From assembly GCA_963721685.1 (NCBI GenBank), contig CAVRJJ010000001.1, forward strand, positions 4,555 to 68,554: 64,000 nucleotides of DNA, in the 5' to 3' direction. The number at the start of each line of letters is the position of its first letter. Positions within the stretch are counted from its first letter, which is position 1. This DNA comes from an uncultured bacterium (lineage in GTDB: Bacteria > Patescibacteriota > Saccharimonadia > UBA4664 > SCTI01). Positions 1 to 64,000 of this stretch are shown in pieces. Made by a program: the position numbers and the translations under genes. The notes below the pieces were generated by a model. It did no database searches and was not told the DNA's origin. It saw only the letters and a list, made by a program, of their open reading frames with translations.

Positions 1-62
1 ATTAATAACTTACACCGGAGTAGGCTGAAACAGACTTAGCTTTGTGGAGCTAAAAGATTTCG

Positions 63-779
63 TTAAAACCCGTATCGGTTTTCTGAGAATTTATAAATAT
101 CCTGGACGATATTTTTTACTTCCCACTCTGCTATTTCGTCGGAAGTATTAGGTCTATATGTGCCAGGTGGTTTGTAATAAATATTTTCACACATTAGACC
201 GCCTATAATTACGATAGGATGGGTATAGATTATTTCCCTTATCGCGGCAGCGCCAAAGCGGTTAATATTAAACTGGCACATTCCTACTACCTGATGGTCA
301 CGAAACAGCTCTTCATTCAAACGACTTTCGTAGTCCAATAAGTGTTCTGTTTCAGTGTGGCTAGAGTTTAGCTGCCAAGTCATCTCAGCACATCCTCGAA
401 CAGCCCGAAAACCATTTGACGTAGCTTGGCGTGAAGCTTCTTGGAATAACTTGATTGCAGCATTCGGTTTGAAGGTGCCACTTTCTAAATAAGATCCGTC
501 CTTTGTGCCTAATACTAACTGCTCGCTTTGCAGGCTATATTCAATATCCACACCTGAGCGTTCTAAAGCCTGTAGGACATCCTCCGGTGGATTGTCATCG
601 GTAATATAGATACATTGATCGTGGTCTCGCAACCCCGCCTCTATGAAAGCAACTGCACTAGCCAAACCTTCATGGCTGTCACGGTAAAGCAAGCAGACAT
701 GGTCATGCACACCTACATCCTTTATTGTCTGAAGGAAGCGCTGATTTGGTCTAGGAATTTTTTTTAGCATGTCTTGCAT
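63..779 (-). CDS. MEDS-domain (DcmR-like sensory domain) protein, putative regulator
   Basis: 238-aa ORF, no TM; N-terminus 'HDHVCLLYRDSHEGLASAVAFIEAGLRDHDQCIYI' resembles the opening motif of MEDS domains. Confidence 0.45.
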   Translation of the reverse strand: MQDMLKKIPRPNQRFLQTIKDVGVHDHVCLLYRDSHEGLASAVAFIEAGLRDHDQCIYITDDNPPEDVLQALERSGVDIEYSLQSEQLVLGTKDGSYLESGTFKPNAAIKLFQEASRQATSNGFRAVRGCAEMTWQLNSSHTETEHLLDYESRLNEELFRDHQVVGMCQFNINRFGAAAIREIIYTHPIVIIGGLMCENIYYKPPGTYRPNTSDEIAEWEVKNIVQDIYKFSENRYGF

Positions 780-1006
780 AAGTTTATTCTAGCCAATTCC
801 GGCAGGCTTAATATTGCTGGATTAGACAAAAAGATAAATTTCAGGCACAAAATTTTTAGCCATTACTACAGTACATTTTTACGTGGCTTAAGCCAGACGT
901 TCTTTATGCCACGCCTACCGAGCCGGCTCCGCTAACATAATTTGTTCGGATAACGACCCATAGCCCCAGCCATTGCGCGTATGCTTATGATTGATATAGT
1001 GTCAGT

Positions 1007-1234
1007 ATGAAAAAGTCGTTTACAATCACAATCTCTGCATTGCTCATATGTATCTTAAGTGCGGTAATTGCATCTAGTGATCGTATCGTCGGAACTGGAT
1101 GGGACTCGCTTGGCAGGGCAGTCTGGATAACGCTCCTTGTTACAATTCCTTCCTTTGCAATATTCTGTGCTTTTGGGATTTTGTCATTAATTACTTATTT
1201 TAAAGCCCGTAAGCGTTCAAAAATCCAACCATAG
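1007..1234 (+). CDS. small membrane protein (2 TM), hypothetical
   Basis: 75-aa ORF with two hydrophobic helices and a basic C-tail; flanked by near-identical 16-nt direct repeats. Confidence 0.3.
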   Translation: MKKSFTITISALLICILSAVIASSDRIVGTGWDSLGRAVWITLLVTIPSFAIFCAFGILSLITYFKARKRSKIQP

Positions 1235-1268
1235 CCCTAACCATACAGGCTTATTTAAAAGATATTTG

Positions 1269-1298
1269 TTGATTTACAATAAATTAATATCGTATAAT
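1269..1298 (+). promoter_or_regulatory. sigma70-like promoter (TTGATT-18-TATAAT) with a 15-bp perfect palindrome ATCGTATAATACGAT overlapping the -10
   Basis: hexamers read directly from sequence 25-55 nt upstream of the 1323 ATG; palindrome at 1289-1303. Confidence 0.4.
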
Positions 1299-1322
1299 AC
1301 GATTATTAACGAGAAATAAACA

Positions 1323-2825
1323 ATGGGGCACGTACATATCAAGTCTCAACTCGCTCAAGCCGCCGCAATAGTTGGCGTGTCGCTCACTCTTGGTCTATTG
1401 TTCGACTTGTTCTTCTTCGAACATCTACCCGGCCTATCCTTTCCCGTGTACGTTGCTGTCGTTGCGGGCGGAATAATGGGCCTCGCCCATTATTTGCAGC
1501 AAAAACCAAGCAAAGCCGTGTGGTGGCTGATGCTTCCACTTATTGGTTTTGCCGCCATGGTAGCCGTTCGCTCGAGCGAGATGCTGACACTTATGAATAT
1601 TGGCGCGTGCTTGTTGCTTCTATTGTTAATTGCCAAAGTGGCCTTCCGCCGCCGTCTCACTGATTTGCGCGTTAAGGACTATAGCAGTATCCCGCTTACC
1701 CCATTGCAGTTTTTGAAGCCGGCGAGGCATACTATTGGGCAGATTGTAGCAACGCATAAGGCTCTGAAAATTCAGCCCAAGACGGCTCAGATCGTAAAGG
1801 GTATCGCAATTACTGTTCCGGTTCTTGTCGTGTTTTTGCTTTTATTCGCGTCGGCCGACCTTATCATCCAAAAGCACCTCAATGATTTGGTAAGCATTCA
1901 AATTGACCCCGAGATAACCGCAAGGCTTATTTTGATTTTGCTGGCTACGCTTGGCTTTATAGGTGGATACTCATATTTGTTCAGTGTCACTAAACCAGAA
2001 GAAAATCCATTAGAAGCTCCGTTAAAGCCGCTTATTGGCAAGGTTGAAAGCACCATACTTCTCGTTTCAGTAAATACGCTATTTTTCGCGTTTATTCTCG
2101 TACAGCTCGCGTACCTGTTTGGGGGAACGGGGAATATCTCCGCGCAAGGTTTCACTTACGCCGAATATGCGCGCAAAGGTTTTTTTGAACTTTTAGCTGT
2201 CGTGGTTATGGCGTTTGGTTTACTATGGTCAGCCGAGAAGTACATTGAAAGGGGCAAACGCGGCCACTCAATGTTGTTTAAAGTGCTAAGTATCGGCTTA
2301 GTACTGCAGGTTATGCTAATTATGGGGTCGGCTTTCAGGCGGCTGTATTTATATGAGCAAGCGTATGGTTTTACAGCACCGCGTCTTTACAGCCACGCCT
2401 TTACAATTCTCCTTGCAGTCATATTTCTCATTCTGGCATACAAGATAATTCGGTCGGCTTCCGACCGAGCCTTCGCCTTTCCAGCGTTGCTGGCAGTTAT
2501 CGCGTTCCTAGCGGTCATGAACACCATAAATCCCGATGCCTTTATAGCGCGGCAAAACCTTGAGCGCTATCAGCATACAGGCAAAATCGACGCTCAATAC
2601 TTAGGTCGGCTATCTGATGACGCGGTGCCGGTGCTGGTTGAGCAGTATTTATCACTTCGTCCCGATGACACCAAGGCCCTAGGCGAGCAGTTGAACCGTC
2701 GCCGGTTTAATCGTCAGTCCGAGGCCGATGTCAGCTGGCAGTCATGGAATTTGTCCCGGTCTTCGGCCGACGACGCTCTTATAGGCGAGGCTTCTCGACT
2801 TCAAGAGTATCCCATAAAACAATAA
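1323..2825 (+). CDS. polytopic membrane protein, unknown function
   Basis: 500-aa ORF, >10 hydrophobic segments, hydrophilic Arg/Asp-rich C-terminal tail. Confidence 0.5.
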   Translation: MGHVHIKSQLAQAAAIVGVSLTLGLLFDLFFFEHLPGLSFPVYVAVVAGGIMGLAHYLQQKPSKAVWWLMLPLIGFAAMVAVRSSEMLTLMNIGACLLLLLLIAKVAFRRRLTDLRVKDYSSIPLTPLQFLKPARHTIGQIVATHKALKIQPKTAQIVKGIAITVPVLVVFLLLFASADLIIQKHLNDLVSIQIDPEITARLILILLATLGFIGGYSYLFSVTKPEENPLEAPLKPLIGKVESTILLVSVNTLFFAFILVQLAYLFGGTGNISAQGFTYAEYARKGFFELLAVVVMAFGLLWSAEKYIERGKRGHSMLFKVLSIGLVLQVMLIMGSAFRRLYLYEQAYGFTAPRLYSHAFTILLAVIFLILAYKIIRSASDRAFAFPALLAVIAFLAVMNTINPDAFIARQNLERYQHTGKIDAQYLGRLSDDAVPVLVEQYLSLRPDDTKALGEQLNRRRFNRQSEADVSWQSWNLSRSSADDALIGEASRLQEYPIKQ

Positions 2826-2893
2826 TAATCTATTGCAAAACAATATAACGTATGTTAAATTTCAAGCAATAATAAGTAAGCAAGGTTAATTCG

Positions 2894-3358
2894 ATGAATA
2901 GAGGGTCAACCATCTTCTTAAAGGGTGCTGTTATTCTGATTGGGCTTGTAGTGCTGGGTTTGTGCGTTATCGCGTTGCCCGCGGGAATACGCTCCGATAA
3001 CACGGGTTATTATGCCCCTATCTTGTGGGGTATGTACGTACCGGCAATACCGTTTTTCTTTGCCCTCCACCAAGCGTTTAAGCTGCTAAGCTTTATCGAT
3101 AAAAACAATGCTTTTTCTCAAATTTCGGTAGATGCTTTGAAAAATATAAAATTCTGCGCGCTTACCATCAGCGCGTTGTTTGCGGCGGGAATGCCATACA
3201 TATTTTACGCGGCGGATAGAGATGACGCTCCGGGAGTTGCGTTGATAGGGTTTGTGATTATTGGTGCTTCCTTTGTAATCGCGACCTTCGCGGCCGTGCT
3301 GCAAAAGCTGTTGCAAAATGTTATAGACATAAAGTCGGAAAATGATTTAACGGTATGA
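2894..3358 (+). CDS. DUF2975-like membrane protein
   Basis: 154-aa 4-TM protein immediately upstream of a YozG-like XRE HTH regulator, the canonical DUF2975/XRE pair. Confidence 0.5.
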   Translation: MNRGSTIFLKGAVILIGLVVLGLCVIALPAGIRSDNTGYYAPILWGMYVPAIPFFFALHQAFKLLSFIDKNNAFSQISVDALKNIKFCALTISALFAAGMPYIFYAADRDDAPGVALIGFVIIGASFVIATFAAVLQKLLQNVIDIKSENDLTV

Positions 3359-3368
3359 GGCTAATGTA

Positions 3369-3599
3369 ATGGCAATTATAATTAATATTGATGTAATGTT
3401 GGCCAGGCGCAAAATGAGCGTTACCGAGCTAACAGAAAAAGTTGGCATAACCATGGCCAATCTTTCTATTCTAAAAAACGGCAGGGCGAAAGCTGTTCGA
3501 TTTTCAACCCTTGGAGCAATTTGTGAAGCTTTAGGTTGCCAGCCTGGAGATATTTTAGAGTACCAAAGCGATAGTCAACGTATAGCAGAGAGGAAGTAG
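3369..3599 (+). CDS. XRE-family helix-turn-helix transcriptional regulator (YozG-like)
   Basis: 76 aa; 'ARRKMSVTELTEKVGITMANLSILKNGRAKAVRFSTLGAICEALGCQPGDIL' is a typical Cro/C1-type HTH. Confidence 0.7.
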   Translation: MAIIINIDVMLARRKMSVTELTEKVGITMANLSILKNGRAKAVRFSTLGAICEALGCQPGDILEYQSDSQRIAERK

Positions 3600-3611
3600 C
3601 ATCTGTCTTTT

Positions 3612-4031
3612 TTAGCTGTGTTTTTTCTTCATTTCAATATAAGATTCTTTAATAAATTTTTCTAATACCGTCTTGTTAACATCACTTAGTTTATTGATGT
3701 AAAGACACCCTTTGCTTGTTTTGTGCTTGCCTAAGTCTTGTAATAAATCGGTATATACATCGAATCCAAGCATAATATATAAGGTTAAGTTCTGCTTCCG
3801 CGGGGAAAAAGCGGTAAGGGGCCAGTCGCCCTCTTGTCTGCTTCTTTCGGACTTGTAATGGTATTGACCAAACCCGATAATGCTTGAGCCCCACATTTTG
3901 GGCTTTTCGCCGGTAATGCGAGCAAACATTTCCAATAGCATAAAGCTATCATTCTTCTTGGTTTCACCAACAACCGAGTTAATAAAGTTAGTTACGCTGG
4001 CATTATTGGCCGTGGTTTTAATGGTACTCAT
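3612..4031 (-). CDS. DUF1801 (YdhG-like) domain protein
   Basis: 139 aa; overall motif pattern ('VNKTVLEKFIKESYIEMKKK' tail) typical of the DUF1801 family. Confidence 0.5.
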   Translation of the reverse strand: MSTIKTTANNASVTNFINSVVGETKKNDSFMLLEMFARITGEKPKMWGSSIIGFGQYHYKSERSRQEGDWPLTAFSPRKQNLTLYIMLGFDVYTDLLQDLGKHKTSKGCLYINKLSDVNKTVLEKFIKESYIEMKKKHS

Positions 4032-4167
4032 AGCGTTATTGTAACAAACTTATAAGTGCGCCCGCGGATCAAAACAACGTTGCGGAGAACGCCTTGGTAA
4101 TGATATGAATAAGCAGGATTATTGAGGTCCTGTGTTAGCTGGCATGGGCCAAGCGGCGGGTAAAGAA

Positions 4168-4950
4168 TTATCTTGATAACCCAGTGTTAGCGTTGATCTC
4201 AAAATAGTTTGCAAGGTTTGTATTTTCATACTGCTTTAAAGTAGAAATTGTCTCGATTATTTTTTTAGCTTGGGTGTTCCTGGGGTCGGTAATACTGTAA
4301 TTGCTTGCTGCCAAACTGGTTTGAAGTACCAGCAATGTGCCGGGTTTAACTACCCCAAAGTATATGGAGTATGAGTACGCATCGCCATTGGCTGAATTTT
4401 GATTTGTATAAATTATTGCTCCATCTTCAGTTTTAGCAATGGGTACGCACTCAAAATTATTTTGTGTTCCTCGCTCTTTTTCAAAAAACCACTCGAACTC
4501 ACACATATTGCGGGTAGGGTCAAACCGCGTCTTGTACGCCAGGCTGTCTTTAAAACCTCTGAATTTTGTTTGTATAGGGGTAGTATCAAGCGTAACTTCG
4601 TAAGCATCAGACTTATATAAAACGCCCCTCAGCACCGGCTTTCCTTCTGGAGTATTTTTTTCAATGTAGTTTAGTCCGGTGGTGTACACGGGTGGGATAG
4701 TTTTAATAAGCTCCGCGTTCGCCTGGGCATTAAGCTTATTGTTTATCCGAGTTTTCGTTATTTCACTTACGGAAAAAATAATAGCTGCCATTAACATGAA
4801 CGACAGACCAAACCCACCTATTACTTTGAATAAAAGTTTATTTTTCTTGAAGCCAGCAATAAGCAGAAAAACGAAGAGTGCGAAGGGCGCGACTATGAAA
4901 AGGAGTATTCCTAATAAAATTGCTTCTCCGAGTCCGTCGCTACTGTACAT
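4168..4950 (-). CDS. membrane-anchored hypothetical protein
   Basis: 260 aa; two N-terminal TM helices then a soluble domain. Confidence 0.4.
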   Translation of the reverse strand: MYSSDGLGEAILLGILLFIVAPFALFVFLLIAGFKKNKLLFKVIGGFGLSFMLMAAIIFSVSEITKTRINNKLNAQANAELIKTIPPVYTTGLNYIEKNTPEGKPVLRGVLYKSDAYEVTLDTTPIQTKFRGFKDSLAYKTRFDPTRNMCEFEWFFEKERGTQNNFECVPIAKTEDGAIIYTNQNSANGDAYSYSIYFGVVKPGTLLVLQTSLAASNYSITDPRNTQAKKIIETISTLKQYENTNLANYFEINANTGLSR

Positions 4951-5150
4951 AGTGAAGCCATTTTGTCACACCTTTGAAATTGAAAGAAGTAGATTATTGC
5001 CTGGCCGATATCGGCCCACTTCTGTTTTTGCTATGATCTAACCATGAAACACATTGGCGTGGCCGGTATAACAGTCCCAGGGTCCCTGCCGTTCATTGAT
5101 ACAACCCGGCTATTGGCAAAGAAAGCTTTCGAAGAGGCGATTAGGCCGTA

Positions 5151-5483
5151 ATGGGTCAGATTATTCTTTTGCGGATTGCTCACGGTCTGTTCGCCGGCTA
5201 CTTTTTAGCATGCCTTCTCTATCTTTATTTCGCGGCCATCGCGGGGGTATTTGACTACCTATTGGTCGTTGCAGCCATTAGCTTAGCAGCTGAGGGTATT
5301 TTCATCTTCGTCTTCAACAAAGGTGATTGCCCATTAATCCATGTCCAACGTAAAATAGGTGATGATAAACCGTTTTTTGAACTTTTTTTCCCGCCTGCCC
5401 TGGCTAAGCAAGCGCTTCCTCTTTTTGCAAAATTTACTTGGCTCGCGGTGGCCTTATTGCTAGTAAGGTTCGTCTTTCGGTAA
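5151..5483 (+). CDS. small membrane protein, hypothetical
   Basis: 110-aa hydrophobic ORF. Confidence 0.25.
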   Translation: MGQIILLRIAHGLFAGYFLACLLYLYFAAIAGVFDYLLVVAAISLAAEGIFIFVFNKGDCPLIHVQRKIGDDKPFFELFFPPALAKQALPLFAKFTWLAVALLLVRFVFR

Positions 5484-5551
5484 TTCTTCGTAGGTTATAT
5501 AAGCCCCTTTAAATTATCGAGAATGGTCGGGCGGTATATTACAATGATCGT

Positions 5552-6085
5552 ATGGTATATGTAGCCTTGCTTCGAGGCATTAATGTTGGGGGAAAAAATA
5601 AAGTTGAGATGAAGCGGCTCAAGCAAACCTTTGAGCGGCTGGGGTTGCGTGACGTTGCAACCTACATTAACTCCGGTAATGTGATATTCAGCGACGATCT
5701 TCGTAAGCCACAGGATCTTTCTGGCACTATTGAGAAGGCGATCGAAAAGGATTTTGGTTTTGCGGTAGAGGTGCTTATACGAAGCAAAGATGATCTCAGC
5801 GCCATTGCTGATACCCTGCCAGATACGTGGGTAAATGATCAAACCATGAAATGCGATGTTATGTTCCTGTGGGAGGAAGTGGCTAGCCCCAAAGTGCTCA
5901 ATGGTCTAAGTATTAAGCCGGAAATTGAGGATGTTAAATACACATCGGGAGCCATCATTTGGCGTGTAGATAAGAAAAACGTTACCAAAAGCGGCATGAT
6001 GAAACTTGTTGGCACGCAACTATATAAAAAAATGACCATTCGAAACTGTAATACAGTCCGCAAGCTTTTAAGTCTTATGAATTAA
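5552..6085 (+). CDS. DUF1697 domain protein
   Basis: N-terminus 'MVYVALLRGINVGGKNKVEMKRLKQTFERLG' is the signature start of DUF1697 proteins. Confidence 0.55.
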   Translation: MVYVALLRGINVGGKNKVEMKRLKQTFERLGLRDVATYINSGNVIFSDDLRKPQDLSGTIEKAIEKDFGFAVEVLIRSKDDLSAIADTLPDTWVNDQTMKCDVMFLWEEVASPKVLNGLSIKPEIEDVKYTSGAIIWRVDKKNVTKSGMMKLVGTQLYKKMTIRNCNTVRKLLSLMN

Positions 6086-6151
6086 TTAAAAATGCATAAA
6101 TTTTGCTTTTTGGGGTTCACAGACATAAGCATTTTATGTAGTATCGAATGT

Positions 6152-6415
6152 ATGCGAAGTGGGGGACAGTCACTATTAGACCGAGTTGGACTCATGGCGG
6201 CGGTTGCTATGCCGGTGATGACGCTGCCACAGTTTATCAATGTACTACAGGGACACACGCAAGGGTTGTCGTTACTGACTTGGTCTCTTTATACTGTGGT
6301 GTCATTTGTATTCGCGTTAATCGGATTTAAGTACCGCGAAAAAATCCTTATAGTCGCATACGTTCCAATGTTTATTATTGAGGTTGGCATTACCGGCGGA
6401 TTGATTCTTGCATAA
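6152..6415 (+). CDS. SemiSWEET / PQ-loop sugar transporter
   Basis: about 87 aa from the internal Met, 3 TM; 'MTLPQFINVLQGHTQGLSLLTW' matches the SemiSWEET TM1 'LPQ' motif; the ORF track starts at 6092 but the upstream 20 aa look non-conserved. Confidence 0.45.
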   Translation: MRSGGQSLLDRVGLMAAVAMPVMTLPQFINVLQGHTQGLSLLTWSLYTVVSFVFALIGFKYREKILIVAYVPMFIIEVGITGGLILA

Positions 6416-6456
6416 CCTCCAAGTTTGATATGATCTACGCATGAATAGGCGGTTTA

Positions 6457-7899
6457 ATGAGAAGAATAACTAAATACGAATTGGCAGCCTTTATTACCGG
6501 GTTTTCCTTGCTTGCCTATGAACTGGCGGCCGCGCGGATTTTGGCGCCCAGTATTGGCAGTTCAACCTATGTTTGGACGAGTGTTATTGGTGTTATAATC
6601 GCGGCCCTTTCGCTAGGTTACGCGGTTGGTGGAATGCTTGCCGATAAACGGGTTAAACAGTCTGACATTTCTTGGCTTTTATTACTGGCAGCCGGTACCG
6701 TTATTACAACCTACGCGCTTTCCGACACCGTCCTTTCGTGGGTTACGAACGGCATCAAGGACCCACGCCTCCAGGGGTTGCTGGTGGCAACACTCTTGTT
6801 TACGCCAACCAGCTTTATTCTGGGAATTATCAGCCCTTATCTGGCCAGATTGCGAACGGTGTCGCTTGAAACCACGGGAACTTCTGTTGCCTTCTTAAGC
6901 GCCGCCAATGCCATAGGCGGCATTATTGGCACATTTAGTGTCGGGTTCATCTTTTTTGGCTATATTGGGTCGAAAGAAACCTTTATGATCACCGCGCTTT
7001 TCCTGGTGCTTTCAAGTCTCTTTTTTGCGCCTTATCGACAAATAATAAAGCGCGGGGGGATAGGGCTGTTCATCGTGTTATTCATTTTTCTTTGGTTCCC
7101 CCAGAGCAGCGCCGAGGCGGAGGTAGCTGATATCGATACCGCTTCTGCACGGTATAAGATTTATGATGTGGCGTATGATAACGCCCCTACCCGGCTCTTA
7201 GTTTCGGGACCCAACGCCGCCCAGTCGGGTGTCCGCCTCGATGGCTCTAACGAGTTGGTATTTTTCTACACCCGTCAAATGGCGGCCCTAGTGGATACGG
7301 CCCCTAAAAAGGACCGTATCCTTATTCTGGGGGGAGGCGCGTTCACCATGCCCCGTTACTTTGCTGAAAAATATCCGGATTCACAGATTGATGTGGCTGA
7401 AATAGACCCGAAGCTTCCAGGCATAGCCAAGCAGTACTTCAACTATTCAAACCCCGGTAATGTCCATATATACGGGGAAGACGCGCGGGCTTACCTTAAT
7501 ACCAATAAAATAAAATACGACATTATCTTGGTAGATGTTTACAGTGACAGTTCAATCCCCTTTTCTGTCGCCACTCAAGAATACACGGAAAGGCTAAAGC
7601 AGAGCCTTCAGCCGCAAGGGCTGGTTATTTCCAATGTGATTGGTTCCGATACTCAAGCGTGCCGTCCGCAGCTAAGGGCTATCCACGCCTCTTACGCGCA
7701 TAGCTTCTTGAGCTACCGGCTTTATCCTGACCACGACCTGTCGCTTCAGACCAAGCAGAATCTTATTTTTGCCTATTCTAACCAAGCTTTAAGTGATAGG
7801 AGCGGATTAGTATACGACCTCAGCGGAGGGATGGATTTAACTGATAATTTCGCCCCCCTTGAGCGGTTAAAGTTAGAGTGCCAAAAAAGCGAAATATAA
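6457..7899 (+). CDS. membrane-anchored spermidine synthase-like aminopropyltransferase
   Basis: N-terminal multi-TM domain; C-terminal Rossmann methyltransferase-like fold 'ILILGGGAFTMPRYF...DVAEIDP...YDIILVDVYSD' typical of SpeE-type enzymes. Confidence 0.6.
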   Translation: MRRITKYELAAFITGFSLLAYELAAARILAPSIGSSTYVWTSVIGVIIAALSLGYAVGGMLADKRVKQSDISWLLLLAAGTVITTYALSDTVLSWVTNGIKDPRLQGLLVATLLFTPTSFILGIISPYLARLRTVSLETTGTSVAFLSAANAIGGIIGTFSVGFIFFGYIGSKETFMITALFLVLSSLFFAPYRQIIKRGGIGLFIVLFIFLWFPQSSAEAEVADIDTASARYKIYDVAYDNAPTRLLVSGPNAAQSGVRLDGSNELVFFYTRQMAALVDTAPKKDRILILGGGAFTMPRYFAEKYPDSQIDVAEIDPKLPGIAKQYFNYSNPGNVHIYGEDARAYLNTNKIKYDIILVDVYSDSSIPFSVATQEYTERLKQSLQPQGLVISNVIGSDTQACRPQLRAIHASYAHSFLSYRLYPDHDLSLQTKQNLIFAYSNQALSDRSGLVYDLSGGMDLTDNFAPLERLKLECQKSEI

Positions 7900-7935
7900 T
7901 TTTGGCTGAATCTTTATGGGTGGTATAGTTTAAGC

Positions 7936-8511
7936 ATGAGCGAAAAGAAGTTAATTCATCAACCCGGCAAAATGTTATTTGTTGCTTCTTTTATCGTCCT
8001 AACGGCACTCGTTCTCTTTAACACAGTTCTGGCGTTGGAATTATTGAAGCTAAGCCGCAATGATAACCAAATGCCTAATATTATAGTAAAAGCGATTGAA
8101 AACCTTAACCAACCTATCGTGATTGAGCCGCTTTCCGGAAGAGCCTATATTCCTTCCGCTAAACTTGTGCTCCCTCCAAACAATGATTTGGCTGAAGTTG
8201 TATACCGACATTCACCGGGAGAGACTGGGTTTACCGAAGGAGTAACATTATCAACTGTTAGTGATATTGGCCAAGCCAGCGCGGCGGTATTAGGAAGCCC
8301 GGACCACAACGCGGTGTTTGCTGGAATTCCTAAGCTGCAAGCCTGCGCCCGTGCAGTTCATGTGAAGTTTGGGACAGAAAGTCTTGATACGACGATAAAG
8401 CCGGCTGGTACCAAAACGCTGAGCAATAAAAAGGTGGTCCATTTTTATACGGAACCGCTATGTCCTAACCCAGAATTATTAGAGTACGCCAAGCAAATTA
8501 ATAGCTATTAA
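7936..8511 (+). CDS. hypothetical secreted/anchored protein
   Basis: 191 aa; N-terminal TM/signal anchor. Confidence 0.35.
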   Translation: MSEKKLIHQPGKMLFVASFIVLTALVLFNTVLALELLKLSRNDNQMPNIIVKAIENLNQPIVIEPLSGRAYIPSAKLVLPPNNDLAEVVYRHSPGETGFTEGVTLSTVSDIGQASAAVLGSPDHNAVFAGIPKLQACARAVHVKFGTESLDTTIKPAGTKTLSNKKVVHFYTEPLCPNPELLEYAKQINSY

Positions 8512-8570
8512 GTCTGTTTCTGTTGTGATCGCTTGACCCCCTTCATCGCTGGAGGTTAAGATAAAACAAT

Positions 8571-9563
8571 ATGAAAAAGACTTTACCAAGCCAACAAGCC
8601 ATCGTTGTAAAAAATCTGCGTATGTCTTATGGCAAGCTTAAGGTGCTTGATGGGATTAATTTCACCGTAGAGCACGGTAAAATCCTCGCGTTATTGGGCC
8701 CAAATGGTGCCGGTAAAACTACTACCATTCGGATTCTGAGCACTCTGCTTCTTCCCGATGGCGGCGAAGCTAGCATTAATGGTTATGACGTTACAAAGCA
8801 TTCCGGTGACGTCCGCGCCAATATCGGCCTAACCGGCCAGTTCGCGGCCGTAGATGAATACCTTACCGGCGAAGAAAATATGCACATGATGGGGCGTTTG
8901 TACCGTTTAAGCATGAGTGACACAAAACGCCGTACCAACGATTTGATGAAGCAGTTTGATTTGGTTGAGGCGTCAAAACGTCCGGTTAAAACCTATTCCG
9001 GGGGTATGAAGCGCCGGATTGACTTAGCCATGAGCTTGATCGCAAATCCGCCAATTATCTTTCTGGACGAGCCAACCACCGGCCTGGACCCCCGCAGCCG
9101 TTTAACCATGTGGGACATTATTAAGCGACTAGCTAAAGACGGTACAACCATCCTCTTAACCACCCAGTACATGGATGAAGCCGACCATCTGGCCGATAGT
9201 ATTGTCGTAATCGATGAAGGCAAGGTTATTGCTAAAGGCACGGCAGACACCCTTAAGGCTCAGGTGGGGGCCGACCGTTTGGAGATTGTTATTGGTAAGA
9301 AAAGTAGCTTTGAAAAAGCCGTCGCGATTATTGGTAAAAAAGATGGCAAGTCACTTCAATCTGATGCCGAAAGGCGTGTGGTGAGCATTGCCAGCGGCGG
9401 CGGCGTTAAAAAGCTGAAAGAAGTTTTGCAGATGCTTGAAGATGCCCGCATCGAGGTGGAAAGCGTTTCGCTGCATCGCCCAACGCTGGATGATGTCTTC
9501 CTAACCTTAACGGGCCACGCGGCGATTCAAGAGCCGGCCGATAAAGCGAAAGGTAAGAAATAA
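8571..9563 (+). CDS. ABC transporter ATP-binding protein (DrrA-like)
   Basis: Walker A 'GPNGAGKTT', signature 'YSGGMKRR', Walker B '[12 protein letters not shown]'. Confidence 0.85.
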   Translation: MKKTLPSQQAIVVKNLRMSYGKLKVLDGINFTVEHGKILALLGPNGAGKTTTIRILSTLLLPDGGEASINGYDVTKHSGDVRANIGLTGQFAAVDEYLTGEENMHMMGRLYRLSMSDTKRRTNDLMKQFDLVEASKRPVKTYSGGMKRRIDLAMSLIANPPIIFLDEPTTGLDPRSRLTMWDIIKRLAKDGTTILLTTQYMDEADHLADSIVVIDEGKVIAKGTADTLKAQVGADRLEIVIGKKSSFEKAVAIIGKKDGKSLQSDAERRVVSIASGGGVKKLKEVLQMLEDARIEVESVSLHRPTLDDVFLTLTGHAAIQEPADKAKGKK

Positions 9564-10327
9564 TGTATTGGCTTCTTAGCGATTCTTGGATTATGACCAA
9601 GCGGAGCATCCTGCATATCATTCGCAGCCTTGACCAGGTGTTGTCGTTAGTACTGTTTCCAATCATGTTCATGCTGTTGAACCGCTACGTCTTAGGCGGC
9701 GCGATTGATACCGGCAAAGTTAGTTATCCAAATTACTTGTTTGCGGGGATTTTAGTTCAAACCTTAGCCTTTGGCGCTAACTACACCACTATCAATTTGG
9801 CGGTGGATATGAAAGAGGGGATTGTTGACCGCTTCAAATCCTTGCCAATGGCTAGCAGTGCCCTCTTGCTTGGCCATATAACGTCCGACATGTTTCGCAA
9901 CATCATTTCAGGGTTAATCATGATCGCGGTAGGTTTCGCGGTTGGCTTTCGTCCAAACGCCAGTCCTTATGAATGGCTCTTGGTCTTTCTCCTTGCGATG
10001 CTGTTTTCCTTGGCTATTTCATGGTTGTCGGCAATTCTAGGCTTGCTGGTAAAAAGCCTGGAGGCGGCCCAGTGGGTGGGTTTTGTCCTTATTTTCCCTT
10101 TAACCTTTATCTCCAGCGCTTTCGTAGAGACTAAAACAATGCCAGAGGCTTTAAGGATATTTGCGGACAACCAACCACTTACCCATGTAATTGACACTAT
10201 GCGGTCTTTATTGGTCGGCACGCCGCTTGATAATTCTGGATGGCTTTCAGTGGTTTGGTGTGTGGCTATCATTATGGTAAGCATGCCACTAGCGGTATGG
10301 ATGTTCCGCCGTAAAACTGCCCAGTAA
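9563..10327 (+). CDS. ABC-2 type exporter permease
   Basis: 254 aa, 6 TM; start overlaps the stop of the ATPase gene. Confidence 0.7.
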   Translation: MYWLLSDSWIMTKRSILHIIRSLDQVLSLVLFPIMFMLLNRYVLGGAIDTGKVSYPNYLFAGILVQTLAFGANYTTINLAVDMKEGIVDRFKSLPMASSALLLGHITSDMFRNIISGLIMIAVGFAVGFRPNASPYEWLLVFLLAMLFSLAISWLSAILGLLVKSLEAAQWVGFVLIFPLTFISSAFVETKTMPEALRIFADNQPLTHVIDTMRSLLVGTPLDNSGWLSVVWCVAIIMVSMPLAVWMFRRKTAQ

Positions 10328-10487
10328 ATAGCTGAGAACGCTACTGACCTGCTCCTGATTGAAGGGCTTGGCTGTTTTTGTGGTTTAGTGTTTCAAGGAT
10401 ACTATTTCTCGATTAATTTTTTATTAAAAGTGCTTTAAAATAGTATCCTACAACCACTATTTTGATGAAACAATAATTATCTTCGGT

Positions 10488-10937
10488 CTAATGGTGGTGA
10501 TAGTCATGCATCAGCGCGTGGCCTTTACCTTTTTTAAGCAGGTAACGGTTTACTGGGTAGGCAGCCCAGAAGGCTATGAATAGGGCAAAGGCTAGGCTTA
10601 GCCAAAAGGTTGGGTTTGCTAGTCCGCCACCCATCGCCCCGGGAACAATGGCCATAATGGCATTATCAACAATTTCCATGGTAGCGATTGAGAGGGTGTC
10701 GACCGCTAAAGCGATTTTCATGGTGGCGCGTAGCGACAATCCCGCCCGCAACAAGGGGAGCGAGGTAAGCGAATAGCCAAAAAGGAAGGCCAACCCAACC
10801 GCCAACGCGATGGTAGGGGTGGTGCCAAGCCCTAAGGCCTCACCGATTACTAACCCCAGTACTTCACCAATGGCGCAACCGGTTAGGCAGTGCAGGGTGG
10901 CGCTTAAGGCCATTTTATTTAAAGATTTTTGTTGCAT
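10488..10937 (-). CDS. DUF4396-like membrane protein
   Basis: 149-aa membrane protein; 'LHCLTGCAIGE' Cys motif and His-rich C-terminus. Confidence 0.4.
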   Translation of the reverse strand: MQQKSLNKMALSATLHCLTGCAIGEVLGLVIGEALGLGTTPTIALAVGLAFLFGYSLTSLPLLRAGLSLRATMKIALAVDTLSIATMEIVDNAIMAIVPGAMGGGLANPTFWLSLAFALFIAFWAAYPVNRYLLKKGKGHALMHDYHHH

Positions 10938-10962
10938 ACCTTAATTGTATCGCAACAAAGAG

Positions 10963-11322
10963 TTAGTCGCGCATCAGCCAGGCAAGTGCTTCTTCGCGGT
11001 TATCAAAGAGCTTAGTGTTGTCACCCTTTCCCATAGCCATGATGATGGCGTTGGTGACCGCGGCATGACCCACATGATGCATGGCGATTCGGTCGTAATC
11101 GGTTTCTTCAAGGAATTTGAGCGCGGCCTTATCGGAGCCCAGCGAATAGCCAGTTTGTTGGGTCATATCAAAAAGTCCCCGCAGCGGTTTATCCTGGTTT
11201 TTCATCGTAGCAATTAACGGCTGCACCTTATCGTATACGTCTTTAAAGGTCTCACCGGTTTGGTGGCCAATAAATATAACTTCAATGTATCCAGCGGGAT
11301 TAAGAAAAATTTTATTCTGCAT
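10963..11322 (-). CDS. STAS/SpoIIAA-like (DUF3478-like) protein, paralog A
   Basis: 119 aa; shares 'IEVIFIGHQTGETF / DRIAM / EALAWL' with the ORF at 18137-18547. Confidence 0.35.
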   Translation of the reverse strand: MQNKIFLNPAGYIEVIFIGHQTGETFKDVYDKVQPLIATMKNQDKPLRGLFDMTQQTGYSLGSDKAALKFLEETDYDRIAMHHVGHAAVTNAIIMAMGKGDNTKLFDNREEALAWLMRD

Positions 11323-11366
11323 AACCTTAATGATGGCTCAACCAAGATCTTTTGTAAATCTTCGGA

Positions 11367-12638
11367 CTACTCAAAATAGCGGATTGTTCCAAAGGGGATC
11401 TTGTCTTTCATCGGGTTTTTAGAAAGGGCTACCGAGGCTGGCTGGACTACCAATTCGCCATAGCGGTCGTTAATGGCATTAATGGCATCTTCCAAATGTT
11501 CGCGCTGGACCTGGGTATCGCCGAAGAGGGTAGGTTGGTGGTTGCCGCGGTAAGGCTCCAGACCGTAGCTGCTCATATCAAAGCCATTAACCACCAGCCC
11601 CTGCGGGCCGGAGAGAAACAGCTCCATAGCGCGCTGATGGAGCTGGTCACCCCGGCGGACGGCGGCGGGCCACATATTGCGTCCATGCCACCGCCGCGGA
11701 TGGTCGTAGTCGGCTTCGCTGCCGCGGGGCTGACCATAGCGGAGATAGAGGCTTAAGCCCCGGGCGGCCAAATTATTGCGTTTTAAGCGGCGGCTGATTT
11801 TTACCGCCGCCTTGTGAAAGAGTAGCGAGAGCTCTTCTACCTCATCGGTGCGGTGCTCCAAAACGTAGTTGCGCCCCACGCTGCGGATACCGTATTGACG
11901 CTCGGTTTCATACCCACGCAGCTTTAAGTACCAGTGATGGCCGTTGATGCCGCCAAACACCTGGCGAAACAGTACCCAGTAGGGTGCGCGGTAGAAATCC
12001 ACCGAGCTATAAATACCCGCTTGGTTTAGCCGCCGCTCCATCCGCCGTTTAATATAGGGCAGTTTAACCAGCGGCAGCATGCTAAATAAGGCTTCTTGCT
12101 CGCCGGGGTTGATGGTGAGCAAGCCGTCGGGCTTATGGAACTCGGCGGCTACCTTGGCTAGCCAGCGGTTTTGGGCAATGCCAATATTCACCGTCATGTA
12201 ATCGCCGACATCTTCCTTAATCCGCTGCTTAATCTCCCGAGCAATATCTTCCAGACTGCGTCCTTTTAAAATAGAGTCCATGCCCGCAAAATCAATAACG
12301 CCCTCATCGACACTTTTCATGTAGGCGGCGGGGGAGTAGCTGGCAAAAATAGCCTTCATTTTATGGTGCACGTGGGTGTACTTGTCGGGGTCGCTTTCCA
12401 GCATAGTGAAATCAGGAACAATCGCGCGAGCCTCGTGCCAGCGGGTGCCAATCCCAATGCCCGCTACTTTGGCTTCATGCGAGGCGGTGATGCAAATAGC
12501 GTAATCGTTTAAACGGTTAGTAACGCCTACCGGCCGGCCGCGTAACAAGGGATTGGCCTGCTGCTCAGTCATCGCAAAAGCGCTGTTGAGGTCGATGTGC
12601 ATAATTTTGGGGGCGACGGGGTTGGGTTCAATGGTCAT
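11367..12638 (-). CDS. dinB: Y-family DNA polymerase (DinB/Pol IV-like)
   Basis: 'MHIDLNSAFA' (=HVDMDCFFA), 'SVDEGVIDF' (=SLDEAYLDV catalytic DE), 'WLAKVAAEFHKPDGLLTI' (=FLAKIASDMNKPNGQFVI) align with E. coli DinB. Confidence 0.65.
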   Translation of the reverse strand: MTIEPNPVAPKIMHIDLNSAFAMTEQQANPLLRGRPVGVTNRLNDYAICITASHEAKVAGIGIGTRWHEARAIVPDFTMLESDPDKYTHVHHKMKAIFASYSPAAYMKSVDEGVIDFAGMDSILKGRSLEDIAREIKQRIKEDVGDYMTVNIGIAQNRWLAKVAAEFHKPDGLLTINPGEQEALFSMLPLVKLPYIKRRMERRLNQAGIYSSVDFYRAPYWVLFRQVFGGINGHHWYLKLRGYETERQYGIRSVGRNYVLEHRTDEVEELSLLFHKAAVKISRRLKRNNLAARGLSLYLRYGQPRGSEADYDHPRRWHGRNMWPAAVRRGDQLHQRAMELFLSGPQGLVVNGFDMSSYGLEPYRGNHQPTLFGDTQVQREHLEDAINAINDRYGELVVQPASVALSKNPMKDKIPFGTIRYFE

Positions 12639-12888
12639 AATAGACCTCGGCTAGGTTCCAAGTAAGCGTTTCAGTGTCAAGCTCAAGCTTAAACTTGGCC
12701 GTGTCGCACAATAATTCAAATATATGATAAAACTTCTTGCCGCGGCGGGCGGGATAATGGATGCCAAACTGAGTGACCTTATAGCGGTGCCCGCGCCAAT
12801 CTACCAGATACGGTAGCACCACGCTAGCCCGCTTGGTATGGTCAAACCCGGCTAGCACCCTAACTGGCTCATTAATCTCTTCGGTCAT
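12628..12888 (-). CDS. small hypothetical protein co-operonic with the Y-family polymerase
   Basis: about 87 aa from the Met that has a GGAG RBS 6 nt upstream; stop overlaps the dinB start by 11 nt; the ORF track's longer 134-aa form lacks an RBS. Confidence 0.4.
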   Translation of the reverse strand: MTEEINEPVRVLAGFDHTKRASVVLPYLVDWRGHRYKVTQFGIHYPARRGKKFYHIFELLCDTAKFKLELDTETLTWNLAEVYYDH

Positions 12889-12915
12889 GGCATCTCCTAG
12901 CTTCAATACTATACC

Positions 12916-12930
12916 GAACAAAGACCGAAC
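12916..12930 (-). promoter_or_regulatory. GTTC-N7-GTTC direct repeat (candidate SOS/LexA-type operator) in the dinB-operon promoter
   Basis: reads GAACaaagaccGAAC on + strand, i.e. GTTC-N7-GTTC on the coding strand, about 28 nt upstream of the 12888 start and just upstream of a TATAGT -10. Confidence 0.35.
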
Positions 12931-12962
12931 ACAAGCTATGAAGAGTACGCTATACTTATCGC

Positions 12963-13589
12963 ATGGAACTGCTTGACCTGATTTTGCATATTGACGAACA
13001 TCTGCGTAACGCTGTCGAGCAATATGGCACATTAAGTTACTTGGTGTTATTTGGGGTTATTTTTATTGAAACCGGGTTAGTAATTATGCCGTTCCTCCCC
13101 GGAGATTCGCTGCTATTCGCGGCGGGCGCTTTAGCCGGAGCCGGTTCACTGAGCATATGGGTTCTTTTGCCAGTGTTGTTAACAGCGGCGATTGTAGGCG
13201 ACACGGTTAATTATTGGATTGGCAGTAAGACCGGTGAAGTGGTTTTTACCCGGAAGAATTCACGTATTTTTAGGCCGGCTTATTTAAAGAAAACTCACGA
13301 CTTTTATGAAAAATATGGCGGGAAAACCATTATTATTGCCCGCTTTGTCCCGATTGTGCGGACATTCGCGCCGTTTGTGGCTGGGGTCGGCAGTATGCGC
13401 TATCGGGACTTTCTGGTTTATAATGTAATAGGAGCTTTCCTATGGGTTATTAGCTTAACACTGGCTGGCTTCTTTTTTGGGAAAATTCCTTTCATTCAGC
13501 GTAATTTTGAGCTGGTCGTATTGCTCATTATTGCGATTTCAATCTTACCGGGTGTGATTGAGTATATAAAGCATAAACGGACTAAATAA
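12963..13589 (+). CDS. DedA/SNARE-associated (VTT domain) membrane protein
   Basis: 'FLPGDSLLFAAGALAG...IIARFVPIVRTFAPFVAGV' DedA signature. Confidence 0.75.
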   Translation: MELLDLILHIDEHLRNAVEQYGTLSYLVLFGVIFIETGLVIMPFLPGDSLLFAAGALAGAGSLSIWVLLPVLLTAAIVGDTVNYWIGSKTGEVVFTRKNSRIFRPAYLKKTHDFYEKYGGKTIIIARFVPIVRTFAPFVAGVGSMRYRDFLVYNVIGAFLWVISLTLAGFFFGKIPFIQRNFELVVLLIIAISILPGVIEYIKHKRTK

Positions 13590-13595
13590 CTATAC

Positions 13596-16382
13596 ATGCA
13601 AGATATCCCGAAAATTCAAAAGTACATACGAGCGGCTAATTATTTATCGGTGGCCCAAATTTACTTGCAGGACAACTGCTTACTTGAGCGCCCTCTGCGT
13701 TCCGGCGATATTAAGCCTAAACTGTTTGGCCATTGGGGCACTTGTCCCGGCATTAACTTCTCTTACGCCCACGCTAATTATTTAATGAAAAAGCATGGGC
13801 AAGAAGCGGTCTATGTGCTAGGCCCCGGACATGGGATGCCGGCCCTACAGGCAAACCTATTCATAGAAGGGACATTGCAGAAATATTATTCCGAAGCCAC
13901 CCATGATAAAGCTGGCGTAACCTACATTAGTAAAATGTTTAGTTGGCCTTATGGCTTCTCCAGTCATTGCAGCCCCGAAACACCAGGATTGATTTTGGAG
14001 GGGGGTGAACTGGGCTACTCCTTGGCGTCGGCTTACGGCGCGGTGCTGGATAACCCCGGCCTGTTAGCGGTTTGCCTCATAGGTGACGGTGAGGCAGAAA
14101 CCGGTGCTATTGCCGCCGCCTGGCACACCAATAAGCTGATTGACCCCGCTACTAACGGCGCTGTTTTGCCAATTATGCACTTAAATGGACTTAAGATTTC
14201 CGGTCCGACTATTTTTGGCCGGATGAATGACAAAGATTTGCTTGATCTATTTAACGGTTACGGCTACGAGCCCTTTATTGTGGAAGGTAATGACGACGAG
14301 ATTGATGCCCGTATGATGGAAACCCTGGAAACCTGCTACGAGCGGATTACCGCTATCCAAAAGCAAGCCCGCGAAGGAGATAATGAATTTACACCCCGTT
14401 TCCCCATGATTATCCTTAAAAGTCCGAAAGGGTGGACTACCGTAAAAGAGTTGCGGGGACAGCCGATTGAAGGCACCATTCGGGCCCATCAGGTAGTTAT
14501 GCCGACGGTGGCGGGGGATGAAGAAGAGCTGCAGGTGCTTGAAACCTGGCTTAAATCCTACCGGTTTGATGAACTATTTGATAAGACGACTGGATTTATA
14601 AGCGACATACTCGAAGTAGTGCCGCCCGACGAGCTGCGGATGGGTGATAGCCCCCATATGTTTGGGGCGCGCTACCAGCCGCTCAAGCTGCCAAGTGCCG
14701 AAGATTTAGCCAAACCGCTTAACACTCCCGGCGTTTTGCAGTCTAACGCTATGCGTATGGCAGGGAGTTATCTAAAACATTTATTTGCCGACAATCAAGA
14801 ATCACGTAACCTGCGGCTGATGTCTCCTGATGAAACATACTCTAACCGGCTGGATGAGGTGTTCGAAGTTACATCGCGCGGCTTCGTTTGGCCTCATCAG
14901 CCAGGTGATAAAGATTTGGCACGGGATGGCCGGGTGATGGAAATGCTTTCGGAACACACCATGCATGGCTTGGCCCAAGGGTACGTCTTAACTGGGCGTC
15001 ACGCCGTTTTCACCACTTATGAAGCGTTTGCCCAAATCTTTTCCAGCATGGCCCACATGTACCAAAAATTCTTGAAATATGTACGGTTGATGCCGTGGCG
15101 CCAGGACATTCCCTCGATAAACTACCTTTTGACCTCCACGGCTTGGCGGCAAGAGCATAACGGCTACTCCCATCAAAACCCCAGCTTTGTTTCGGGAATG
15201 CTGGAAAAGCATAATGACTTCATAAAAGCTTATTTTCCGGTTGACGACAACAGCATGCTGGCGGTGATGGAAGAGGCCATGGGTTCAAAAAACCAAATGA
15301 ACATTATTACCGCGGGAAAAACGCCCGAGCCTCGGTGGCTAAGTTATGAGCAAGCCAAAAACGCGCTGGTAGATGGGTTAAGTGTCTGGGAGTTTGCCAG
15401 CGATAAAAACCCTCATATCGTAATGGTAGGAATTGGCGATTACGTTACTAAGGAGGTCCTGGCGGCTATCGAGCTCATTAAGCAGGACGCGCCGGAAATT
15501 CGCATCCGCTGCGTTAATATGGTGCGGTTGCAGGCTGCCTGTTCGTGCGATGACGCGTTCCATCCCCAAATACCTTCAGCCGAAAAATATTTTACGGTAG
15601 ATAAGCCCGTGATTGTAAACTTTCACGGCTATCCGGAAACGCTTAAAAGTATGCTTTTTAATGTAAAAAACCCCCAGCGTTTTTCCGTGCATGGTTATAT
15701 TGAGGAGGGCGGGACGACCACGGCGTTTGATATGCAGGTGAGAAATCGCACCAGCCGCTACCATTTAGCGCTTGAGGCAATTGAAACAGCGTTGAAAGAA
15801 GAGATTATCAATGAAGGCAAATATCAGCAGTTGACTGAAAAATATCAGAAAGCCCTAGATGACCACCACGCTTACATTACTACCATAGGCGCTGATCCGA
15901 TTGATCTTGAAAACTGGCAGTGGTCCGGCAAGCCGCCCTTGATTGTAAATACTTCCGCCCAAGAACGGGTGAAAACCCTCAAGGAAGCCCGCACCATTGC
16001 CTTTATTGGCTTATCGGATGACACCAGCCGTCATAGCCATAAAGTTGCCCGGTACTTTCAGGAAAAAGGATATCGGATTATTCCTATCAATCCCAATATT
16101 GATGAGGCATTAGGCGAGAAGGCCTATAAGAGCCTAATGGACGTGCCGGCTACCCTGCATATTGATATCGTTGATATTTTCCGTAAGCCAACTGAAGTAA
16201 TCCCCCATATGGAAGAAATTATGGAGCGGGGAGGTATTAGAACGGTCTGGCTGGCCGAAGGCGCCAACAGCCATGAGGCGGAAGTCTTTGCCGAGGATTA
16301 TGGTCTATATTTGGTGACCAACTACTGCATTATGGATGTTGATATAAGCGGCGAAAATGCTCCGGAGAAAGCTCACGTATGA
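13596..16382 (+). CDS. xfp: xylulose-5-P/fructose-6-P phosphoketolase with a C-terminal CoA-binding (YccU-like) domain
   Basis: 928 aa; N-terminal 'FGHWGTCPG...GPGHG' TPP-enzyme motifs of Xfp; the last ~140 aa 'IAFIGLSDDTSRHSHKVARYFQEKGYRIIPINP...' match YccU/CoA_binding_2. Confidence 0.8.
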   Translation: MQDIPKIQKYIRAANYLSVAQIYLQDNCLLERPLRSGDIKPKLFGHWGTCPGINFSYAHANYLMKKHGQEAVYVLGPGHGMPALQANLFIEGTLQKYYSEATHDKAGVTYISKMFSWPYGFSSHCSPETPGLILEGGELGYSLASAYGAVLDNPGLLAVCLIGDGEAETGAIAAAWHTNKLIDPATNGAVLPIMHLNGLKISGPTIFGRMNDKDLLDLFNGYGYEPFIVEGNDDEIDARMMETLETCYERITAIQKQAREGDNEFTPRFPMIILKSPKGWTTVKELRGQPIEGTIRAHQVVMPTVAGDEEELQVLETWLKSYRFDELFDKTTGFISDILEVVPPDELRMGDSPHMFGARYQPLKLPSAEDLAKPLNTPGVLQSNAMRMAGSYLKHLFADNQESRNLRLMSPDETYSNRLDEVFEVTSRGFVWPHQPGDKDLARDGRVMEMLSEHTMHGLAQGYVLTGRHAVFTTYEAFAQIFSSMAHMYQKFLKYVRLMPWRQDIPSINYLLTSTAWRQEHNGYSHQNPSFVSGMLEKHNDFIKAYFPVDDNSMLAVMEEAMGSKNQMNIITAGKTPEPRWLSYEQAKNALVDGLSVWEFASDKNPHIVMVGIGDYVTKEVLAAIELIKQDAPEIRIRCVNMVRLQAACSCDDAFHPQIPSAEKYFTVDKPVIVNFHGYPETLKSMLFNVKNPQRFSVHGYIEEGGTTTAFDMQVRNRTSRYHLALEAIETALKEEIINEGKYQQLTEKYQKALDDHHAYITTIGADPIDLENWQWSGKPPLIVNTSAQERVKTLKEARTIAFIGLSDDTSRHSHKVARYFQEKGYRIIPINPNIDEALGEKAYKSLMDVPATLHIDIVDIFRKPTEVIPHMEEIMERGGIRTVWLAEGANSHEAEVFAEDYGLYLVTNYCIMDVDISGENAPEKAHV

Positions 16383-18130
16383 ACAATCAAGTGAAAGTCA
16401 TTGCTAAAGATTTAGTCGTTAACCAAACCTCCAACTTAAAAAACTACGACCAGGAATACCAAAATTTTTCCTGGGATACGGCGGCGGCAGAAGAGGTTAG
16501 TTTGTTCCCCGATGGGACCCTCAATATTGCCTATAATTGCGTTGACCGCCACGCCGAAGGAAAGCGCAAAGATAAGGTGGCGTTACGCTACGAAGGCGCT
16601 AATGGTGAAAAAGAAGACTACAGTTTTCTGCAATTAAAAGAATTAAGCAATAAGTTTGCCAATGTCCTAACTTCCCAGGGGGTTGGCAAGGGTGAACGGG
16701 TATTTATTTTCCTGCCGCCAGGGCCGGAGCGCTATGTTGCCTTTTTAGGCACCTTAAAGCTGGGAGCGGTGGTAGGGACAATGTTTGCCGCGTTTCAAGA
16801 AATGGCGTTATTAGATCGCTTGGGTGATAGTGGGGCTAAGGTTGTGGTGACCGACGCGGACCTCTACCCGCGTATTAAGAATATTCAAGATAAGCTTCCA
16901 CATTTAAAGCATATTATTATCGTCGGGCGCGGATCGGATGAAAAATTTCAGGCCGAGAATATCATTTCTTATGAGTCCGAAATGGAGAAGGCAGACAGCG
17001 GCTTTGATGTAGCCCATATGCAGAAAGATGATTTTGCCTACATGCTCTATACCTCTGGTACGACCGGCAAGCCTAAAGGCGTGGTACATGCCCATTTTGA
17101 TATTCTTCAAGCCATCGTTACTACCAAGTATGTGCTCGATATCCAAGAGGATGATATCTATTGGTGCACGGCAGACCTAGGCTGGGTAACCGGTGTTGTA
17201 TATGGCGTTATCGGTATTTGGGGCTTAGGCGGAACCTCGGTTGTTTACGGTGGCCGCTTTAGTCCGGAAAACTGGTATAACGTTTTACAATCGCATAAGG
17301 TGAGTGTTTGGTATTCCGCGCCAACGGCTATCCGTATGCTGATGGGGTCGCCGGTTGACCCGAAAAACTACGAGCTGGGGTCGCTTCGACATTTATGTAG
17401 TGTCGGCGAACCCCTTAATCCGGAAGCAATTTGGTGGGGGCTAACGGCGTTTGGTTTGCCCTTCCACGACACTTGGTGGCAAACCGAAACCGGCGGCATT
17501 AGTATTACCAATTACGCCGCGCTTGATATTAGGCCGGGCTCAATGGGCAAGCCCTTGCCCGGCATAGAGGCGGCGATTATTGATGACGACGGAAATCCGG
17601 TGCCCGACGGGGAAGAGGGTAATTTGGCACTTAAAGCCTCAACCGTCTCTTCGCTGATGAAGACGATATGGCACAACCAAGAGAAATTCGATTCATACTT
17701 TAAGAATGAGTGGTACCTGTCCGGTGATGCCGCGATGAAGGATAAGGACGGTTATTTCTGGTTTTTTGGCCGGGTAGATGACGTCATTATGACTGCCGGT
17801 GAACGAATTGGACCATTTGAGGTGGAAAGCGCGCTTGTTAGCTACCCAGACGTTATTGAGGCGGGCGTTATTGGCAAGCCCGACGAGGTGCGCGGTGAAA
17901 TTATCAAAGCGTTTGTGGTGGTTAAGCCTGGCGTTGAGCAAAGCGATGAGTTGAAGGAGAAATTGCGGCTCCATGTGAAAAAGCATTTGGCCGGCCACGC
18001 TTATCCGCGCGAAATTAGTTTTATTGATAAGCTGCCTAAAACCCGCTCCGGAAAAATTATGCGCCGGGTATTAAAAGCCCAGGAGCTGGGTTTGCCAATC
18101 GGCGACACCTCAACCCTCGAGAACTTTTAG
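16379..18130 (+). CDS. acs: AMP-forming acetyl-/acyl-CoA synthetase
   Basis: 'YTSGTTGKPKGV' AMP-binding motif, 'YNCVDRHAEG' Acs-like N-region; start overlaps the xfp stop (ATGA). Confidence 0.75.
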   Translation: MNNQVKVIAKDLVVNQTSNLKNYDQEYQNFSWDTAAAEEVSLFPDGTLNIAYNCVDRHAEGKRKDKVALRYEGANGEKEDYSFLQLKELSNKFANVLTSQGVGKGERVFIFLPPGPERYVAFLGTLKLGAVVGTMFAAFQEMALLDRLGDSGAKVVVTDADLYPRIKNIQDKLPHLKHIIIVGRGSDEKFQAENIISYESEMEKADSGFDVAHMQKDDFAYMLYTSGTTGKPKGVVHAHFDILQAIVTTKYVLDIQEDDIYWCTADLGWVTGVVYGVIGIWGLGGTSVVYGGRFSPENWYNVLQSHKVSVWYSAPTAIRMLMGSPVDPKNYELGSLRHLCSVGEPLNPEAIWWGLTAFGLPFHDTWWQTETGGISITNYAALDIRPGSMGKPLPGIEAAIIDDDGNPVPDGEEGNLALKASTVSSLMKTIWHNQEKFDSYFKNEWYLSGDAAMKDKDGYFWFFGRVDDVIMTAGERIGPFEVESALVSYPDVIEAGVIGKPDEVRGEIIKAFVVVKPGVEQSDELKEKLRLHVKKHLAGHAYPREISFIDKLPKTRSGKIMRRVLKAQELGLPIGDTSTLENF

Positions 18131-18136
18131 CGAGCG

Positions 18137-18547
18137 TTAGGCGCTTTTGCGCAGCCATATTTTGGCATCTTTGAGGTTCGAGAAGTAGTGCGTATTAGGT
18201 TGGGCAATAGTCTTAAGCAAAAGATTAATCCCGGTTCGAAGCGCCGCCGACCCATCACCAACCATAGCAGCCCGGTCATAGTCGAGAATACGCCCTAAAA
18301 TAGCAACCGCCCGCACTGCCGGCATATCGGCTTTTCCAATTTTGCTGACATCATCAAGCAGTAATACTTTTTTCCCAGCTTGGCGCAGTTTAACAATTTC
18401 GTCGGTCAGCTCGCGGCCCATGGCTTCAACCGTAGCGCCGGTTTGGTCGCCAACGACATTAATTCGCAAGATACCGTCTTTAAAATAGATCTGATTTTCT
18501 GAATTAACGGTATCTGGCATATCTCTCAAGGATAAGGGATTGCGCAA
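18137..18547 (-). CDS. STAS/SpoIIAA-like protein, paralog B
   Basis: 136 aa; 'LRINVVGDQTGATV / DRAAM / AKIWL' paralogous to the ORF at 10963-11322. Confidence 0.35.
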   Translation of the reverse strand: MRNPLSLRDMPDTVNSENQIYFKDGILRINVVGDQTGATVEAMGRELTDEIVKLRQAGKKVLLLDDVSKIGKADMPAVRAVAILGRILDYDRAAMVGDGSAALRTGINLLLKTIAQPNTHYFSNLKDAKIWLRKSA

Positions 18548-18684
18548 GGGCAGTAAAGCTATTTGGGTAGAAGGGATTCTTGTTGATTGAGGGCTGATCG
18601 GCTTGCGGTAGGAAAAAATGCTTGACGATAATTTCCATTGCGGTTATGCTTAGGCTAATTAACACAAAACACAAGGAGCTGACA

Positions 18685-27405: not shown

Positions 27406-27945
27406 ATGGCAACCAAACCTACCATCATTAGTGACGCGGCGATTGCAAAGGCTACCGGCGAACCTTGGGCTCACTGGTTCGAGGTCTTAACAAAGAATCA
27501 CGCTGAAGAGATGCCGCATAAGGAAATTGCCCGCTGGTTGAGCGAGGAGAAAGGTGTGCCGCCCTGGTGGTGTCAAATGTTAACGGTTCGGTTTGAACAA
27601 GAGATTGGCCGGCGCAAGCCTGGGGAGATTGCAAACGGGCAGTATAGCGTTGGCGTTTCAGTGACCCGGGCGGGCTCCATTGATGAGGTTTTGGCTTGGT
27701 GGATGGAAAGGGTTGCGTTACTATCGGCGTTTAACGGAGTGGACTGGGTGGGCGAACCCAAGCAAACTAAGACAGACAAATGGCGTTACTGGAAGGTTAA
27801 GCTGGCTGACGGTTCGCCGGTGCTGGTTAACATTTATGAAAAAGCGCCCGGTAAAAGCGGAGTTCAAGTGGCGCAAGAAAAGTTAAAAGATGCCGAAGCG
27901 GTTGAACGCTGGCGTTCTTATTGGAAAGACTTTTTACAGCGATGA
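27406..27945 (+). CDS. hypothetical protein (DUF4287-like N-terminus)
   Basis: 179 aa soluble, Trp-rich. Confidence 0.3.
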   Translation: MATKPTIISDAAIAKATGEPWAHWFEVLTKNHAEEMPHKEIARWLSEEKGVPPWWCQMLTVRFEQEIGRRKPGEIANGQYSVGVSVTRAGSIDEVLAWWMERVALLSAFNGVDWVGEPKQTKTDKWRYWKVKLADGSPVLVNIYEKAPGKSGVQVAQEKLKDAEAVERWRSYWKDFLQR

Positions 27946-28541
27946 AATCATTCGCGATTGAACAAAAGATCGTACCACTAGCCAACCAGTACTATGTATT
28001 TGAGCTGGACGCGACAGGGGAAAAAGGCAGGCTGCTCGCCTTTGCCCATCAAAAACGGTTTGCCTGGAAAGAAAAATTTACCTTTTATACTGATGAGTCA
28101 AAAAACAGTGTCTTAATGGAAGTTCAAGCCCGCCAAGCTATCGATTTTGGTGCACGTTATGATGTAAGCGACGCCGCCGGCACCGCGCTAGGGGTAGTGG
28201 GTAAAGTGTTCGGTGCCTCAGTCTTACGCAGTACCTGGAATGTGTTTGCTCCCAACAAAGAGGAGGTCCCACTGGTGACAGCACGTGAGCGCAGCCAAGC
28301 GCTGGCAATTATTCGCCGGGTGTGGGAATTGTTGCCTATTATTGGTGAAATCCCTTTTTTCGTAAAATACCATTTTGACTTTATTGATATGCAAACTAAA
28401 GCTGTGGAAGGTAGCTACCAGAAAACCACGACCGTTCGTGACCATTACCGGCTTACTGCCGAGGATAACCTTTTAGGGAAAGTTGATTGGCGGGTCTTGG
28501 TGTCGCTAGGAATTATGATGGACGCTCTGCAGGGCCGCTAA
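27942..28541 (+). CDS. hypothetical protein (LURP-one/tubby-like?)
   Basis: start taken at the ATG overlapping the upstream stop (ATGA); no recognisable motif. Confidence 0.3.
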   Translation: MKSFAIEQKIVPLANQYYVFELDATGEKGRLLAFAHQKRFAWKEKFTFYTDESKNSVLMEVQARQAIDFGARYDVSDAAGTALGVVGKVFGASVLRSTWNVFAPNKEEVPLVTARERSQALAIIRRVWELLPIIGEIPFFVKYHFDFIDMQTKAVEGSYQKTTTVRDHYRLTAEDNLLGKVDWRVLVSLGIMMDALQGR

Positions 28542-28913
28542 CCACCGGCGCGTTGCTGTTTCATCGTTTTTCATTGCAACGAGCAAGTTATCTACCGAGT
28601 CAAAAGTTTGGTTGGGCCGATGGTGGTGTTTTAGTATGACCTTTATGGGAAGGTCATAATAATCTTCATCGGGTATATCAAGCAAGTAGGATTCAAGGCG
28701 ACGCTCGGTGTTGCCCATGGTGGTGGGGACGCCCAAGAAAATAATGGAGGGGTGGTTACGGAAATTTTTCAGGTTAGTAAACCCAAAGTAAACGCCATCG
28801 GCCAACTCAGTAGCGGTATGGAAGTTAGCGGTTGGGTACCCAAGCTTGCGGCCATTGCCGTGAAAGCGGGTTACGGTACCGCTAAACGTGCGCGGAAGAT
28901 TTTGTTGAGCCAT
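28506..28913 (-). CDS. monofunctional riboflavin kinase (flavokinase)
   Basis: 'GTVTRFHGNGRKLGYPTANF...GVYFG...FLG...E.YLLDI' is the RFK-domain signature; no FAD-synthetase domain attached. Confidence 0.65.
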   Translation of the reverse strand: MAQQNLPRTFSGTVTRFHGNGRKLGYPTANFHTATELADGVYFGFTNLKNFRNHPSIIFLGVPTTMGNTERRLESYLLDIPDEDYYDLPIKVILKHHHRPNQTFDSVDNLLVAMKNDETATRRWLAALQSVHHNS

Positions 28914-28939
28914 AACCTAAGTATAGTGCATCAAGGGTA

Positions 28940-30712
28940 TTAATCCTGGGATAATACCAGTACCGAGTACGGGCCAAGGTTAACAGCACCGGTATCTTTT
29001 GTTACTTCAACCTCCGGTGTGGGCGTGTTGTTGAAGTCCGGGCTATATCCTTGCCAGTCACTGTTAAACCGCGTCTTCCAAACTCCTTTTTGAGGAAATT
29101 TTGTGATGTAGCCGTTACGTTGCTCATTGGAGAAGTTGACCACAATAACCACATCGTCGCCTGGCCCACCCTGGTTCCAGCGGTGATAGGCCAGGACTTT
29201 GGTGCGCTCATCAAAGTGTTGGGTGTCGATGCCCCTGCCCATTAAGCCGGCTGTTTGCTGGTTGGAGTTACGGCGTAATACGATTAAATCTTTATAGAGC
29301 TGAACGATGCCATGAAAAGCTTCAGTCTTATGCCAGTCCAGCGCCTGCCAGTGGTTAAACCATCCGGTTTCCATGAACTCCTGGCCTTGAAAGAACATTG
29401 GTCTGCCGGGGGCGGTTAAGACCACAGCCGCCGCTAAAGCTGAACGCCGCCGAGCAAACAAGTTGTCGGCCGCTCCCGGGGCAATTTCTTCATTGAGGCG
29501 CTGATGTCCATTGGCGGCGGCATCATGGGACTCGCTATAGATTACCCTTTGGAATATATCTCCATTATAGTTTTTGGTTAACACGTCCTGGATGCTTTGA
29601 ATGTGTCGGTCGCTATCATGGTCGGGGTTAAGGATACTGCGCAAGACGCTGGGAAATGAGGTTTCCCATTGAGCCGAAAAGCCGGCCCCTCCTGCTTCAA
29701 CCGGCTTCGTTACCCATTCATTGGCAGAAATATCTTCAGCTATCATAGTTGCGGCCGGTTTTACCTCGCGGGCTGCGGTATTGAGCTCCTGGAGGATCCG
29801 CCAACCGTCGGGAAGGTCGGTGGAAGGATCATCGTTTGTACCCTTGGCATTACGGATGGCGAAAACGGCGTCAACGCGTAAGCCATCAACGTGGCAGTCC
29901 CGCAGCCACATGCGGACATTGTCGGTAATATACTGCCTGACCTCCGGCCGACCATAATCAAGCCGGGGACCCCATGGCGTGTCTCCGCGCCAGTCATTAT
30001 AAAAGTAAATGCCGCCTTTGCCGTCCTGACTCCACCCGTCGAACTGCCATAGGTCCATACCCGGATAGGGGCTCAAATGGTTGTAAACCACGTCCACCAC
30101 CACAGCAATACCCCGCCGGTGGGCGGCTTTTATGAATTCCAAAAACGCTTGCCGTCCACCATAAGCCGCGTCAATGGCAAAAAGGTGGTCGGGATCATAG
30201 CCCCACCAGCGGTCGATGGTGGTGTTGCTCACCGGCATAAGTTCAATGACGTTTATTCCCAAGTCGGCCAGGTAATCAAGCTTGGCGGCGGCGGTTTCAA
30301 ATGTCCCGGGGGTAGCCGAGTCGGTTCGGTGAAAGGTTCCAATATGTAGCTCATAAATAACCTGCTCATTAGCAGGGGCAATGGTAAACTCATCATTCTC
30401 CCAGTCAAAATGAGGGTCGGTAATAAGCGACGCGTCTCCAGAGGCGGTAAGCTGGAGAGCTCTCGGGTCGTTACGCTGCAGTTCGCGGTCGCCATTGCGA
30501 ATGATGTAGTGGTATTCTTGGCCGACTTTAGCGTGTCCTACTTTGGCTACCCAGTATCCGTCATCCTCACGGGTTAAGGGGTCGGACGTGCCCGACCAGT
30601 CATTAAAGCTACCGGCAATCGCGACGCTTGAGGCAAAGGGAGCCCACACGCGAAAAAGTACGCCGTCATCATGGACGGTAGCTCCCACCTCAGCTTTGAT
30701 TGTTTCACCCAT
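28940..30712 (-). CDS. glgB: GH13 alpha-glucan branching enzyme-like protein (CBM48 + catalytic domain)
   Basis: N-terminal 'FRVWAPFASSVAIAGSFNDW' CBM48 pattern; 'GLRVDAV' GH13 region II; 'GYDP' motifs. Confidence 0.65.
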   Translation of the reverse strand: MGETIKAEVGATVHDDGVLFRVWAPFASSVAIAGSFNDWSGTSDPLTREDDGYWVAKVGHAKVGQEYHYIIRNGDRELQRNDPRALQLTASGDASLITDPHFDWENDEFTIAPANEQVIYELHIGTFHRTDSATPGTFETAAAKLDYLADLGINVIELMPVSNTTIDRWWGYDPDHLFAIDAAYGGRQAFLEFIKAAHRRGIAVVVDVVYNHLSPYPGMDLWQFDGWSQDGKGGIYFYNDWRGDTPWGPRLDYGRPEVRQYITDNVRMWLRDCHVDGLRVDAVFAIRNAKGTNDDPSTDLPDGWRILQELNTAAREVKPAATMIAEDISANEWVTKPVEAGGAGFSAQWETSFPSVLRSILNPDHDSDRHIQSIQDVLTKNYNGDIFQRVIYSESHDAAANGHQRLNEEIAPGAADNLFARRRSALAAAVVLTAPGRPMFFQGQEFMETGWFNHWQALDWHKTEAFHGIVQLYKDLIVLRRNSNQQTAGLMGRGIDTQHFDERTKVLAYHRWNQGGPGDDVVIVVNFSNEQRNGYITKFPQKGVWKTRFNSDWQGYSPDFNNTPTPEVEVTKDTGAVNLGPYSVLVLSQD

Positions 30713-30769
30713 GCACTGACCCTTACTTACCTTCTATTATGCTTACGCTGTGAAGCAAATGCAATCAGT

Positions 30770-32077
30770 TTAGTATCGGTAATGTTCCGGTTTAAAGGGG
30801 CCGGTTTCGGGTAGCGCCAAATAGTCTGCTTGGTCGGAATTCAATTTGGTCAAGGTGCCTCCCAGTGCTTCAAGGTGAAGCCGGGCGACTTTTTCATCCA
30901 GTTCCTTGGGTAAGACATGGACACCAATCTTATAGGATTTTGCGTAGAGCTCGATTTGGGCCAGCACTTGGTTGGTGAAGGAAGCGCTCATGACAAAAGA
31001 GGGATGGCCGGTGGCACAAGCCAAATTAACCAAGCGGCCTTCAGCTAAAAGAACTATGCGGTGGCCATCCGGAAAAGTGTACACGTCAACCTGAGGCTTA
31101 ATTTCCTGTTTTTTGATGCCTGCAAAAGCTTCCAGCTCCGCCACCTGGATCTCTACATCAAAGTGTCCAATATTGCAGACAATCGCGGCATCCTTCATCA
31201 GCTTCATATGCTCAAGGGTGATAACGTCTTTACAACCGGTGGTCGTGACGAAAATGTCACCTCCCCTTACAGCCGCATCCATTGTAACTACCTCGTAACC
31301 TTCCATCATGGCCTGAAGCGCGCAGATGGGGTCAATTTCCGTTACTAACACCCGGCATCCGTAAGAAGCCAGCGACTGGGCTGAGCCTTTGCCTACGTCA
31401 CCGTAGCCGGCGACTACCGCGACTTTGCCGGCCAGCATAATGTCGGTAGCCCGCTTAATACCGTCAACCAACGATTCGCGGCATCCGTACTTATTATCAA
31501 ACTTACTTTTGGTGACGCTGTCATTAACGTTTATTGCGGGCAATTTTAATTTACCTTTTTCCAGCAGTTGATACAGGTGGTGTACCCCGGTTGTCGTTTC
31601 TTCGGAAACACCCTTTATGCCAGCAATCAGCTCGGGATGCTTATCATGAACCCAAGACGTTAAATCGCCCCCGTCATCCAGCAGCAAATTGGGTCCTTCC
31701 CCACTGGCAAAGGCTAAGGTTTGTTCAATGCACCACCAATACTCCTTTTCGGTTTCACCCTTCCATGCAAAGACAGGCACGCCCGTCGCGGCAATGGCCG
31801 CGGCAGCTTGGTCTTGGGTACTGAAAATATTGCAAGATGCCCAGCGGACTTCAGCTCCGAGAGCGGTTAAGGTTTCAATTAAAACAGCGGTTTGGATAGT
31901 CATATGAAGACTTCCGGCGATACGGGCACCCTTGAGAGGATGGCTTGACCCATACTCGGCCCGCAAACTCATAAGGCCCGGCATCTCCTTTTCTGCAAGG
32001 GTGATTTCCCGGCGACCCCATTTGGCCAAGCTAATATCGGCAACTTTATAGTCGGTTGTAGCGGTTGTTTTGGTCAT
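30770..32077 (-). CDS. ahcY: adenosylhomocysteinase
   Basis: 435 aa; '[17 protein letters not shown]', NAD-binding 'GYGDVGKG', strong full-length family match. Confidence 0.9.
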
Positions 32078-32087
32078 GGTGTTTCTC

Positions 32088-33089
32088 CTAAAGTAACGCT
32101 TGCATATTTGGTAGTGACTGCTTGTAGCTCTCTTGGTAGCGCGTTGCTACTTGCTCAAACGTAAAGTCATGGTTTTGCGTGCCGGTCTGTTCAATCGCGT
32201 AGGCGGCACAAGTGGCCCCCAGTTGACCGCACGTTTGCAGATCCCAGCCGCGGCTATAGCCGTGTATGAATCCAGCGCGGTAGCAGTCACCGGCACCGGT
32301 GGGGTCAACGACTTGGGTGGCTTTTACTATATTGATAGTGATAGGTTTTTCCACCGAGGCACCCTCAATTACCGACCCATTTTTACCAAAGGTGGTAACT
32401 ACAACGGGCACTGAGGATTTAATGGTTTCGGCGCTGAGGCTTAGCCGGGCGGCTAAGGTGGCCATTTCGTATTCATTTACTATTAATATTTCCGCCCCTT
32501 CAATACCGGCCTTCATATCGGCAACGGGCAGGTTGGTAACCTGTTGGCCAACGTCGTAACAGAGGCGGATATGCCATTTTTTACACTCCTCCACCTGGCG
32601 CGCCATAGAGGCTGGATCGTGGGCTGAAACCACCATGAGCGGCTCGCCATTTTTCCAGGATTCAAGACTTAAGTCTCCGCTGTCTGCCATGGCACCGGGG
32701 TAAAACCCGGCTACCTGGTTTTCATCACTGTCGGTAATAACCGTGTAGGTAGCGGTGGATAAACCGCTATGATGGACGGCGGTAATGTTTACTCCGCGGT
32801 GGGCTAGTTTCTCCATATAGGCAGTCGCGTCTTTGCCGACCGATCCCAGCAAGATTGGAGAATTGCCCAGCAAAGCTAGGGTGTAGGCAATATTTGCTCC
32901 AATTCCGCCCTGGCTATCATGCAGGCTATCAAGCAACACAGAAACAGATAGGCTTCCAAGCTTTTCCGGATGAATAATGTCCTGATAGCGCCCGGAGAAG
33001 CTCATAATACGGTCAATTGCAATTGAGCCAGAAACGATAATTAGCTTAGGTTTTTCCACTCCGATATGGTAACAATCCTGGAGCTGCAA
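32088..33089 (-). CDS. adenosine kinase (ribokinase/PfkB family, mycobacterial AdoK-type)
   Basis: '[39 protein letters not shown]...[15 protein letters not shown]' parallels M. tuberculosis AdoK '[38 protein letters not shown]'; '[13 protein letters not shown]'; adjacent to ahcY. Confidence 0.65.
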
Positions 33090-33151
33090 TACAAATTATG
33101 TAGCCCGTGCTAAAGTAGAATGAGAATCAAGACTTTCGTCTGAAAAATTGT

Positions 33152-33727
33152 ATGACCAAAGAAAATTTTAAAACCATATTGATTCCCTCGCCCTGGCAAA
33201 TCGCGGCATGTATGCTCGTTAGCATCTTGATTATAGTTGCGGTTTATTGGAATACCCTGATTGATATAATCGCTAAAAACAGCTCCACGTCAGCGAGTAC
33301 TCTGGCAGACAGCCTGGCCTCCTATTTATCCTCTTTTAGTACCCTCCCTTTTACGGGTAATATATTTATTATTTTATTTTGGGGGGTATTGGCGGTTGCC
33401 GTTTACTGCACAGGCTTAATCCTTGCCAATGTTTTAATTGATATGCGCAATAGCGTAGTTGTCACAACTAAATTCACCAAGCCAGCAGGTGCCAGCAAAG
33501 GAGTAAGCCGATTTCTGGTTCAGTTGGGCGCGGCGCTTGCCTTGGTGGGTTTACTGGTCGTCTGCGGGACTATTGTGTTTCCGTTTTTCATTCAAATGGT
33601 TGGGTCGGCTCTTTTGGCCGGATTTAGCCTTTCCGCACTAGCCTCGGCTGTTGTTGGTATTTGCGGGAACGCGGCAGCGCTCTATCTGATTTGGTCGCTG
33701 GCCCAAGTTGTTTTTAAGCTTTTATAA
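33152..33727 (+). CDS. hypothetical membrane protein
   Basis: 191 aa, 5 TM. Confidence 0.3.
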   Translation: MTKENFKTILIPSPWQIAACMLVSILIIVAVYWNTLIDIIAKNSSTSASTLADSLASYLSSFSTLPFTGNIFIILFWGVLAVAVYCTGLILANVLIDMRNSVVVTTKFTKPAGASKGVSRFLVQLGAALALVGLLVVCGTIVFPFFIQMVGSALLAGFSLSALASAVVGICGNAAALYLIWSLAQVVFKLL

Positions 33728-33776
33728 TGGCTATGGACGTTAGTCACATATCTTAGAATACCGTATAATAAATCCC

Positions 33777-35348
33777 ATGCAGCCATTAGCACTATCAGCT
33801 GAAGGACAGCGGCTGATCCAAGCTTTGACCATTGCCAACAAAGCCAACCTTACCCCGGAACATGATAAGGTCCACATTTCCGGTGTTGGCGGGCAGCTCT
33901 ACTTTGCCTATGAACAATTGCGGAACGCTGCTGAGTATGGTGAGCGTCATTTACTTGTAAGAAGGGCGATTGAGCGCTTTTTGTATCGTAACTGGCACCT
34001 GCAGAGCCGTCAACAATCGGTTGAGCTACCCATTGAACTGGTTTCTGAATTGACCCATGCCAGGTACTTGGAAAATGACAGTATTCCCCGCAGTTCCGTG
34101 CAGACTATTGACGCGATTATCCAGCGCTACACCAAGCTAGCCGAAGCCATACAGCATCATCACAAAATTTCCGGTGAAAAGCTTAAAGTCTGGATTTTTC
34201 AATCGGCTTCGGTTGAAATTGAGCATCAGCTCGTTCCGCATGCCCAAACTGACGCTTTTATTGATTTTGTTTATAATCATTATAAACAACACATTGACCC
34301 AAAGCTTTTTGACGGAGTAAATGAGCATACCAAAGAAGTGGCTCTTTACTGCGCGGTGCAACGGACATTATTTAAATCCGATATTGCCACCACCCGATAT
34401 TACGCGCTTACCGCCCGCCTTCATCAAAATGGCGCGGATACGTTGGCCTACTTCATCAACTTAAATCAGGCAGTCGACCGCCTTTATCAGGCACCCCTTA
34501 CAAATCGGGTAGGGCGTTTAATAAACCGCTCGGGGGGGTCAATGCGGATTCTGCGTGAGGTGGTTATGTCGACGAGCGCCCCTGAGCAGTTACTGTCCAA
34601 ACATGACGAACTGATGTCCCGGATTGCCCATGAAGCCGGGCAGCAGTATAAACTGACACGCAAGCGGCTAAATGAGGGGATTGTTAGGAGCGTAATATTT
34701 ATCTTTATAACCAAAGTTTTGCTTGGGCTATCATTGGAAGTTCCGTACGACCTTTTAGTGATTGGCGCAGTAGCCTGGACCCCGCTAATTATAAATACCC
34801 TGTTCCCGCCCCTCTACATGGCAACCATCGGCTGGGGAATTAGAACACCAGGAAGACGCAATACCGAAATTATTCAGTCTAAGCTTAGCCGTATTCTCTT
34901 CCATACCGACGATCCGCCCATACGATATCGCATACGCAAGCGCGTAACATCATCTGGCTTAAACTCTGCCTTTAACTTTGTTTACGCGGTCGCCTTCCTC
35001 CTTTCATTTGGCGTACTCATATATGCCCTGAGCCGGATTGGATTTAATGTAGTAAATGGCGCAATTTTCTTTGTCTTTCTTTCAATTGTAAGCTTCTTTG
35101 GCTTTCGCTTGCTTGAATCAGCCCGCGAGCTTGAAGTGGTTGACCAGCGCAAAAGCTTGTTAAGCGTGGCCCTAGACTTCTTTTACACACCATTCATCAG
35201 GGTGGGTCACTGGTTAACCGATAAATACTCGCGGTTGAACATCATTACCTTTGTGATGGATCTGGCGATTGAACTTCCCCTTAAGACGAGTCTGCGGGTT
35301 GTGCGCCAATGGGCTGGGTTTATTCGGGACAAACAGGAAGAGCTCTAA
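33777..35348 (+). CDS. hypothetical protein with C-terminal membrane domain
   Basis: 523 aa; soluble N-terminal half then 4-5 TM. Confidence 0.35.
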   Translation: MQPLALSAEGQRLIQALTIANKANLTPEHDKVHISGVGGQLYFAYEQLRNAAEYGERHLLVRRAIERFLYRNWHLQSRQQSVELPIELVSELTHARYLENDSIPRSSVQTIDAIIQRYTKLAEAIQHHHKISGEKLKVWIFQSASVEIEHQLVPHAQTDAFIDFVYNHYKQHIDPKLFDGVNEHTKEVALYCAVQRTLFKSDIATTRYYALTARLHQNGADTLAYFINLNQAVDRLYQAPLTNRVGRLINRSGGSMRILREVVMSTSAPEQLLSKHDELMSRIAHEAGQQYKLTRKRLNEGIVRSVIFIFITKVLLGLSLEVPYDLLVIGAVAWTPLIINTLFPPLYMATIGWGIRTPGRRNTEIIQSKLSRILFHTDDPPIRYRIRKRVTSSGLNSAFNFVYAVAFLLSFGVLIYALSRIGFNVVNGAIFFVFLSIVSFFGFRLLESARELEVVDQRKSLLSVALDFFYTPFIRVGHWLTDKYSRLNIITFVMDLAIELPLKTSLRVVRQWAGFIRDKQEEL

Positions 35349-35353
35349 GATAA

Positions 35354-36295
35354 TTAGGGTTGAAGTGTCTTTGAAATTTTAAAAGTAAAAGTACTGCCCG
35401 CGCCCGGTTTGGATTTAACCCCAACCTGGCCATCGAGGAGATCGGCAATTGTTTTTACAATATAGAGCCCTAGTCCGGTTCCGGCCATTTTAATGCTAAA
35501 CGCGTTATTGATACGTGAAAACTTTATAAATAGCCGTCTCAGGTCCCGGTCATCGATGCCGACCCCGTTGTCCTGTACAACCAAGATAATATGTTCGACA
35601 GTATCACTTAGGCTCACCTTGATAGCCCCTTTGTCGGGTGTATATTTGCTGGCATTGGTGAGAAGGTTTTCCATGGCCGTGCGCAGACATCTCCGGTCGG
35701 TTATGGCCGTTATTTCGTCGTCGGCAATAGCTACTTCCATGCTCTGATTATGTTCGTTGAGTCTGGGTTGGAGTTCAGTAAGGACTTCATGGAGCAGGGG
35801 AGCCACTTTAACCGGCTCAGGAAGTAATTTAAGCCGCTTTGATTCAAGTTCGGCTACGCAGAGCAGCCCTTCAATAATACGTAACTGGCTTTCATTACTG
35901 ATATTAAGCAGTTCCAAGTACTTCCGCTGCTTAGCGGTAAGCTTACCGGCATAATTTCCCAGCAACATGCTGGTAAAATTTTTGATAGCGGTAGGGTGGG
36001 TTCTTAACTGATGGGAAGCTAAAGCAATAAAAACTTCTTTGGTTTGTTCAAGCTCGACGTCGCGGCGGACTGCCCTCAGCAGGAAAAGCAATCCACCCAT
36101 AAGGACAATCGCTTCAATTCCTCCTACTACTAGCAAATAGGTTGACCAGGACTGGGGCGACGGTTGATAAAAACTCTTAATAAGCAGCAGGAGGACACTG
36201 GCAACAACTCCGGCAACCAGTACGCCAATACCAAGGCTGAGGAGCAGTTCAATCTGCAACCGACGGCTCAGCTTGGAGTATGACAGCAATTTCAT
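35354..36295 (-). CDS. sensor histidine kinase (2 TM)
   Basis: H-box 'LASHQLRTHP', N-box and 'GTGLGLYIVK' G2 box. Confidence 0.7.
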   Translation of the reverse strand: MKLLSYSKLSRRLQIELLLSLGIGVLVAGVVASVLLLLIKSFYQPSPQSWSTYLLVVGGIEAIVLMGGLLFLLRAVRRDVELEQTKEVFIALASHQLRTHPTAIKNFTSMLLGNYAGKLTAKQRKYLELLNISNESQLRIIEGLLCVAELESKRLKLLPEPVKVAPLLHEVLTELQPRLNEHNQSMEVAIADDEITAITDRRCLRTAMENLLTNASKYTPDKGAIKVSLSDTVEHIILVVQDNGVGIDDRDLRRLFIKFSRINNAFSIKMAGTGLGLYIVKTIADLLDGQVGVKSKPGAGSTFTFKISKTLQP

Positions 36296-36304
36296 ATTAT
36301 TAGC

Positions 36305-37567
36305 TTAACTGAGAATTGCTAAGGCTTCCAGATGTAGGGTCCCGGGATAAAAATCAAAGCCGGTTATCGTGTCGCACTGGAAAGTGGGTTGAAGCAGGGC
36401 AATATCTCTTGCTTGGGTCACAGGATTGCAGGATAGGTAGATCAATTGTTTGGGGCGGGCTTCCAGCAGCCACCGAATAACCCGAGGATGCAGCCCGGCC
36501 CTCGGCGGGTCAAGGATTACGCACTCAATGTCGCGCAGGCGAGCATTGTCCATGAATTCCGCGGCTATCGTTTCCGCGCTATAGTGAGCGACACCATTAG
36601 CCCGGGCATTACGTTCAGCAAACTCTACGGCTTCGGGCGTGGTTTCAATGCCGTGCACCGCCACACCACGGCTTGCTATGGGCAGGCCAATCGCGCCCAC
36701 GCCGCTATAGAGTTCCACGAGGTTGTTCGTTGCTGGGGTGATAGCCTGAACAATGGAATTTAGGGCTTTTTCAAAAACAGCGGTGTTGGACTGAAAAAAC
36801 GCGTTGTAGGGGTAAGCTATTTCAAGGCCAGCTAGTTTATCTGTTATGTAACTATCGCCTGACTGATAGGTAATAGGTCCGGGAGCTCCCGATCCTTGGA
36901 GTGGGGAAGTTACCAAGAAGTTTCCCAATGCTGCGGTGTTGATATCGCTCCAATTGGCTTTTGATTTGGTTGTTAAGATAGTTAACAGCTGGTTGGTGGC
37001 CCGGGCATGGCGCAATGTAATGGTCGCTTGTTCGATTTCAAACCCACGGGTGTTTAGCTGATCAACTAAATCCTGGGCCGCCCGGTTCATCTCTTCGCTG
37101 CCAAGTAGGCAGCCAGCTGGAAGGGGGATGAAGTTGTCCCAAGACCCTCGGGCATGAAAAGCCAGCTGCAGTTTTCCCTCGATTGATGTAACGGTAAAAT
37201 CCAGACGATTGCGATAACCCAGCTGAATTTGAGCCGGTACAAAGTCTTGCGCCGCAACCGTTAAGAGGTGCTGGGCATAGGCTTCTTTTAACATACCCTC
37301 CTTTAGCTCAAGCTGGTAGCTGTAAACCACACCTTGCCAAGGAGAGCAAACCAGACAATGGTCTTCAGCCGGTAAGGAACGTTGGGATGAAGGCTCGATA
37401 ATTTCACGCAAGGTAGCTTCGGCATAGGACCGCCGCTGTTTTTGAATCGCGACGCGTGCAAGCTCCCCCGGAAGAGGGCCTACGGCAAATACCGCCCTCC
37501 CATCCGCCAGATAGCCCATAGCTTTCCCGCCGGGTACAATCTTCTCAAACTTTACCAGTTGGCTCAT
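36305..37567 (-). CDS. RNA (uracil-5-)-methyltransferase, TrmA/RlmD family with TRAM domain
   Basis: N-terminal TRAM; 'ELYSGVGAIGLP', 'ILDPPRAGL', and C-terminal nucleophile Cys region. Confidence 0.75.
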   Translation of the reverse strand: MSQLVKFEKIVPGGKAMGYLADGRAVFAVGPLPGELARVAIQKQRRSYAEATLREIIEPSSQRSLPAEDHCLVCSPWQGVVYSYQLELKEGMLKEAYAQHLLTVAAQDFVPAQIQLGYRNRLDFTVTSIEGKLQLAFHARGSWDNFIPLPAGCLLGSEEMNRAAQDLVDQLNTRGFEIEQATITLRHARATNQLLTILTTKSKANWSDINTAALGNFLVTSPLQGSGAPGPITYQSGDSYITDKLAGLEIAYPYNAFFQSNTAVFEKALNSIVQAITPATNNLVELYSGVGAIGLPIASRGVAVHGIETTPEAVEFAERNARANGVAHYSAETIAAEFMDNARLRDIECVILDPPRAGLHPRVIRWLLEARPKQLIYLSCNPVTQARDIALLQPTFQCDTITGFDFYPGTLHLEALAILS

Positions 37568-37616
37568 TCAACCATTATAACCGGAACGTACCGGCGACTC
37601 TGGTACTATGGAGTGA

Positions 37617-38843
<1,227 letters not shown>

Positions 38844-38861
38844 GCGTGGTAGAGTAACAAT

Positions 38862-39344
38862 ATGGCTAGAAAGCAGCATCAGCGGCGCTACATTTTACAA
38901 ACGATTCAACCGGGGCTGGTAGGATTGATGGATGGTTCGGTTTCAACCTTGGCCCCCATTTTTGCCGCTGCATTCGCTACCCAAGATCCGCATGTTGCTT
39001 TCCTCGTTGGCTTGTCGGCCTCAACGGGAGCCGGCATTAGCATGGCCTTTGCCGAAGCGCTTTCAGACGACGGCAAAATATCTGAACGCGGATCGCCCTG
39101 GCGGCGCGGGCTCATTATGGGTGTAATGACTTTTTTAGGCGGTATTTTCCACACTTTGCCTTTTTTGATTTCAAATATCCACGTCGCCTTGGTTGCGGCT
39201 TACGCGGTAGTTGGCGTGGAGTTGGTAGCCATTGCCTATATTCGCTACCGGTATTTTAATATGAGTTTTTGGTTTTCGTGCCTCCAGGTAATTGTGGGCG
39301 GGGGGCTGGTATTTACGGCGGGGGTATTAATAGGCGAGTCGTAG
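38862..39344 (+). CDS. VIT1/CCC1-family (DUF125) membrane protein, short form
   Basis: 'GLMDGSVSTLAPIFAAA' matches the VIT-family 'G..DG.VST' motif; 160 aa, 4 TM. Confidence 0.4.
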   Translation: MARKQHQRRYILQTIQPGLVGLMDGSVSTLAPIFAAAFATQDPHVAFLVGLSASTGAGISMAFAEALSDDGKISERGSPWRRGLIMGVMTFLGGIFHTLPFLISNIHVALVAAYAVVGVELVAIAYIRYRYFNMSFWFSCLQVIVGGGLVFTAGVLIGES

Positions 39345-39345
39345 T

Positions 39346-39714
39346 TTAAGCACCCGGATGTAGCTCAAGCAGCTCATGGATAATTCCCATTATTTCAGTT
39401 GCGCGTTCTTGGTTAACGGGTAGAATGGTTTTTCCATAGGTTTCAACCAAACTATTGTCTCGTCTGACGATAAGGTGAATAAACCGCCCCTGCTGCTTGT
39501 CGTTGACGGTTATCTCGTGCTTCCATTCAAAATCCGCCGGAGTGTCTTGGATGGTGCTATTAACTTCGATACGACCGCCTTTTTTGCCCAGTTGGTGGGT
39601 CGAACAAAAGTACACAGTTTGACCCGGTAAGTCATAATATTCGCCTGTCACTTCGATGGCGGGGTGGGTATCGGAAAACTGCTCGGCAAACTGAATTAAA
39701 GGAGTGGAAATCAT
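39346..39714 (-). CDS. hypothetical protein
   Basis: 122-aa soluble ORF. Confidence 0.3.
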   Translation of the reverse strand: MISTPLIQFAEQFSDTHPAIEVTGEYYDLPGQTVYFCSTHQLGKKGGRIEVNSTIQDTPADFEWKHEITVNDKQQGRFIHLIVRRDNSLVETYGKTILPVNQERATEIMGIIHELLELHPGA

Positions 39715-39807
39715 GCTTCTAGCTAGTATAGCAAACTATGTCAGGGAAGCACGAGCGTTTTAAGGCTTGTCAAAGCCAAAAATAAATGGTATTGTGCCTG
39801 ACTGTAT

Positions 39808-40389
39808 ATGAATATCGCTAGTTTCAGCCGAAACCATCCCCAATCTTACCGCCGGTTACTGGTTATTTCCTGCATAACTATGACAGCCTCCGGGCTTTAT
39901 TCTGCCGCTAATGGCAACACCCCGAAGATTCTGGCAATGGGCCAATTGGCCCGGCCGCTTCCCCACCAAGAGCTTGTTACAGGAGAAAATAATCAACTGG
40001 CGAGCAAGCAGACTGACCCATCCCATGGGTTAACCCGTCTTCCTGGCAAGGACGGTAGCGGAACGGTTCCCCAAACAGCAACGCTGGCTTCCTCGTCCGC
40101 CGCGCCACTCAATGATATGCGCGTGCTTGGAAGGATGATGAGCGCCGCCCGTTTTGGCGACGGCCATTGGCCGGCTTTAAATAACTTGTGGACTCGTGAG
40201 TCGAATTGGAATCCCACTGCTCGCAATGCCTCCAGCGGAGCTTGCGGAATCCCGCAGGCCCTTCCTTGTTCGAAAATTCCCGATATGAGCCCCAGCGGCC
40301 AAATTATTTGGGGATTAACCTATATTGAGCGGCGTTATGGTACCCCAACTTCCGCTTGGCAGCACTGGCAGCGCCACCACTGGTATTAG
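39808..40389 (+). CDS. secreted lytic transglycosylase (SLT)-like domain protein
   Basis: signal peptide; 'LWTRESNWNPTARNASSGACGIPQALP' fits the SLT catalytic 'ES-x-NP-A-S-GA-G-Q' motif. Confidence 0.4.
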   Translation: MNIASFSRNHPQSYRRLLVISCITMTASGLYSAANGNTPKILAMGQLARPLPHQELVTGENNQLASKQTDPSHGLTRLPGKDGSGTVPQTATLASSSAAPLNDMRVLGRMMSAARFGDGHWPALNNLWTRESNWNPTARNASSGACGIPQALPCSKIPDMSPSGQIIWGLTYIERRYGTPTSAWQHWQRHHWY

Positions 40390-40391
40390 CT

Positions 40392-41216
40392 TTAGGTGTC
40401 TAGCTGACGGTTAAGTAGGCTGCGTTGGCTGCGACGATAGTACCAAGCGGCAAGTAGGATTGCACTTGCGCCCGCCAGTCCGTTTAAAGCTGTGCCGGTT
40501 TGAGGCAAGGCCGCGGCTACCGGAGCGGGCGCTGGAGCTGGAGCTGGAGTCGGAGGAGGGGCGTGCGCTGGCGTCGGCGCCGGAGTTGCAACGGGGTTAA
40601 CCACTACGGTTTGAGTTTGAGCTTGGACTTGGACTTGAGACACGGGAGCGGGATCAGGTGCCGGGGTTGGTGTGGGTGTCGGTTGTGGCCGATGTTTCAC
40701 TGTCGTGGTCGGGGCTGGTGGGGTAGCCACAGGGGTAGCGGTTACGACATTGCCACAATCCTTAATGATGGCAAAGGCGAACTTATTGTTTCGAAGGTGA
40801 ACCAGGGCAGGCAGTTCTGAGCTTTGAAATGAAACAGAGGTTGGCCGCTTCCATAATCCGCTGGAAACTTTCACCGAACCGGGTATCTGTGAATGTCCAT
40901 AGCTGTAAGCGCCGGTGGCGATGGTTTCGCCTCTAACAATCACGTGGCCCCCTTTAGTGACCACGCCATTTACCGTGTTGTCCGATAGAATTCTGCCCGG
41001 TGTTACATCGTAAAATTTAAAAGTCCGGGTAAGTTGGGCACCGCTGCGTACGCCATCGCCATTAGTTAAAGCGGCGGCGCATTCGGCTCTGCTAAAGCAA
41101 CCACCATGAATCATGGCATTAGGGCTGGTGTCGCCAGCAGCGTGAATTGGTGAAAAAGTTACGATAACGACGAGAAACGACGCGATTGCGGGCGCGAGCT
41201 TTGTGCGAATTTTCAT
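40392..41216 (-). CDS. LPXTG-anchored cell-wall protein with Pro/Thr/Ala-rich stalk
   Basis: signal peptide 'MKIRTKLAPAIASFLVVIVTFSPIHA'; PT/PA-repeat linker; C-terminal 'LPQTG' + TM + 'RRSQRS' tail. Confidence 0.6.
   Translation of the reverse strand: MKIRTKLAPAIASFLVVIVTFSPIHAAGDTSPNAMIHGGCFSRAECAAALTNGDGVRSGAQLTRTFKFYDVTPGRILSDNTVNGVVTKGGHVIVRGETIATGAYSYGHSQIPGSVKVSSGLWKRPTSVSFQSSELPALVHLRNNKFAFAIIKDCGNVVTATPVATPPAPTTTVKHRPQPTPTPTPAPDPAPVSQVQVQAQTQTVVVNPVATPAPTPAHAPPPTPAPAPAPAPVAAALPQTGTALNGLAGASAILLAAWYYRRSQRSLLNRQLDT
40500..40720. repeat. low-complexity GC-rich repeat (GCNGGNGCN periodicity) encoding the Pro/Ala/Thr stalk
   Basis: 'ggagcgggcgctggagctggagctggagtcggagg' tandem degenerate hexamers. 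Confidence 0.5.
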
Positions 41217-41239
41217 GGTCCCCTTTGTGAATGTAGCGC

Positions 41240-41578
41240 TTATTTAGCAGTTACGGCTTTAAGATTATGAAGGCTGCGCTTTAATAACCCCTCGGCTGTA
41301 TTGCGGTATAATTCAGCTCGTTTACGATAGCTTGATGCTTGGTCGTATAGATGGGTGAGTCGGGCCGCACGCTTTTCTTCTGGTGTTTTTGGCCCGATCA
41401 GCCGACCTACGCGATATACCGCTGCTACAGCGAGCAGTCCTAGATACAGCTTATTTGTATTGGTTGGTTCAGCCTTACGCTGATCCTTGGCTTTACTGAG
41501 TCCCTCGGTTATATAATGAACGGTTCCCAGCAAAAGTAAAGTGTGGGCTATAGTATCAACGGTACGAAGTGGCTTCAT
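41240..41578 (-). CDS. hypothetical membrane protein
   Basis: 112 aa. Confidence 0.3.
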   Translation of the reverse strand: MKPLRTVDTIAHTLLLLGTVHYITEGLSKAKDQRKAEPTNTNKLYLGLLAVAAVYRVGRLIGPKTPEEKRAARLTHLYDQASSYRKRAELYRNTAEGLLKRSLHNLKAVTAK

Positions 41579-41659
41579 TTAGTATTCCTCTCACGTTAAT
41601 GTTCGCCTCCAGTATGGACGAATCTCCATATGATGAGTATGTGAGAACTTACAAAAGAA

Positions 41660-42658
41660 TTAGCTTCTTCTCGGTAAGACTACTTCTTGGGCGGGGTCAT
41701 ATTCGTTTGGTTTAGCATCAATGCAACTCTCAAGCAGCTTTTTTATGTCTTCCTTATTGAAATTTTTTCCAATAAAAACCAGTTTTGTGGTAGGCGTTTG
41801 CGTCCCCCAATCCTCCCATGTAAGCTCAGCCCGCTTGCCAACCAGCTGAAAGATATATTTTCGGCGGTGACCTTTTTTCCCTAAATCCACCATGCCTTTT
41901 GCCCGGTATACCGATACGGGAATCTGATGGTTTACAAACTCTTGGAACGTAAGGGGGTCTAGTGGTTTGTCGGTTGCAAAACTAAAGCTTGTATATTCCG
42001 TATGGAGGTGGTCATGTTTGCTATGGTCGGCGGAGGGGTAGGTATCGGCCAGGGAGTTCGTATTTTGATCAAGCAGCAGCCTCACGTCAACCTCGCCTTT
42101 AACGGATGTAAACATTCGGGCCCGCGGATTAATACCCTGCACCAAGTCGCTAATCTGGGTAACTTTTTCAGAAGGGATAAGGTCGGTTTTGTTTATTATT
42201 ACAAAATCACTGTATTCAATTTGCTGCAATGCCGTGGAGTGGGCTTCGGCATTTTTTTCAAGGTTTTCGGCATCGATCACCGCTACGATGCTATCAAGCC
42301 TGGTAAGCCTGCCAGCCGCCTCACGCAGCGTGCGGGCCAAGTCAGCCGGCTCGGCTAATCCACTGGCTTCAATAATAATGTAATCAATAGGACTGCCGGG
42401 GTAAGCAAATTGTCCAATGGCAGCGTCTAATTCCAGTCCCTCCATGGAGCAGCACATGCAACCGTTCGTTAATTCCAGTGTCGTCTCTGTTTGGCCGGCA
42501 ATGAGGCTGGCATCAATATTAATTGCGCCATAATCGTTAACAACCACTCCAATTTTTAAACCCTGGTTATGCTGCAAAATATAATTAAGCAAGGTGGTCT
42601 TGCCAGCACCGAGAAAGCCAGTTATAGCGGTAATAGGGATTTTTGATGGTTGGGCCAT
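41660..42658 (-). CDS. COG0523 (CobW/YciC/ZigA-like) metallochaperone GTPase
   Basis: P-loop 'GFLGAGKTTLLNYIL' and 'CMCCSMEG' metal-binding CxCC motif. Confidence 0.8.
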   Translation of the reverse strand: MAQPSKIPITAITGFLGAGKTTLLNYILQHNQGLKIGVVVNDYGAINIDASLIAGQTETTLELTNGCMCCSMEGLELDAAIGQFAYPGSPIDYIIIEASGLAEPADLARTLREAAGRLTRLDSIVAVIDAENLEKNAEAHSTALQQIEYSDFVIINKTDLIPSEKVTQISDLVQGINPRARMFTSVKGEVDVRLLLDQNTNSLADTYPSADHSKHDHLHTEYTSFSFATDKPLDPLTFQEFVNHQIPVSVYRAKGMVDLGKKGHRRKYIFQLVGKRAELTWEDWGTQTPTTKLVFIGKNFNKEDIKKLLESCIDAKPNEYDPAQEVVLPRRS

Positions 42659-42736
42659 AAGACTAGTATAACGGGAACATCGCGGTATTGTTGTAATAGC
42701 GCTTATGCTTTAAACTGCAACTATAAAAGGATTTTT

Positions 42737-43114
42737 ATGACAACCGTACTTTTAGTTGAAGACGATAATGCCATTAGGGCTGCCTATAACTACGCGCTTA
42801 CCAAAGCCGGGATCAAGGTTACCGAGGCAACCGACGGGGTGCAGGCGGCATCTTACGTCGAACAGTTGCGACCTGACGTGGTATTGTTGGATATGCTGAT
42901 GCCGGGTATGTCGGGCTTGGATTTTTTACGCCACACCGAAATTACCAGCCGCTTTCCCGATACCAAAGTAATAGCGGTCAGCAATATTGATACTCCCAGA
43001 GTTGTCAAAGAAGCAAAGGAACTTGGTGCCGTGCAGTATGTGATCAAGGTTGAAACTACCCCAAAGGAGATCGTTGCACTTGTAAAGAAGCTGGCAAAAG
43101 CGGCGGAACACTAA
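42737..43114 (+). CDS. stand-alone response-regulator receiver (CheY-like)
   Basis: 'VLLVEDD', phospho-acceptor 'LLDMLMPGMSG', no output domain; start taken at the internal Met (ORF track 42650). Confidence 0.7.
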   Translation: MTTVLLVEDDNAIRAAYNYALTKAGIKVTEATDGVQAASYVEQLRPDVVLLDMLMPGMSGLDFLRHTEITSRFPDTKVIAVSNIDTPRVVKEAKELGAVQYVIKVETTPKEIVALVKKLAKAAEH

Positions 43115-43147
43115 AGCACAGCAAGTTTGGTATTATAATTAAGTACT

Positions 43148-43384
43148 ATGACGCACGCACTCCACGACTTCCGCATCGAAAATGAAAATTTAATTCTATT
43201 ATCGTTTAGTAACGGAACGTCTGCCCGTGTCTGCCGCGATGATCTTGAGCGCTATCTATCGAAACCGGATCTGGCTAAAGTTAATAAGGCGATGAGCCAG
43301 CGGCGTAAATTTATGAAACGGGTACTTCCACCAACCGCGGTATTCCTGCTTTCAGCCAGTATTTTGGCGACTTGGTGCGCATGA
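43148..43384 (+). CDS. hypothetical small protein
   Basis: 78-aa ORF with a C-terminal hydrophobic helix. Confidence 0.2.
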   Translation: MTHALHDFRIENENLILLSFSNGTSARVCRDDLERYLSKPDLAKVNKAMSQRRKFMKRVLPPTAVFLLSASILATWCA

Positions 43385-43397
43385 TGCGCGCCAGCTT

Positions 43398-43712
43398 ATG
43401 AACCAGTGGAAGCCGGCTGAATCACCCGCTCCCCAGAGCATAGTTGCACCCCAACCAGAGCCTTGGGTTCAAAATTTCACCCAGCCAAAAAACCAACTTT
43501 CTTCCCCTCAGCTGCCAGTCCATCGGATGAATAAGGCCCCCGCGGCCGCGTCCCCAGCCCCCGTCGCTGCTCCCGGCCAATTAAAGCCCAGTCCGGCCGC
43601 AAGCCCAGCCGAGATGAAAAAAAATCTTAAGAACGGAACAAATAATAGTGGGCCCCATCCAGCAATTCTGCACACGCCGGAAAAATTTAAAATCAATGTT
43701 TACATCCGATAA
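43398..43712 (+). CDS. Pro/Ala-rich low-complexity hypothetical protein (doubtful)
   Basis: 104-aa ORF; locally GC-rich low-complexity composition could be non-coding. Confidence 0.15.
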   Translation: MNQWKPAESPAPQSIVAPQPEPWVQNFTQPKNQLSSPQLPVHRMNKAPAAASPAPVAAPGQLKPSPAASPAEMKKNLKNGTNNSGPHPAILHTPEKFKINVYIR

Positions 43713-43768
43713 GCTTCTGCGCTCAGCCCAGACTCTGTATACTAAATAACCAAAGGAGTCTGAGTGCT

Positions 43769-44035
43769 GTGTCTAGCGATCGTCATACCATTACGGTGTA
43801 TACAACAAAGCAATGCGTCTACTGCCAAGCGGAAAAACAGTACTTAGATGAAAACAATATCGTGTTTAAGGAAATTCGGGTTGATGATGATGCGGCCGAG
43901 GCAGAAAAAATGATACAGCGGAGCGGTCAAATGGGCGTACCCTATACCGTTATTACCAACCAGGTAACCGGAAATGAGCTGGAAGTTGTGGGGTTTGACC
44001 GAGCACGTTTAACTAATATGATAGGGGCTGCATGA
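43769..44035 (+). CDS. glutaredoxin-like protein (NrdH/YruB-type)
   Basis: GTG start; 'VYTTKQCVYCQAEKQYL' CxxC thioredoxin-fold motif; overlaps the trxB start. Confidence 0.65.
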   Translation: MSSDRHTITVYTTKQCVYCQAEKQYLDENNIVFKEIRVDDDAAEAEKMIQRSGQMGVPYTVITNQVTGNELEVVGFDRARLTNMIGAA

Positions 44036-45000
44036 CTGAAATGACCGACATATATGACATTGTAGTTGTGGGCGCCGGGCCCACCGGCTTAGCGGCTGCA
44101 CTATATACCTCGCGAGAGGACCTCAAGACCTTGGTTATTGACGGTGGTGCGGTTGGGGGCATGATTGCTACTACCGAAGTGGTGGACAACTACCCAGGTT
44201 TTCCGGAAGGAATCGGGGGGCTTGCCTTAGCCGAAGCTATGAAGAAGCAAGCTGAACGCTTTGGTTCGGAGGTGAAGACCGGCATTTGGGCGAAGAGCCT
44301 TAAGAAAACCCCGGAACATATTGAACTTGAAACCGACAAAGGCACTCTTAAGGCTCGCAGCGTACTGATAGCGACCGGGTCGCTCTACCGCCATTTGGAA
44401 GTTCCAGGGGAGAAAGAGCTGGAAGGTAAGGGCGTGCATTACTGCGCTACTTGTGACGGGCCTTTATACCGCGACGCCCACTTAATCGCGGTTGGCGGCG
44501 GTAATACCATGCTACAGGAAGGCTTATTCCTGACGAAGTTTGTGAAGAAGCTGACCGTCTTGGTAAGAAAACCGGAATTTAAAGGATCGGAAATCCTGAT
44601 CCAGAAGTTGCAGAGCCATGACAACGTGGAGGTGGTGTTTAATACCAGTGTTAGTGAAATTGTAGGCGCCGGACCGATGTTTACCTCAGTCAAGACCGTC
44701 AACAATCAAACCAAAGAAACCGGCGAGATAAATGGCGACGGGTTGTTTGTGTTTGCCGGCTTACTCCCCAATACCGACTGGCTAAAAGGGGAAATTGAAC
44801 TTGATGACCGCGGCTTCGTGCACGTTGACCACGGGTTTTCCACCAATGTGCCCGGAGTTTACGCCGCGGGCGATGTGATTGTCGGTTCGGTAGGCCAGGT
44901 GGCTTCAGCGGTCGGTGAGGGCGTGTCGGCCGCGCTTTCCATCCGGCAATACCTAGACCCCAACCACGCGCTGCCAAGCTACGCCGTGAACCAAGCCTAG
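44032..45000 (+). CDS. trxB: thioredoxin-disulfide reductase
   Basis: 'DIVVVGAGPTGLAAALY', redox-active 'CATCDG', 'VYAAGDV'. Confidence 0.9.
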   Translation: MTEMTDIYDIVVVGAGPTGLAAALYTSREDLKTLVIDGGAVGGMIATTEVVDNYPGFPEGIGGLALAEAMKKQAERFGSEVKTGIWAKSLKKTPEHIELETDKGTLKARSVLIATGSLYRHLEVPGEKELEGKGVHYCATCDGPLYRDAHLIAVGGGNTMLQEGLFLTKFVKKLTVLVRKPEFKGSEILIQKLQSHDNVEVVFNTSVSEIVGAGPMFTSVKTVNNQTKETGEINGDGLFVFAGLLPNTDWLKGEIELDDRGFVHVDHGFSTNVPGVYAAGDVIVGSVGQVASAVGEGVSAALSIRQYLDPNHALPSYAVNQA

Positions 45001-45169
45001 GCAAACTTCCAATAAGTATCCCCACATTTTCGTTGACATGCATACATAAGCGTTGTAATTTAGGAATTATGAAGTTTCAGTCTAACAACAGCCCGAAGAT
45101 TTGCCGCTGGTTTCCGGTAGTCCTGCTGTTTGGTAGGTACTGAGGCTCGTTGTATTTTCACAAAAGTGC

Positions 45170-45199
45170 GGCCGGCCTCGAAAGAGGCCGGTTTTTGTT
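45170..45199 (+). terminator. rho-independent terminator
   Basis: stem CCGGCCTC-GAAA-GAGGCCGG followed by TTTTTGTT. Confidence 0.6.
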
Positions 45200-45365
45200 A
45201 CGGGGTATAGCTTAAAAATCCTTCGCCTCCAAGTGTCTCATGAGACTTGGGTGCAAGGGGCGGATAAAGCGCCAGCCAGGGGGGCTGGAGATGTTAATTG
45301 GGTTCAAGTCCCCATATCCCGACCTGCACCATCACACACCACAACGCCCGAGGAGGGATGTAGCA

Positions 45366-45790
45366 TGTCAACAGCCCAGAGAGCAGTGCCAAAGGGCCGG
45401 CGTGCCCGGAATGAAGTGCTGATGAACACCCTCGCGGTGATCATCCGTCCTACGCAAGATCTCACAAGTGAGGCAGCCGACAAGATCGCTGACCTCCTTC
45501 CGCTCGGACTCTCGTCGGGAGCTCGCGAGCGTTTGCTCAACACCGGTACGGAAGCTCGTCGGGTGGAGCTCAGCCAGCGCACGACCGAAGTCCGGATCGA
45601 GCCGGAGAAGAGGAGGGTTCTCGAGATGATGGGCGTCAAGTTCGGCTTCCAGGTCGATGACCGGCCCGGCTTCGACCCCGCCGAAGAGCGGACGATGCGT
45701 AAGCGGATCGCCGATCGCTCCGCCGCGAAGGCCGAGTACTACCGCGACCGACGGCGCCACCGAGGGGGCAGCCACAGCTTCGCCTGGTAG
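45366..45790 (+). CDS. Arg-rich hypothetical protein on a high-GC island (putative horizontally acquired)
   Basis: 141 aa; GGAGG RBS 7 nt upstream; strong GC3 codon bias (ggc/gtc/ttc/gac/ccc/gcc) unlike neighbouring genes. Confidence 0.4.
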
Positions 45791-45954
45791 GCAGTGGTGG
45801 GTGTGAATATCTAGCTTGGGGCTACCCGCTTCACGCTAGGTAGGCGTCCCGCGCGTTGGTCCCACAAGGATCTTCGCCGGGACGCTGCCCACGTCTTTAT
45901 ATGCTTCGTTTTATAGTCTGCTATACTGAAAATCAACACTAATAAGGAAGCAGC

Positions 45955-46482
45955 ATGGCAGAATTAGGTGTCGGCAGCGACGCTCCCAATGTAGTTAATT
46001 TGGTCATTGAAATCCGTCGCGGCGAGGGTAAAAACAAGTATGAGCTGAATAAAGACACCGGCTATATGACGCTCGATCGGGTAAACGCTACCATGCTGAA
46101 GTATCCCTGCGACTACGGCTATGTGCCGGGCACCCTGTGCGATGACGGCGATCCACTGGATGGGCTGCTGGTTATCGATGAGTCGGTTCCGGCTAACGTG
46201 GTCGTTCCCGTCCGAGCGATTGGTGTCCTTTATATGGTTGATGATGGCGAAGGAGACGAAAAACTGGTTTGCGTAGCGGATGATGATGTTACCATGAAGC
46301 ACATCAATGAGATCGAAGACCTTGGCACCCATTTTAAGCCGATGGTGGAGCACTTCTACAGCCACTACAAAGATTGGAAAAACGATTGGAAGGGCGTTGA
46401 TGTGCACTTTAACGGCTGGGGCAATGCCGAAGCTGCGCGTAAGGTTATATCAGAAGCAATGGGTCGGTATTCTAGCAAGTAG
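45955..46482 (+). CDS. ppa: inorganic pyrophosphatase (family I)
   Basis: 'YPCDYGYVPGTLCDDGDPLDGLLV' signature. Confidence 0.9.
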   Translation: MAELGVGSDAPNVVNLVIEIRRGEGKNKYELNKDTGYMTLDRVNATMLKYPCDYGYVPGTLCDDGDPLDGLLVIDESVPANVVVPVRAIGVLYMVDDGEGDEKLVCVADDDVTMKHINEIEDLGTHFKPMVEHFYSHYKDWKNDWKGVDVHFNGWGNAEAARKVISEAMGRYSSK

Positions 46483-46528
46483 TTGGCGTATGTTCATATA
46501 GCAATAATGGTGAAAGGGTGAAACACAA

Positions 46529-47536
46529 ATGGCAATTAAGGTAGCAATCAATGGATTTGGACGTATTGGAAGGAACGCTTTTAAACTGGCTTGGAACCAT
46601 CAAGAGCTGGAGATTGTAGCAGTAAATGACATTACCGACACTAAGACGCTAGCGCATTTATTAAAACACGATTCAAATTATGGGTTATATCATGAAGAAG
46701 TTAGTTTCGACGACCAGAACATCATCGTTGGCGGCCGAAAGGTAAGGGTATTTGCTGAAAAAGACCCCGCCCTGCTTCCCTGGAAAGATCTTGACGTTGA
46801 CGTGGTGATTGAAAGCACCGGTTTTTTTGTTAAGCGCGAGGACGCGAGCAAGCACTTAACAGCTGGCGCCAAACGGGTGGTGTTGTCGGCCCCGGCGAAA
46901 GGCGACGACGTCCCAACCTACGTAATTGGTGTAAATGATGGAGACATTACCGCCGCCGATACGGTTATTTCCAACGCTTCCTGTACCACCAACTGCATTA
47001 CGCCGGTCATGGCGGTGCTGGAAAAAGCGGTGGGGGTTGAAAAGGCTTTAATGACAACCGTGCACTCTTACACGGCAAGTCAGCGTTTGCAGGACGCGCC
47101 GGCTAAAGACCTGCGGGAGGCTCGCAACGCGGCCGAAAACATCGTGCCCACCACCACTGGTGCATCCAAGGCCGCTGGACGCGCTTTGCCTGCCCTTCAG
47201 GGTATCTTCGACGGTTTAAGCATCCGAGTCCCCACACCGGTGGTGAGCTTAAGCGATATTACCTTTGTCAGTAAGAAGGACACCACAATTGAAGAGATCA
47301 ACCAAGCCCTAGTGGCAGCCAGCCATGAACCTCATTTGGAAGGCGTTTTAGCGGCAACCGAAGATCCGCTGGTTTCACGCGATTACGTGGGTAACAGCCA
47401 TTCAGCCATTGTGGATCTAAAGTTAACCAATGTTGTCGCCGGCAACCTCGTGAAAGTGGTGGCTTGGTATGACAACGAATGGGGTTATTCCAACCGACTG
47501 GTAGAAATGGTCATTAAGGCGGGCAAAACGCTATGA
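46529..47536 (+). CDS. gap: glyceraldehyde-3-phosphate dehydrogenase
   Basis: 'INGFGRIGRNAFK' and active site 'SNASCTTNCITP'. Confidence 0.9.
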   Translation: MAIKVAINGFGRIGRNAFKLAWNHQELEIVAVNDITDTKTLAHLLKHDSNYGLYHEEVSFDDQNIIVGGRKVRVFAEKDPALLPWKDLDVDVVIESTGFFVKREDASKHLTAGAKRVVLSAPAKGDDVPTYVIGVNDGDITAADTVISNASCTTNCITPVMAVLEKAVGVEKALMTTVHSYTASQRLQDAPAKDLREARNAAENIVPTTTGASKAAGRALPALQGIFDGLSIRVPTPVVSLSDITFVSKKDTTIEEINQALVAASHEPHLEGVLAATEDPLVSRDYVGNSHSAIVDLKLTNVVAGNLVKVVAWYDNEWGYSNRLVEMVIKAGKTL

Positions 47537-47982
47537 AGCCACGGGTTTTTATTGGCGCTGACCATGGGGGCTTTGAATATAAGAACCAAATTCGCGAGCA
47601 CTTGATTCACCAGGGATACGAGGTAGAAGATGTCGGCGCTCTAACGCTTGACCCGCAAGATGATTACCCTCAGTACGCCTACGCGGTTGCCACCAAAATT
47701 CTAGGTGAAGAGGTCCCAGCTTTTGGTATTTTAATATGTCGCGGTGGACAAGGCATGGCGATGGCCGCCAATCGGGTTTCCGGCATTCGCGCAGCGGTAG
47801 CGTGGTCGCCTGAGGTGGCCCAAAAAACCCGCGAGGATAACAATGCCAATGTGGTGAGTTTGCCCGGGGACATGATTGATATTGATACCTCGCTTGAGAT
47901 TGTGGATACGTTTCTGGCTGAGCCGTTTTCCGGTGAAGATCGTCACGCACGGCGGGTCAAGCAGATTGAGGACTTGTTTTAA
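47533..47982 (+). CDS. rpiB: ribose-5-phosphate isomerase B
   Basis: 'VFIGADHGGFEYKNQIREHL' RpiB/LacAB family. Confidence 0.85.
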   Translation: MKPRVFIGADHGGFEYKNQIREHLIHQGYEVEDVGALTLDPQDDYPQYAYAVATKILGEEVPAFGILICRGGQGMAMAANRVSGIRAAVAWSPEVAQKTREDNNANVVSLPGDMIDIDTSLEIVDTFLAEPFSGEDRHARRVKQIEDLF

Positions 47983-47985
47983 GGA

Positions 47986-48624
47986 ATGGCAACGATTGTG
48001 CCAACGGTGCTTGCTTCCGATCCCGCAGAATACGCCACTATGCTTTCTCGGGCTGAAAGTTTAAGTAAACGGGTACATGTTGATGTTTGCGATGGGGTGT
48101 TTGCTTCAGGTAAAACTATTGGTTTAGCCCAAGTGCATGTGGCAGACGATACCCACCTAGACTTACATTTAATGTTAAAAGATTCTGGCACGGAAATGGA
48201 AACAGCCTTAAGCCTCCATCCCCATTTAATTATTATCCACGCGGAATCCGAGGGCGACCTCCTAGGGCTGATTACACGGATTGCTAGCTTAGGTATTAAG
48301 ACGGGAATTGCTGTGTTGCCATCAACCCCATTGGACGCTGTTCGTCCATTAATTGAGAAGGTTGACCATGTGCTTATCTTTACGGGAACGCTCGGTCAAA
48401 ATGGGGGGCAATTCCAGGCAGATCAGCTTGAGCGGGCGGCGGCAATTCGGCAGATTAAGTCCAAAATTGAAATAAGCGTTGACGGAGGGGTATCCGACGC
48501 CAACGCCGCGGCGATTGTTGGCGCTGGGGTCGACGTGCTGTACGCGGGCGGATTTCTACAAAATGCCGAGAACCCAGCGGCCGCTTATGGATCAATTAAC
48601 AAAACAATTGAGGTTTACTCATGA
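47986..48624 (+). CDS. rpe: ribulose-phosphate 3-epimerase
   Basis: 212-aa TIM barrel with 'HVDVCDG' and 'DLHLM' motifs. Confidence 0.75.
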   Translation: MATIVPTVLASDPAEYATMLSRAESLSKRVHVDVCDGVFASGKTIGLAQVHVADDTHLDLHLMLKDSGTEMETALSLHPHLIIIHAESEGDLLGLITRIASLGIKTGIAVLPSTPLDAVRPLIEKVDHVLIFTGTLGQNGGQFQADQLERAAAIRQIKSKIEISVDGGVSDANAAAIVGAGVDVLYAGGFLQNAENPAAAYGSINKTIEVYS

Positions 48625-49502
48625 AAAGCGTAGCTGAAATAGAATCAATCGCTAACCGTATCCGTCTGGATATTATTGAGATGCTGGTTGAGGCTGGCAG
48701 TGGCCATTCCGGAGGTCCTTTGGGTATGGCAGACGTGTTTGCCACACTGTACTTTAGGGTTCTCAACCATGACCCTAAAAACCCCGATTGGCCGGAGCGG
48801 GACCGAGTGGTGCTTTCAAACGGCCACATTGTGCCCGTACGTTACGCCACAATGGCACGTGCCGGGTACTTCCCGGTAGAAGAGTTGATGACGCTACGTA
48901 AGTTCGGGTCGCGGCTGCAAGGCCATCCGGAGCGGGTGAAACTGCCCGGCCTGGAAACCACCAGCGGGCCGCTCGGTTGCGGCTTAAGCGCGGCGTCCGG
49001 GATGGCATTAGTTTTAAAAATGGAGCAAAAAAAGTCGCAACGGATTTATTGCCTTGTAAGTGATGGTGAGTTTGACGAGGGCAATATTTGGGAAGCGGTC
49101 TTGTTCGCCGGCAATTATCATTTAAACCAGATAACTATGATCATGGACCGCAACAACATCCAGATTGATGGTTCCACCGAGGAGGTTATGCCTCTTGGTG
49201 ACGTCGCGGAAAAGATGCGCACCTTCGGCTGGCATACCATCGATGTTGATGGCCATAATATCCAAAGCCTGATTGATGCGTGCGAAAAGGCTAAGACGGT
49301 TGAGGATAAGCCAACGGCGATTATAGCCCACACGGTCCCCGGGAAAGGCGTTGATTATATGGAGTACGACTATCATTGGCACGGTAACCCGCCGGGAACG
49401 TTGGATGTACCCGGATCGCCGCCTAAAGCCAAGCAAGTTGAGGCTGCACTGGAACAGCTTCGTGCACTTGAGAAGCGGATTAAGGAGAACGAGGATGATT
49501 AA
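48621..49502 (+). CDS. tktN: transketolase, N-terminal (TPP-binding) subunit
   Basis: 'GSGHSGGPLGMADV' and 'GDGEFDEGNIWEA' TPP motifs; 293 aa, split form. Confidence 0.85.
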   Translation: MKSVAEIESIANRIRLDIIEMLVEAGSGHSGGPLGMADVFATLYFRVLNHDPKNPDWPERDRVVLSNGHIVPVRYATMARAGYFPVEELMTLRKFGSRLQGHPERVKLPGLETTSGPLGCGLSAASGMALVLKMEQKKSQRIYCLVSDGEFDEGNIWEAVLFAGNYHLNQITMIMDRNNIQIDGSTEEVMPLGDVAEKMRTFGWHTIDVDGHNIQSLIDACEKAKTVEDKPTAIIAHTVPGKGVDYMEYDYHWHGNPPGTLDVPGSPPKAKQVEAALEQLRALEKRIKENEDD

Positions 49503-50475
49503 TCCGGCAATGAAACTGGCCAGCGACGCTCTTGATCCTGAGGTGGCCCAAGAACCAATCCGCAGCGGTTTTGGCCGCGGTCTTTTAGCAGCCGGGGAGC
49601 GCAATCCGGATGTCGTGGCGTTGTGCGCCGACTTAACCGATTCCACTAAGATGACAGCTTTTGCTAAAGCTTTTCCGGAGCGGTTCGTTGAGGTTGGGGT
49701 GGCCGAACAAAACCTAGTGACGGTCGCGTCTGGCATGGCAATGATGGGAAAGATTCCTTTTACCTCAAGTTATGCTGCCTTCTCACCAGGGCGCAACTGG
49801 GAACAAATTAGAACTACCATTTGCCTGAACGAAGCCAATGTTAAAATTGTTGGTTCCCACGCTGGGATTTCGGTGGGTCCTGATGGTGCAACTCATCAAA
49901 TGCTGGAAGACATCGCGTTGATGCGGGTCTTGCCGCATATGGTTGTTGTGGTTCCCTGTGATGCCAAGGAAGCCGAAAAGGCGACCCTGGCAATCGCGGA
50001 TCATCACGGGGGAGCGTATTTACGTTTGGCTCGCGAAAAATCCCCGGTTATTACCACTGATGAGACGCCATTTGAGATGGGGAAAATTCAAGTTTTCCGG
50101 GAAGGCAGCGATGTAACCATAGTGGCATGCGGGATTATGGTCCACGAGGCCCTTCTGGCGGCCGAGGAGCTTGCTAGGCAGGGCATAGAGGCGGAAGTCA
50201 TTAACTGTCCCAGTATCAAGCCTCTTGATAGTGAAGGGCTGCTAACCTCAATCAAAAAAACCGGCAAAGTGGTGACCTGCGAAGAGGGTCAGGTTGCTGG
50301 TGGGCTAGGAGGTGCCGTCGCGGAACTAACGGGCGAGCACCATCCCGTGCCAATGCGTCGGGTCGGAATGCATGACCGCTTTGGCGAGTCCGGCAAACCC
50401 TCTGAGCTATTAGAGCACTTTGGGCTTACTTCCCCCAATATTGTGAAAGCCGTACAGGAGCTGCTTAACAAGTAG
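49495..50475 (+). CDS. tktC: transketolase, C-terminal subunit
   Basis: start ATG overlaps the tktN stop and has a GGAG RBS; 'EVGVAEQNLV' pyrimidine-binding domain; the track's 49351 start is an upstream read-through. Confidence 0.85.
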   Translation: MINPAMKLASDALDPEVAQEPIRSGFGRGLLAAGERNPDVVALCADLTDSTKMTAFAKAFPERFVEVGVAEQNLVTVASGMAMMGKIPFTSSYAAFSPGRNWEQIRTTICLNEANVKIVGSHAGISVGPDGATHQMLEDIALMRVLPHMVVVVPCDAKEAEKATLAIADHHGGAYLRLAREKSPVITTDETPFEMGKIQVFREGSDVTIVACGIMVHEALLAAEELARQGIEAEVINCPSIKPLDSEGLLTSIKKTGKVVTCEEGQVAGGLGGAVAELTGEHHPVPMRRVGMHDRFGESGKPSELLEHFGLTSPNIVKAVQELLNK

Positions 50476-50486
50476 GAGTTATTAGG

Positions 50487-51110
50487 CTAAGTCTCTAGGT
50501 GGCTAAACATCACTTTTGCTATCTCGTCAACGGTAGTATCGATATCATCATTCACAACTACCAAGTCGGCCAAGGTAGGCCCCACCTCAAGCTCGCGGCG
50601 TGCGGTGACCAGGCGTTCATTGCGGGCGGCCTCAGTATCGGTGCTGCGGCCAGCCAGACGCTGCTCAAGTACTGCTAGCTGCTCTTCAAGCGTGGCACCT
50701 GGGGGGCGCATAAAGACAATTCGGGCGTTGCTAACCTTTAGTTTAATTTGAGCGGCGCCCTGATATTCAATTTCCAGAATCAAGTTTTCGTCCTGATTGT
50801 CAGGTAAAAGCGTACCGTAGTAATGCGAGGCGTACTCTGCCCACTCCAGCAGCTCACCGGCCGCGTCGCGGCGCATGAATTCATCCTTAGTTACATGTAC
50901 ATAGCGGCCGGGCAGGTCGTTCTGGCGAGCTGGACGCGTTGTTAGGGAAGAACCGATATGAAGCTGGGAGTAGCGCTGCATCAGTCCCGCGATAACAGTA
51001 TTTTTCCCGACCCCGGAAGGTCCGACAATGGCGGTTACGCCGGGCTTAAAGATTGGCACGTAGGTATCCCTATAATGAACGTTTAATTTGTCATAGTATG
51101 GCATAGCCAT
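50487..51110 (-). CDS. gmk: guanylate kinase
   Basis: P-loop 'GPSGVGKNTV' and 'SLTTRPAR' NMP-binding. Confidence 0.8.
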   Translation of the reverse strand: MAMPYYDKLNVHYRDTYVPIFKPGVTAIVGPSGVGKNTVIAGLMQRYSQLHIGSSLTTRPARQNDLPGRYVHVTKDEFMRRDAAGELLEWAEYASHYYGTLLPDNQDENLILEIEYQGAAQIKLKVSNARIVFMRPPGATLEEQLAVLEQRLAGRSTDTEAARNERLVTARRELEVGPTLADLVVVNDDIDTTVDEIAKVMFSHLET

Positions 51111-51162
51111 AGCATTTTGTCATCTGGCAGCCTATCCATTTTTAACCATAACCGTTATAATA

Positions 51163-52146
51163 ATGGTTATGGAGCCGCAAGACATCCAAATTATTTCTGT
51201 GGGGGCCGCAACCCAAGATGTACAAGTTATGGGCAAAGCCCTGCACCAGAAACGTGACGTGCGGACCCACACCTATGTTGAGCAGTTTCCCTTAGGAGCA
51301 AAAATTGAGCTTGACGACGTGTTTTTTGACGTCGGCGGCGGCGCCAGTAACGCGTCGGTAACGTTCGCGCGGCAGGGTTTCCATAGCGCGTTCGCGGGAA
51401 AAATCGGCCGGGATTCAGCGGGAGCCGAGGTGTTGCGGGTATTAAAGCGTGAACACGTAGACACTTCGCTGGTCCGGGTTGACGAGCGCCACGGGACGGG
51501 CTATTCCCTGATTTTACTTGCCCCAAACGGCGAACGAACAGTGTTAGTTTATCGTGGCGCTTCCCATAACCTAAAAAGTGATGATTTCCACGGCGGCAAA
51601 GACTTCAGCGCGCATTGGCTTTATATTTCGTCCTTAGCCGGCAATATGGATTTATTGCATAAATTATTGAAGCAAGCCCATCGTCAGGCAATTCGGGTGG
51701 CGCTTAACCCAGGCAGTGGTGAGCTGGCTCAGCCGAGAAAGCTGCGCAAATATCTGGGAGCGGTTGATATACTAATTGCCAACCGGGATGAAATGGAGCT
51801 GCTATTTGGCGGTGAAACACCGGTCCAGACAATGTTGAACGCTATGCCGTACTGTCCTTATGTGGTTTTAACCGATGGGCCCAACGGCAGTTACGCGTCT
51901 GACGGCAGCTCGATTTACTACGCCGGGCAATACCAGAAGGTAAAAGTTGTTGACCGGTTAGGGGCAGGCGACGCGTTTTGTTCCGGCTTCACCGCCGGCA
52001 TAGCGCGAGGGTGGCCAATCGAGCAGGCTCTGACATTCGCTAGCGCCAATTCCACTTCGGTCGTTTCAAGTATCGGAGCCAAGAGCGGCATTATGCATGG
52101 CACGCGGGGCTTAAAGCGTATGAAGATTAAGCGATTAAGCATATGA
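51163..52146 (+). CDS. PfkB-family sugar/nucleoside kinase
   Basis: 'GGGASNASVTFARQG' and 'DRLGAGDAFCSGF' ribokinase-family motifs. Confidence 0.7.
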   Translation: MVMEPQDIQIISVGAATQDVQVMGKALHQKRDVRTHTYVEQFPLGAKIELDDVFFDVGGGASNASVTFARQGFHSAFAGKIGRDSAGAEVLRVLKREHVDTSLVRVDERHGTGYSLILLAPNGERTVLVYRGASHNLKSDDFHGGKDFSAHWLYISSLAGNMDLLHKLLKQAHRQAIRVALNPGSGELAQPRKLRKYLGAVDILIANRDEMELLFGGETPVQTMLNAMPYCPYVVLTDGPNGSYASDGSSIYYAGQYQKVKVVDRLGAGDAFCSGFTAGIARGWPIEQALTFASANSTSVVSSIGAKSGIMHGTRGLKRMKIKRLSI

Positions 52147-53384
52147 GCCGGCTCGCCGCGTTTTTACAGGCTAAAGAACCTCTTCTGGATACCGCGCTGC
52201 ATCAACTGGAAACGCAGACGGGGCGCAAAGGAGTTGACGTGGCACTAACGGCGGAAATTGCCACCAAGGCCGCCGCTTTTACCCAAAAACTAGGCTTGCC
52301 TTCAAACTGTAGCGGCCCGGACCTCTACGCCGGTTTAATTGGTCTTGCAAAGCAGCATGATGCCCATTTGGCACGAAGCCTAGGCAGCTCCGACCCTACC
52401 AATGTAGGGAAAATTATTCCATTGGTGCTGCGGCGGCTCGAACAAATCCATATGCCGCGCCAATGCTTCGCCCTTAAGCATACGCGCGCCGCGGAAATGC
52501 TGCAAAAGCACCCGCCGCGGGCTTTAATGCAGCATCTTGGTTACAAAGACTGCGCGGCAATGGTACAAAATGAAGATTTAGCGGAACTGTTTATTGCCAT
52601 CCGCTTCACCGAGGGCGATGACTGGCTTAATGAGTTTAATGGGCAATATAAGGAGTTGGTAGCCGCGGATTTTGAAGAACGTCCCATCCGCTTAGTGCGT
52701 TTTGACCGGCATAAATGGGGAGACGTTGCGGCCCACTTCATTACCAAGAAGAAGCATCTTAGCACCCACTCAAAGGAGATGGGCGTGATAGCGATTTTAC
52801 CGCCCATTGACACGCACATGGAGGCAATTTCCCTAAAGGTCTTAACGGTGACCCTTCATTACTACAACGAGGTCCGGTTGTATAGCGCTTACTTTAAATT
52901 GCTTAAAACGAAAACCAACTTCGGTGAAATCTTGAGTGAAACCTTAATTGCCGATACCCCCCAGATTCCCACCACCGTTAACCACCATATCCATTGGCGG
53001 GTGATCCAGCGCTATTATGGAAAAATTGGCGAAAGTAGTAAGCATCCGGAAGTGTTTCAACCGCATCTTCAGCCCGAGGACTTACATTGGCGGGCCGCGG
53101 AAAAGATGTTGTACCAAATTGACCCGGAAATGGCAGTCTGGCGGGAGATGGATTATGTAGCGGTCTTGAAGGGTGATAACGCGGTTACCTTCAACTTAAT
53201 GGATGTTGTGTTGAGTTACGCCAATCAAGTTCCTTATGAAGAACGTTACTTATATCATTTTAGAGAAGCGCTGTGGAACGAGGTGTTTGCTCGCTATATG
53301 GGGCAAAAAGTTCTTGAGAAAGAGTTGTTAATAAAGCTTGACAACGCAATGGTAGCCCCAGAGGAGCTTAAGCTGCGACAATGA
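52143..53384 (+). CDS. hypothetical protein, translationally coupled between the PfkB kinase and the LOG-like gene
   Basis: 413 aa soluble; ATGA overlaps at both ends. Confidence 0.4.
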   Translation: MSRLAAFLQAKEPLLDTALHQLETQTGRKGVDVALTAEIATKAAAFTQKLGLPSNCSGPDLYAGLIGLAKQHDAHLARSLGSSDPTNVGKIIPLVLRRLEQIHMPRQCFALKHTRAAEMLQKHPPRALMQHLGYKDCAAMVQNEDLAELFIAIRFTEGDDWLNEFNGQYKELVAADFEERPIRLVRFDRHKWGDVAAHFITKKKHLSTHSKEMGVIAILPPIDTHMEAISLKVLTVTLHYYNEVRLYSAYFKLLKTKTNFGEILSETLIADTPQIPTTVNHHIHWRVIQRYYGKIGESSKHPEVFQPHLQPEDLHWRAAEKMLYQIDPEMAVWREMDYVAVLKGDNAVTFNLMDVVLSYANQVPYEERYLYHFREALWNEVFARYMGQKVLEKELLIKLDNAMVAPEELKLRQ

Positions 53385-53947
53385 AAAAGGTATACGGCAG
53401 CCATCCTTATCAAATCTGCGTATCGGGGGCTGCCAAGGGCACTACTGTCGCGGTTGCGGACGTTCTTGCCGAAAGGGCCGGAAGACGTATTGCAGAAACC
53501 GGCAATACTCTGCTAACCGGCGCGACGCATGGGCTCCCCGACTGCGCGGCCAAAGGCGCAAAGTCAGCCGGGGGAGTATCGATTGGCTTTTCACCGGCTT
53601 CCAACCGCCGGCAGCACGTAAAAACCTACCAAGCCCCTACAAAATATTATGACTGTATCCTCTATACCGGATTTGATTACACTGGACGCGACCTATTGCT
53701 GGCACGGTCGGCAGACGCGCTGGTGATAGTGGGCGGGCGTATTGGGACGCTTCACGAGTTTACCGTGGCTTTTGAGGAAAAGACCCCTATTGGTGTGATT
53801 ACCGGTTCAGGCGGCGTGAGCGATGCCATCAAAGACGTGTTACAGGCAGCCAAGCGAGTGCGCCACACGGTGCTGTACGACGACGACCCCGCCCGCTTAG
53901 TAGACCGGTTGCTTGCCATCTTGAATGAAAAATACCGCGCCAGCTAA
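53381..53947 (+). CDS. LOG/TIGR00725-family Rossmann-fold protein (possible nucleotide N-glycosidase)
   Basis: 'ICVSGAAKG...[17 protein letters not shown]...[15 protein letters not shown]' pattern of the LOG/SLOG family. Confidence 0.5.
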
Positions 53948-53976
53948 GTCCGACCTTATCCTGCTACAATATTAGG

Positions 53977-55965
53977 ATGAGTTTATTTAAGCTAGCAACC
54001 ATGTACCAACCGGCTGGTGACCAACCCCAGGCCATTGCCAAGCTCACCGAAGGGCTTCAGCGCGGTGACAAAGAGCAGACCTTGCTGGGGGTCACCGGCT
54101 CCGGCAAAACCTACACAATGGCTAATATTATCCAGAACATGCAGCGCCCAACCTTAATATTAAGCCATAACAAAACATTGGCCGCCCAGCTGTACAGCGA
54201 GTTTCGGCAGTTTTTTCCCGACAATGCCGTTCAGTATTTCGTTAGCTACTACGATTACTACCAGCCGGAAGCCTATGTGGCCCGCAGCGATACCTACATC
54301 GAGAAAGACAGTTCCATCAATGAGGAAATTGACCGGCTGCGCCACGCCGCTACTTCAAGCCTACTAACCCGTAAGGACGTTTTAATTGTAGCCTCGGTGA
54401 GCTGCATTTATGGGTTGGGGAGTCCCGCCGATTACATTGAAATGACGGTCGATATCTCTCAGGGTGAAACCCGTAAGCGAGATAAGCTATTACGCTTGAT
54501 GACCGATATTCAGTACACTCGCAACGATATGAGTTTCGCCCGCGGTACCTTCCGGGTGCGCGGCGATACCGTCGAGGTGTTTCCGGTGGGGGAGGAGGTG
54601 GCCTACCGCATTGAGTTTTTTGGGGATGATGTTGAACGCATTCGCCAGGTTGATCCGTTAACCGGCGAAGTCTTAGGTGAGCGCGATAAGCTGCGGATTT
54701 TTCCGGCCAAGCACTTCGTAACGCCCCATGAAAAGCTGATGCACGCCGTTTCCCAAATTAACCAGGACCTGGCAATTCGGGTTGACGAGCTAAAAAAAGA
54801 CAATAAGCTTTTGGAGGCTCAGCGCCTAGAACAGCGTACCCGCTTTGATATTGAAATGCTGGAGCAAACCGGCTTCGTGGCGGGGATTGAAAATTATTCA
54901 CGCTATTTAACGAACCGCGAACCGGGTGAGCAACCGGCAACTTTGCTTGACTACTTCGCCGATGATTTCTTGTTGTTCGTCGATGAAAGCCACATTACTA
55001 TTCCCCAGGTCCGAGGCATGTTCAACGGGGACCGCGCGCGCAAGCAAAACCTGGTTGACTATGGGTTCCGATTGCCCAGCGCGCTTGATAACCGCCCGTT
55101 GCGCTTTGACGAGTTTGAGCGGCACATAAACCAAGCAATTTATGTTTCGGCTACCCCAACCGAATGGGAGGTTGGCCGTTCCAGCCAAGTAGCCGAACAA
55201 GTAATCCGTCCTACCGGATTAATTGATCCGGAGATTGAGGTGCGCCCAATTGAGCACCAGATTGACAACTTGCTAGAAGAAATCCGCCAAACGGTGGCCA
55301 AGGGCCAACGTGCACTGATAACGACCTTAACCAAACGTATGGCTGAAGATTTAACCGAGTACTTGCAGGACGCCGGCATCAAAGTCCAATACCTGCATTC
55401 CGAAGTAAATACCCTTGATCGAGTTGATATCCTGCATGATCTCCGTAGCGGCGTATTTGACGTGGTGGTGGGAATTAACCTGTTGCGTGAAGGCTTGGAC
55501 TTGCCGGAGGTATCATTGGTGGCAATTTTGGATGCCGATAAAGAAGGATTTTTACGATCGGAAACGTCATTAATCCAAACGATTGGACGGGCGGCCCGGC
55601 ATGTTGAAGGCCGCGTGATCATGTACGCCGATAAAATTACGCGCTCCATGAAGGTGGCGATTGATACCACCAATAAACGCCGTGAGGTCCAAGTCGCTTA
55701 CAATAAAGACCACGGCATCACGCCCGAAGGCATACAGAAAGCTTTGGCCGAACGCATGCAAGCGGAAGAGCAGGCGGAAACGGGTGACATTAAGCCGCTC
55801 AATATCCGGGAAATTCCTAAAGGTGAGCGTCAGCACCTCATAAAAGAGCTGACCAACCAAATGACCTTAGCCTCGGAAAACCTGCAGTTTGAAAAGGCCG
55901 CCTTATTACGGGATCAAATTGCTGAGTTAAAAGGAGCGACGAAGGCTAAGAAGGTAAAACGGTAG
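53977..55965 (+). CDS. uvrB: excinuclease ABC subunit B
   Basis: '[17 protein letters not shown]' and 'YVSATP' helicase motifs; C-terminal UVR domain '[15 protein letters not shown]'. Confidence 0.95.
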
Positions 55966-56046
55966 GTCTTTCTGCAAAGGCATAAATATTTTGACAAGCA
56001 TAAGCATTTTAAGTTATTCTTGGCTTAATTAAGAGAAAATTTAATT

Positions 56047-56778
56047 ATGAGCCCAGATTCAAACTCGGACAACCAACCCGGTAAAATATATCAACCATCC
56101 GGAGGTCATGATTTGCCACCAGCTGACGAGCCGAAATCTGACGCGCACGTTTTTTCTCCCCCGCCTGTTGTGCCACCATCACCGGTTGCTGTGCAGCCGG
56201 AAACTTCGAGCATGCCTCAGTCCAGTCAACCCATCGCGGTTGTTAATACCTACACGCCACGCGGGGTAGAGTACATGATAATGTTTTTCTCCCTATGGAT
56301 AGCCGCTAGTTCGCTAGGAACCTTGCTTCATTCCATCGTTGATAACGCGGCTCCCAGAGCGGAAGACAGCTATTTTAGTGCCGCTACCAGTGTGTTGCCG
56401 TTATCATCGATTGCGCTGGGAGTGGGGGTGATTGTCTTTGCGTTAATGTTTTTGCGCCTAAAGAAAGCCGAGCTCAACGAACCGTCTATCCGCCTTGATT
56501 CTTCGCGCCGCCGGGCTGTGTATTTAACCGTTTTGGTCACCTTTTTAATTGGTATGCAAAAAATTGTGACCTACATTTATGGGTTGTTTAATGGCGGCGG
56601 CTCAAGCGGGGGCATCGGAGACATTATTTTTGGCGGCTTCTTTGGCGGCGGCCAAGCAACCGAACCGGGGACCCCTCTGTATCTTTGGGATCTGGCGCAT
56701 CTTGCTATCACCCTGGGAATCGCCGGGCTTATCTTCTTTTACTACTGGCGCGATATGCACAAAGATGACAACCGGTAG
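56047..56778 (+). CDS. Pro-rich N-terminus plus Gly-rich membrane protein, hypothetical
   Basis: 243 aa, 4 TM; 'GGGSSGGIGDIIFGGFFGGG' loop. Confidence 0.35.
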   Translation: MSPDSNSDNQPGKIYQPSGGHDLPPADEPKSDAHVFSPPPVVPPSPVAVQPETSSMPQSSQPIAVVNTYTPRGVEYMIMFFSLWIAASSLGTLLHSIVDNAAPRAEDSYFSAATSVLPLSSIALGVGVIVFALMFLRLKKAELNEPSIRLDSSRRRAVYLTVLVTFLIGMQKIVTYIYGLFNGGGSSGGIGDIIFGGFFGGGQATEPGTPLYLWDLAHLAITLGIAGLIFFYYWRDMHKDDNR

Positions 56779-56787
56779 GATAATTTT

Positions 56788-57579
56788 ATGAAGAAATATT
56801 ATATAGCTATTGTCATTTTAGTAGCGGTTTCAGTTGCAACAATAGCTACTTACTACCTGACGTTTGCAAACAATGTCCGCGATGTCGTGAAAGAGCAGGA
56901 CATTAGCGCCCTTAGCCAAGCGGTTGATAATTACGTTGGAACCAATAAGCAGCTGCCGGATTCACTTAAGCAGATTAAGGTGGACAACGGTGTTAAGCAG
57001 CGGCTTGACCGCTACAGCTATAAAAAGGTAGGCGAGTTTACTTATAAGGGAGAATTTCAGTTGCGGTATGAATTGTGTACCACCTTTAAGAGCGAAACTA
57101 AGCAGACTGCCACACGGTATGAATCCGGATTAGAGTATGAAACATATCCAAACACCTATAACCATAAGGCCGGGCCTGTCTGTTATAAACTTTTCAGCTA
57201 CTTACCTCTTACGGGCGGCTTATTTGAGCCAACCACAAAGGCCATCGAGCCGTCCAAATCCACTGGTACAGTGGCGGGTCGCGATAGCCAGCGCATGAGT
57301 GATTTGCGCAGTCTGAAAACAGCCTCAGAACTCTATTTTAATGATAATGGCTTTTATCCCGCGGCTGCCACCTGGAAAAATGACCTTATCGGGGGTGACC
57401 TTCCTTACATAAAGAGTATACCGCTGGACCCAGCAACTGGTGCAACTTACAGTTATGTACCGTCGCCCGAGGGATGTAAAGGTAATTGCACAAGCTATGC
57501 TTTAACTGCTCAGCTGGAGAATAAAAAAGACTCACAAGCTGATAGCTCCGGACGCTATATCGTAAATAGCGCGAATTAG
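56788..57579 (+). CDS. membrane-anchored protein with C-terminal type-IV-pilin/pseudopilin-like segment
   Basis: N-terminal TM; '[27 protein letters not shown]' resembles the alpha1-C/globular-start motif of ComGC/GspG-like pilins. Confidence 0.3.
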
Positions 57580-57599
57580 CCAGTTCTGCCCAGTGAGGA

Positions 57600-57628
57600 T
57601 TGCCAATTAACCCAAGAATCGGTATAAT
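57600..57628 (+). promoter_or_regulatory. sigma70-like promoter TTGCCA-17-TATAAT upstream of uvrA
   Basis: hexamers read from sequence 30-55 nt upstream of the 57657 ATG. Confidence 0.45.
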
Positions 57629-57656
57629 CTGAACCTGTATTTGCGGGGAAAAACGT

Positions 57657-60524
57657 TTGGGCATGCAAGATAAGATTGTGGTTCGGGGTGCGCGGGAACA
57701 CAACTTAAAAAATATTGATGTAGAGATACCGCGCGACAAGCTGGTGGTAATTACCGGATTGAGTGGATCGGGAAAATCTTCGCTAGCCTTTGACACGATC
57801 TACGCCGAGGGCCAACGCCGGTATGTTGAGTCATTAAGTGCCTATGCCCGCCAGTTTCTTGGGCTTATGGAAAAACCTGATGTCGATCAGATTGACGGAC
57901 TAAGTCCCGCGATATCCATTGACCAGAAATCCAGTTCCCGCAACCCACGCTCCACCGTAGGGACAGTGACAGAAATTTATGATTATATGCGGCTCTTGTG
58001 GGCGAGGATTGGTGTACCGCATTGTCCAGTTTGCGGCCGAGAGGTATTGCGGCAGACTTCTGGCCAGATTGTTGACCAGATTTTAAAGCTGCCAGCCGAT
58101 ACCCGCGTAATGGTACTAGCGCCGGTGATTGATGATAAGAAAGGCGAGCACCGGGGGGTGGCGGTTGAGTTAAAAAAGGCCGGTTTTTCGCGTGTAAGGG
58201 TGGACGGCACTATTTATGATGTAGGGGAGTTTCCCGAGCTTGACAAGCAGCGCAAGCATACCGTGCAGGCAGTAGTTGACCGTCTGGTGGTAGAGGAGGA
58301 ATCACGGGGGCGGATCATTGATTCAGTAGAACAAGCCCTCAAGCTGGGCGAGGGGGTTGTCCAAATATTGGAGGCTGATTCCGACAGTACCCTCACCTTT
58401 AGCGAACATTATGCCTGTCCGGTTCACCTTGAAGTGAGTTTGCCGGAAGTAGCGCCGCGCAATTTTTCCTTTAACTCCCCCCATGGAGCCTGTCCGCGTT
58501 GTACCGGCTTGGGCACCCGGCTGGAGGTAGATCCGGAGCTGGTAATTCCCAACCGGCGCCTCTCCATTGCCGAAGGGGCAATCCGGCCGTGGTCGCGTAC
58601 TACCGCGCGGGTGACGTGGTATACCCGCATGCTTGAGGCAGTAGCCAAACAGTATGGCTTTGATATTAATGTCCCGGTTAGCCAAATGAAGCCCGACGAC
58701 TTACGAATTGTTTTGTATGGCGATGGGGGCCAAGGCCTGAGCATGCGCGGTCCTGGCGGCCGCACCTACCACACAACTTATGAAGGGGTGGTTCCTAATA
58801 TGGAACGGCGCTATCACGAAACGGACTCGGATTTTGTGCGCCGCGAGATTAGCAAGTACATGGCGGAGCACCAGTGTCCGGTTTGCGAGGGCAAGCGGCT
58901 TAAACCGGAAATTCTAGCGGTCACGATTGCAGGGAAATCAATTGTTGATATCACCATGGGGTCAATTGAAAATGTGGGTATATTTTTTGATTCATTAAAA
59001 CTTAATGAGCGCGATAGCCAGATCGCCTACCAAATTCTTAAGGAAATTCGGGCACGCTTATCATTCCTGCGAGACGTTGGCCTTAATTACCTCACATTGG
59101 ATCGCAGCGCCAACACCTTAGCCGGGGGTGAGGCTCAGCGTATCCGCCTAGCAACCCAGATTGGTTCAAGCTTAATGGGTGTACTTTATATCCTCGATGA
59201 GCCGTCCATCGGCTTGCACCAGCGGGATAATGACCGGCTGATTTTAACGTTGGAGCGGTTACGCAATCTGGGAAATACGGTAATCGTGGTTGAGCATGAC
59301 GAGGAAACCATGCGCGCGGCCGACTGGCTGATTGATATCGGCCCTCGTGCCGGCGAGCATGGCGGTGAAGTTATCGCGGCTGGCACCGCGGTAGAAGTGG
59401 CGGCCAACGCCGACAGCCTTACCGGCCAATATCTTGCCGGCACAAAGGAGCTGGCCATCCCGGCTAAACGACGCAAGGGAAATGGCAAGATTATCACTAT
59501 TAAAAACGCGCGGGAGCATAACTTAAAGGGAGTAGACGTGGATATTCCTTTAGGGCGGCTAGTCACCGTTACCGGCGTTTCAGGTTCCGGCAAATCCAGC
59601 TTAATAAATGATATTTTGGCTAAGAAGCTGGCACAAGTTTTTCATCGGGCGAGCGACGTGCCAGGCAAACATGATGATATTACCGGTTTGAATAATTTGG
59701 ATAAAGTTATTTCCGTTGACCAGTCGCCGATTGGCCGCACGCCACGCTCAAATCCCGCCACCTATACCGGCGTTTTTGGTGACATCCGGGAGCTGTTCGC
59801 GGCTACTCCCGAAGCAAAAATCCGCGGCTATAAAGCCGGTCGTTTTAGCTTTAATGTGAAAGGCGGGCGCTGTGAGGTGTGCAAAGGAGACGGGATTATT
59901 AAAATTGAAATGCACTTTTTGCCGGATGTATATGTGACTTGCGAGGAGTGTAAGGGCAAACGGTACAATCGTGAAGCCTTAGAGATTCACTACAAGGGTA
60001 AGACCATCTCGGACGTGCTGGGGATGACGGTTGAGGCCGCATCGGAATTTTTTGAAAACATTCCAAAAATTCGCCGGCGGATTGAAACACTTAATAGTGT
60101 CGGCTTGGGTTACATTCGCTTAGGTCAGCCGGCGACCACCTTAAGTGGGGGAGAGGCTCAACGTATTAAACTGGCAACCGAGCTAGCCCGTCGCAGCACA
60201 GGCCGGACACTGTATATTCTGGATGAGCCAACCACCGGACTACATTTTGAAGATGTCAAGCGCTTGCTCGAGGTCTTGAATGCATTGGTAGATGGCGGCA
60301 ATACGGTCTTAGTAATTGAGCACAACCTTGATGTCATTAAGAGCGCCGACTGGATTATTGACATGGGCCCTGAAGGCGGCGGCGGCGGCGGGCAAATGAT
60401 TGCTGAAGGCACGCCGGAGCAAATAGCTGTAGTGAAAGATTCCTACACCGGCCACTATGTTAAAAAGATATTAAACGTTAAACGGTCGCCAAGCCTATCC
60501 TCCAAAAAGAAAGTCCCGGCCTAG
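57657..60524 (+). CDS. uvrA: excinuclease ABC subunit A
   Basis: 955 aa; two ABC modules ('[10 protein letters not shown]' and '[10 protein letters not shown]'); zinc-finger Cys pairs. Confidence 0.95.
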
Positions 60525-60617
60525 CGGGGTGCCAGGATATTCTAAGCAACAGTCAGCACGAGCTAATCATCTACCCATTACTCTCTCGTGACTTGGCAAA
60601 ATGCTAAAATATAGCTT

Positions 60618-62051
60618 ATGGATTTATCTGAAAAACTTCAAGCCAAGCTAAAAGCACTGCCCAAACAGCCAGGGGTTTATTTCCATAAGGACGCTCAGGG
60701 CAAGATTATTTATATTGGCAAAGCCGCGGTTCTTAAAAACCGGGTGGGGTCGTATTTCCAGCAGAGTCGCCACCGCGACTTTAAGACCAAAATTTTAGTA
60801 GGTGAGATCGTTGACGTCGATTGGATTACGGTGGAGTCCGAAGTTGAAGCGCTGTTTTTGGAAAGCGAGTTCATAAAGCGCTATATGCCGAAATACAATA
60901 TCGATCTTCGTGACGATAAGCACTTCATTTATATTAAAATCCCGATGAAAGACGAATGGCCGGTTATTAGCTATGTGCGGCGACCGCTCGATGACGGTGC
61001 CGAATACTTTGGCCCGTTTACCTCTAGCGACGCGGTACGTAAAGCCATGCGCCAATTGCGCAAGGTCTTCCCTTACGTTACCCATTCAGTACATCCGCTT
61101 CCATCCAGAGCCTGCCTGCACTACCATATTGGTCTATGTCCGGGTCCTGAGTGTGGTGCGACAACAACTGCCGATTATAAACGTAGCTTGAGGCGGTTAA
61201 TGCTCTATATGCATGGCAAAAAAACGACGTTGACTAGTCAGATTGAAAAGGAGATGGTTCGCGCGGCCAAAAAACAGCTTTTTGAGTTGGCCGCGGACCG
61301 CCGCAACCAGTTGCGCAATCTGCAGGCTCTTGGTAAGCAAATGATCTTTAGCGATAAGGAATCATTTGACCTTTCCCGCGACCAAGCTCTGGTGGGGCTG
61401 GCTGACCGGCTTAATCTCAAAGGAATTCCTCGCCGGATAGAATGCTATGATATTTCGCACTTTCAGGGAACCGATAACGTGGCTAGTATGGTGGTGTTTA
61501 CCGACGGCGCCCCCAACAAGGAAGAGTACCGACGGTTTAAAATGCGTCTTGGAGGAAATGACGACTTCGCCCATATGGCTGAAGTTATCCGGCGGCGGTT
61601 TAGCGGGAAAAATTTAGAAAAATGGCTGAAGCCCGACCTCATTATTATTGATGGGGGCAAAGGACAGTTGAGCGCGGCCCTAAAAGTCTTAGACGAAGCC
61701 AAGATCATGATTCCCACTATTGGGCTAGCCAAGCGGGAAGAGGAAATTATTAGGCGGCTGGAGGTAGGCTATGAAAGTATCTTGTTGCCACACAGTTCGC
61801 ATGTACTGCAGTTGCTGCAACGGGTCAGGGATGAGGCCCATCGTTTTGCCGTAACCTACCATGGATTGCTTCGAGGTAAGCGCCAGACGGCGTCAATACT
61901 GGACGAGATCCCCGGCGTAGGGGCGGTAACGCGTAAAAAGCTTATTCGGGCTTTTGGGAGCGTAGCCGGGGTTAAGGCGGCCCCCATCGAGGACATTGCA
62001 GGAATTGTTGGCGAGGCACGCGCTAAAGTAATTGCCGAGTTGTTACGTTAA
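60618..62051 (+). CDS. uvrC: excinuclease ABC subunit C (short form)
   Basis: GIY-YIG 'PGVYFHKDAQGKIIYIGKAAVLKNRVGSYF'; C-terminal HhH 'IPGVGAVTRKKLIRAFGS'. Confidence 0.8.
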   Translation: MDLSEKLQAKLKALPKQPGVYFHKDAQGKIIYIGKAAVLKNRVGSYFQQSRHRDFKTKILVGEIVDVDWITVESEVEALFLESEFIKRYMPKYNIDLRDDKHFIYIKIPMKDEWPVISYVRRPLDDGAEYFGPFTSSDAVRKAMRQLRKVFPYVTHSVHPLPSRACLHYHIGLCPGPECGATTTADYKRSLRRLMLYMHGKKTTLTSQIEKEMVRAAKKQLFELAADRRNQLRNLQALGKQMIFSDKESFDLSRDQALVGLADRLNLKGIPRRIECYDISHFQGTDNVASMVVFTDGAPNKEEYRRFKMRLGGNDDFAHMAEVIRRRFSGKNLEKWLKPDLIIIDGGKGQLSAALKVLDEAKIMIPTIGLAKREEEIIRRLEVGYESILLPHSSHVLQLLQRVRDEAHRFAVTYHGLLRGKRQTASILDEIPGVGAVTRKKLIRAFGSVAGVKAAPIEDIAGIVGEARAKVIAELLR

Positions 62052-62102
62052 CTAAATCTAAATCCCTTTAAATTTGATACAATGCGCGATTATGAGTGAG
62101 CT

Positions 62103-64000
62103 ATGCTAAAGCGGCTAAGACAGATTCTTCGGGCGAAACCGGTGATCATCTCACTTGCAGTAGTTGTTTTATTAACTATCGCTATTGTTGTCGGGTCGGT
62201 GGTGCTGGTCAGCCGGTACGTGGCGGTTGGTACCGGGCTCCAACAGTCATATGATTATAGCCTCCGCCTTGAACAATTGCTATCGGAAGTGAGAAATGCC
62301 GGTATAAATCAGCGGCAGTACCTTATAACTGGCGATCTCACCTACGCGAATGGTTACAACGAGTCAGTTAAAAAAATTAATTCCCAATTGGCAGCCATCA
62401 AGCCCCTACTGGAGTCCAAACAATACGAAAAAATTAGTCGGCTAGTAAAGGTTCGGTTGACGACTTTGTCGAAGGCATCTGATATTTTGCGGAGCGGAGA
62501 CCGTCAGGCAGCTATTGATTCCACGGCAAACATTGAAAGTTTACGGCTTACCAGCCAGCTAACAGCTCAAATATCATCCCTTGAAAAACAAAAAAAACAG
62601 CAAATCGACCAACAGCGCGCCGCGACTTCTCGGTTATCCAACCTGGTTTTATTCGCTATTGCCGGTTGCGCGCTCATCAGTTGCGTCCTGATTGGATTTG
62701 TACTGCACTTAGTATTCGATTTGGAAAAAAAGGAAAAAAGTTTACGGCGCTCGCAGGGCGAACTGCAGTCAATTGTGGATCACGCGCCAAACTATATCCA
62801 AATGTTAGACCTGGACCTGAAAAGGGTTTTTATAAGCCGTTCCGCTGAAGGGACTACCACAGAGCCGTTACTTGGGAAGGTTTTCGGTGATTTTATGGAC
62901 AAGAGTGAGAAGCGGCGTGTTCACCGTATCTTACGCCAGGTAATTAAGACTAGCCGCTCAACCGATTTTGAGTTTGTGACCCATCTTGATGGAGGCGAAC
63001 AGTGGTACAAAAATAGTGTCGGCCCTATATATACCGGGAATATTATAACTGGGCTGGTATTAATTACGTTTGATACCAGCCGAGAGAAACAAGCGCTACG
63101 CAGCTTGGAAAAACAAAAAGAAGCAGCGGAGGAAGCGCAGGTTCAATCCGAGGCACTGCTTAAAAGTATTGGCGAAGGGTTGTTGGTGATTGACGAGCAT
63201 GGCGTAATAGCGAACGCCAACGCCGCTGCCACAACGGCATTGGGATATAAGGCAAACGCGCTTGTTGGAAAGTGGTTTCCCGGAACCGTGCTCGCGCTTG
63301 ATGCCCAAGGCAACGCTGTCCATCCGCTTAACCGGCCGGCCACCCAGGCATTAATGTCTGGCCGGGTGATTAGCGACACAATCACCTATCAGCGAAAAGA
63401 CGGTTCAACCTTTCCGGTGGCGTTAACGGTGTCGCCGGTGATTATCAAAGGTAAGCCGGTGGGGGCGATTGAAGTCTTCAGAGACTTAACCAATGAGCGG
63501 GAACTAGAGCACGCAAAAGAGCAGTTTGTATCCTTGGCGTCCCATCAATTGAGGACACCGGCAACGGGTGCCAAAGCTTTTATTTCAGTGCTGCTGGACG
63601 GCTATGCCGGAAAACTAACGGAGCGCCAGCGGGAATACATAGAAAAAATCCAGAAAACCAATGAGCGCCAGCTGGAAATTATTAACGATATGCTAAACGT
63701 TGCTCGGATAGATAGCGGAAGAATTATGCCTGAGATAGTGAGTACCAATATCGCCCAATTGCTGCGTGAAATTGTAGAGGAGCAGCGGCCCATGGCAACA
63801 GAGCGGCAACAGCGGCTGGAGTTAATCCTCCCCTCCAAAACCCCATCGATTCTTTGTGATCCAAAACTTATGCATATGGCTTTGGATAACATTTTAAACA
63901 ATGCCAGCAAGTATACTTATAAAGGGGGAGATATTAGCGTTAGTTTACGCTTTTCTGCAAGCCTGGCACACATCCGTGTTGAGGACACAGGTGTGGGCAT
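62103..64000 (+). CDS. sensor histidine kinase with CHASE3 periplasmic domain and PAS domain(s); 3'-partial at window end
   Basis: translated by hand: 'NQRQYLITGD' CHASE3 motif between two TMs, H-box 'SHQLRTP', N-box 'LDNILNNASKYT', G1 'EDTGVG'; no stop before 64000. Confidence 0.7.
   Translation, partial: MLKRLRQILRAKPVIISLAVVVLLTIAIVVGSVVLVSRYVAVGTGLQQSYDYSLRLEQLLSEVRNAGINQRQYLITGDLTYANGYNESVKKINSQLAAIKPLLESKQYEKISRLVKVRLTTLSKASDILRSGDRQAAIDSTANIESLRLTSQLTAQISSLEKQKKQQIDQQRAATSRLSNLVLFAIAGCALISCVLIGFVLHLVFDLEKKEKSLRRSQGELQSIVDHAPNYIQMLDLDLKRVFISRSAEGTTTEPLLGKVFGDFMDKSEKRRVHRILRQVIKTSRSTDFEFVTHLDGGEQWYKNSVGPIYTGNIITGLVLITFDTSREKQALRSLEKQKEAAEEAQVQSEALLKSIGEGLLVIDEHGVIANANAAATTALGYKANALVGKWFPGTVLALDAQGNAVHPLNRPATQALMSGRVISDTITYQRKDGSTFPVALTVSPVIIKGKPVGAIEVFRDLTNERELEHAKEQFVSLASHQLRTPATGAKAFISVLLDGYAGKLTERQREYIEKIQKTNERQLEIINDMLNVARIDSGRIMPEIVSTNIAQLLREIVEEQRPMATERQQRLELILPSKTPSILCDPKLMHMALDNILNNASKYTYKGGDISVSLRFSASLAHIRVEDTGVG

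Follow-up and report, generated by a model that had tools for sequence, protein, structure and literature searches.

A 64,000-nucleotide stretch of Saccharimonadia DNA (the window) carries a small open reading frame and a gene for a Y-family DNA polymerase, with a direct repeat in the promoter of the pair. Two questions are raised by this locus, namely what kind of polymerase accessory the small protein is, and which repressor, if any, would act on the repeat. The original prediction had likened the small protein to UmuD/YolD-type factors and the repeat to the GTTC-N7-GTTC box of alphaproteobacterial LexA.

Gene organisation and promoter

The two genes were confirmed to overlap as a stop/start pair (Table 1), and overlaps of 11-17 nt were kept in the homologous loci L004, L007, L008, L013 and L141. 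The 11-nt overlap suggests that translation of the two genes may be coupled. The length of the small protein, given at first as 87 aa, was corrected to 86 aa. A GGGG/GGAG run was conserved at the Shine-Dalgarno position in the upstream alignment of homologous operons, and in all loci of sufficient length to include the two genes, the small gene lay directly upstream of that for the polymerase. Scans of genomes and metagenomes with the small-protein alignment returned three loci. The possibility that P0222 and L145 were two operons on one contig was rejected, as they lie on different contigs, both of 29,379 bp.

Table 1. Coordinates of the operon features in the window
Feature	Position	Strand	Basis or comment
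Box TGTTCGGT-CTT-TGTTCGGT, two 8-nt copies, period 11	12913-12931	minus	Perfect direct repeat (N3 spacer) filling the promoter spacer; putative operator
-35-like element TTGTGT	12929-12934	minus	Read from sequence; overlaps the first two bases of the box
-10 region TATAGTAT	12906-12913	minus	Read from sequence
Shine-Dalgarno AGGAG	12894-12898	minus	5 nt 5' of the small-ORF ATG; read from sequence
Small ORF, 86 aa	12628-12888	minus	N-terminus kept in homologues; AGGAG 5 nt upstream
Small-ORF stop/polymerase start overlap, 11 nt, ATGACCATTGA	12628-12638	minus	Read from sequence
Y-family DNA polymerase, 423 aa	11367-12638	minus	Pfam IMS 5e-30 and IMS_C 1.4e-5
RecA-NT-like segment, polymerase residues 381-402, HLEDAINAINDRYGELVVQPAS	11433-11498	minus	Putative RecA-binding segment; likeness judged by eye
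Polymerase C-terminal tail DKIPFGTIRYFE	11370-11405	minus	D[KR]I.FG..[RK] kept across both Patescibacteria classes

The direct-repeat box was present between the -35 and -10 elements as first described, with a repeat that proved longer than the one originally read: the GTTC-N7-GTTC core, GTTCGGTCTTTGTTC, occupies 12916-12930, and the 8-nt copies of TGTTCGGT lie at 12924-12931 and 12913-12920. A direct repeat was seen and no GAAC-N4-GTTC palindrome was found on reading the window promoter, in agreement with the earlier view that the architecture is GTTC-N7-GTTC and not that of the Cheo box. Both of the hexamers that had been proposed, TTGTGT and TATAGT, exist, but they are only 15 nt apart when TATAGT (12908-12913) is taken as the -10, whereas TAGTAT (12906-12911) gives a 17-nt spacer. 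The operon promoter was not called by a sigma-70 consensus scan of the window. Among the homologous promoters the TTG was conserved (TTGACA in L005, L008 and L009), and TATAAT or TAnnnT followed directly 3' of the box; one homologous operon had a 17-nt spacer filled exactly by the box (TTGACA-GTTCGGTTTTTGTTCGG-TATCTT).

Conservation of the direct-repeat box

The extended box was found in the promoters of all 12 distinct homologous Saccharimonadia operons examined, the flanks of which could not be aligned, and this conservation is the decisive evidence that the box is real. All invariant columns of the upstream alignment fell within GTTCG.T...TGT.CG.T, and the second repeat copy was GTAC in two of the 12 operons (L013 and L148). 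For the 14-base extended pattern, a single exact match was found in the window, with no other within two mismatches, and about 5e-4 exact matches would be expected by chance in 64 kb. In its conservation and its position, the box behaves like an operator.

A weight-matrix scan was performed on the window and the homologous loci (224 kb), and sites of at least 12 bits were found only at these promoters, plus one 17.4-bit site in L012. In the window the box was the only such site; none preceded uvrA, uvrB or uvrC there, as had been claimed. Across the 224 kb scanned, the box was confined to this operon; no regulon emerged, and in particular no lexA or recA site.

An alternative explanation for the repeat is that it arose by chance, or is a conserved element of the promoter or leader, and does not serve as a protein-binding operator. 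The bare GTTC-N7-GTTC pattern was indeed at chance level in the 64-kb window (two found against 1.44 expected, the second at 33912-33926 inside an ORF), and in many unrelated phage contigs TGTTCGGT forms 11-bp tandem arrays: a viral-contig scan for the box gave more than 120 matches, nearly all of them unrelated 11-bp tandem arrays. This explanation is nevertheless extremely improbable, given that, in operons with only 53-65% identity between their proteins, the box was better kept than the -35 and -10 hexamers, and that it relocates with the promoter. In L005, L008, L009 and L010 an extra gene is present upstream of the small ORF and the box is located at the promoter of this extra gene, so the box tracks the operon promoter and not the small ORF. 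In the sister class Microgenomates, moreover, this slot is occupied by a bona fide palindrome of LexA type, and no RNA family of Rfam was matched in the window.

The polymerase

The catalytic D and DE residues of the polymerase were retained, as originally stated: D15 and D111-E112 align with D8 and D103-E104 of E. coli DinB, leaving the active site intact, and the 423-aa protein is predicted to be catalytically active. With the NCBIfam models, its best DinB score was 148.7 bits (equivalog cutoff 256) and its UmuC score was 72.4 bits (equivalog cutoff 431). The polymerase is best placed in a separate, divergent Y-family clade, which is neither canonical DinB nor UmuC. More than 120 homologues with 59-100% identity were recovered, several of which are named Candidatus Saccharimonadia or Saccharimonadales. 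When plasmids were searched by tblastn with the polymerase, seeking an ImuB, only UmuC and DinB types were present among the matches listed.

Past the point where DinB ends, the polymerase continues into a conserved C-terminal extension, AINAINDRYGELVV. It harbours the RecA-NT-like segment, which was kept in the Saccharimonadia and Microgenomates homologues and whose likeness to the N-terminus of RecA (ALGQIEKQFGKGSIM) is a visual judgement and not a profile result. RecA-NT-like motifs have been reported in polymerases paired with ImuB-C (PMC6511836). For the C-terminal tail we infer, as a candidate function only, docking of the small subunit or the clamp.

The small protein as a probable divergent ImuB-C

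Several comparisons linked the 86-aa protein to Pfam DUF6504, the family of ImuB-C. The protein itself scored below the cutoff (E=0.058, 14.1 bits against 24.2), and P0073, a relative from the same HMMER family, passed it with 25.4 bits. DUF6504 was matched at E<=0.01 in 6/69 members of the small-protein family, which comprises 373 representative clusters. With hhalign, the family was aligned over 61 columns to the ImuB-C/DUF6504 protein of D. deserti, a comparison sequence taken from a plasmid, with E=3.9e-5 and a probability of only 70%. The AlphaFold model was all-beta, with seven strands and a pLDDT of 94; a Foldseek search of the PDB gave no fold match for it (best E=0.28), and a PDB sequence search with the protein gave no match. 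W77 and W31 were at least 90% conserved in the 69 small-protein sequences, and within the close family R35 was invariant and R32 nearly so. ImuB-C is described as predominantly beta, with a highly conserved C-terminal Trp and conserved basic residues (PMC3765255), and as a barrel without a close relative in the PDB (PMC12926913). The 86-aa protein resembles it in being predominantly beta, in its conserved Trp and basic residues, and in having no close PDB fold. Taken together, these tests support a distant membership, as a divergent standalone ImuB-C (DUF6504) accessory subunit, and none is decisive alone.

That the small protein is instead a UmuD/YolD-type accessory factor, and the pair a Pol V-like enzyme, was the likeness drawn originally. 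Its translational coupling to a Y-family polymerase would agree with this, as would the D-x-N-S at the polymerase N-terminus, which we take to be the same as in UmuC. The RecA-NT-like segment followed by a conserved tail also recalls UmuC and YqjW (PMC6511836), and the Pol V (UmuD'2C) and YqjW-YolD pairs likewise combine a small subunit and SOS control with such a polymerase. Against this, no Pfam or NCBIfam match to Peptidase_S24 or YolD was found in the 86-aa protein or its 69-member family, and there was no PDB fold match although UmuD' is in the PDB. The sequence links of the small protein point to DUF6504/ImuB-C, whose barrel is unlike the SH3-like barrel of UmuD' and YqjX (PMC12926913), and the polymerase scored far below the UmuC cutoff. 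Homology to UmuD or YolD was therefore rejected, no Pfam, NCBIfam, PDB sequence or PDB fold match having been obtained, and a UmuD/YolD-type pair is very unlikely. It is plausible that the small protein is functionally analogous to UmuD/YolD as a small regulatory subunit; homology is not plausible.

As the small protein is best read as a divergent standalone ImuB-C, the pair belongs to the published class of SOS-linked translesion modules in which standalone ImuB-C accompanies an active PolY. ImuB-C was defined by Aravind et al. 2013 (PMC3765255), the 'GeoPolY-like' group was described by Timinskas and Venclovas 2019 (PMC6511836), and an ImuB-C-type accessory beside active Y-family polymerases is described in both papers. 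Operons of imuB-C and polY often include lexA, and the Geobacter sulfurreducens one, lexA-imuB-C-polY, is damage-induced (PMC6511836). The Geobacter operon is SOS-linked, as that of the window probably is, and neither DnaE2 nor ImuA is involved in either. In both, a small beta protein of the standalone ImuB-C type is encoded just upstream of a Y-family polymerase with intact catalytic residues, on the same transcript. The window operon differs in lacking lexA, in having a direct repeat as its operator, and in a small protein whose divergence puts it under the Pfam DUF6504 cutoff. It also comes from Patescibacteria, whereas delta-proteobacteria, Deferribacteres, Planctomycetes and Clostridia are listed in PMC6511836. 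In the Deinococcus system, similarly, an 80-aa standalone ImuB-C ('DUF6504 family protein') adjoins a Y-family protein under LexA/RecA control, but there ImuY lacks the catalytic residues, DnaE2 does the synthesis, and the gene order is polymerase then ImuB-C.

Microgenomates orthologues and the identity of the repressor

The orthologous operons of Microgenomates had exactly the Geobacter order of lexA, small protein and polymerase. The S24 protein of L141 passed the TIGR00498 lexA cutoff (124.1 against 110.95 bits). Upstream of these operons a palindromic Cheo-type box (GAAC-N4-GTTC) was found, in the form GAACGATCGTTC, GAACGTTCGTTC or GAACAATTGTTC, and in L141 and L145 it lay in the -35/-10 spacer. 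The half-site GT(T/A)CG was common to the Saccharimonadia box and the Microgenomates palindrome, including the T/A wobble: the GTAC variant of L013 and L148 recurred in the palindromic box of L144. As to SOS linkage, an in-operon lexA and a Cheo box were seen in the Microgenomates orthologues, and only a putative operator in the window operon.

The Gram-positive Cheo box, CGAAC-N4-GTTCG, shares the GTTCG half-site with the window box and occupies the same promoter slot in the L141 and L145 orthologues, but it is an inverted repeat with 8 bp from centre to centre, whereas in the window box the repeat is direct and the spacing 11 bp. In Alphaproteobacteria, GTTC-N7-GTTC is bound by LexA (PMC8565304, PMC9578287), and the boxes of Caulobacter, Rhodobacter and Rhizobium resemble that of the window in their direct GTTC repeat, 7-nt T-rich spacer, 11-bp period and placement over the promoter of a damage-tolerance operon. 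The window box differs from them in its Saccharimonadia host, its longer unit TGTTCGG(T), a second copy that tolerates GTAC, and its status as a putative LexA site. A title among the references of PMC7739468 indicates such a box in Acidobacterium capsulatum as well; the same paper cites a Patescibacteria SOS study among its sources for the repeated evolution of direct-repeat motifs by LexA. The relation of the Microgenomates palindrome to the Saccharimonadia direct repeat is the same as that of the Gram-positive box to the alphaproteobacterial one, and the window box looks as if it derives, by re-orientation, from the palindromic LexA box of Cheo type kept by Microgenomates at the orthologous operon.

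Because the Microgenomates orthologue has lexA and a palindrome with the same half-site in the same slot, the Saccharimonadia box is most likely a LexA operator in which the half-sites have turned into direct repeats, as they did in Alphaproteobacteria. Neither lexA nor recA was found in the window or in the homologous Saccharimonadia loci, and a scan for the GDSM motif of LexA also found none. Searches by phmmer, with LexA of E. coli, B. subtilis and Patescibacteria as queries, found none in the Saccharimonadia DNA (224 kb; 292 kb including the Microgenomates loci), and a viral-contig scan with the Patescibacteria LexA alignment gave nothing. Since no Saccharimonadia lexA was found, we infer LexA binding to the box from the comparisons above; damage induction and complex formation are likewise inferred.

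It is possible, though rather unlikely, that the operator belongs to a repressor other than LexA. The candidates would be a lineage-specific regulator that took over after lexA left the operon or was lost, a winged-helix protein that recognises repeats in tandem, or a non-canonical S24-HTH repressor such as that of Bacteroidetes. Response regulators of the winged-helix kind, too, typically have sites of 7-8 bp repeated in tandem with an 11-bp period. A different repressor would account for the position of lexA, which is inside the Microgenomates operon and absent from every Saccharimonadia operon examined and from the 10-kb flanks (nine neighbourhoods with substantial flanking DNA). It would also account for the difference from the Microgenomates LexA box in both half-site orientation and spacing, and is consistent with the finding of no second site and no LexA in the Saccharimonadia DNA searched; non-LexA SOS regulators are documented elsewhere (PMC8565304, PMC9578287). 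What speaks for LexA is that the GT(T/A)CG half-site is shared with the sister class and its LexA boxes, that the change from a palindrome to a direct GTTC repeat is an established trajectory of LexA in Alphaproteobacteria, and that no candidate regulator gene accompanied the operon throughout, the MarR, XRE, PadR, PucR and receiver-only genes nearby varying by locus.

An unlikely scenario of this kind is that Saccharimonadia uncoupled the translesion operon from LexA, and that another repressor took over tandem TGTTCGG repeats derived from the old LexA half-site. If true, a reduced CPR genome would here have replaced the regulator while reusing the operator. The lexA-imuB-C-polY arrangement, ancestral in that scenario, is still intact in Microgenomates. 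Our preferred reading, to which we assign a probability of about 0.6, is an ImuB-C and PolY translesion operon held off by a repressor, most likely LexA, on a direct-repeat operator.

Proposed mechanism and implications

Under the preferred LexA reading, a repressor on the direct-repeat operator in the promoter spacer would keep the operon off. A LexA dimer would sit on the two GTTCGG half-sites, 11 bp apart between the -35 and -10 elements, and block RNA polymerase. DNA damage would activate RecA, leading to self-cleavage of LexA and transcription of the operon. Through the stop/start overlap, the 86-aa beta-barrel subunit and the polymerase would be translated in a coupled manner. Together they would probably assemble into a lesion-bypass complex, which RecA might join via the RecA-NT-like C-terminal segment of the polymerase.

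The gene pair is of a known kind and only the repeat layout of its operator site is unusual. The practical gain is modest: operons of this class are already in the literature, and the motif may have been reported in the 2017 study of SOS in Patescibacteria (Sanchez-Osuna, Barbe and Erill). The two classes nevertheless offer a natural comparison within one superphylum, in which the same operon has a palindromic box in Microgenomates and a direct repeat in Saccharimonadia, with the same half-site and slot. This makes it testable how a dimeric repressor changes the orientation and spacing of its half-sites, which is the same question as that posed by the alphaproteobacterial switch. The operon also extends the little-studied mutasome type of ImuB-C and active PolY to CPR bacteria. 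These episymbionts have tiny genomes and yet have kept an error-prone polymerase that would be inducible, which bears on how they generate variation.

Operon structure and encoded proteins

The Y-family polymerase gene (Pfam IMS, 5e-30, plus IMS_C) and the small ORF directly preceding it share 11 nt (ATGACCATTGA), consistent with the stop/start overlap of the original prediction; the small product has 86 rather than the predicted 87 residues. A 134-aa ORF from a mechanical ORF listing (12628-13032) was rejected as the gene, because all homologues begin with the M-[TF]-E that corresponds to 12888, a start preceded in the window by an AGGAG 5 nt away. The coordinates of the features are listed in the table.

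Features of the window operon and of the related loci
Feature	Locus	Position	Strand	Details
Y-family polymerase gene	window	11367-12638	minus	423 aa
Small ORF	window	12628-12888	minus	86 aa
GTTC-N7-GTTC box	window	12916-12930	minus	GTTCGGTCTTTGTTC
8-nt perfect direct repeat	window	12924-12931 and 12913-12920	minus	TGTTCGGT, 11-bp period
-35-like element	window	12929-12934	minus	TTGTGT, flanks box
-10 region	window	12906-12913	minus	TATAGTAT, flanks box on other side
Intergenic region	window	12889-12962		74 bp
DedA/VTT-domain gene	window	12963-13589	plus	divergent
928-aa ORF	window	13596-16382
ORFs named uvrB, uvrA, uvrC	window	53977-62051
PF05635 gene	L005 (Saccharimonadia)	9567-9992		2-12 nt ahead of small ORF
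PF05635 gene	L008 (Saccharimonadia)	725-1144		2-12 nt ahead of small ORF
PF05635 gene	L009 (Saccharimonadia)	389-814		2-12 nt ahead of small ORF
PF05635 gene	L010 (Saccharimonadia)	1278-1703		2-12 nt ahead of small ORF
Box copies	L057 (phage contig)	33-51 and 3222-3240		extended -10 (TATGcTATAAT) 6 nt after each
Cheo-type box	L141 (Gottesmanbacteria)			TTGACAggtGAACGATCGTTCacTATAAT, in -35/-10 spacer
Cheo-type box	L143 (Microgenomates)			ccGAACGTTCGTTCgg
Cheo-type box	L144 (Microgenomates)			cGTACGAATGTACg
Cheo-type box	L145-147 (Microgenomates)			TTGACAaagtGAACAATTGTTCacTAAAAT, in -35/-10 spacer; SRAP gene divergent
SRAP gene	L143 (Microgenomates)	8644-9309
SRAP gene	L145 (Microgenomates)	595-1254
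54-aa ORF	L141 (Gottesmanbacteria)	9237-9401

As predicted, the polymerase retains the catalytic residues: in a MAFFT alignment, D15 and D111-E112 matched D8 and D103-E104 of E. coli DinB, and these residues were missing from D. deserti ImuY, a homologue known to be catalytically dead. The NCBIfam scores were far under the cutoffs for both DinB (148.7 against 256 bits) and UmuC (72.4 against 431 bits), so the polymerase is, on sequence grounds, assigned to a Y-family clade of its own, outside both. A conserved extension past the end of DinB (AINAINDRYGELVV...DKIPFGTIRYF) was seen in the alignment and resembles, by eye, a RecA-NT-like motif plus tail.

The small protein had been likened to UmuD/YolD-type accessory factors. 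No UmuD, S24 or YolD signal was found in it by Pfam, NCBIfam and PDB sequence searches (the 69-member family being searched in Pfam), and it is reassigned here as a predicted ImuB-C protein. Its sole Pfam signal was a sub-threshold match to DUF6504 (E=0.058), the standalone ImuB-C family; 6 of the 69 family members matched DUF6504 at E<=0.01, and the homologue P0073 reached the cutoff (25.4 against 24.2 bits). The 80-aa standalone ImuB-C of D. deserti, itself a DUF6504 match (6.3e-7), was aligned by hhalign with the window family profile over 61 columns (E=3.9e-5, probability 70%), including the W-x-G-x-x-Y motif and the C-terminal Trp. The AlphaFold model was all-beta, with seven strands (pLDDT 94), and no fold counterpart was found for it in the PDB (best E=0.28). 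ImuB-C is described as beta-rich, with a conserved C-terminal Trp and basic residues, and usually standalone beside DinB-type polymerases (Aravind et al., PMC3765255). Timinskas and Venclovas (PMC6511836, PMC12926913) described modules of active PolY and ImuB-C, often with lexA in the operon and a RecA-NT-like motif in the polymerase, and an ImuB-C barrel without PDB relatives. The window operon probably adds a CPR representative to this published class, and we infer that a complex of polymerase and ImuB-C, possibly with RecA, would be formed.

An exhaustive HMMER search yielded 373 representative clusters of relatives of about 86 aa. Named homologues of both proteins were from Candidatus Saccharimonadia, Saccharimonadales and 'Patescibacteria group' MAGs, and an identical polymerase copy lay on a 405-kb contig. 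A small protein with 92% identity, together with the box, was present on a 1457-bp contig (L003; P0396, HUC20828.1) of a Candidatus Polarisedimenticolaceae (Acidobacteriota) MAG, a placement that probably reflects mis-binning. The LexA of A. capsulatum likewise uses GTTC-N7-GTTC, according to a title among the references of PMC7739468.

A conserved box in the operon promoter

The predicted GTTC-N7-GTTC box is present ahead of the operon as part of a longer repeat, since the repeat unit proper, TGTTCGGT, exceeds the GTTC core of GTTCGGTCTTTGTTC. Its position between promoter elements stood. TTGTGT and TATAGT, the hexamers first proposed, are 15 nt apart, against the canonical 17 nt obtained with TAGTAT. 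The promoter was not called by a generic sigma-70 scan. Bare GTTC-N7-GTTC was about as frequent in the window as chance predicts (2 copies against 1.44 expected), the second copy lying within an ORF; the 14-base extended pattern occurred once, and was unique even with 2 mismatches allowed.

Homologous operons were drawn from genomes, metagenomes and assemblies. TGTTCGG-N4-TGT(T/A)CGG was found in the promoter of all 12 distinct Saccharimonadia-type operons, with identities to the window of 53-93% (small proteins) and 59-89% (polymerases). Every invariant column of the upstream alignment fell within GTTCG.T...TGT.CG.T, and the flanks were unalignable. In one Saccharimonadia subclade, an extra gene for a 139-141-aa four-helix bundle (PF05635, 23S_rRNA_IVP) is the first of the operon. 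In these four loci the box occupied the promoter of the inserted gene, filling the spacer exactly (TTGACA-GTTCGGTTTTTGTTCGG-TATCTT). By weight matrix, the operon promoter sites scored 26-32 bits, and no other site in the 224 kb scanned (window and fetched loci) exceeded 17.4 bits. Because of this conservation, the unalignable flanks, the movement with the promoter and the matrix scores, the box behaves like a conserved operator and not like a chance repeat.

The intergenic region is common to the divergent DedA/VTT-domain gene, whose promoter may also be overlapped by the box; this neighbour was not kept in more distant loci. By appearance, the translation of the 928-aa ORF resembles a phosphoketolase extended at its C-terminus.

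Two box copies, one (TGTTCGGTCTTTGTTCGGT) identical to that of the window, were present on the phage contig L057 (IMGVR_UViG_3300033463_000773; GC 0.49, portal/capsid-like genes), which may derive from a Saccharimonadia phage controlled by the regulator of the operon. Tandem 11-bp TGTTCGGTnnn arrays of 3-9 units were observed on other viral contigs (L018, L025, L028, L047, L054, L108, L112 and others), mutually unrelated and ranging in GC from 0.25 to 0.71. These arrays look like iterons unrelated to the operon box, yet the 11-bp unit recurs.

Probable relationship to LexA

Members of the small-protein family were likewise found in Microgenomates (Gottesmanbacteria and Woesebacteria names), in the operon order S24 protein, small protein, polymerase. 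The Gottesmanbacteria S24 protein passed the TIGR00498 lexA cutoff (124.1 against 110.95 bits) and a second Microgenomates S24 protein scored 107.6 bits. Palindromic Cheo-type boxes were present in the promoters of these operons. The Gottesmanbacteria operon has a further ORF, of 54 aa, placed after the Cheo-box promoter and before lexA. A SRAP (YedK-like, PF02586) gene is divergent from the lexA/small-protein/polymerase operon in L143 and L145, with the Cheo box in the intergenic region, an arrangement in line with the association of SRAP, ImuB-C and DinB described by Aravind et al. (2013). Comparison with the window-type box thus gave a half-site, GT(T/A)CG(G), common to both classes, T/A wobble included; they differ in half-site orientation and spacing only. 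The Gram-positive CGAAC-N4-GTTCG and alphaproteobacterial GTTC-N7-GTTC LexA boxes have the same textbook relationship (PMC8565304, PMC9578287).

The box is most likely a direct-repeat-type LexA box, and we infer that LexA would bind there and that the operon would be induced by damage. The main rival is that a non-LexA repressor took over the operon after lexA left. No lexA was found in the window, within 10 kb of the nine Saccharimonadia operons with substantial flanks, or by phmmer with LexA queries over all fetched Saccharimonadia DNA, and a viral-contig scan seeded with Patescibacteria LexA returned nothing. For the evolution of direct-repeat motifs by LexA, PMC7739468 refers to a 2017 Patescibacteria SOS study along with other sources. 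The contrast between palindrome and direct repeat at one orthologous operon makes a neat evolutionary case, which has probably been published at least in part.

The ORFs named uvrB, uvrA and uvrC are clustered; two further ORFs separate the uvrB ORF from the uvrA ORF. The weight-matrix scan found no site at any of the three, in agreement with the original prediction. If the box is an SOS operator, nucleotide excision repair would fall outside the regulon here.

Follow-up and report, generated by a model that had tools for sequence, protein, structure and literature searches.

Phosphoketolases of the Xfp/Xpk type initiate the Xfp-Pta and Xfp-AckA routes (bifid shunt, heterolactic fermentation), in which a sugar phosphate is converted to acetyl-phosphate and the acetyl unit is handed onward by Pta or AckA. 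The solved canonical enzymes (Bifidobacterium 3AI7/3AHC, Lactococcus 6GUA, cyanobacterial 8IO8 and 'Candidatus Saccharibacterium' 9CD3) have a three-domain ThDP body in common. Proteins of the YccU family (PF13380) such as Thermus thermophilus TT1466 (1IUK), Pyrococcus horikoshii PH1109 (2D59/2D5A), 2DUW and 1Y81 are free, single-domain CoA-binding proteins of about 140 aa, and a homologous Rossmann CoA-binding domain is found at the N-terminus of NDP-forming acyl-CoA synthetases and the succinyl-CoA synthetase (SCS) alpha subunit and in Pat/PatZ. In Saccharimonadia and Paceibacteria pta has not been seen and the link between acetyl-phosphate and acetyl-CoA has been termed unclear (PMC9166423); for earlier Saccharibacteria genomes acetyl-CoA metabolism 'appears to be lacking', with xfp and ackA as neighbours in T. 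rhizospherense (PMC6031116). Acetate and ATP formation is assigned to 'acetyl-CoA synthetase' in some CPR genome papers (PMC7143001), and acetate kinase is rare among Patescibacteria single-cell genomes (PMC12361377).

The cassette analysed here lies in the window, a 64-kb stretch of a 405-kb contig from an ultra-small bacterium of the Saccharimonadia (Patescibacteria/CPR). It shares the first step with the described routes and must likewise hand the acetyl unit onward, but the partner is an AMP-forming Acs together with a CoA-binding module instead of Pta or AckA. Its features are:

13596..16382, + strand: fused gene xfp-CoA, phosphoketolase with a C-terminal CoA-binding module, 928 aa (ORF, Pfam, NCBIfam)
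13602..15923, + strand: phosphoketolase body (Pfam: XFP_N aa 3-358, XFP aa 389-563, XFP_C aa 575-776)
15924..15989, + strand: variable linker between enzyme and module, aa 777-798 (identity profile, pLDDT)
15990..16334, + strand: CoA_binding_2 (YccU/TT1466-type) Rossmann module, aa 799-913 (Pfam, PDB matches)
16379..16382, + strand: ATGA, the acs start overlapping the xfp-CoA stop (sequence)
16379..18130, + strand: acs, a short Bacillus-AcsA-type AMP-forming acetate--CoA ligase, 583 aa (NCBIfam, PDB, Pfam)

The 928-aa and 583-aa ORFs are present exactly as the sequence-only reading had claimed, and the base composition near the locus is nothing unusual. The fused protein matches the NCBIfam phosphoketolase subfamily NF003616 with 907.5 bits (cutoff 777), XFP_N covers residues 3-358 (E 4e-138), and the AF2 model superimposes on solved Xfp structures with TM scores of 0.87-0.92, the canonical enzymes showing 34-46% sequence identity to the query in structural alignment. 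The ThDP motif GDGEAETG at residues 163-170 is common to both, as are the catalytic His, Glu, Tyr, Asn and Lys: in alignments to the Bifidobacterium enzyme (8io6/3ai7), the conserved H46, H79, H124 and H298 correspond to H64, H97, H142 and H320, and E453, Y475, N522, H526 and K575 to E479, Y501, N549, H553 and K605, which we take to be catalytic residues of the Bifidobacterium phosphoketolase. As the alignment shows catalytic and phosphate-site residues to be the same as in unfused enzymes, the phosphoketolase portion (residues 1-778) is complete, with an active site predicted to be intact. The solved canonical enzymes end at query residues 776-778, and since all ten matched solved phosphoketolase sequences (796-845 aa) stop aligning by residue 778, residues ~779-928 are extra. 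The domain boundary is thus confirmed and the proposed C-terminal extension exists, although it comprises about 150 residues and not the ~140 first estimated; in this comparison only the query continues into a CoA-binding domain.

That this extension is a YccU/CoA_binding_2-type Rossmann domain, as had been proposed, is borne out by Pfam (PF13380 at residues 799-913, E 2.8e-31, 108.8 bits against a cutoff of 22.8) and by matches to the stand-alone CoA-binding proteins TT1466 (1iuk, E 1.5e-21), PH1109 (2d59), 2duw and 1y81 (E 1e-21 to 1e-14 overall). About 120-130 residues align with these proteins, and the motifs G-x-S..R..S, NP, D-I/V-F-R and W..G of the solved CoA-binding proteins, together with a Cys, are kept in the module, which, unlike those free proteins, is covalently part of an enzyme and tied to Acs by gene linkage. 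Residues A802, G805, S814, G825, P830, P833, R863, W885, G889 and C911 (codon 16326-16328) are invariant in fused and free modules. Among 63 fused homologs mean pairwise identity is 0.73 for the module, 0.73 for the enzyme and 0.31 for the linker, and the AF2 model gives pLDDT values of ~90 for the module and 58-77 for the linker; judged by sequence, the module is as constrained as the phosphoketolase enzyme and the linker is free. More distant similarity extends to TIGR02717 (~90 residues, E 5e-7, 28.8 bits against a cutoff of 567) and 4xyl (E 4e-5), but the catalytic phosphohistidine/Ligase_CoA, ATP-grasp and GNAT domains of acyl-CoA synthetases, SCS and Pat/PatZ are absent from the query protein. 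By hhalign C911 aligns with SucD Cys123 (GPNCPG), in a match that is not significant (E 0.1), and is possibly equivalent to the SCS-alpha Cys next to the CoA thiol.

A search for such fusions in other genomes recovered the same four-domain architecture in all 120 listed relatives (69-100% identity, 916-949 aa), which derive from independent NCBI, ENA, JGI and Logan assemblies and, among the matches listed, carry names of Saccharimonadia, Levyibacteriota and Parcubacteria. The probability that a sequencing or assembly frameshift has fused two separate ORFs is practically nil: one continuous ORF of 916-949 aa in each of the 120 relatives rules out such an origin, and the linker is in frame and holds no internal start. 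The fusion is limited to one Xfp clade, no Xfp of ~920 aa occurs among the 50%-identity cluster representatives, and no paper describing an Xfp-CoA-binding fusion was found in the literature. The clade of the solved Saccharibacteria enzyme 9CD3 is unfused (786-787 aa); in P0384, a representative of this clade, the gene has grpE and dnaK on either side and no acs within 10 kb.

The product of the downstream gene scores 824.3 bits against the NCBIfam acetate--CoA ligase equivalog NF003313 (cutoff 729), has the 572-aa AcsA 9g79 as its best solved relative (E 1.5e-206) and possesses AMP-binding and AMP-binding_C domains (Pfam) and the catalytic Lys motif SGKIMRR. The sequence-only reading was thus right in calling it a translationally coupled AMP-forming acetyl-CoA synthetase whose ATG overlaps the xfp stop, four bases being shared; a GGAG stands 11 nt 5' of this ATG. 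Its statement that no pta or ackA is visible nearby holds across the whole window: Pfam scans covering every ORF >=150 aa, plus those of 55-149 aa that do not overlap, gave no match to Acetate_kinase, PTA_PTB or Acylphosphatase; nor was a PTA_PTB or Acetate_kinase domain found in the fetched flanks of the fused loci. The joint handling of the acetyl unit by Xfp, module and Acs which it had suggested is strongly supported by conserved linkage, as acs adjoins the fused gene or lies within 1.3 kb in seven of seven independent fused loci with otherwise unrelated flanks. The acs gene immediately follows the fused gene in the window as well as in L001, L007, L009, L012, L013 and L014, and lies at a distance of 1.2 kb in L011; the 4-nt overlap recurs in L007, L009 and L013 and, as inferred from the tblastn start, in L001, with a 1-nt overlap in L012 and a 0-nt gap in L014. 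In addition, at least 36 of the 120 fused-Xfp clusters have a contig size identical to that of one of the 120 closest Acs homologs. In L009 the gene after acs encodes GlmM (score above cutoff), as it does in L007 with a score slightly under the cutoff; in L018 acs is followed by GlmM-type fragments, and MurB and DapD are encoded nearby in L013 and L014.

Locus L018 (CP064992.1, a 1.23-Mb genome) has the order kbl, free module, acs, with no Xfp within 6 kb of the module. This free module is 52% identical to the fused module and lies 10 bp upstream of acs, and an NJ tree places it and P0123 as sister to the fused ones (bootstrap 81% and 59%); its Acs is the same orthologue (69% identical; NF003313 815 bits against 729). 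The protein encoded just upstream of the module, Kbl (glycine C-acetyltransferase, 559 bits against a cutoff of 460), is another enzyme that uses CoA and forms acetyl-CoA. The pairing of a free module with Acs comes from this one informative locus, the other close free modules being on contigs too short to be informative. None of 80 ordinary YccU-like loci has an Acs-like or Xfp-like neighbour. Taken together with the unfused Xfp that lacks an adjacent acs, these observations point to Acs as the conserved partner of the module; as the 120 closest Acs homologs all lack a module fused onto Acs itself, a partnership with Acs would mean that Xfp alone has acquired the fusion.

With a little under even confidence, we read the locus as a two-gene, three-module cassette that would supply acetyl-CoA from sugar phosphates, with the CoA-binding accessory serving the Acs step. 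The Xfp body would cleave xylulose-5-phosphate or fructose-6-phosphate to acetyl-phosphate, as inferred from its intact catalytic, ThDP and phosphate-site residues, and its substrates would come from the GAPDH-RpiB-Rpe-transketolase cluster, 30 kb further downstream. Hypothetically, acetyl-phosphate would then become acetate through an unlinked acetate kinase, an acylphosphatase or hydrolysis, and the coupled AMP-forming Acs, which matches the curated equivalog, would convert acetate, ATP and CoA to acetyl-CoA, for use for example in GlcN-1-P acetylation, glmM following acs in related loci. On its flexible tether the module may bind free CoA or acetyl-CoA and so serve the CoA-dependent step, either holding and presenting scarce CoA or reporting CoA status, and fusion to Xfp would hold it at a fixed ratio and position with respect to the enzyme producing the acetyl unit. 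Since the module stays with Acs when free and the Xfp residues are unchanged, it looks more like an accessory of CoA-dependent acetyl-CoA formation than like something that alters the chemistry of the phosphoketolase, and the fusion probably arose by xfp joining an older pair of free module and acs. A module that bound CoA tightly could also draw it away from Acs instead of helping, and a CoA presenter or sensor for Acs is without experimental precedent, as no biochemical function of any single-domain YccU-type protein was found described in the literature.

The module might instead, as the sequence-only reading had offered with CoA sensing of phosphoketolase activity, be an allosteric sensor which binds CoA or acetyl-CoA and regulates the phosphoketolase, by feed-forward from free CoA or feedback from acetyl-CoA, with Acs merely the next pathway enzyme. 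A C-terminal ligand-binding domain on a flexible linker is a common regulatory design, the N-terminal region of the Pat acetyltransferase, with CoA_binding_2, binds acetyl-CoA cooperatively, nucleotide regulation of phosphoketolases is possible given the cyanobacterial Xfp solved with AMPPNP (8io8), and the fusion is strictly kept in the 120 listed relatives. This is nevertheless somewhat unlikely, because the closest free module adjoins Acs with no Xfp in view (L018), so that its role does not require Xfp, a linker identity of 0.31 is lower than usual where an allosteric interface is tightly coupled, and the catalytic residues of the Xfp body show no change compared with unfused enzymes. The unchanged phosphate site, by which acetyl-phosphate is still the expected product, also speaks against a module substituting for Pta, close to the acetyl-phosphate/acetyl-CoA interconversion that the sequence-only reading had offered as well, in which module-held CoA would take the acetyl group from acetyl-phosphate, possibly through the invariant Cys911, or from acetyl-ThDP and release acetyl-CoA. 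SCS and ACD interconvert acyl-phosphate plus CoA with acyl-CoA plus Pi, and domain 1 of SCS-alpha and of the NDP-forming acyl-CoA synthetases is a homologue of the module; Pta, moreover, is reported to be absent from Saccharimonadia and Paceibacteria (PMC9166423), none is encoded in the window, and the free module of L018 follows another enzyme transferring acetyl to CoA. Such catalysis is unlikely all the same, as the phosphohistidine and the other domains completing the SCS/ACD active site are absent, the alignment of C911 with SucD lacks significance, there would be no need for a strictly coupled Acs that consumes ATP were acetyl-CoA already made by the fusion, and in L018 the module accompanies Acs where no source of acetyl-phosphate is in view.

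A neutral event, in which adjacent xfp and free yccU-like genes were joined by loss of a stop codon and the module works as when free, without a mechanistic link to Xfp, would agree with the variable linker, the restriction to one Xfp clade and the sister-clade free module holding the same position upstream of acs. We consider it quite unlikely, since the fusion has persisted without fission in at least 120 clusters, whose identity falls as low as 69% and whose names span several CPR classes and phyla; this retention speaks for an advantage in stoichiometry or co-localisation at the least. On the role of the module, the neutral account and the cassette described above overlap. Acs could finally run backwards, as the energy-conserving Acs of Syntrophus aciditrophicus does, with sugar phosphate fermented to acetate, acetyl-CoA, AMP and PPi yielding acetate, ATP and CoA, and the module supplying the acetyl-CoA. 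The CPR papers cited for acetate and ATP formation (PMC7143001) and the rarity of acetate kinase (PMC12361377) favour this direction, but it is very improbable: a hypothetical Pta-like step would be needed first, the window encodes a soluble inorganic pyrophosphatase (45955-46482), which counteracts ATP synthesis driven by PPi, and the neighbouring genes (GlmM, MurB, DapD) are biosynthetic and not fermentative. The acetyl-CoA-supplying cassette would probably constitute a compact acetyl-CoA route in bacteria without the usual enzymes for making acetyl-CoA.

Two overlapping open reading frames head the argument, and the sequence-only reading, which had claimed both of them as well as the overlap of start and stop, was borne out by the ORF listing and by the sequence, where the acs ATG is shared with the xfp TGA as ATGA, with GGAG 11 nt upstream.

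13596..16382, forward strand: xfp-CoA, phosphoketolase with C-terminal CoA-binding module, 928 aa
16379..18130, forward strand: acs, acetyl-CoA synthetase, 583 aa

A scan for promoters and terminators gave no signal exceeding shuffled expectation. Within the product of the first ORF, Pfam recognizes XFP_N (residues 3-358; 460.6 bits versus a gathering cutoff of 23.7), XFP (389-563; 225.9 versus 22), XFP_C (575-776; 193.7 versus 23.4) and CoA_binding_2 (PF13380, 799-913; E 2.8e-31, 108.8 bits versus a gathering score of 22.8), and the protein passes the curated NCBIfam phosphoketolase model NF003616 (907.5 bits versus 777). The alignments of 10/10 matched solved phosphoketolases (796-845 aa) end by query residue 778, with residue 795 (of 799) of 9cd3, a solved unfused 'Candidatus Saccharibacterium' enzyme, aligned with query residue 776, and therefore approximately 150 residues of the xfp-CoA product are additional. 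The domain boundary drawn earlier consequently stands with respect to an extra C-terminal domain absent from all ten solved canonical Xfp, while its length is about 150 and not 140 residues. Among solved structures, the extension matches TT1466 (1iuk, E 1.5e-21), PH1109 (2d59, E 5.8e-20), 2DUW and 1Y81 (range E 1e-21 to 1e-14), which, along with PF13380, agrees with the CoA_binding_2/YccU-type domain previously claimed; domain 1 of NDP-forming acyl-CoA synthetases is matched weakly. CoA binding by this module is predicted from motif conservation.

All sequence tests place the xfp-CoA product in the phosphoketolase family, with which it has the three domains, the ThDP motif and the catalytic residues in common. 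Residues H46, H79, H124, H298, E453, Y475, N522, H526 and K575 align with Bifidobacterium longum H64, H97, H142, H320, E479, Y501, N549, H553 and K605, the catalytic residues of that enzyme, and the ThDP motif GDGEAETG (residues 163-170) aligns with that of the Bifidobacterium enzyme; most of these catalytic and ThDP residues are invariant in an alignment of 63 homologs. Acetyl-phosphate would be the expected product of X5P/F6P cleavage, because there is no sign of phosphate being replaced as acyl acceptor.

The four-domain architecture is found in 120/120 listed relatives (69-100% identity, 916-949 aa), at least 120 in all, from NCBI, ENA, JGI and Logan assemblies; the fusion, which was to be sought in other genomes, recurs there, and a frameshift or assembly artefact, raised earlier as ORFs joined by a sequencing frameshift, is ruled out by the unchanged architecture. 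Source names of the listed relatives include Saccharimonadia, Saccharimonadales, Levyibacteriota, Parcubacteria and 'Patescibacteria group'; a few short contigs with fused Xfp are binned as Dormibacteraeota or Limnocylindrales, which may reflect mis-binning or spread beyond CPR. Across 63 aligned fused proteins, the Xfp body and the module show equal mean pairwise identity (0.73 each), against 0.31 in the 22-residue linker; the module is therefore constrained like the enzyme and the linker free. The AlphaFold2 model is confident in both parts, with pLDDT ~90 in the module, 58-77 in the linker and a pTM of 0.81, and a fold search with the full-length model returned Xfp and transketolases only, 9cd3 among them. 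Gene order in the window is shared with locus L001, on a MAG contig of 'Candidatus Saccharimonadia' (Xfp 84%, Acs 83% identical), down to equal lengths of the ORFs downstream of acs, which marks the source of the window as a member of the Saccharimonadia. A contig search with the module alone gave, among the matches listed, this one close locus and distant free modules, and a module search of cluster representatives found no representative of ~920 aa, as the fused proteins sit within clusters whose representatives are ordinary Xfp. Many copies of the fused protein are in public databases, labelled simply 'phosphoketolase'; literature searches on this fusion, on phosphoketolase in CPR/Patescibacteria/Saccharibacteria and on the function of the YccU family yielded no account of the fusion.

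The next gene had been read as an AMP-forming acetyl-CoA synthetase, and its product indeed passes the acetate--CoA ligase equivalog NF003313 (824.3 bits versus 729), contains the Pfam domains AMP-binding and AMP-binding_C and carries the A10 catalytic lysine motif (...TRSGKIMRR...), the nearest structure being the 572-aa AcsA 9g79 (E 1.5e-206). Its linkage to fused xfp recurs in other loci.

Fused Xfp loci, position of acs, and genes following
L007: fused Xfp 80% identical, 1.05-Mb contig; acs with 4-nt overlap; then GlmM-like, 436.5 bits, just under the 447.55 cutoff
L009: fused Xfp 75% identical, 1.9-Mb contig; acs with 4-nt overlap; then GlmM, 468.6 bits, over the cutoff
L013: fused Xfp P0086; acs with 4-nt overlap; then MurB and DAP-pathway genes
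L012: Parcubacteria fused Xfp; acs with 1-nt overlap; no notable genes after
L014: Hainich groundwater Patescibacteria fused Xfp; acs with 0-nt gap; then ATP-citrate-lyase-like genes, MurB, DapD
L011: Levyibacteriota fused Xfp; acs 1.2 kb off, beyond two opposite-strand genes; no notable genes after

Beyond xfp-CoA/acs, the flanks of these six loci are dissimilar. As an independent, indirect measure, the longest contig has exactly the same size for 36/120 listed fused-Xfp clusters and a closest-120 Acs homolog, a lower bound since both lists hold the best 120. Two neighbour assignments were dropped on NCBIfam comparison: the 'hexapeptide acetyltransferase' of L013 is gamma-carbonic-anhydrase/PaaY-like, under all cutoffs, and the 'CoaD' of L011 and L014 is RfaE-domain-II-like. 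The ATP-citrate-lyase-like pair directly after xfp-CoA/acs in L014 (14555-17591), an ATP-grasp_2 plus Citrate_bind subunit and a Ligase_CoA plus Citrate_synt/citryl-CoA-lyase-like subunit, is an unexpected additional acetyl-CoA/citrate enzyme for a CPR genome. The L009 contig (ERZ25039522 contig_23123) is, at 1.9 Mb, large for Patescibacteria, and its xfp-CoA/acs/glmM cassette adjoins an archaeal-type PEP carboxylase (TIGR02751, 509 bits) and a thiamine pyrophosphokinase.

Which of the two enzymes is the partner of the module can be judged from loci where the three are not together. The 9CD3 enzyme (46% identical), a cryo-EM structure, comes from a large clade whose members are all unfused (786-787 aa), and a representative of this clade shows the order hrcA-grpE-xfp-dnaK-dnaJ with neither acs nor ackA within 10 kb; acs does not come along with Xfp alone, and the idea of an unfused Saccharibacteria Xfp paired with AckA was discarded for want of that ackA. 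The nearest free-standing modules, among the matches listed from a search of 1.84 billion cluster representatives, are 45-52% identical, and one of them, P0126, lies in the complete 1.23-Mb genome CP064992.1 (locus L018) 10 bp upstream of an acs whose product scores 815 bits on NF003313 and is 69% identical to the window Acs, to which the Acs of fused loci are 71-83% identical. Just upstream of this free module is Kbl (glycine C-acetyltransferase; 559 bits versus 460), GlmM-type fragments follow acs, and there is no Xfp within 6 kb of the module. Kbl itself yields acetyl-CoA from CoA. The full row (CP064992.1, 1023479-1035913; 3486-10268 therein) consists of a split Zn-ADH (ADH_N, ADH_zinc_N), possibly a threonine dehydrogenase, Kbl, the free CoA_binding_2 protein, Acs, a GlmM-like PGM_PMM in two pieces, possibly frameshifted, and a weak GNAT; it resembles a version of the Xfp cassette that would make acetyl-CoA from threonine. 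By comparison, Acs-like or Xfp-like neighbours occur at 0/80 listed ordinary YccU-like metagenome loci, 48/80 of which had 2 kb or more of flanking sequence on one side. In a neighbour-joining tree the fused modules group together (81% bootstrap) with free modules P0123 and P0126 as sister (59%), the module being a fused derivative of the YccU/TT1466 type. The contigs that carry free modules P0123, P0127 and P0129 are too short to show their gene context. The L018 pairing, the unfused-Xfp control, the 0/80 background and the tree together identify module and Acs as the conserved pair, Xfp or Kbl being, on the single informative free-module locus, the interchangeable upstream source of the acetyl unit. 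Among the best 120 Acs homologs no module is fused directly to Acs.

The PF13380 fold is common to the module and the YccU/TT1466 single-domain proteins, which are free and ~140 aa long, whereas here it forms aa 799-913 of 928. In NDP-forming acyl-CoA synthetases and SCS alpha, the CoA-binding domain is followed by a phosphohistidine (Succ_CoA_lig/Ligase_CoA) domain which the fused protein does not have, and the module matches TIGR02717 over just the initial ~90 positions of that model (28.8 bits versus a cutoff of 567). Pat/PatZ acetyltransferases join an ACD-like region to a C-terminal GNAT, whereas no Acetyltransf domain is present here, and the Pta domain PTA_PTB (PF01515) is absent from the fused protein, the 64-kb window and the fetched flanks. 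Because these defining domains are absent, the fused protein belongs neither to Pta nor to the ACD/SCS alpha subunits nor to the Pat acetyltransferases, and any function like that of Pta would be a matter of analogy and not of homology. None of the domains Acetate_kinase, PTA_PTB, Acylphosphatase and GNAT turned up in Pfam scans of the 64-kb window (ORFs of at least 150 aa and non-overlapping ORFs of 55-149 aa), in line with the earlier remark that no pta or ackA is nearby.

Domain identities, conservation and linkage come directly from the tools; flux direction, use of the product, to which the GlmM, MurB and DapD neighbours may point, and the role of the module are what we infer. Tentatively, and with a chance somewhat short of even, the cassette is read as an acetyl-CoA-supply unit, in which the tethered module would bind CoA or acetyl-CoA as an accessory to the CoA-dependent step. 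The Xfp body would convert sugar phosphate to acetyl-phosphate, which would next give acetate (neither acetate kinase nor acylphosphatase domains being seen in the window), Acs would turn acetate into acetyl-CoA, and the module would hold or present the scarce cofactor or report its status. That CoA or acetyl-CoA on the module instead controls Xfp allosterically is unlikely, weakened as it is by the pairing of the module with Acs independently of Xfp and by the variable linker.

Still less probable is a Pta-like transfer, in which acetyl from acetyl-phosphate or acetyl-ThDP would pass to module-bound CoA. It would suit the reported absence of pta from Saccharimonadia (PMC9166423), the homology of the SCS/ACD CoA domain to the module and Cys911, invariant family-wide and falling on Cys123 of Escherichia coli SucD in a non-significant hhalign alignment, but the remaining SCS/ACD catalytic domains are absent, the phosphate site of Xfp is unaltered and a strictly coupled Acs would be redundant. 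Its strongest form, a self-contained acetyl-CoA-forming phosphoketolase that dispenses with Pta, where CoA on the tethered module, with Cys911 beside the thiol, would take acetyl from nascent acetyl-phosphate or acetyl-ThDP, is more doubtful again, and an essentially neutral fusion of neighbours ranks below even that. Acs running in reverse to yield ATP is highly improbable, given the soluble pyrophosphatase encoded in the window and the biosynthetic neighbouring genes.

With respect to substrate, a GAPDH - RpiB (47533-47982) - Rpe - split transketolase cluster identified by Pfam at 46529-50475 is predicted to be able to supply X5P and F6P. Two genes encode the transketolase, one for the N-terminal half (48621-49502) and one for the C-terminal half; the ORF listed for the latter begins at TTG 49351, inside the first gene, so that its true start probably lies later, near the end of that gene. 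An upstream DedA/VTT gene ends 6 nt before xfp and, like the convergent SpoIIAA-like gene downstream, is not kept in the other loci. SpoIIAA-like/STAS-type small proteins (PF11964) flank the region at 10963-11322 and 18137-18547, both on the reverse strand, with no partner kinase or phosphatase seen. The products of six same-strand ORFs at 18622-25093 carry a hydrophobic segment at the N terminus and match nothing in Pfam. The first two of them (398 and 366 aa) are clearly paralogous (...VPG..VSA.VD.TL.F.V.G.PVST.YKG.LSTADRC...), and the gene lengths of the run are repeated in L001; the run is probably a cluster for surface proteins or a pilus-like structure that is specific to the lineage. 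Within 11367-13032, the reverse strand encodes a 423-aa DNA polymerase of the Y family (ImpB/MucB/SamB); at its start this gene overlaps with the end of a 134-aa ORF upstream (12628-13032), possibly a small accessory gene. The protein encoded at the window edge (63-779, reverse strand) has a MEDS domain (methanogen/methylotroph DcmR sensory domain, E 1e-41), which is uncommon for a CPR genome of reduced size.

Much of bacterial diversity belongs to the Patescibacteria/CPR, which need acetyl-CoA at least for cell-wall N-acetylation, and PDH and PFOR are missing from many of them. Earlier Saccharibacteria genomes were described without acetyl-CoA metabolism (PMC6031116), pta was not found in Saccharimonadia and Paceibacteria (PMC9166423), and papers on CPR metabolism describe acetyl-CoA metabolism, or the link from acetyl-phosphate to acetyl-CoA, as absent or not clear in these lineages (PMC6031116; PMC9166423). 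A self-contained acetyl-CoA-forming phosphoketolase, if true, would fill this acknowledged gap of Saccharimonadia and Paceibacteria, and a module that promoted transfer from acetyl-phosphate to CoA would be of interest to metabolic engineers who pair phosphoketolase with Pta in non-oxidative, carbon-conserving glycolysis. The YccU family, with structures solved and no function assigned, gains in Acs its first firm genetic partner. As judged from sequence, the architecture of xfp-CoA/acs is clean, conserved and well suited to experiment; its mechanism is a proposal, and it bears on a recognised CPR metabolic gap. The conserved Xfp/CoA-module/Acs cassette would offer Patescibacteria/CPR a concrete, testable route to acetyl-CoA.

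Follow-up and report, generated by a model that had tools for sequence, protein, structure and literature searches.

The GC-rich block between trxB and ppa in a Saccharibacterium is probably part of a clade-specific unit of attenuator, tRNA-like RNA and orphan gene

The sequence analysed, referred to here as the window, is a stretch of DNA of 64,000 nucleotides; all coordinates are positions in the window and all features described lie on its plus strand. A GC-rich block at 45200-45900 lies between trxB and ppa, the flanking proteins being glutaredoxin (Grx), TrxB and inorganic pyrophosphatase (Ppa). The best Ppa relatives in a search of 185,579 species genomes were all Saccharibacteria, with identities of at most 75%, and by these relatives the source organism is itself a Saccharibacterium, as the initial annotation had supposed. 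The gene order grx-trxB-spacer-ppa-gap-rpiB is kept across Saccharibacteria, and the trxB-ppa spacer of the best Ppa relatives varies from 72 bp to ∼2.8 kb, with unrelated contents. The only gene-sized open reading frames in this interval of the window are one of 141 amino acids (ORF141) and its antisense shadows, and the interval contains no integrase gene, as had been noted. Closer relatives were found by way of protein clusters in which Ppa is at least 90% identical, and via ORF141 homologues; these are the loci L081 (=L082), L083, L084, L085, L086 and L167.

No other part of the window deviates as strongly as this block in GC content, tetranucleotides and codon usage, in agreement with its original description as a GC-rich island. 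The 500-bp GC maximum, 0.638, falls at 45301-45900 and is the highest of ∼1270 windows (mean 0.493, SD 0.041), and tetranucleotide deviation is greatest in the 700-bp window beginning at 45201 (0.581, against 0.363 ± 0.039). ORF141 has the most deviant codon usage among the 45 genes in the window (B = 0.562), a deviation reached by 0 of 1000 size-matched segments of other genes (maximum 0.539). Its GC contents at the first, second and third codon positions are 0.66, 0.50 and 0.77, and the GC3 bias first reported for it is evident against the values of 0.54-0.61 for trxB, ppa and gap. The sharp bounds originally described apply to the right edge (∼45890-45900), where the 100-bp GC content drops from 0.60 (45801-45900) to 0.47 (45851-45950), whereas the left edge is gradual, a ramp from 0.48 to 0.60 across 45150-45350 that runs over the tRNA-like element described below. 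Selection for mRNA structure was ruled out as the source of the high GC, as ORF141 folds no better than its shuffles and its mRNA is not unusually structured (z = +1.6). In the relatives, GC3 of the cassette genes is 0.54-0.89 and that of flanking housekeeping genes 0.39-0.61, the exception being L002, where the flanks themselves are GC-rich (GC3 0.68-0.70). Native codon usage in relatives had been envisaged as a finding that would speak against a transfer; the ORF is indeed present there, but with GC3 raised too. Since high GC3 is common to cassette-family orthologs at dS ∼1, it is not the mark of a recent event in this genome.

ORF141 occupies 45365-45790; the length of 141 aa given at first is right and the start lies at 45365 rather than 45366. 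It is preceded by a CA-rich 5′ leader (45323-45364), GCACCATCACACACCACAAC, which carries the reported GGAGG ribosome binding site at 45352-45356, ending 8 nt ahead of the ATG. The predicted protein is basic (pI 10.7) and an orphan, and defines what we call family A. The coding signal is good (GC3 > GC1 > GC2, dN/dS ∼0.45 and pLDDT 81), which argues that ORF141 is a real protein-coding gene. All family A genes also have an open frame on the antisense strand; a gene on that strand was rejected, the frame being read as a by-product of GC-rich codon choice, and the sense strand is preferred because of the Shine-Dalgarno sequence, the GC3 pattern and the confident structural model. That AlphaFold2 model, built from a four-sequence alignment (pLDDT 81, pTM 0.66), predicts an alpha/beta core with a long basic C-terminal helix. 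Compared with the PDB and BFVD, the fold gave nothing significant, and the best of the non-significant matches were ferredoxin-like domains. The charge of the protein and the modelled helix suggest that it may bind nucleic acid or the ribosome.

The ORF141 ortholog of L086 (146 aa) is 52% identical, with dN 0.45, dS ∼1.0 and dN/dS ∼0.45. Between the window and L086, TrxB is 91%, Ppa 84% and Grx 62% identical. ORF141 is a fast-evolving gene, though its rate is not extreme, given that the neighbouring Grx is itself only 62% identical. An independent assembly, ERR12037361, contains a G11S variant of ORF141 followed by ppa at identical spacing, so the junction is not an assembly artefact.

Homologues of ORF141 are few and all come from one place. 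Run exhaustively over 1.84 billion representatives, phmmer returned ORF141 and three further proteins, four in all. A word-indexed search of 5.8 billion clusters matched ORF141 itself and nothing else, and a search of the clusters with a five-sequence profile gave nothing beyond family A. Searched with tblastn, 50,697 phage and 72,556 plasmid records gave no match at E ≤ 1, and Pfam, PHROGs, NCBIfam and PADLOC gave no family match. Every family A relative sits between trxB and ppa of a Saccharibacterium. The initial annotation had put forward a host-to-symbiont transfer from Actinobacteria and had expected actinobacterial homologues of the 141-aa protein; neither of the two large collections holds one, and with homologues in Saccharibacteria alone, at the same trxB-ppa locus, this attractive example of host-to-epibiont gene transfer is removed as unsupported. 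The GC content could have arisen by an old transfer, partly ameliorated since, from a GC-rich donor that has not been sampled, by biased gene conversion toward GC at a site prone to recombination, or by exchange among strains. From these comparisons it can be said that nothing points to Actinobacteria as the source of the block.

In the relatives, ORF141 is one of several alternative contents of a recurring module made up of a promoter, a short ORF (sORF), a terminator and a tRNA-like element, of which 11 instances were found at nine loci. In the window, L086, L085 and L001, the leader and tRNA-like element are followed by a family A gene, and in L083, L081, L002 and L167 by a gene of a second family, B, which is likewise confined to the trxB-ppa locus. 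L084 has a tandem of two complete modules (A, then B), each with its own leader, and L018 and L100 have the leader and tRNA-like element only, without an ORF. Wherever a cassette gene occurs, its place within the module does not change. A CA-rich leader (GCACCATCACA..CCAC) with GGAGG is part of the module, and in the relatives a motif GCACCAT.ACA..C.AC followed by GGAGG is conserved ahead of the genes of either family. Homology between the two families was rejected (hhalign probability 0.5%), and neither of them matches a known fold or family. As a separate observation, the few Foldseek matches that they share are weak, none of them significant, and the models of both look ferredoxin-like. Searches of JGI metagenomes and of IMG/VR for the DNA pattern of the leader gave no match, and tblastn found neither family A nor family B in 80 metagenome loci with Ppa relatives.

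The comparison of trxB-ppa junctions that the initial annotation had proposed thus gives a divided answer: the ORF is absent from some relatives, L018 and L100, and the insertion is not private to this genome. As L018 and L100 are distant members of the clade, the absence of ORF141 from them indicates that it was gained within a subclade. The relatives at the same locus, including the 52%-identical ortholog at dS ∼1, show that it is not a recent private insertion.

Ahead of the sORF lies a promoter-like site (45033-45061) composed of a −35 TTGACA (45033-45038), a 17-nt spacer and a −10-like TAATTT (45056-45061). The TTGACA is invariant in all ten modules compared, and its distance to the ATG of the sORF is constant at 35-36 nt; this fixed spacing predicts a transcription start at or next to the ATG. 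A generic sigma-70 scan did not call the site, because its −10 is weak. The sORF itself (45069-45143) has 24 codons and a TGA, MKFQSNNSPKICRWFPVVLLFGRY, and is probably leaderless. An sORF of 24-27 codons is found at the same place in 10 of 10 modules, with its length conserved and synonymous changes, and every one terminates in CTGAGG. The leader sORF has no match in NCBIfam, and no enriched amino acid or single-residue run that might provide regulatory codons was found in the leader peptides.

Three structures are predicted in this leader. A long-range helix (45073-45147) joins sORF codons 2-4 (45073-45080) to the stop-codon region CUGAGGCU (45140-45147). An intrinsic terminator (45170-45198) follows, with a 10-bp GC stem closed by a GAAA loop (45170-45193 together) and a T run; every module has it, and its stem shows compensatory changes. 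The RNAalifold consensus of the ten modules contains the sORF-enclosing helix as well as the terminator. The predicted anti-terminator (45141-45180) is a pairing of the stop-codon region with the 5′ half of the terminator stem. With the 3′ strand of the terminator withheld, all ten modules fold the anti-terminator, at energies of −12 to −20.5 kcal/mol (−19.8 kcal/mol in the window) that are comparable to the terminator energies of −10 to −22.5 kcal/mol; the pairing is beyond the reach of a covariation test because its strands hardly vary. This predicted four-region layout is that of a leader-peptide attenuator. The initial annotation had assigned the terminator to trxB. A terminator does exist, but it closes a small leader ORF with a promoter of its own and is not simply that of trxB.

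The RNA that follows (45201-45322) is a tRNA-derived cloverleaf by its Rfam tRNA score and by RNAalifold, and such elements begin 3 to 8 bases past the T run of the terminator. In the window, the acceptor stem has 8 bp, with C1-G72 and A73, and the D stem encloses a 51-nt inserted hairpin with the palindrome GTCTCATGAGAC (45235-45246) at its apex. The ‘anticodon’ arm is the GC hairpin at 45272-45288, which has a non-decoding loop, and the T arm is GGGTTCAAGTCCC at 45300-45312, with a mismatch in its stem. Scored against the Rfam tRNA model (RF00005), the window element reaches 27.6 bits (E = 3.3e-4, model positions 1-71), below the gathering score of 29, and the homologous elements of L084, L001, L086 and L081 reach 54.4, 50.7, 44.6 and 37.3 bits, respectively. 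The L081 element has a 52-nt D-loop insertion, and the window copy is of the same long form. RNAalifold of the long forms (window, L083 and L081) gave 38 pairs, 9 of them changed on both sides, and that of seven short forms gave a cloverleaf with 12 of 19 pairs compensatory. The 12-bp palindrome and the GC hairpin had been placed at the correct coordinates from the start; judged from these folds, they belong to a cloverleaf that compensatory changes have preserved and are not insertion scars.

The anticodon loops of the elements have 3-7 nt with A33, and a functional tRNA was ruled out on these loops, which do not show the seven-nucleotide form with U33 and a purine at position 37. The loop motif (U/A)ACA(C/U)CA recurs in five elements. 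ARAGORN found no tRNA and no tmRNA in the window, and on the relatives' elements it gave ‘2-nt anticodons’ or odd calls. At its gathering scores, Rfam found no family in the 64 kb, and at E ≤ 10 a scan of 44950-46000 gave nothing but terminator look-alikes; tmRNA, RNase P RNA or another known structured RNA behind the GC island was rejected, having no support from Rfam or ARAGORN. L083, L081 and L086 each have two consecutive tRNA-like elements. In L002 and L167 the element is reduced to an 8-bp acceptor-like stem, and the full tRNA shape is thus not required everywhere.

Downstream of ORF141, the cassette closes with a structured 3′ end (45789-45896) consisting of an outer stem, a first hairpin (45808-45842) and a long GC hairpin (45843-45886), which folds with an MFE of −58.4 kcal/mol (z = −4.95). 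The inverted repeat noted here originally is real and was one base off, its arms lying at 45844-45851 and 45878-45885. The long GC hairpin is kept in seven cassettes, with 6 of 17 pairs changed on both sides. An integron cassette was suggested by the imperfect hairpin that ends each cassette, and was provisionally rejected, the interval having no integrase gene and the hairpin no obvious attC core.

We consider it probable that the GC-rich block makes up the downstream two-thirds of a clade-specific, self-contained transcription unit between trxB and ppa, consisting of an attenuator, a tRNA-like RNA and an orphan gene. The unit was found in a single clade of soil Saccharibacteria. Its start site, termination, read-through and processing are predictions made from the DNA sequence, and they can be combined as follows. 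Transcription would begin at the AUG of the sORF. If the sORF were untranslated, or if a ribosome were at the UGA, the terminator would form and only a short RNA of ∼130 nt would be made. A ribosome held over the early sORF codons would free the stop-codon region to pair with the terminator 5′ strand, allowing read-through. Read-through would in this way be coupled to ribosome position by the sORF and the alternative pairings. In the read-through transcript, the tRNA-like element might be cut by RNase P at 45201 and by a 3′ endonuclease after A73, which would separate the leader from an mRNA starting at the CA-rich tract and may also free a stable tRNA mimic. ORF141 would then be translated from the CA-rich leader, and its protein, most likely a nucleic-acid-binding factor, could possibly act with the tRNA mimic under translational stress. 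We infer that the role of the tRNA-like element is to signal processing of the transcript or to punctuate it. Because the leader and the tRNA-like RNA persist in L018 and L100, where there is no protein gene, the comparison suggests that the RNA is the older, core product of the locus.

This predicted unit combines three known kinds of element, the leader-peptide attenuator, the tRNA-mRNA co-transcript and the non-decoding tRNA mimic. Like the trp, his and pheA leader-peptide attenuators, the trxB-ppa leader has an upstream short ORF, four pairing regions and a predicted anti-terminator and terminator that exclude each other, with the stop codon within region 2. Unlike them, it has no run of regulatory codons, and it would control a tRNA-like RNA and an orphan gene in place of a biosynthetic operon. 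The probably leaderless sORF is a point of resemblance to mycobacteria, where leaderless short-ORF attenuators are reported (bioRxiv 10.1101/834739).

The cloverleaf directly upstream of a protein gene in one transcription unit resembles tRNA-mRNA co-transcripts. In E. coli, thrU-tyrU-glyT-thrT-tufB and secG-leuU are such co-transcripts processed by RNase P, and by this likeness the trxB-ppa cloverleaf would be cut out by the enzymes that process tRNAs. RNase P also cuts tRNA-like structures, pre-tmRNA and some mRNAs (PMC11143913). The trxB-ppa cloverleaf differs from the E. coli cases in that, with its loop of 3-7 nt, A33 and 51-nt D-loop insertion, it is not a working tRNA, and in that the element of some relatives is reduced to an acceptor stem. 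The loss of anticodon function with retention of acceptor and T-arm, in a structure conserved through covariation, is shared with the tRNA-like domain of tmRNA, the bacterial YrlA Y RNAs and mascRNA. Unlike these known tRNA mimics, the trxB-ppa element is embedded in an mRNA leader and matches no Rfam family but tRNA, and unlike tmRNA it has no tag ORF and no G3-U70, nor is it found as a tmRNA by ARAGORN.

The first alternative to a native unit is an old horizontal acquisition, in which a GC-rich donor (an actinobacterial host, its phage or plasmid, or an unsampled organism) gave the cassette to the ancestor of the subclade, the gene or genes arriving beside a tRNA or tRNA-like gene and GC3 being partly ameliorated since. 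That the block stands out in composition more than any other part of the window is in keeping with this, as are the raised GC3 values of all the close relatives' cassettes, from 0.54 to 0.89, as might result from unequal amelioration. The ORF is missing from L018 and L100, where the leader and tRNA-like element stand by themselves, and a site directly 3′ of a tRNA-derived sequence is a classical place of integration. The locus does resemble tRNA-linked genomic islands in having an atypical-GC block directly 3′ of such a sequence and strain-variable content. It is unlike them in lacking an integrase, att repeats and donor homologues, in having a native regulatory leader, and in that the ‘tRNA’ belongs to a repeated module. 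A search for direct repeats bracketing the GC-rich block found none, so that neither an integrase nor flanking direct repeats mark an acquisition, and no homologue is known from actinobacteria, phages or plasmids, or from anywhere outside the trxB-ppa locus. It would also have to be explained that the dissimilar families A and B are both GC-rich and have the native leader, the 5′ UTR motif and the 3′ hairpin in common, and that L084 carries two complete modules with a leader for each. We therefore regard an old acquisition as unlikely, though serious enough to be kept in view.

A distinctly less probable alternative is a toxin-antitoxin or defence cassette, in which the basic protein targets tRNA or the ribosome, the tRNA mimic acts as decoy or antitoxin, and gene turnover reflects an arms race. 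It would account for the hypervariable gene content (family A, family B, both or none), for rapid evolution (52% identity, against 84-91% for Ppa and TrxB) and for the conserved non-decoding loop motif of the tRNA mimic, and the layout of a terminator-controlled RNA plus protein recalls type III toxin-antitoxin systems. The force of the rate argument is reduced by the adjacent Grx, with its identity of only 62%. PADLOC gave 0 matches for nine proteins, no match to a nuclease or toxin fold was obtained, and in L018 and L100 the RNA occurs without any protein.

Very unlikely, in our judgement, is a decayed integration hot spot, with the tRNA-like elements as att remnants accumulated while small mobile elements repeatedly integrated and were excised, and the ORFs as leftover cargo. 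The paired elements of L083, L081 and L086 would fit such a history, as would the fact that strains with Ppa at least 90% identical differ in cassette cargo. The elements are however whole cloverleaves with compensatory changes and not repeated 3′ halves. Direct repeats are absent, the trxB-ppa intervals of all the loci are free of recombinase genes, and the leader attenuator has been duplicated along with the tRNA-like element. An artefact, whether an assembly chimera or a spurious ORF in GC-rich non-coding RNA, is suggested by the abrupt boundaries and the orphan protein and can be given practically no credence, given the same architecture in at least eight independent assemblies, the G11S variant with an identical ppa junction in another sequencing run, an in-frame ortholog alignment with dN/dS of ∼0.45 and a confident AlphaFold2 model.

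With the native unit as the preferred reading, a sharp GC island beside a terminator can be a native, lineage-specific unit. The locus then provides a compact, computationally well-defined candidate leader-peptide attenuator in a CPR bacterium, a group in which, to our knowledge, very little regulation is known. It also offers a family of tRNA-derived RNAs with a cloverleaf but without an anticodon, and two families of orphan proteins whose GC3 stays high in genomes of ∼50% GC, which calls for an explanation.

A bolder proposal, which we hold to be rather unlikely, is that a non-decoding tRNA mimic, switched on by stalling on the sORF, together with interchangeable basic ferredoxin-like proteins, forms a new translation-stress or tRNA-decoy system. 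If true, it might serve, for example, in ribosome rescue or in protection against tRNA-targeting toxins of hosts or competitors, and a tRNA mimic that did more than punctuate transcripts would represent a new type of regulated tRNA-like RNA. The mimic in this proposal comprises an acceptor/T-arm minihelix with C1-G72 and A73 and a recurrent ACACCA-type loop.

The G/U-rich tract that directly follows the stop codon of the cassette gene is, in most cassettes, complementary to the CA-rich 5′ leader. The segments concerned are 45325-45349 and 45789-45823 in the window, and 452-477 and 1080-1111 in the related locus L083, where CCAUCACAACC and GGUUGUGAUGG match at 11 of 11 positions; the same complementarity is present at the trxB-ppa junctions L081, L084, L085 and L086. 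When compared with composition-preserving shuffles, the individual complementarities were mostly non-significant, and pooling of the nine cases (Fisher combination by hand) gave p ∼0.002. The complementarity may reflect pairing between the two ends of the mRNA, or a fold that replaces the outer stem in the structured 3′ element.

A second tRNA-like element of 76-140 nt lies in tandem immediately behind the first in L083 (311-449), L081 (339-463) and L086 (3925-4000), with an acceptor stem of GGCGAGA/TCTCGCC or GGGCAG/CTGCCC and a UACACCA loop. The L086 copy was called 'tRNA-Val(cac)' by ARAGORN, despite A33 and C37. Neither a tRNA gene nor a tmRNA was found anywhere in the 64 kb of the window (1-64000), and no Rfam family reached its gathering score there. 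L018 and L100 are the two relatives that have the leader and the tRNA-like element and lack a cassette gene. In both, a conserved non-coding stretch of ∼130 nt (CGGGGTAGGCGGCCGAAGA.CCGG.ACCCG...) and a long perfect hairpin, GAGTCTCTTGGGG...CCCCAAGAGACTC, come after the tRNA-like element. These lie in the region 3793-4000 in L018 and 1478-1687 in L100, and may represent another RNA.

Every gene of family A, the orphan protein family to which the window cassette belongs, has a codon-aligned antisense frame that is open from end to end (134-172 codons). It runs on the minus strand at 45368-45775 in the window, and the same frame is present in L086, L085, L084 and L001. Although conserved, the open frame is probably a by-product of the avoidance of TTA, CTA and TCA codons. 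Two additional ORFs were seen at the related loci. One, of 77 aa and ordinary GC (0.48), lies between the cassette 3′ hairpin and ppa in L086 (4664-4897), with no Pfam match on record; the other, a GC-rich ORF of 61 aa in L083 (894-1079; GC 0.65), has a 4-nt overlap (ATGA) with the stop codon of the gene of family B, the other orphan family.

L081 (identical to L082; GCA_035509735.1, contig DATKIR010000507.1) carries the NCBI label 'Candidatus Polarisedimenticolaceae bacterium'. The gene order of the contig is that of Saccharibacteria and its Ppa is at least 90% identical to the window Ppa; the contig has probably been mis-binned.

Elsewhere in the window, a Pro/Ala-rich ORF of 104 aa (43398-43712), two genes upstream of trxB, lies where GC reaches a local maximum (0.61 at 43400-43599) and GC skew is strongly negative. 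The second-ranked tetranucleotide outlier was 18901-19700, where the GC2 of 0.57 in the greedy ORF set may be due to selection of the wrong strand by that set. The next-highest GC3 of the window (0.66) belongs to the minus-strand gene at 11367-12638.
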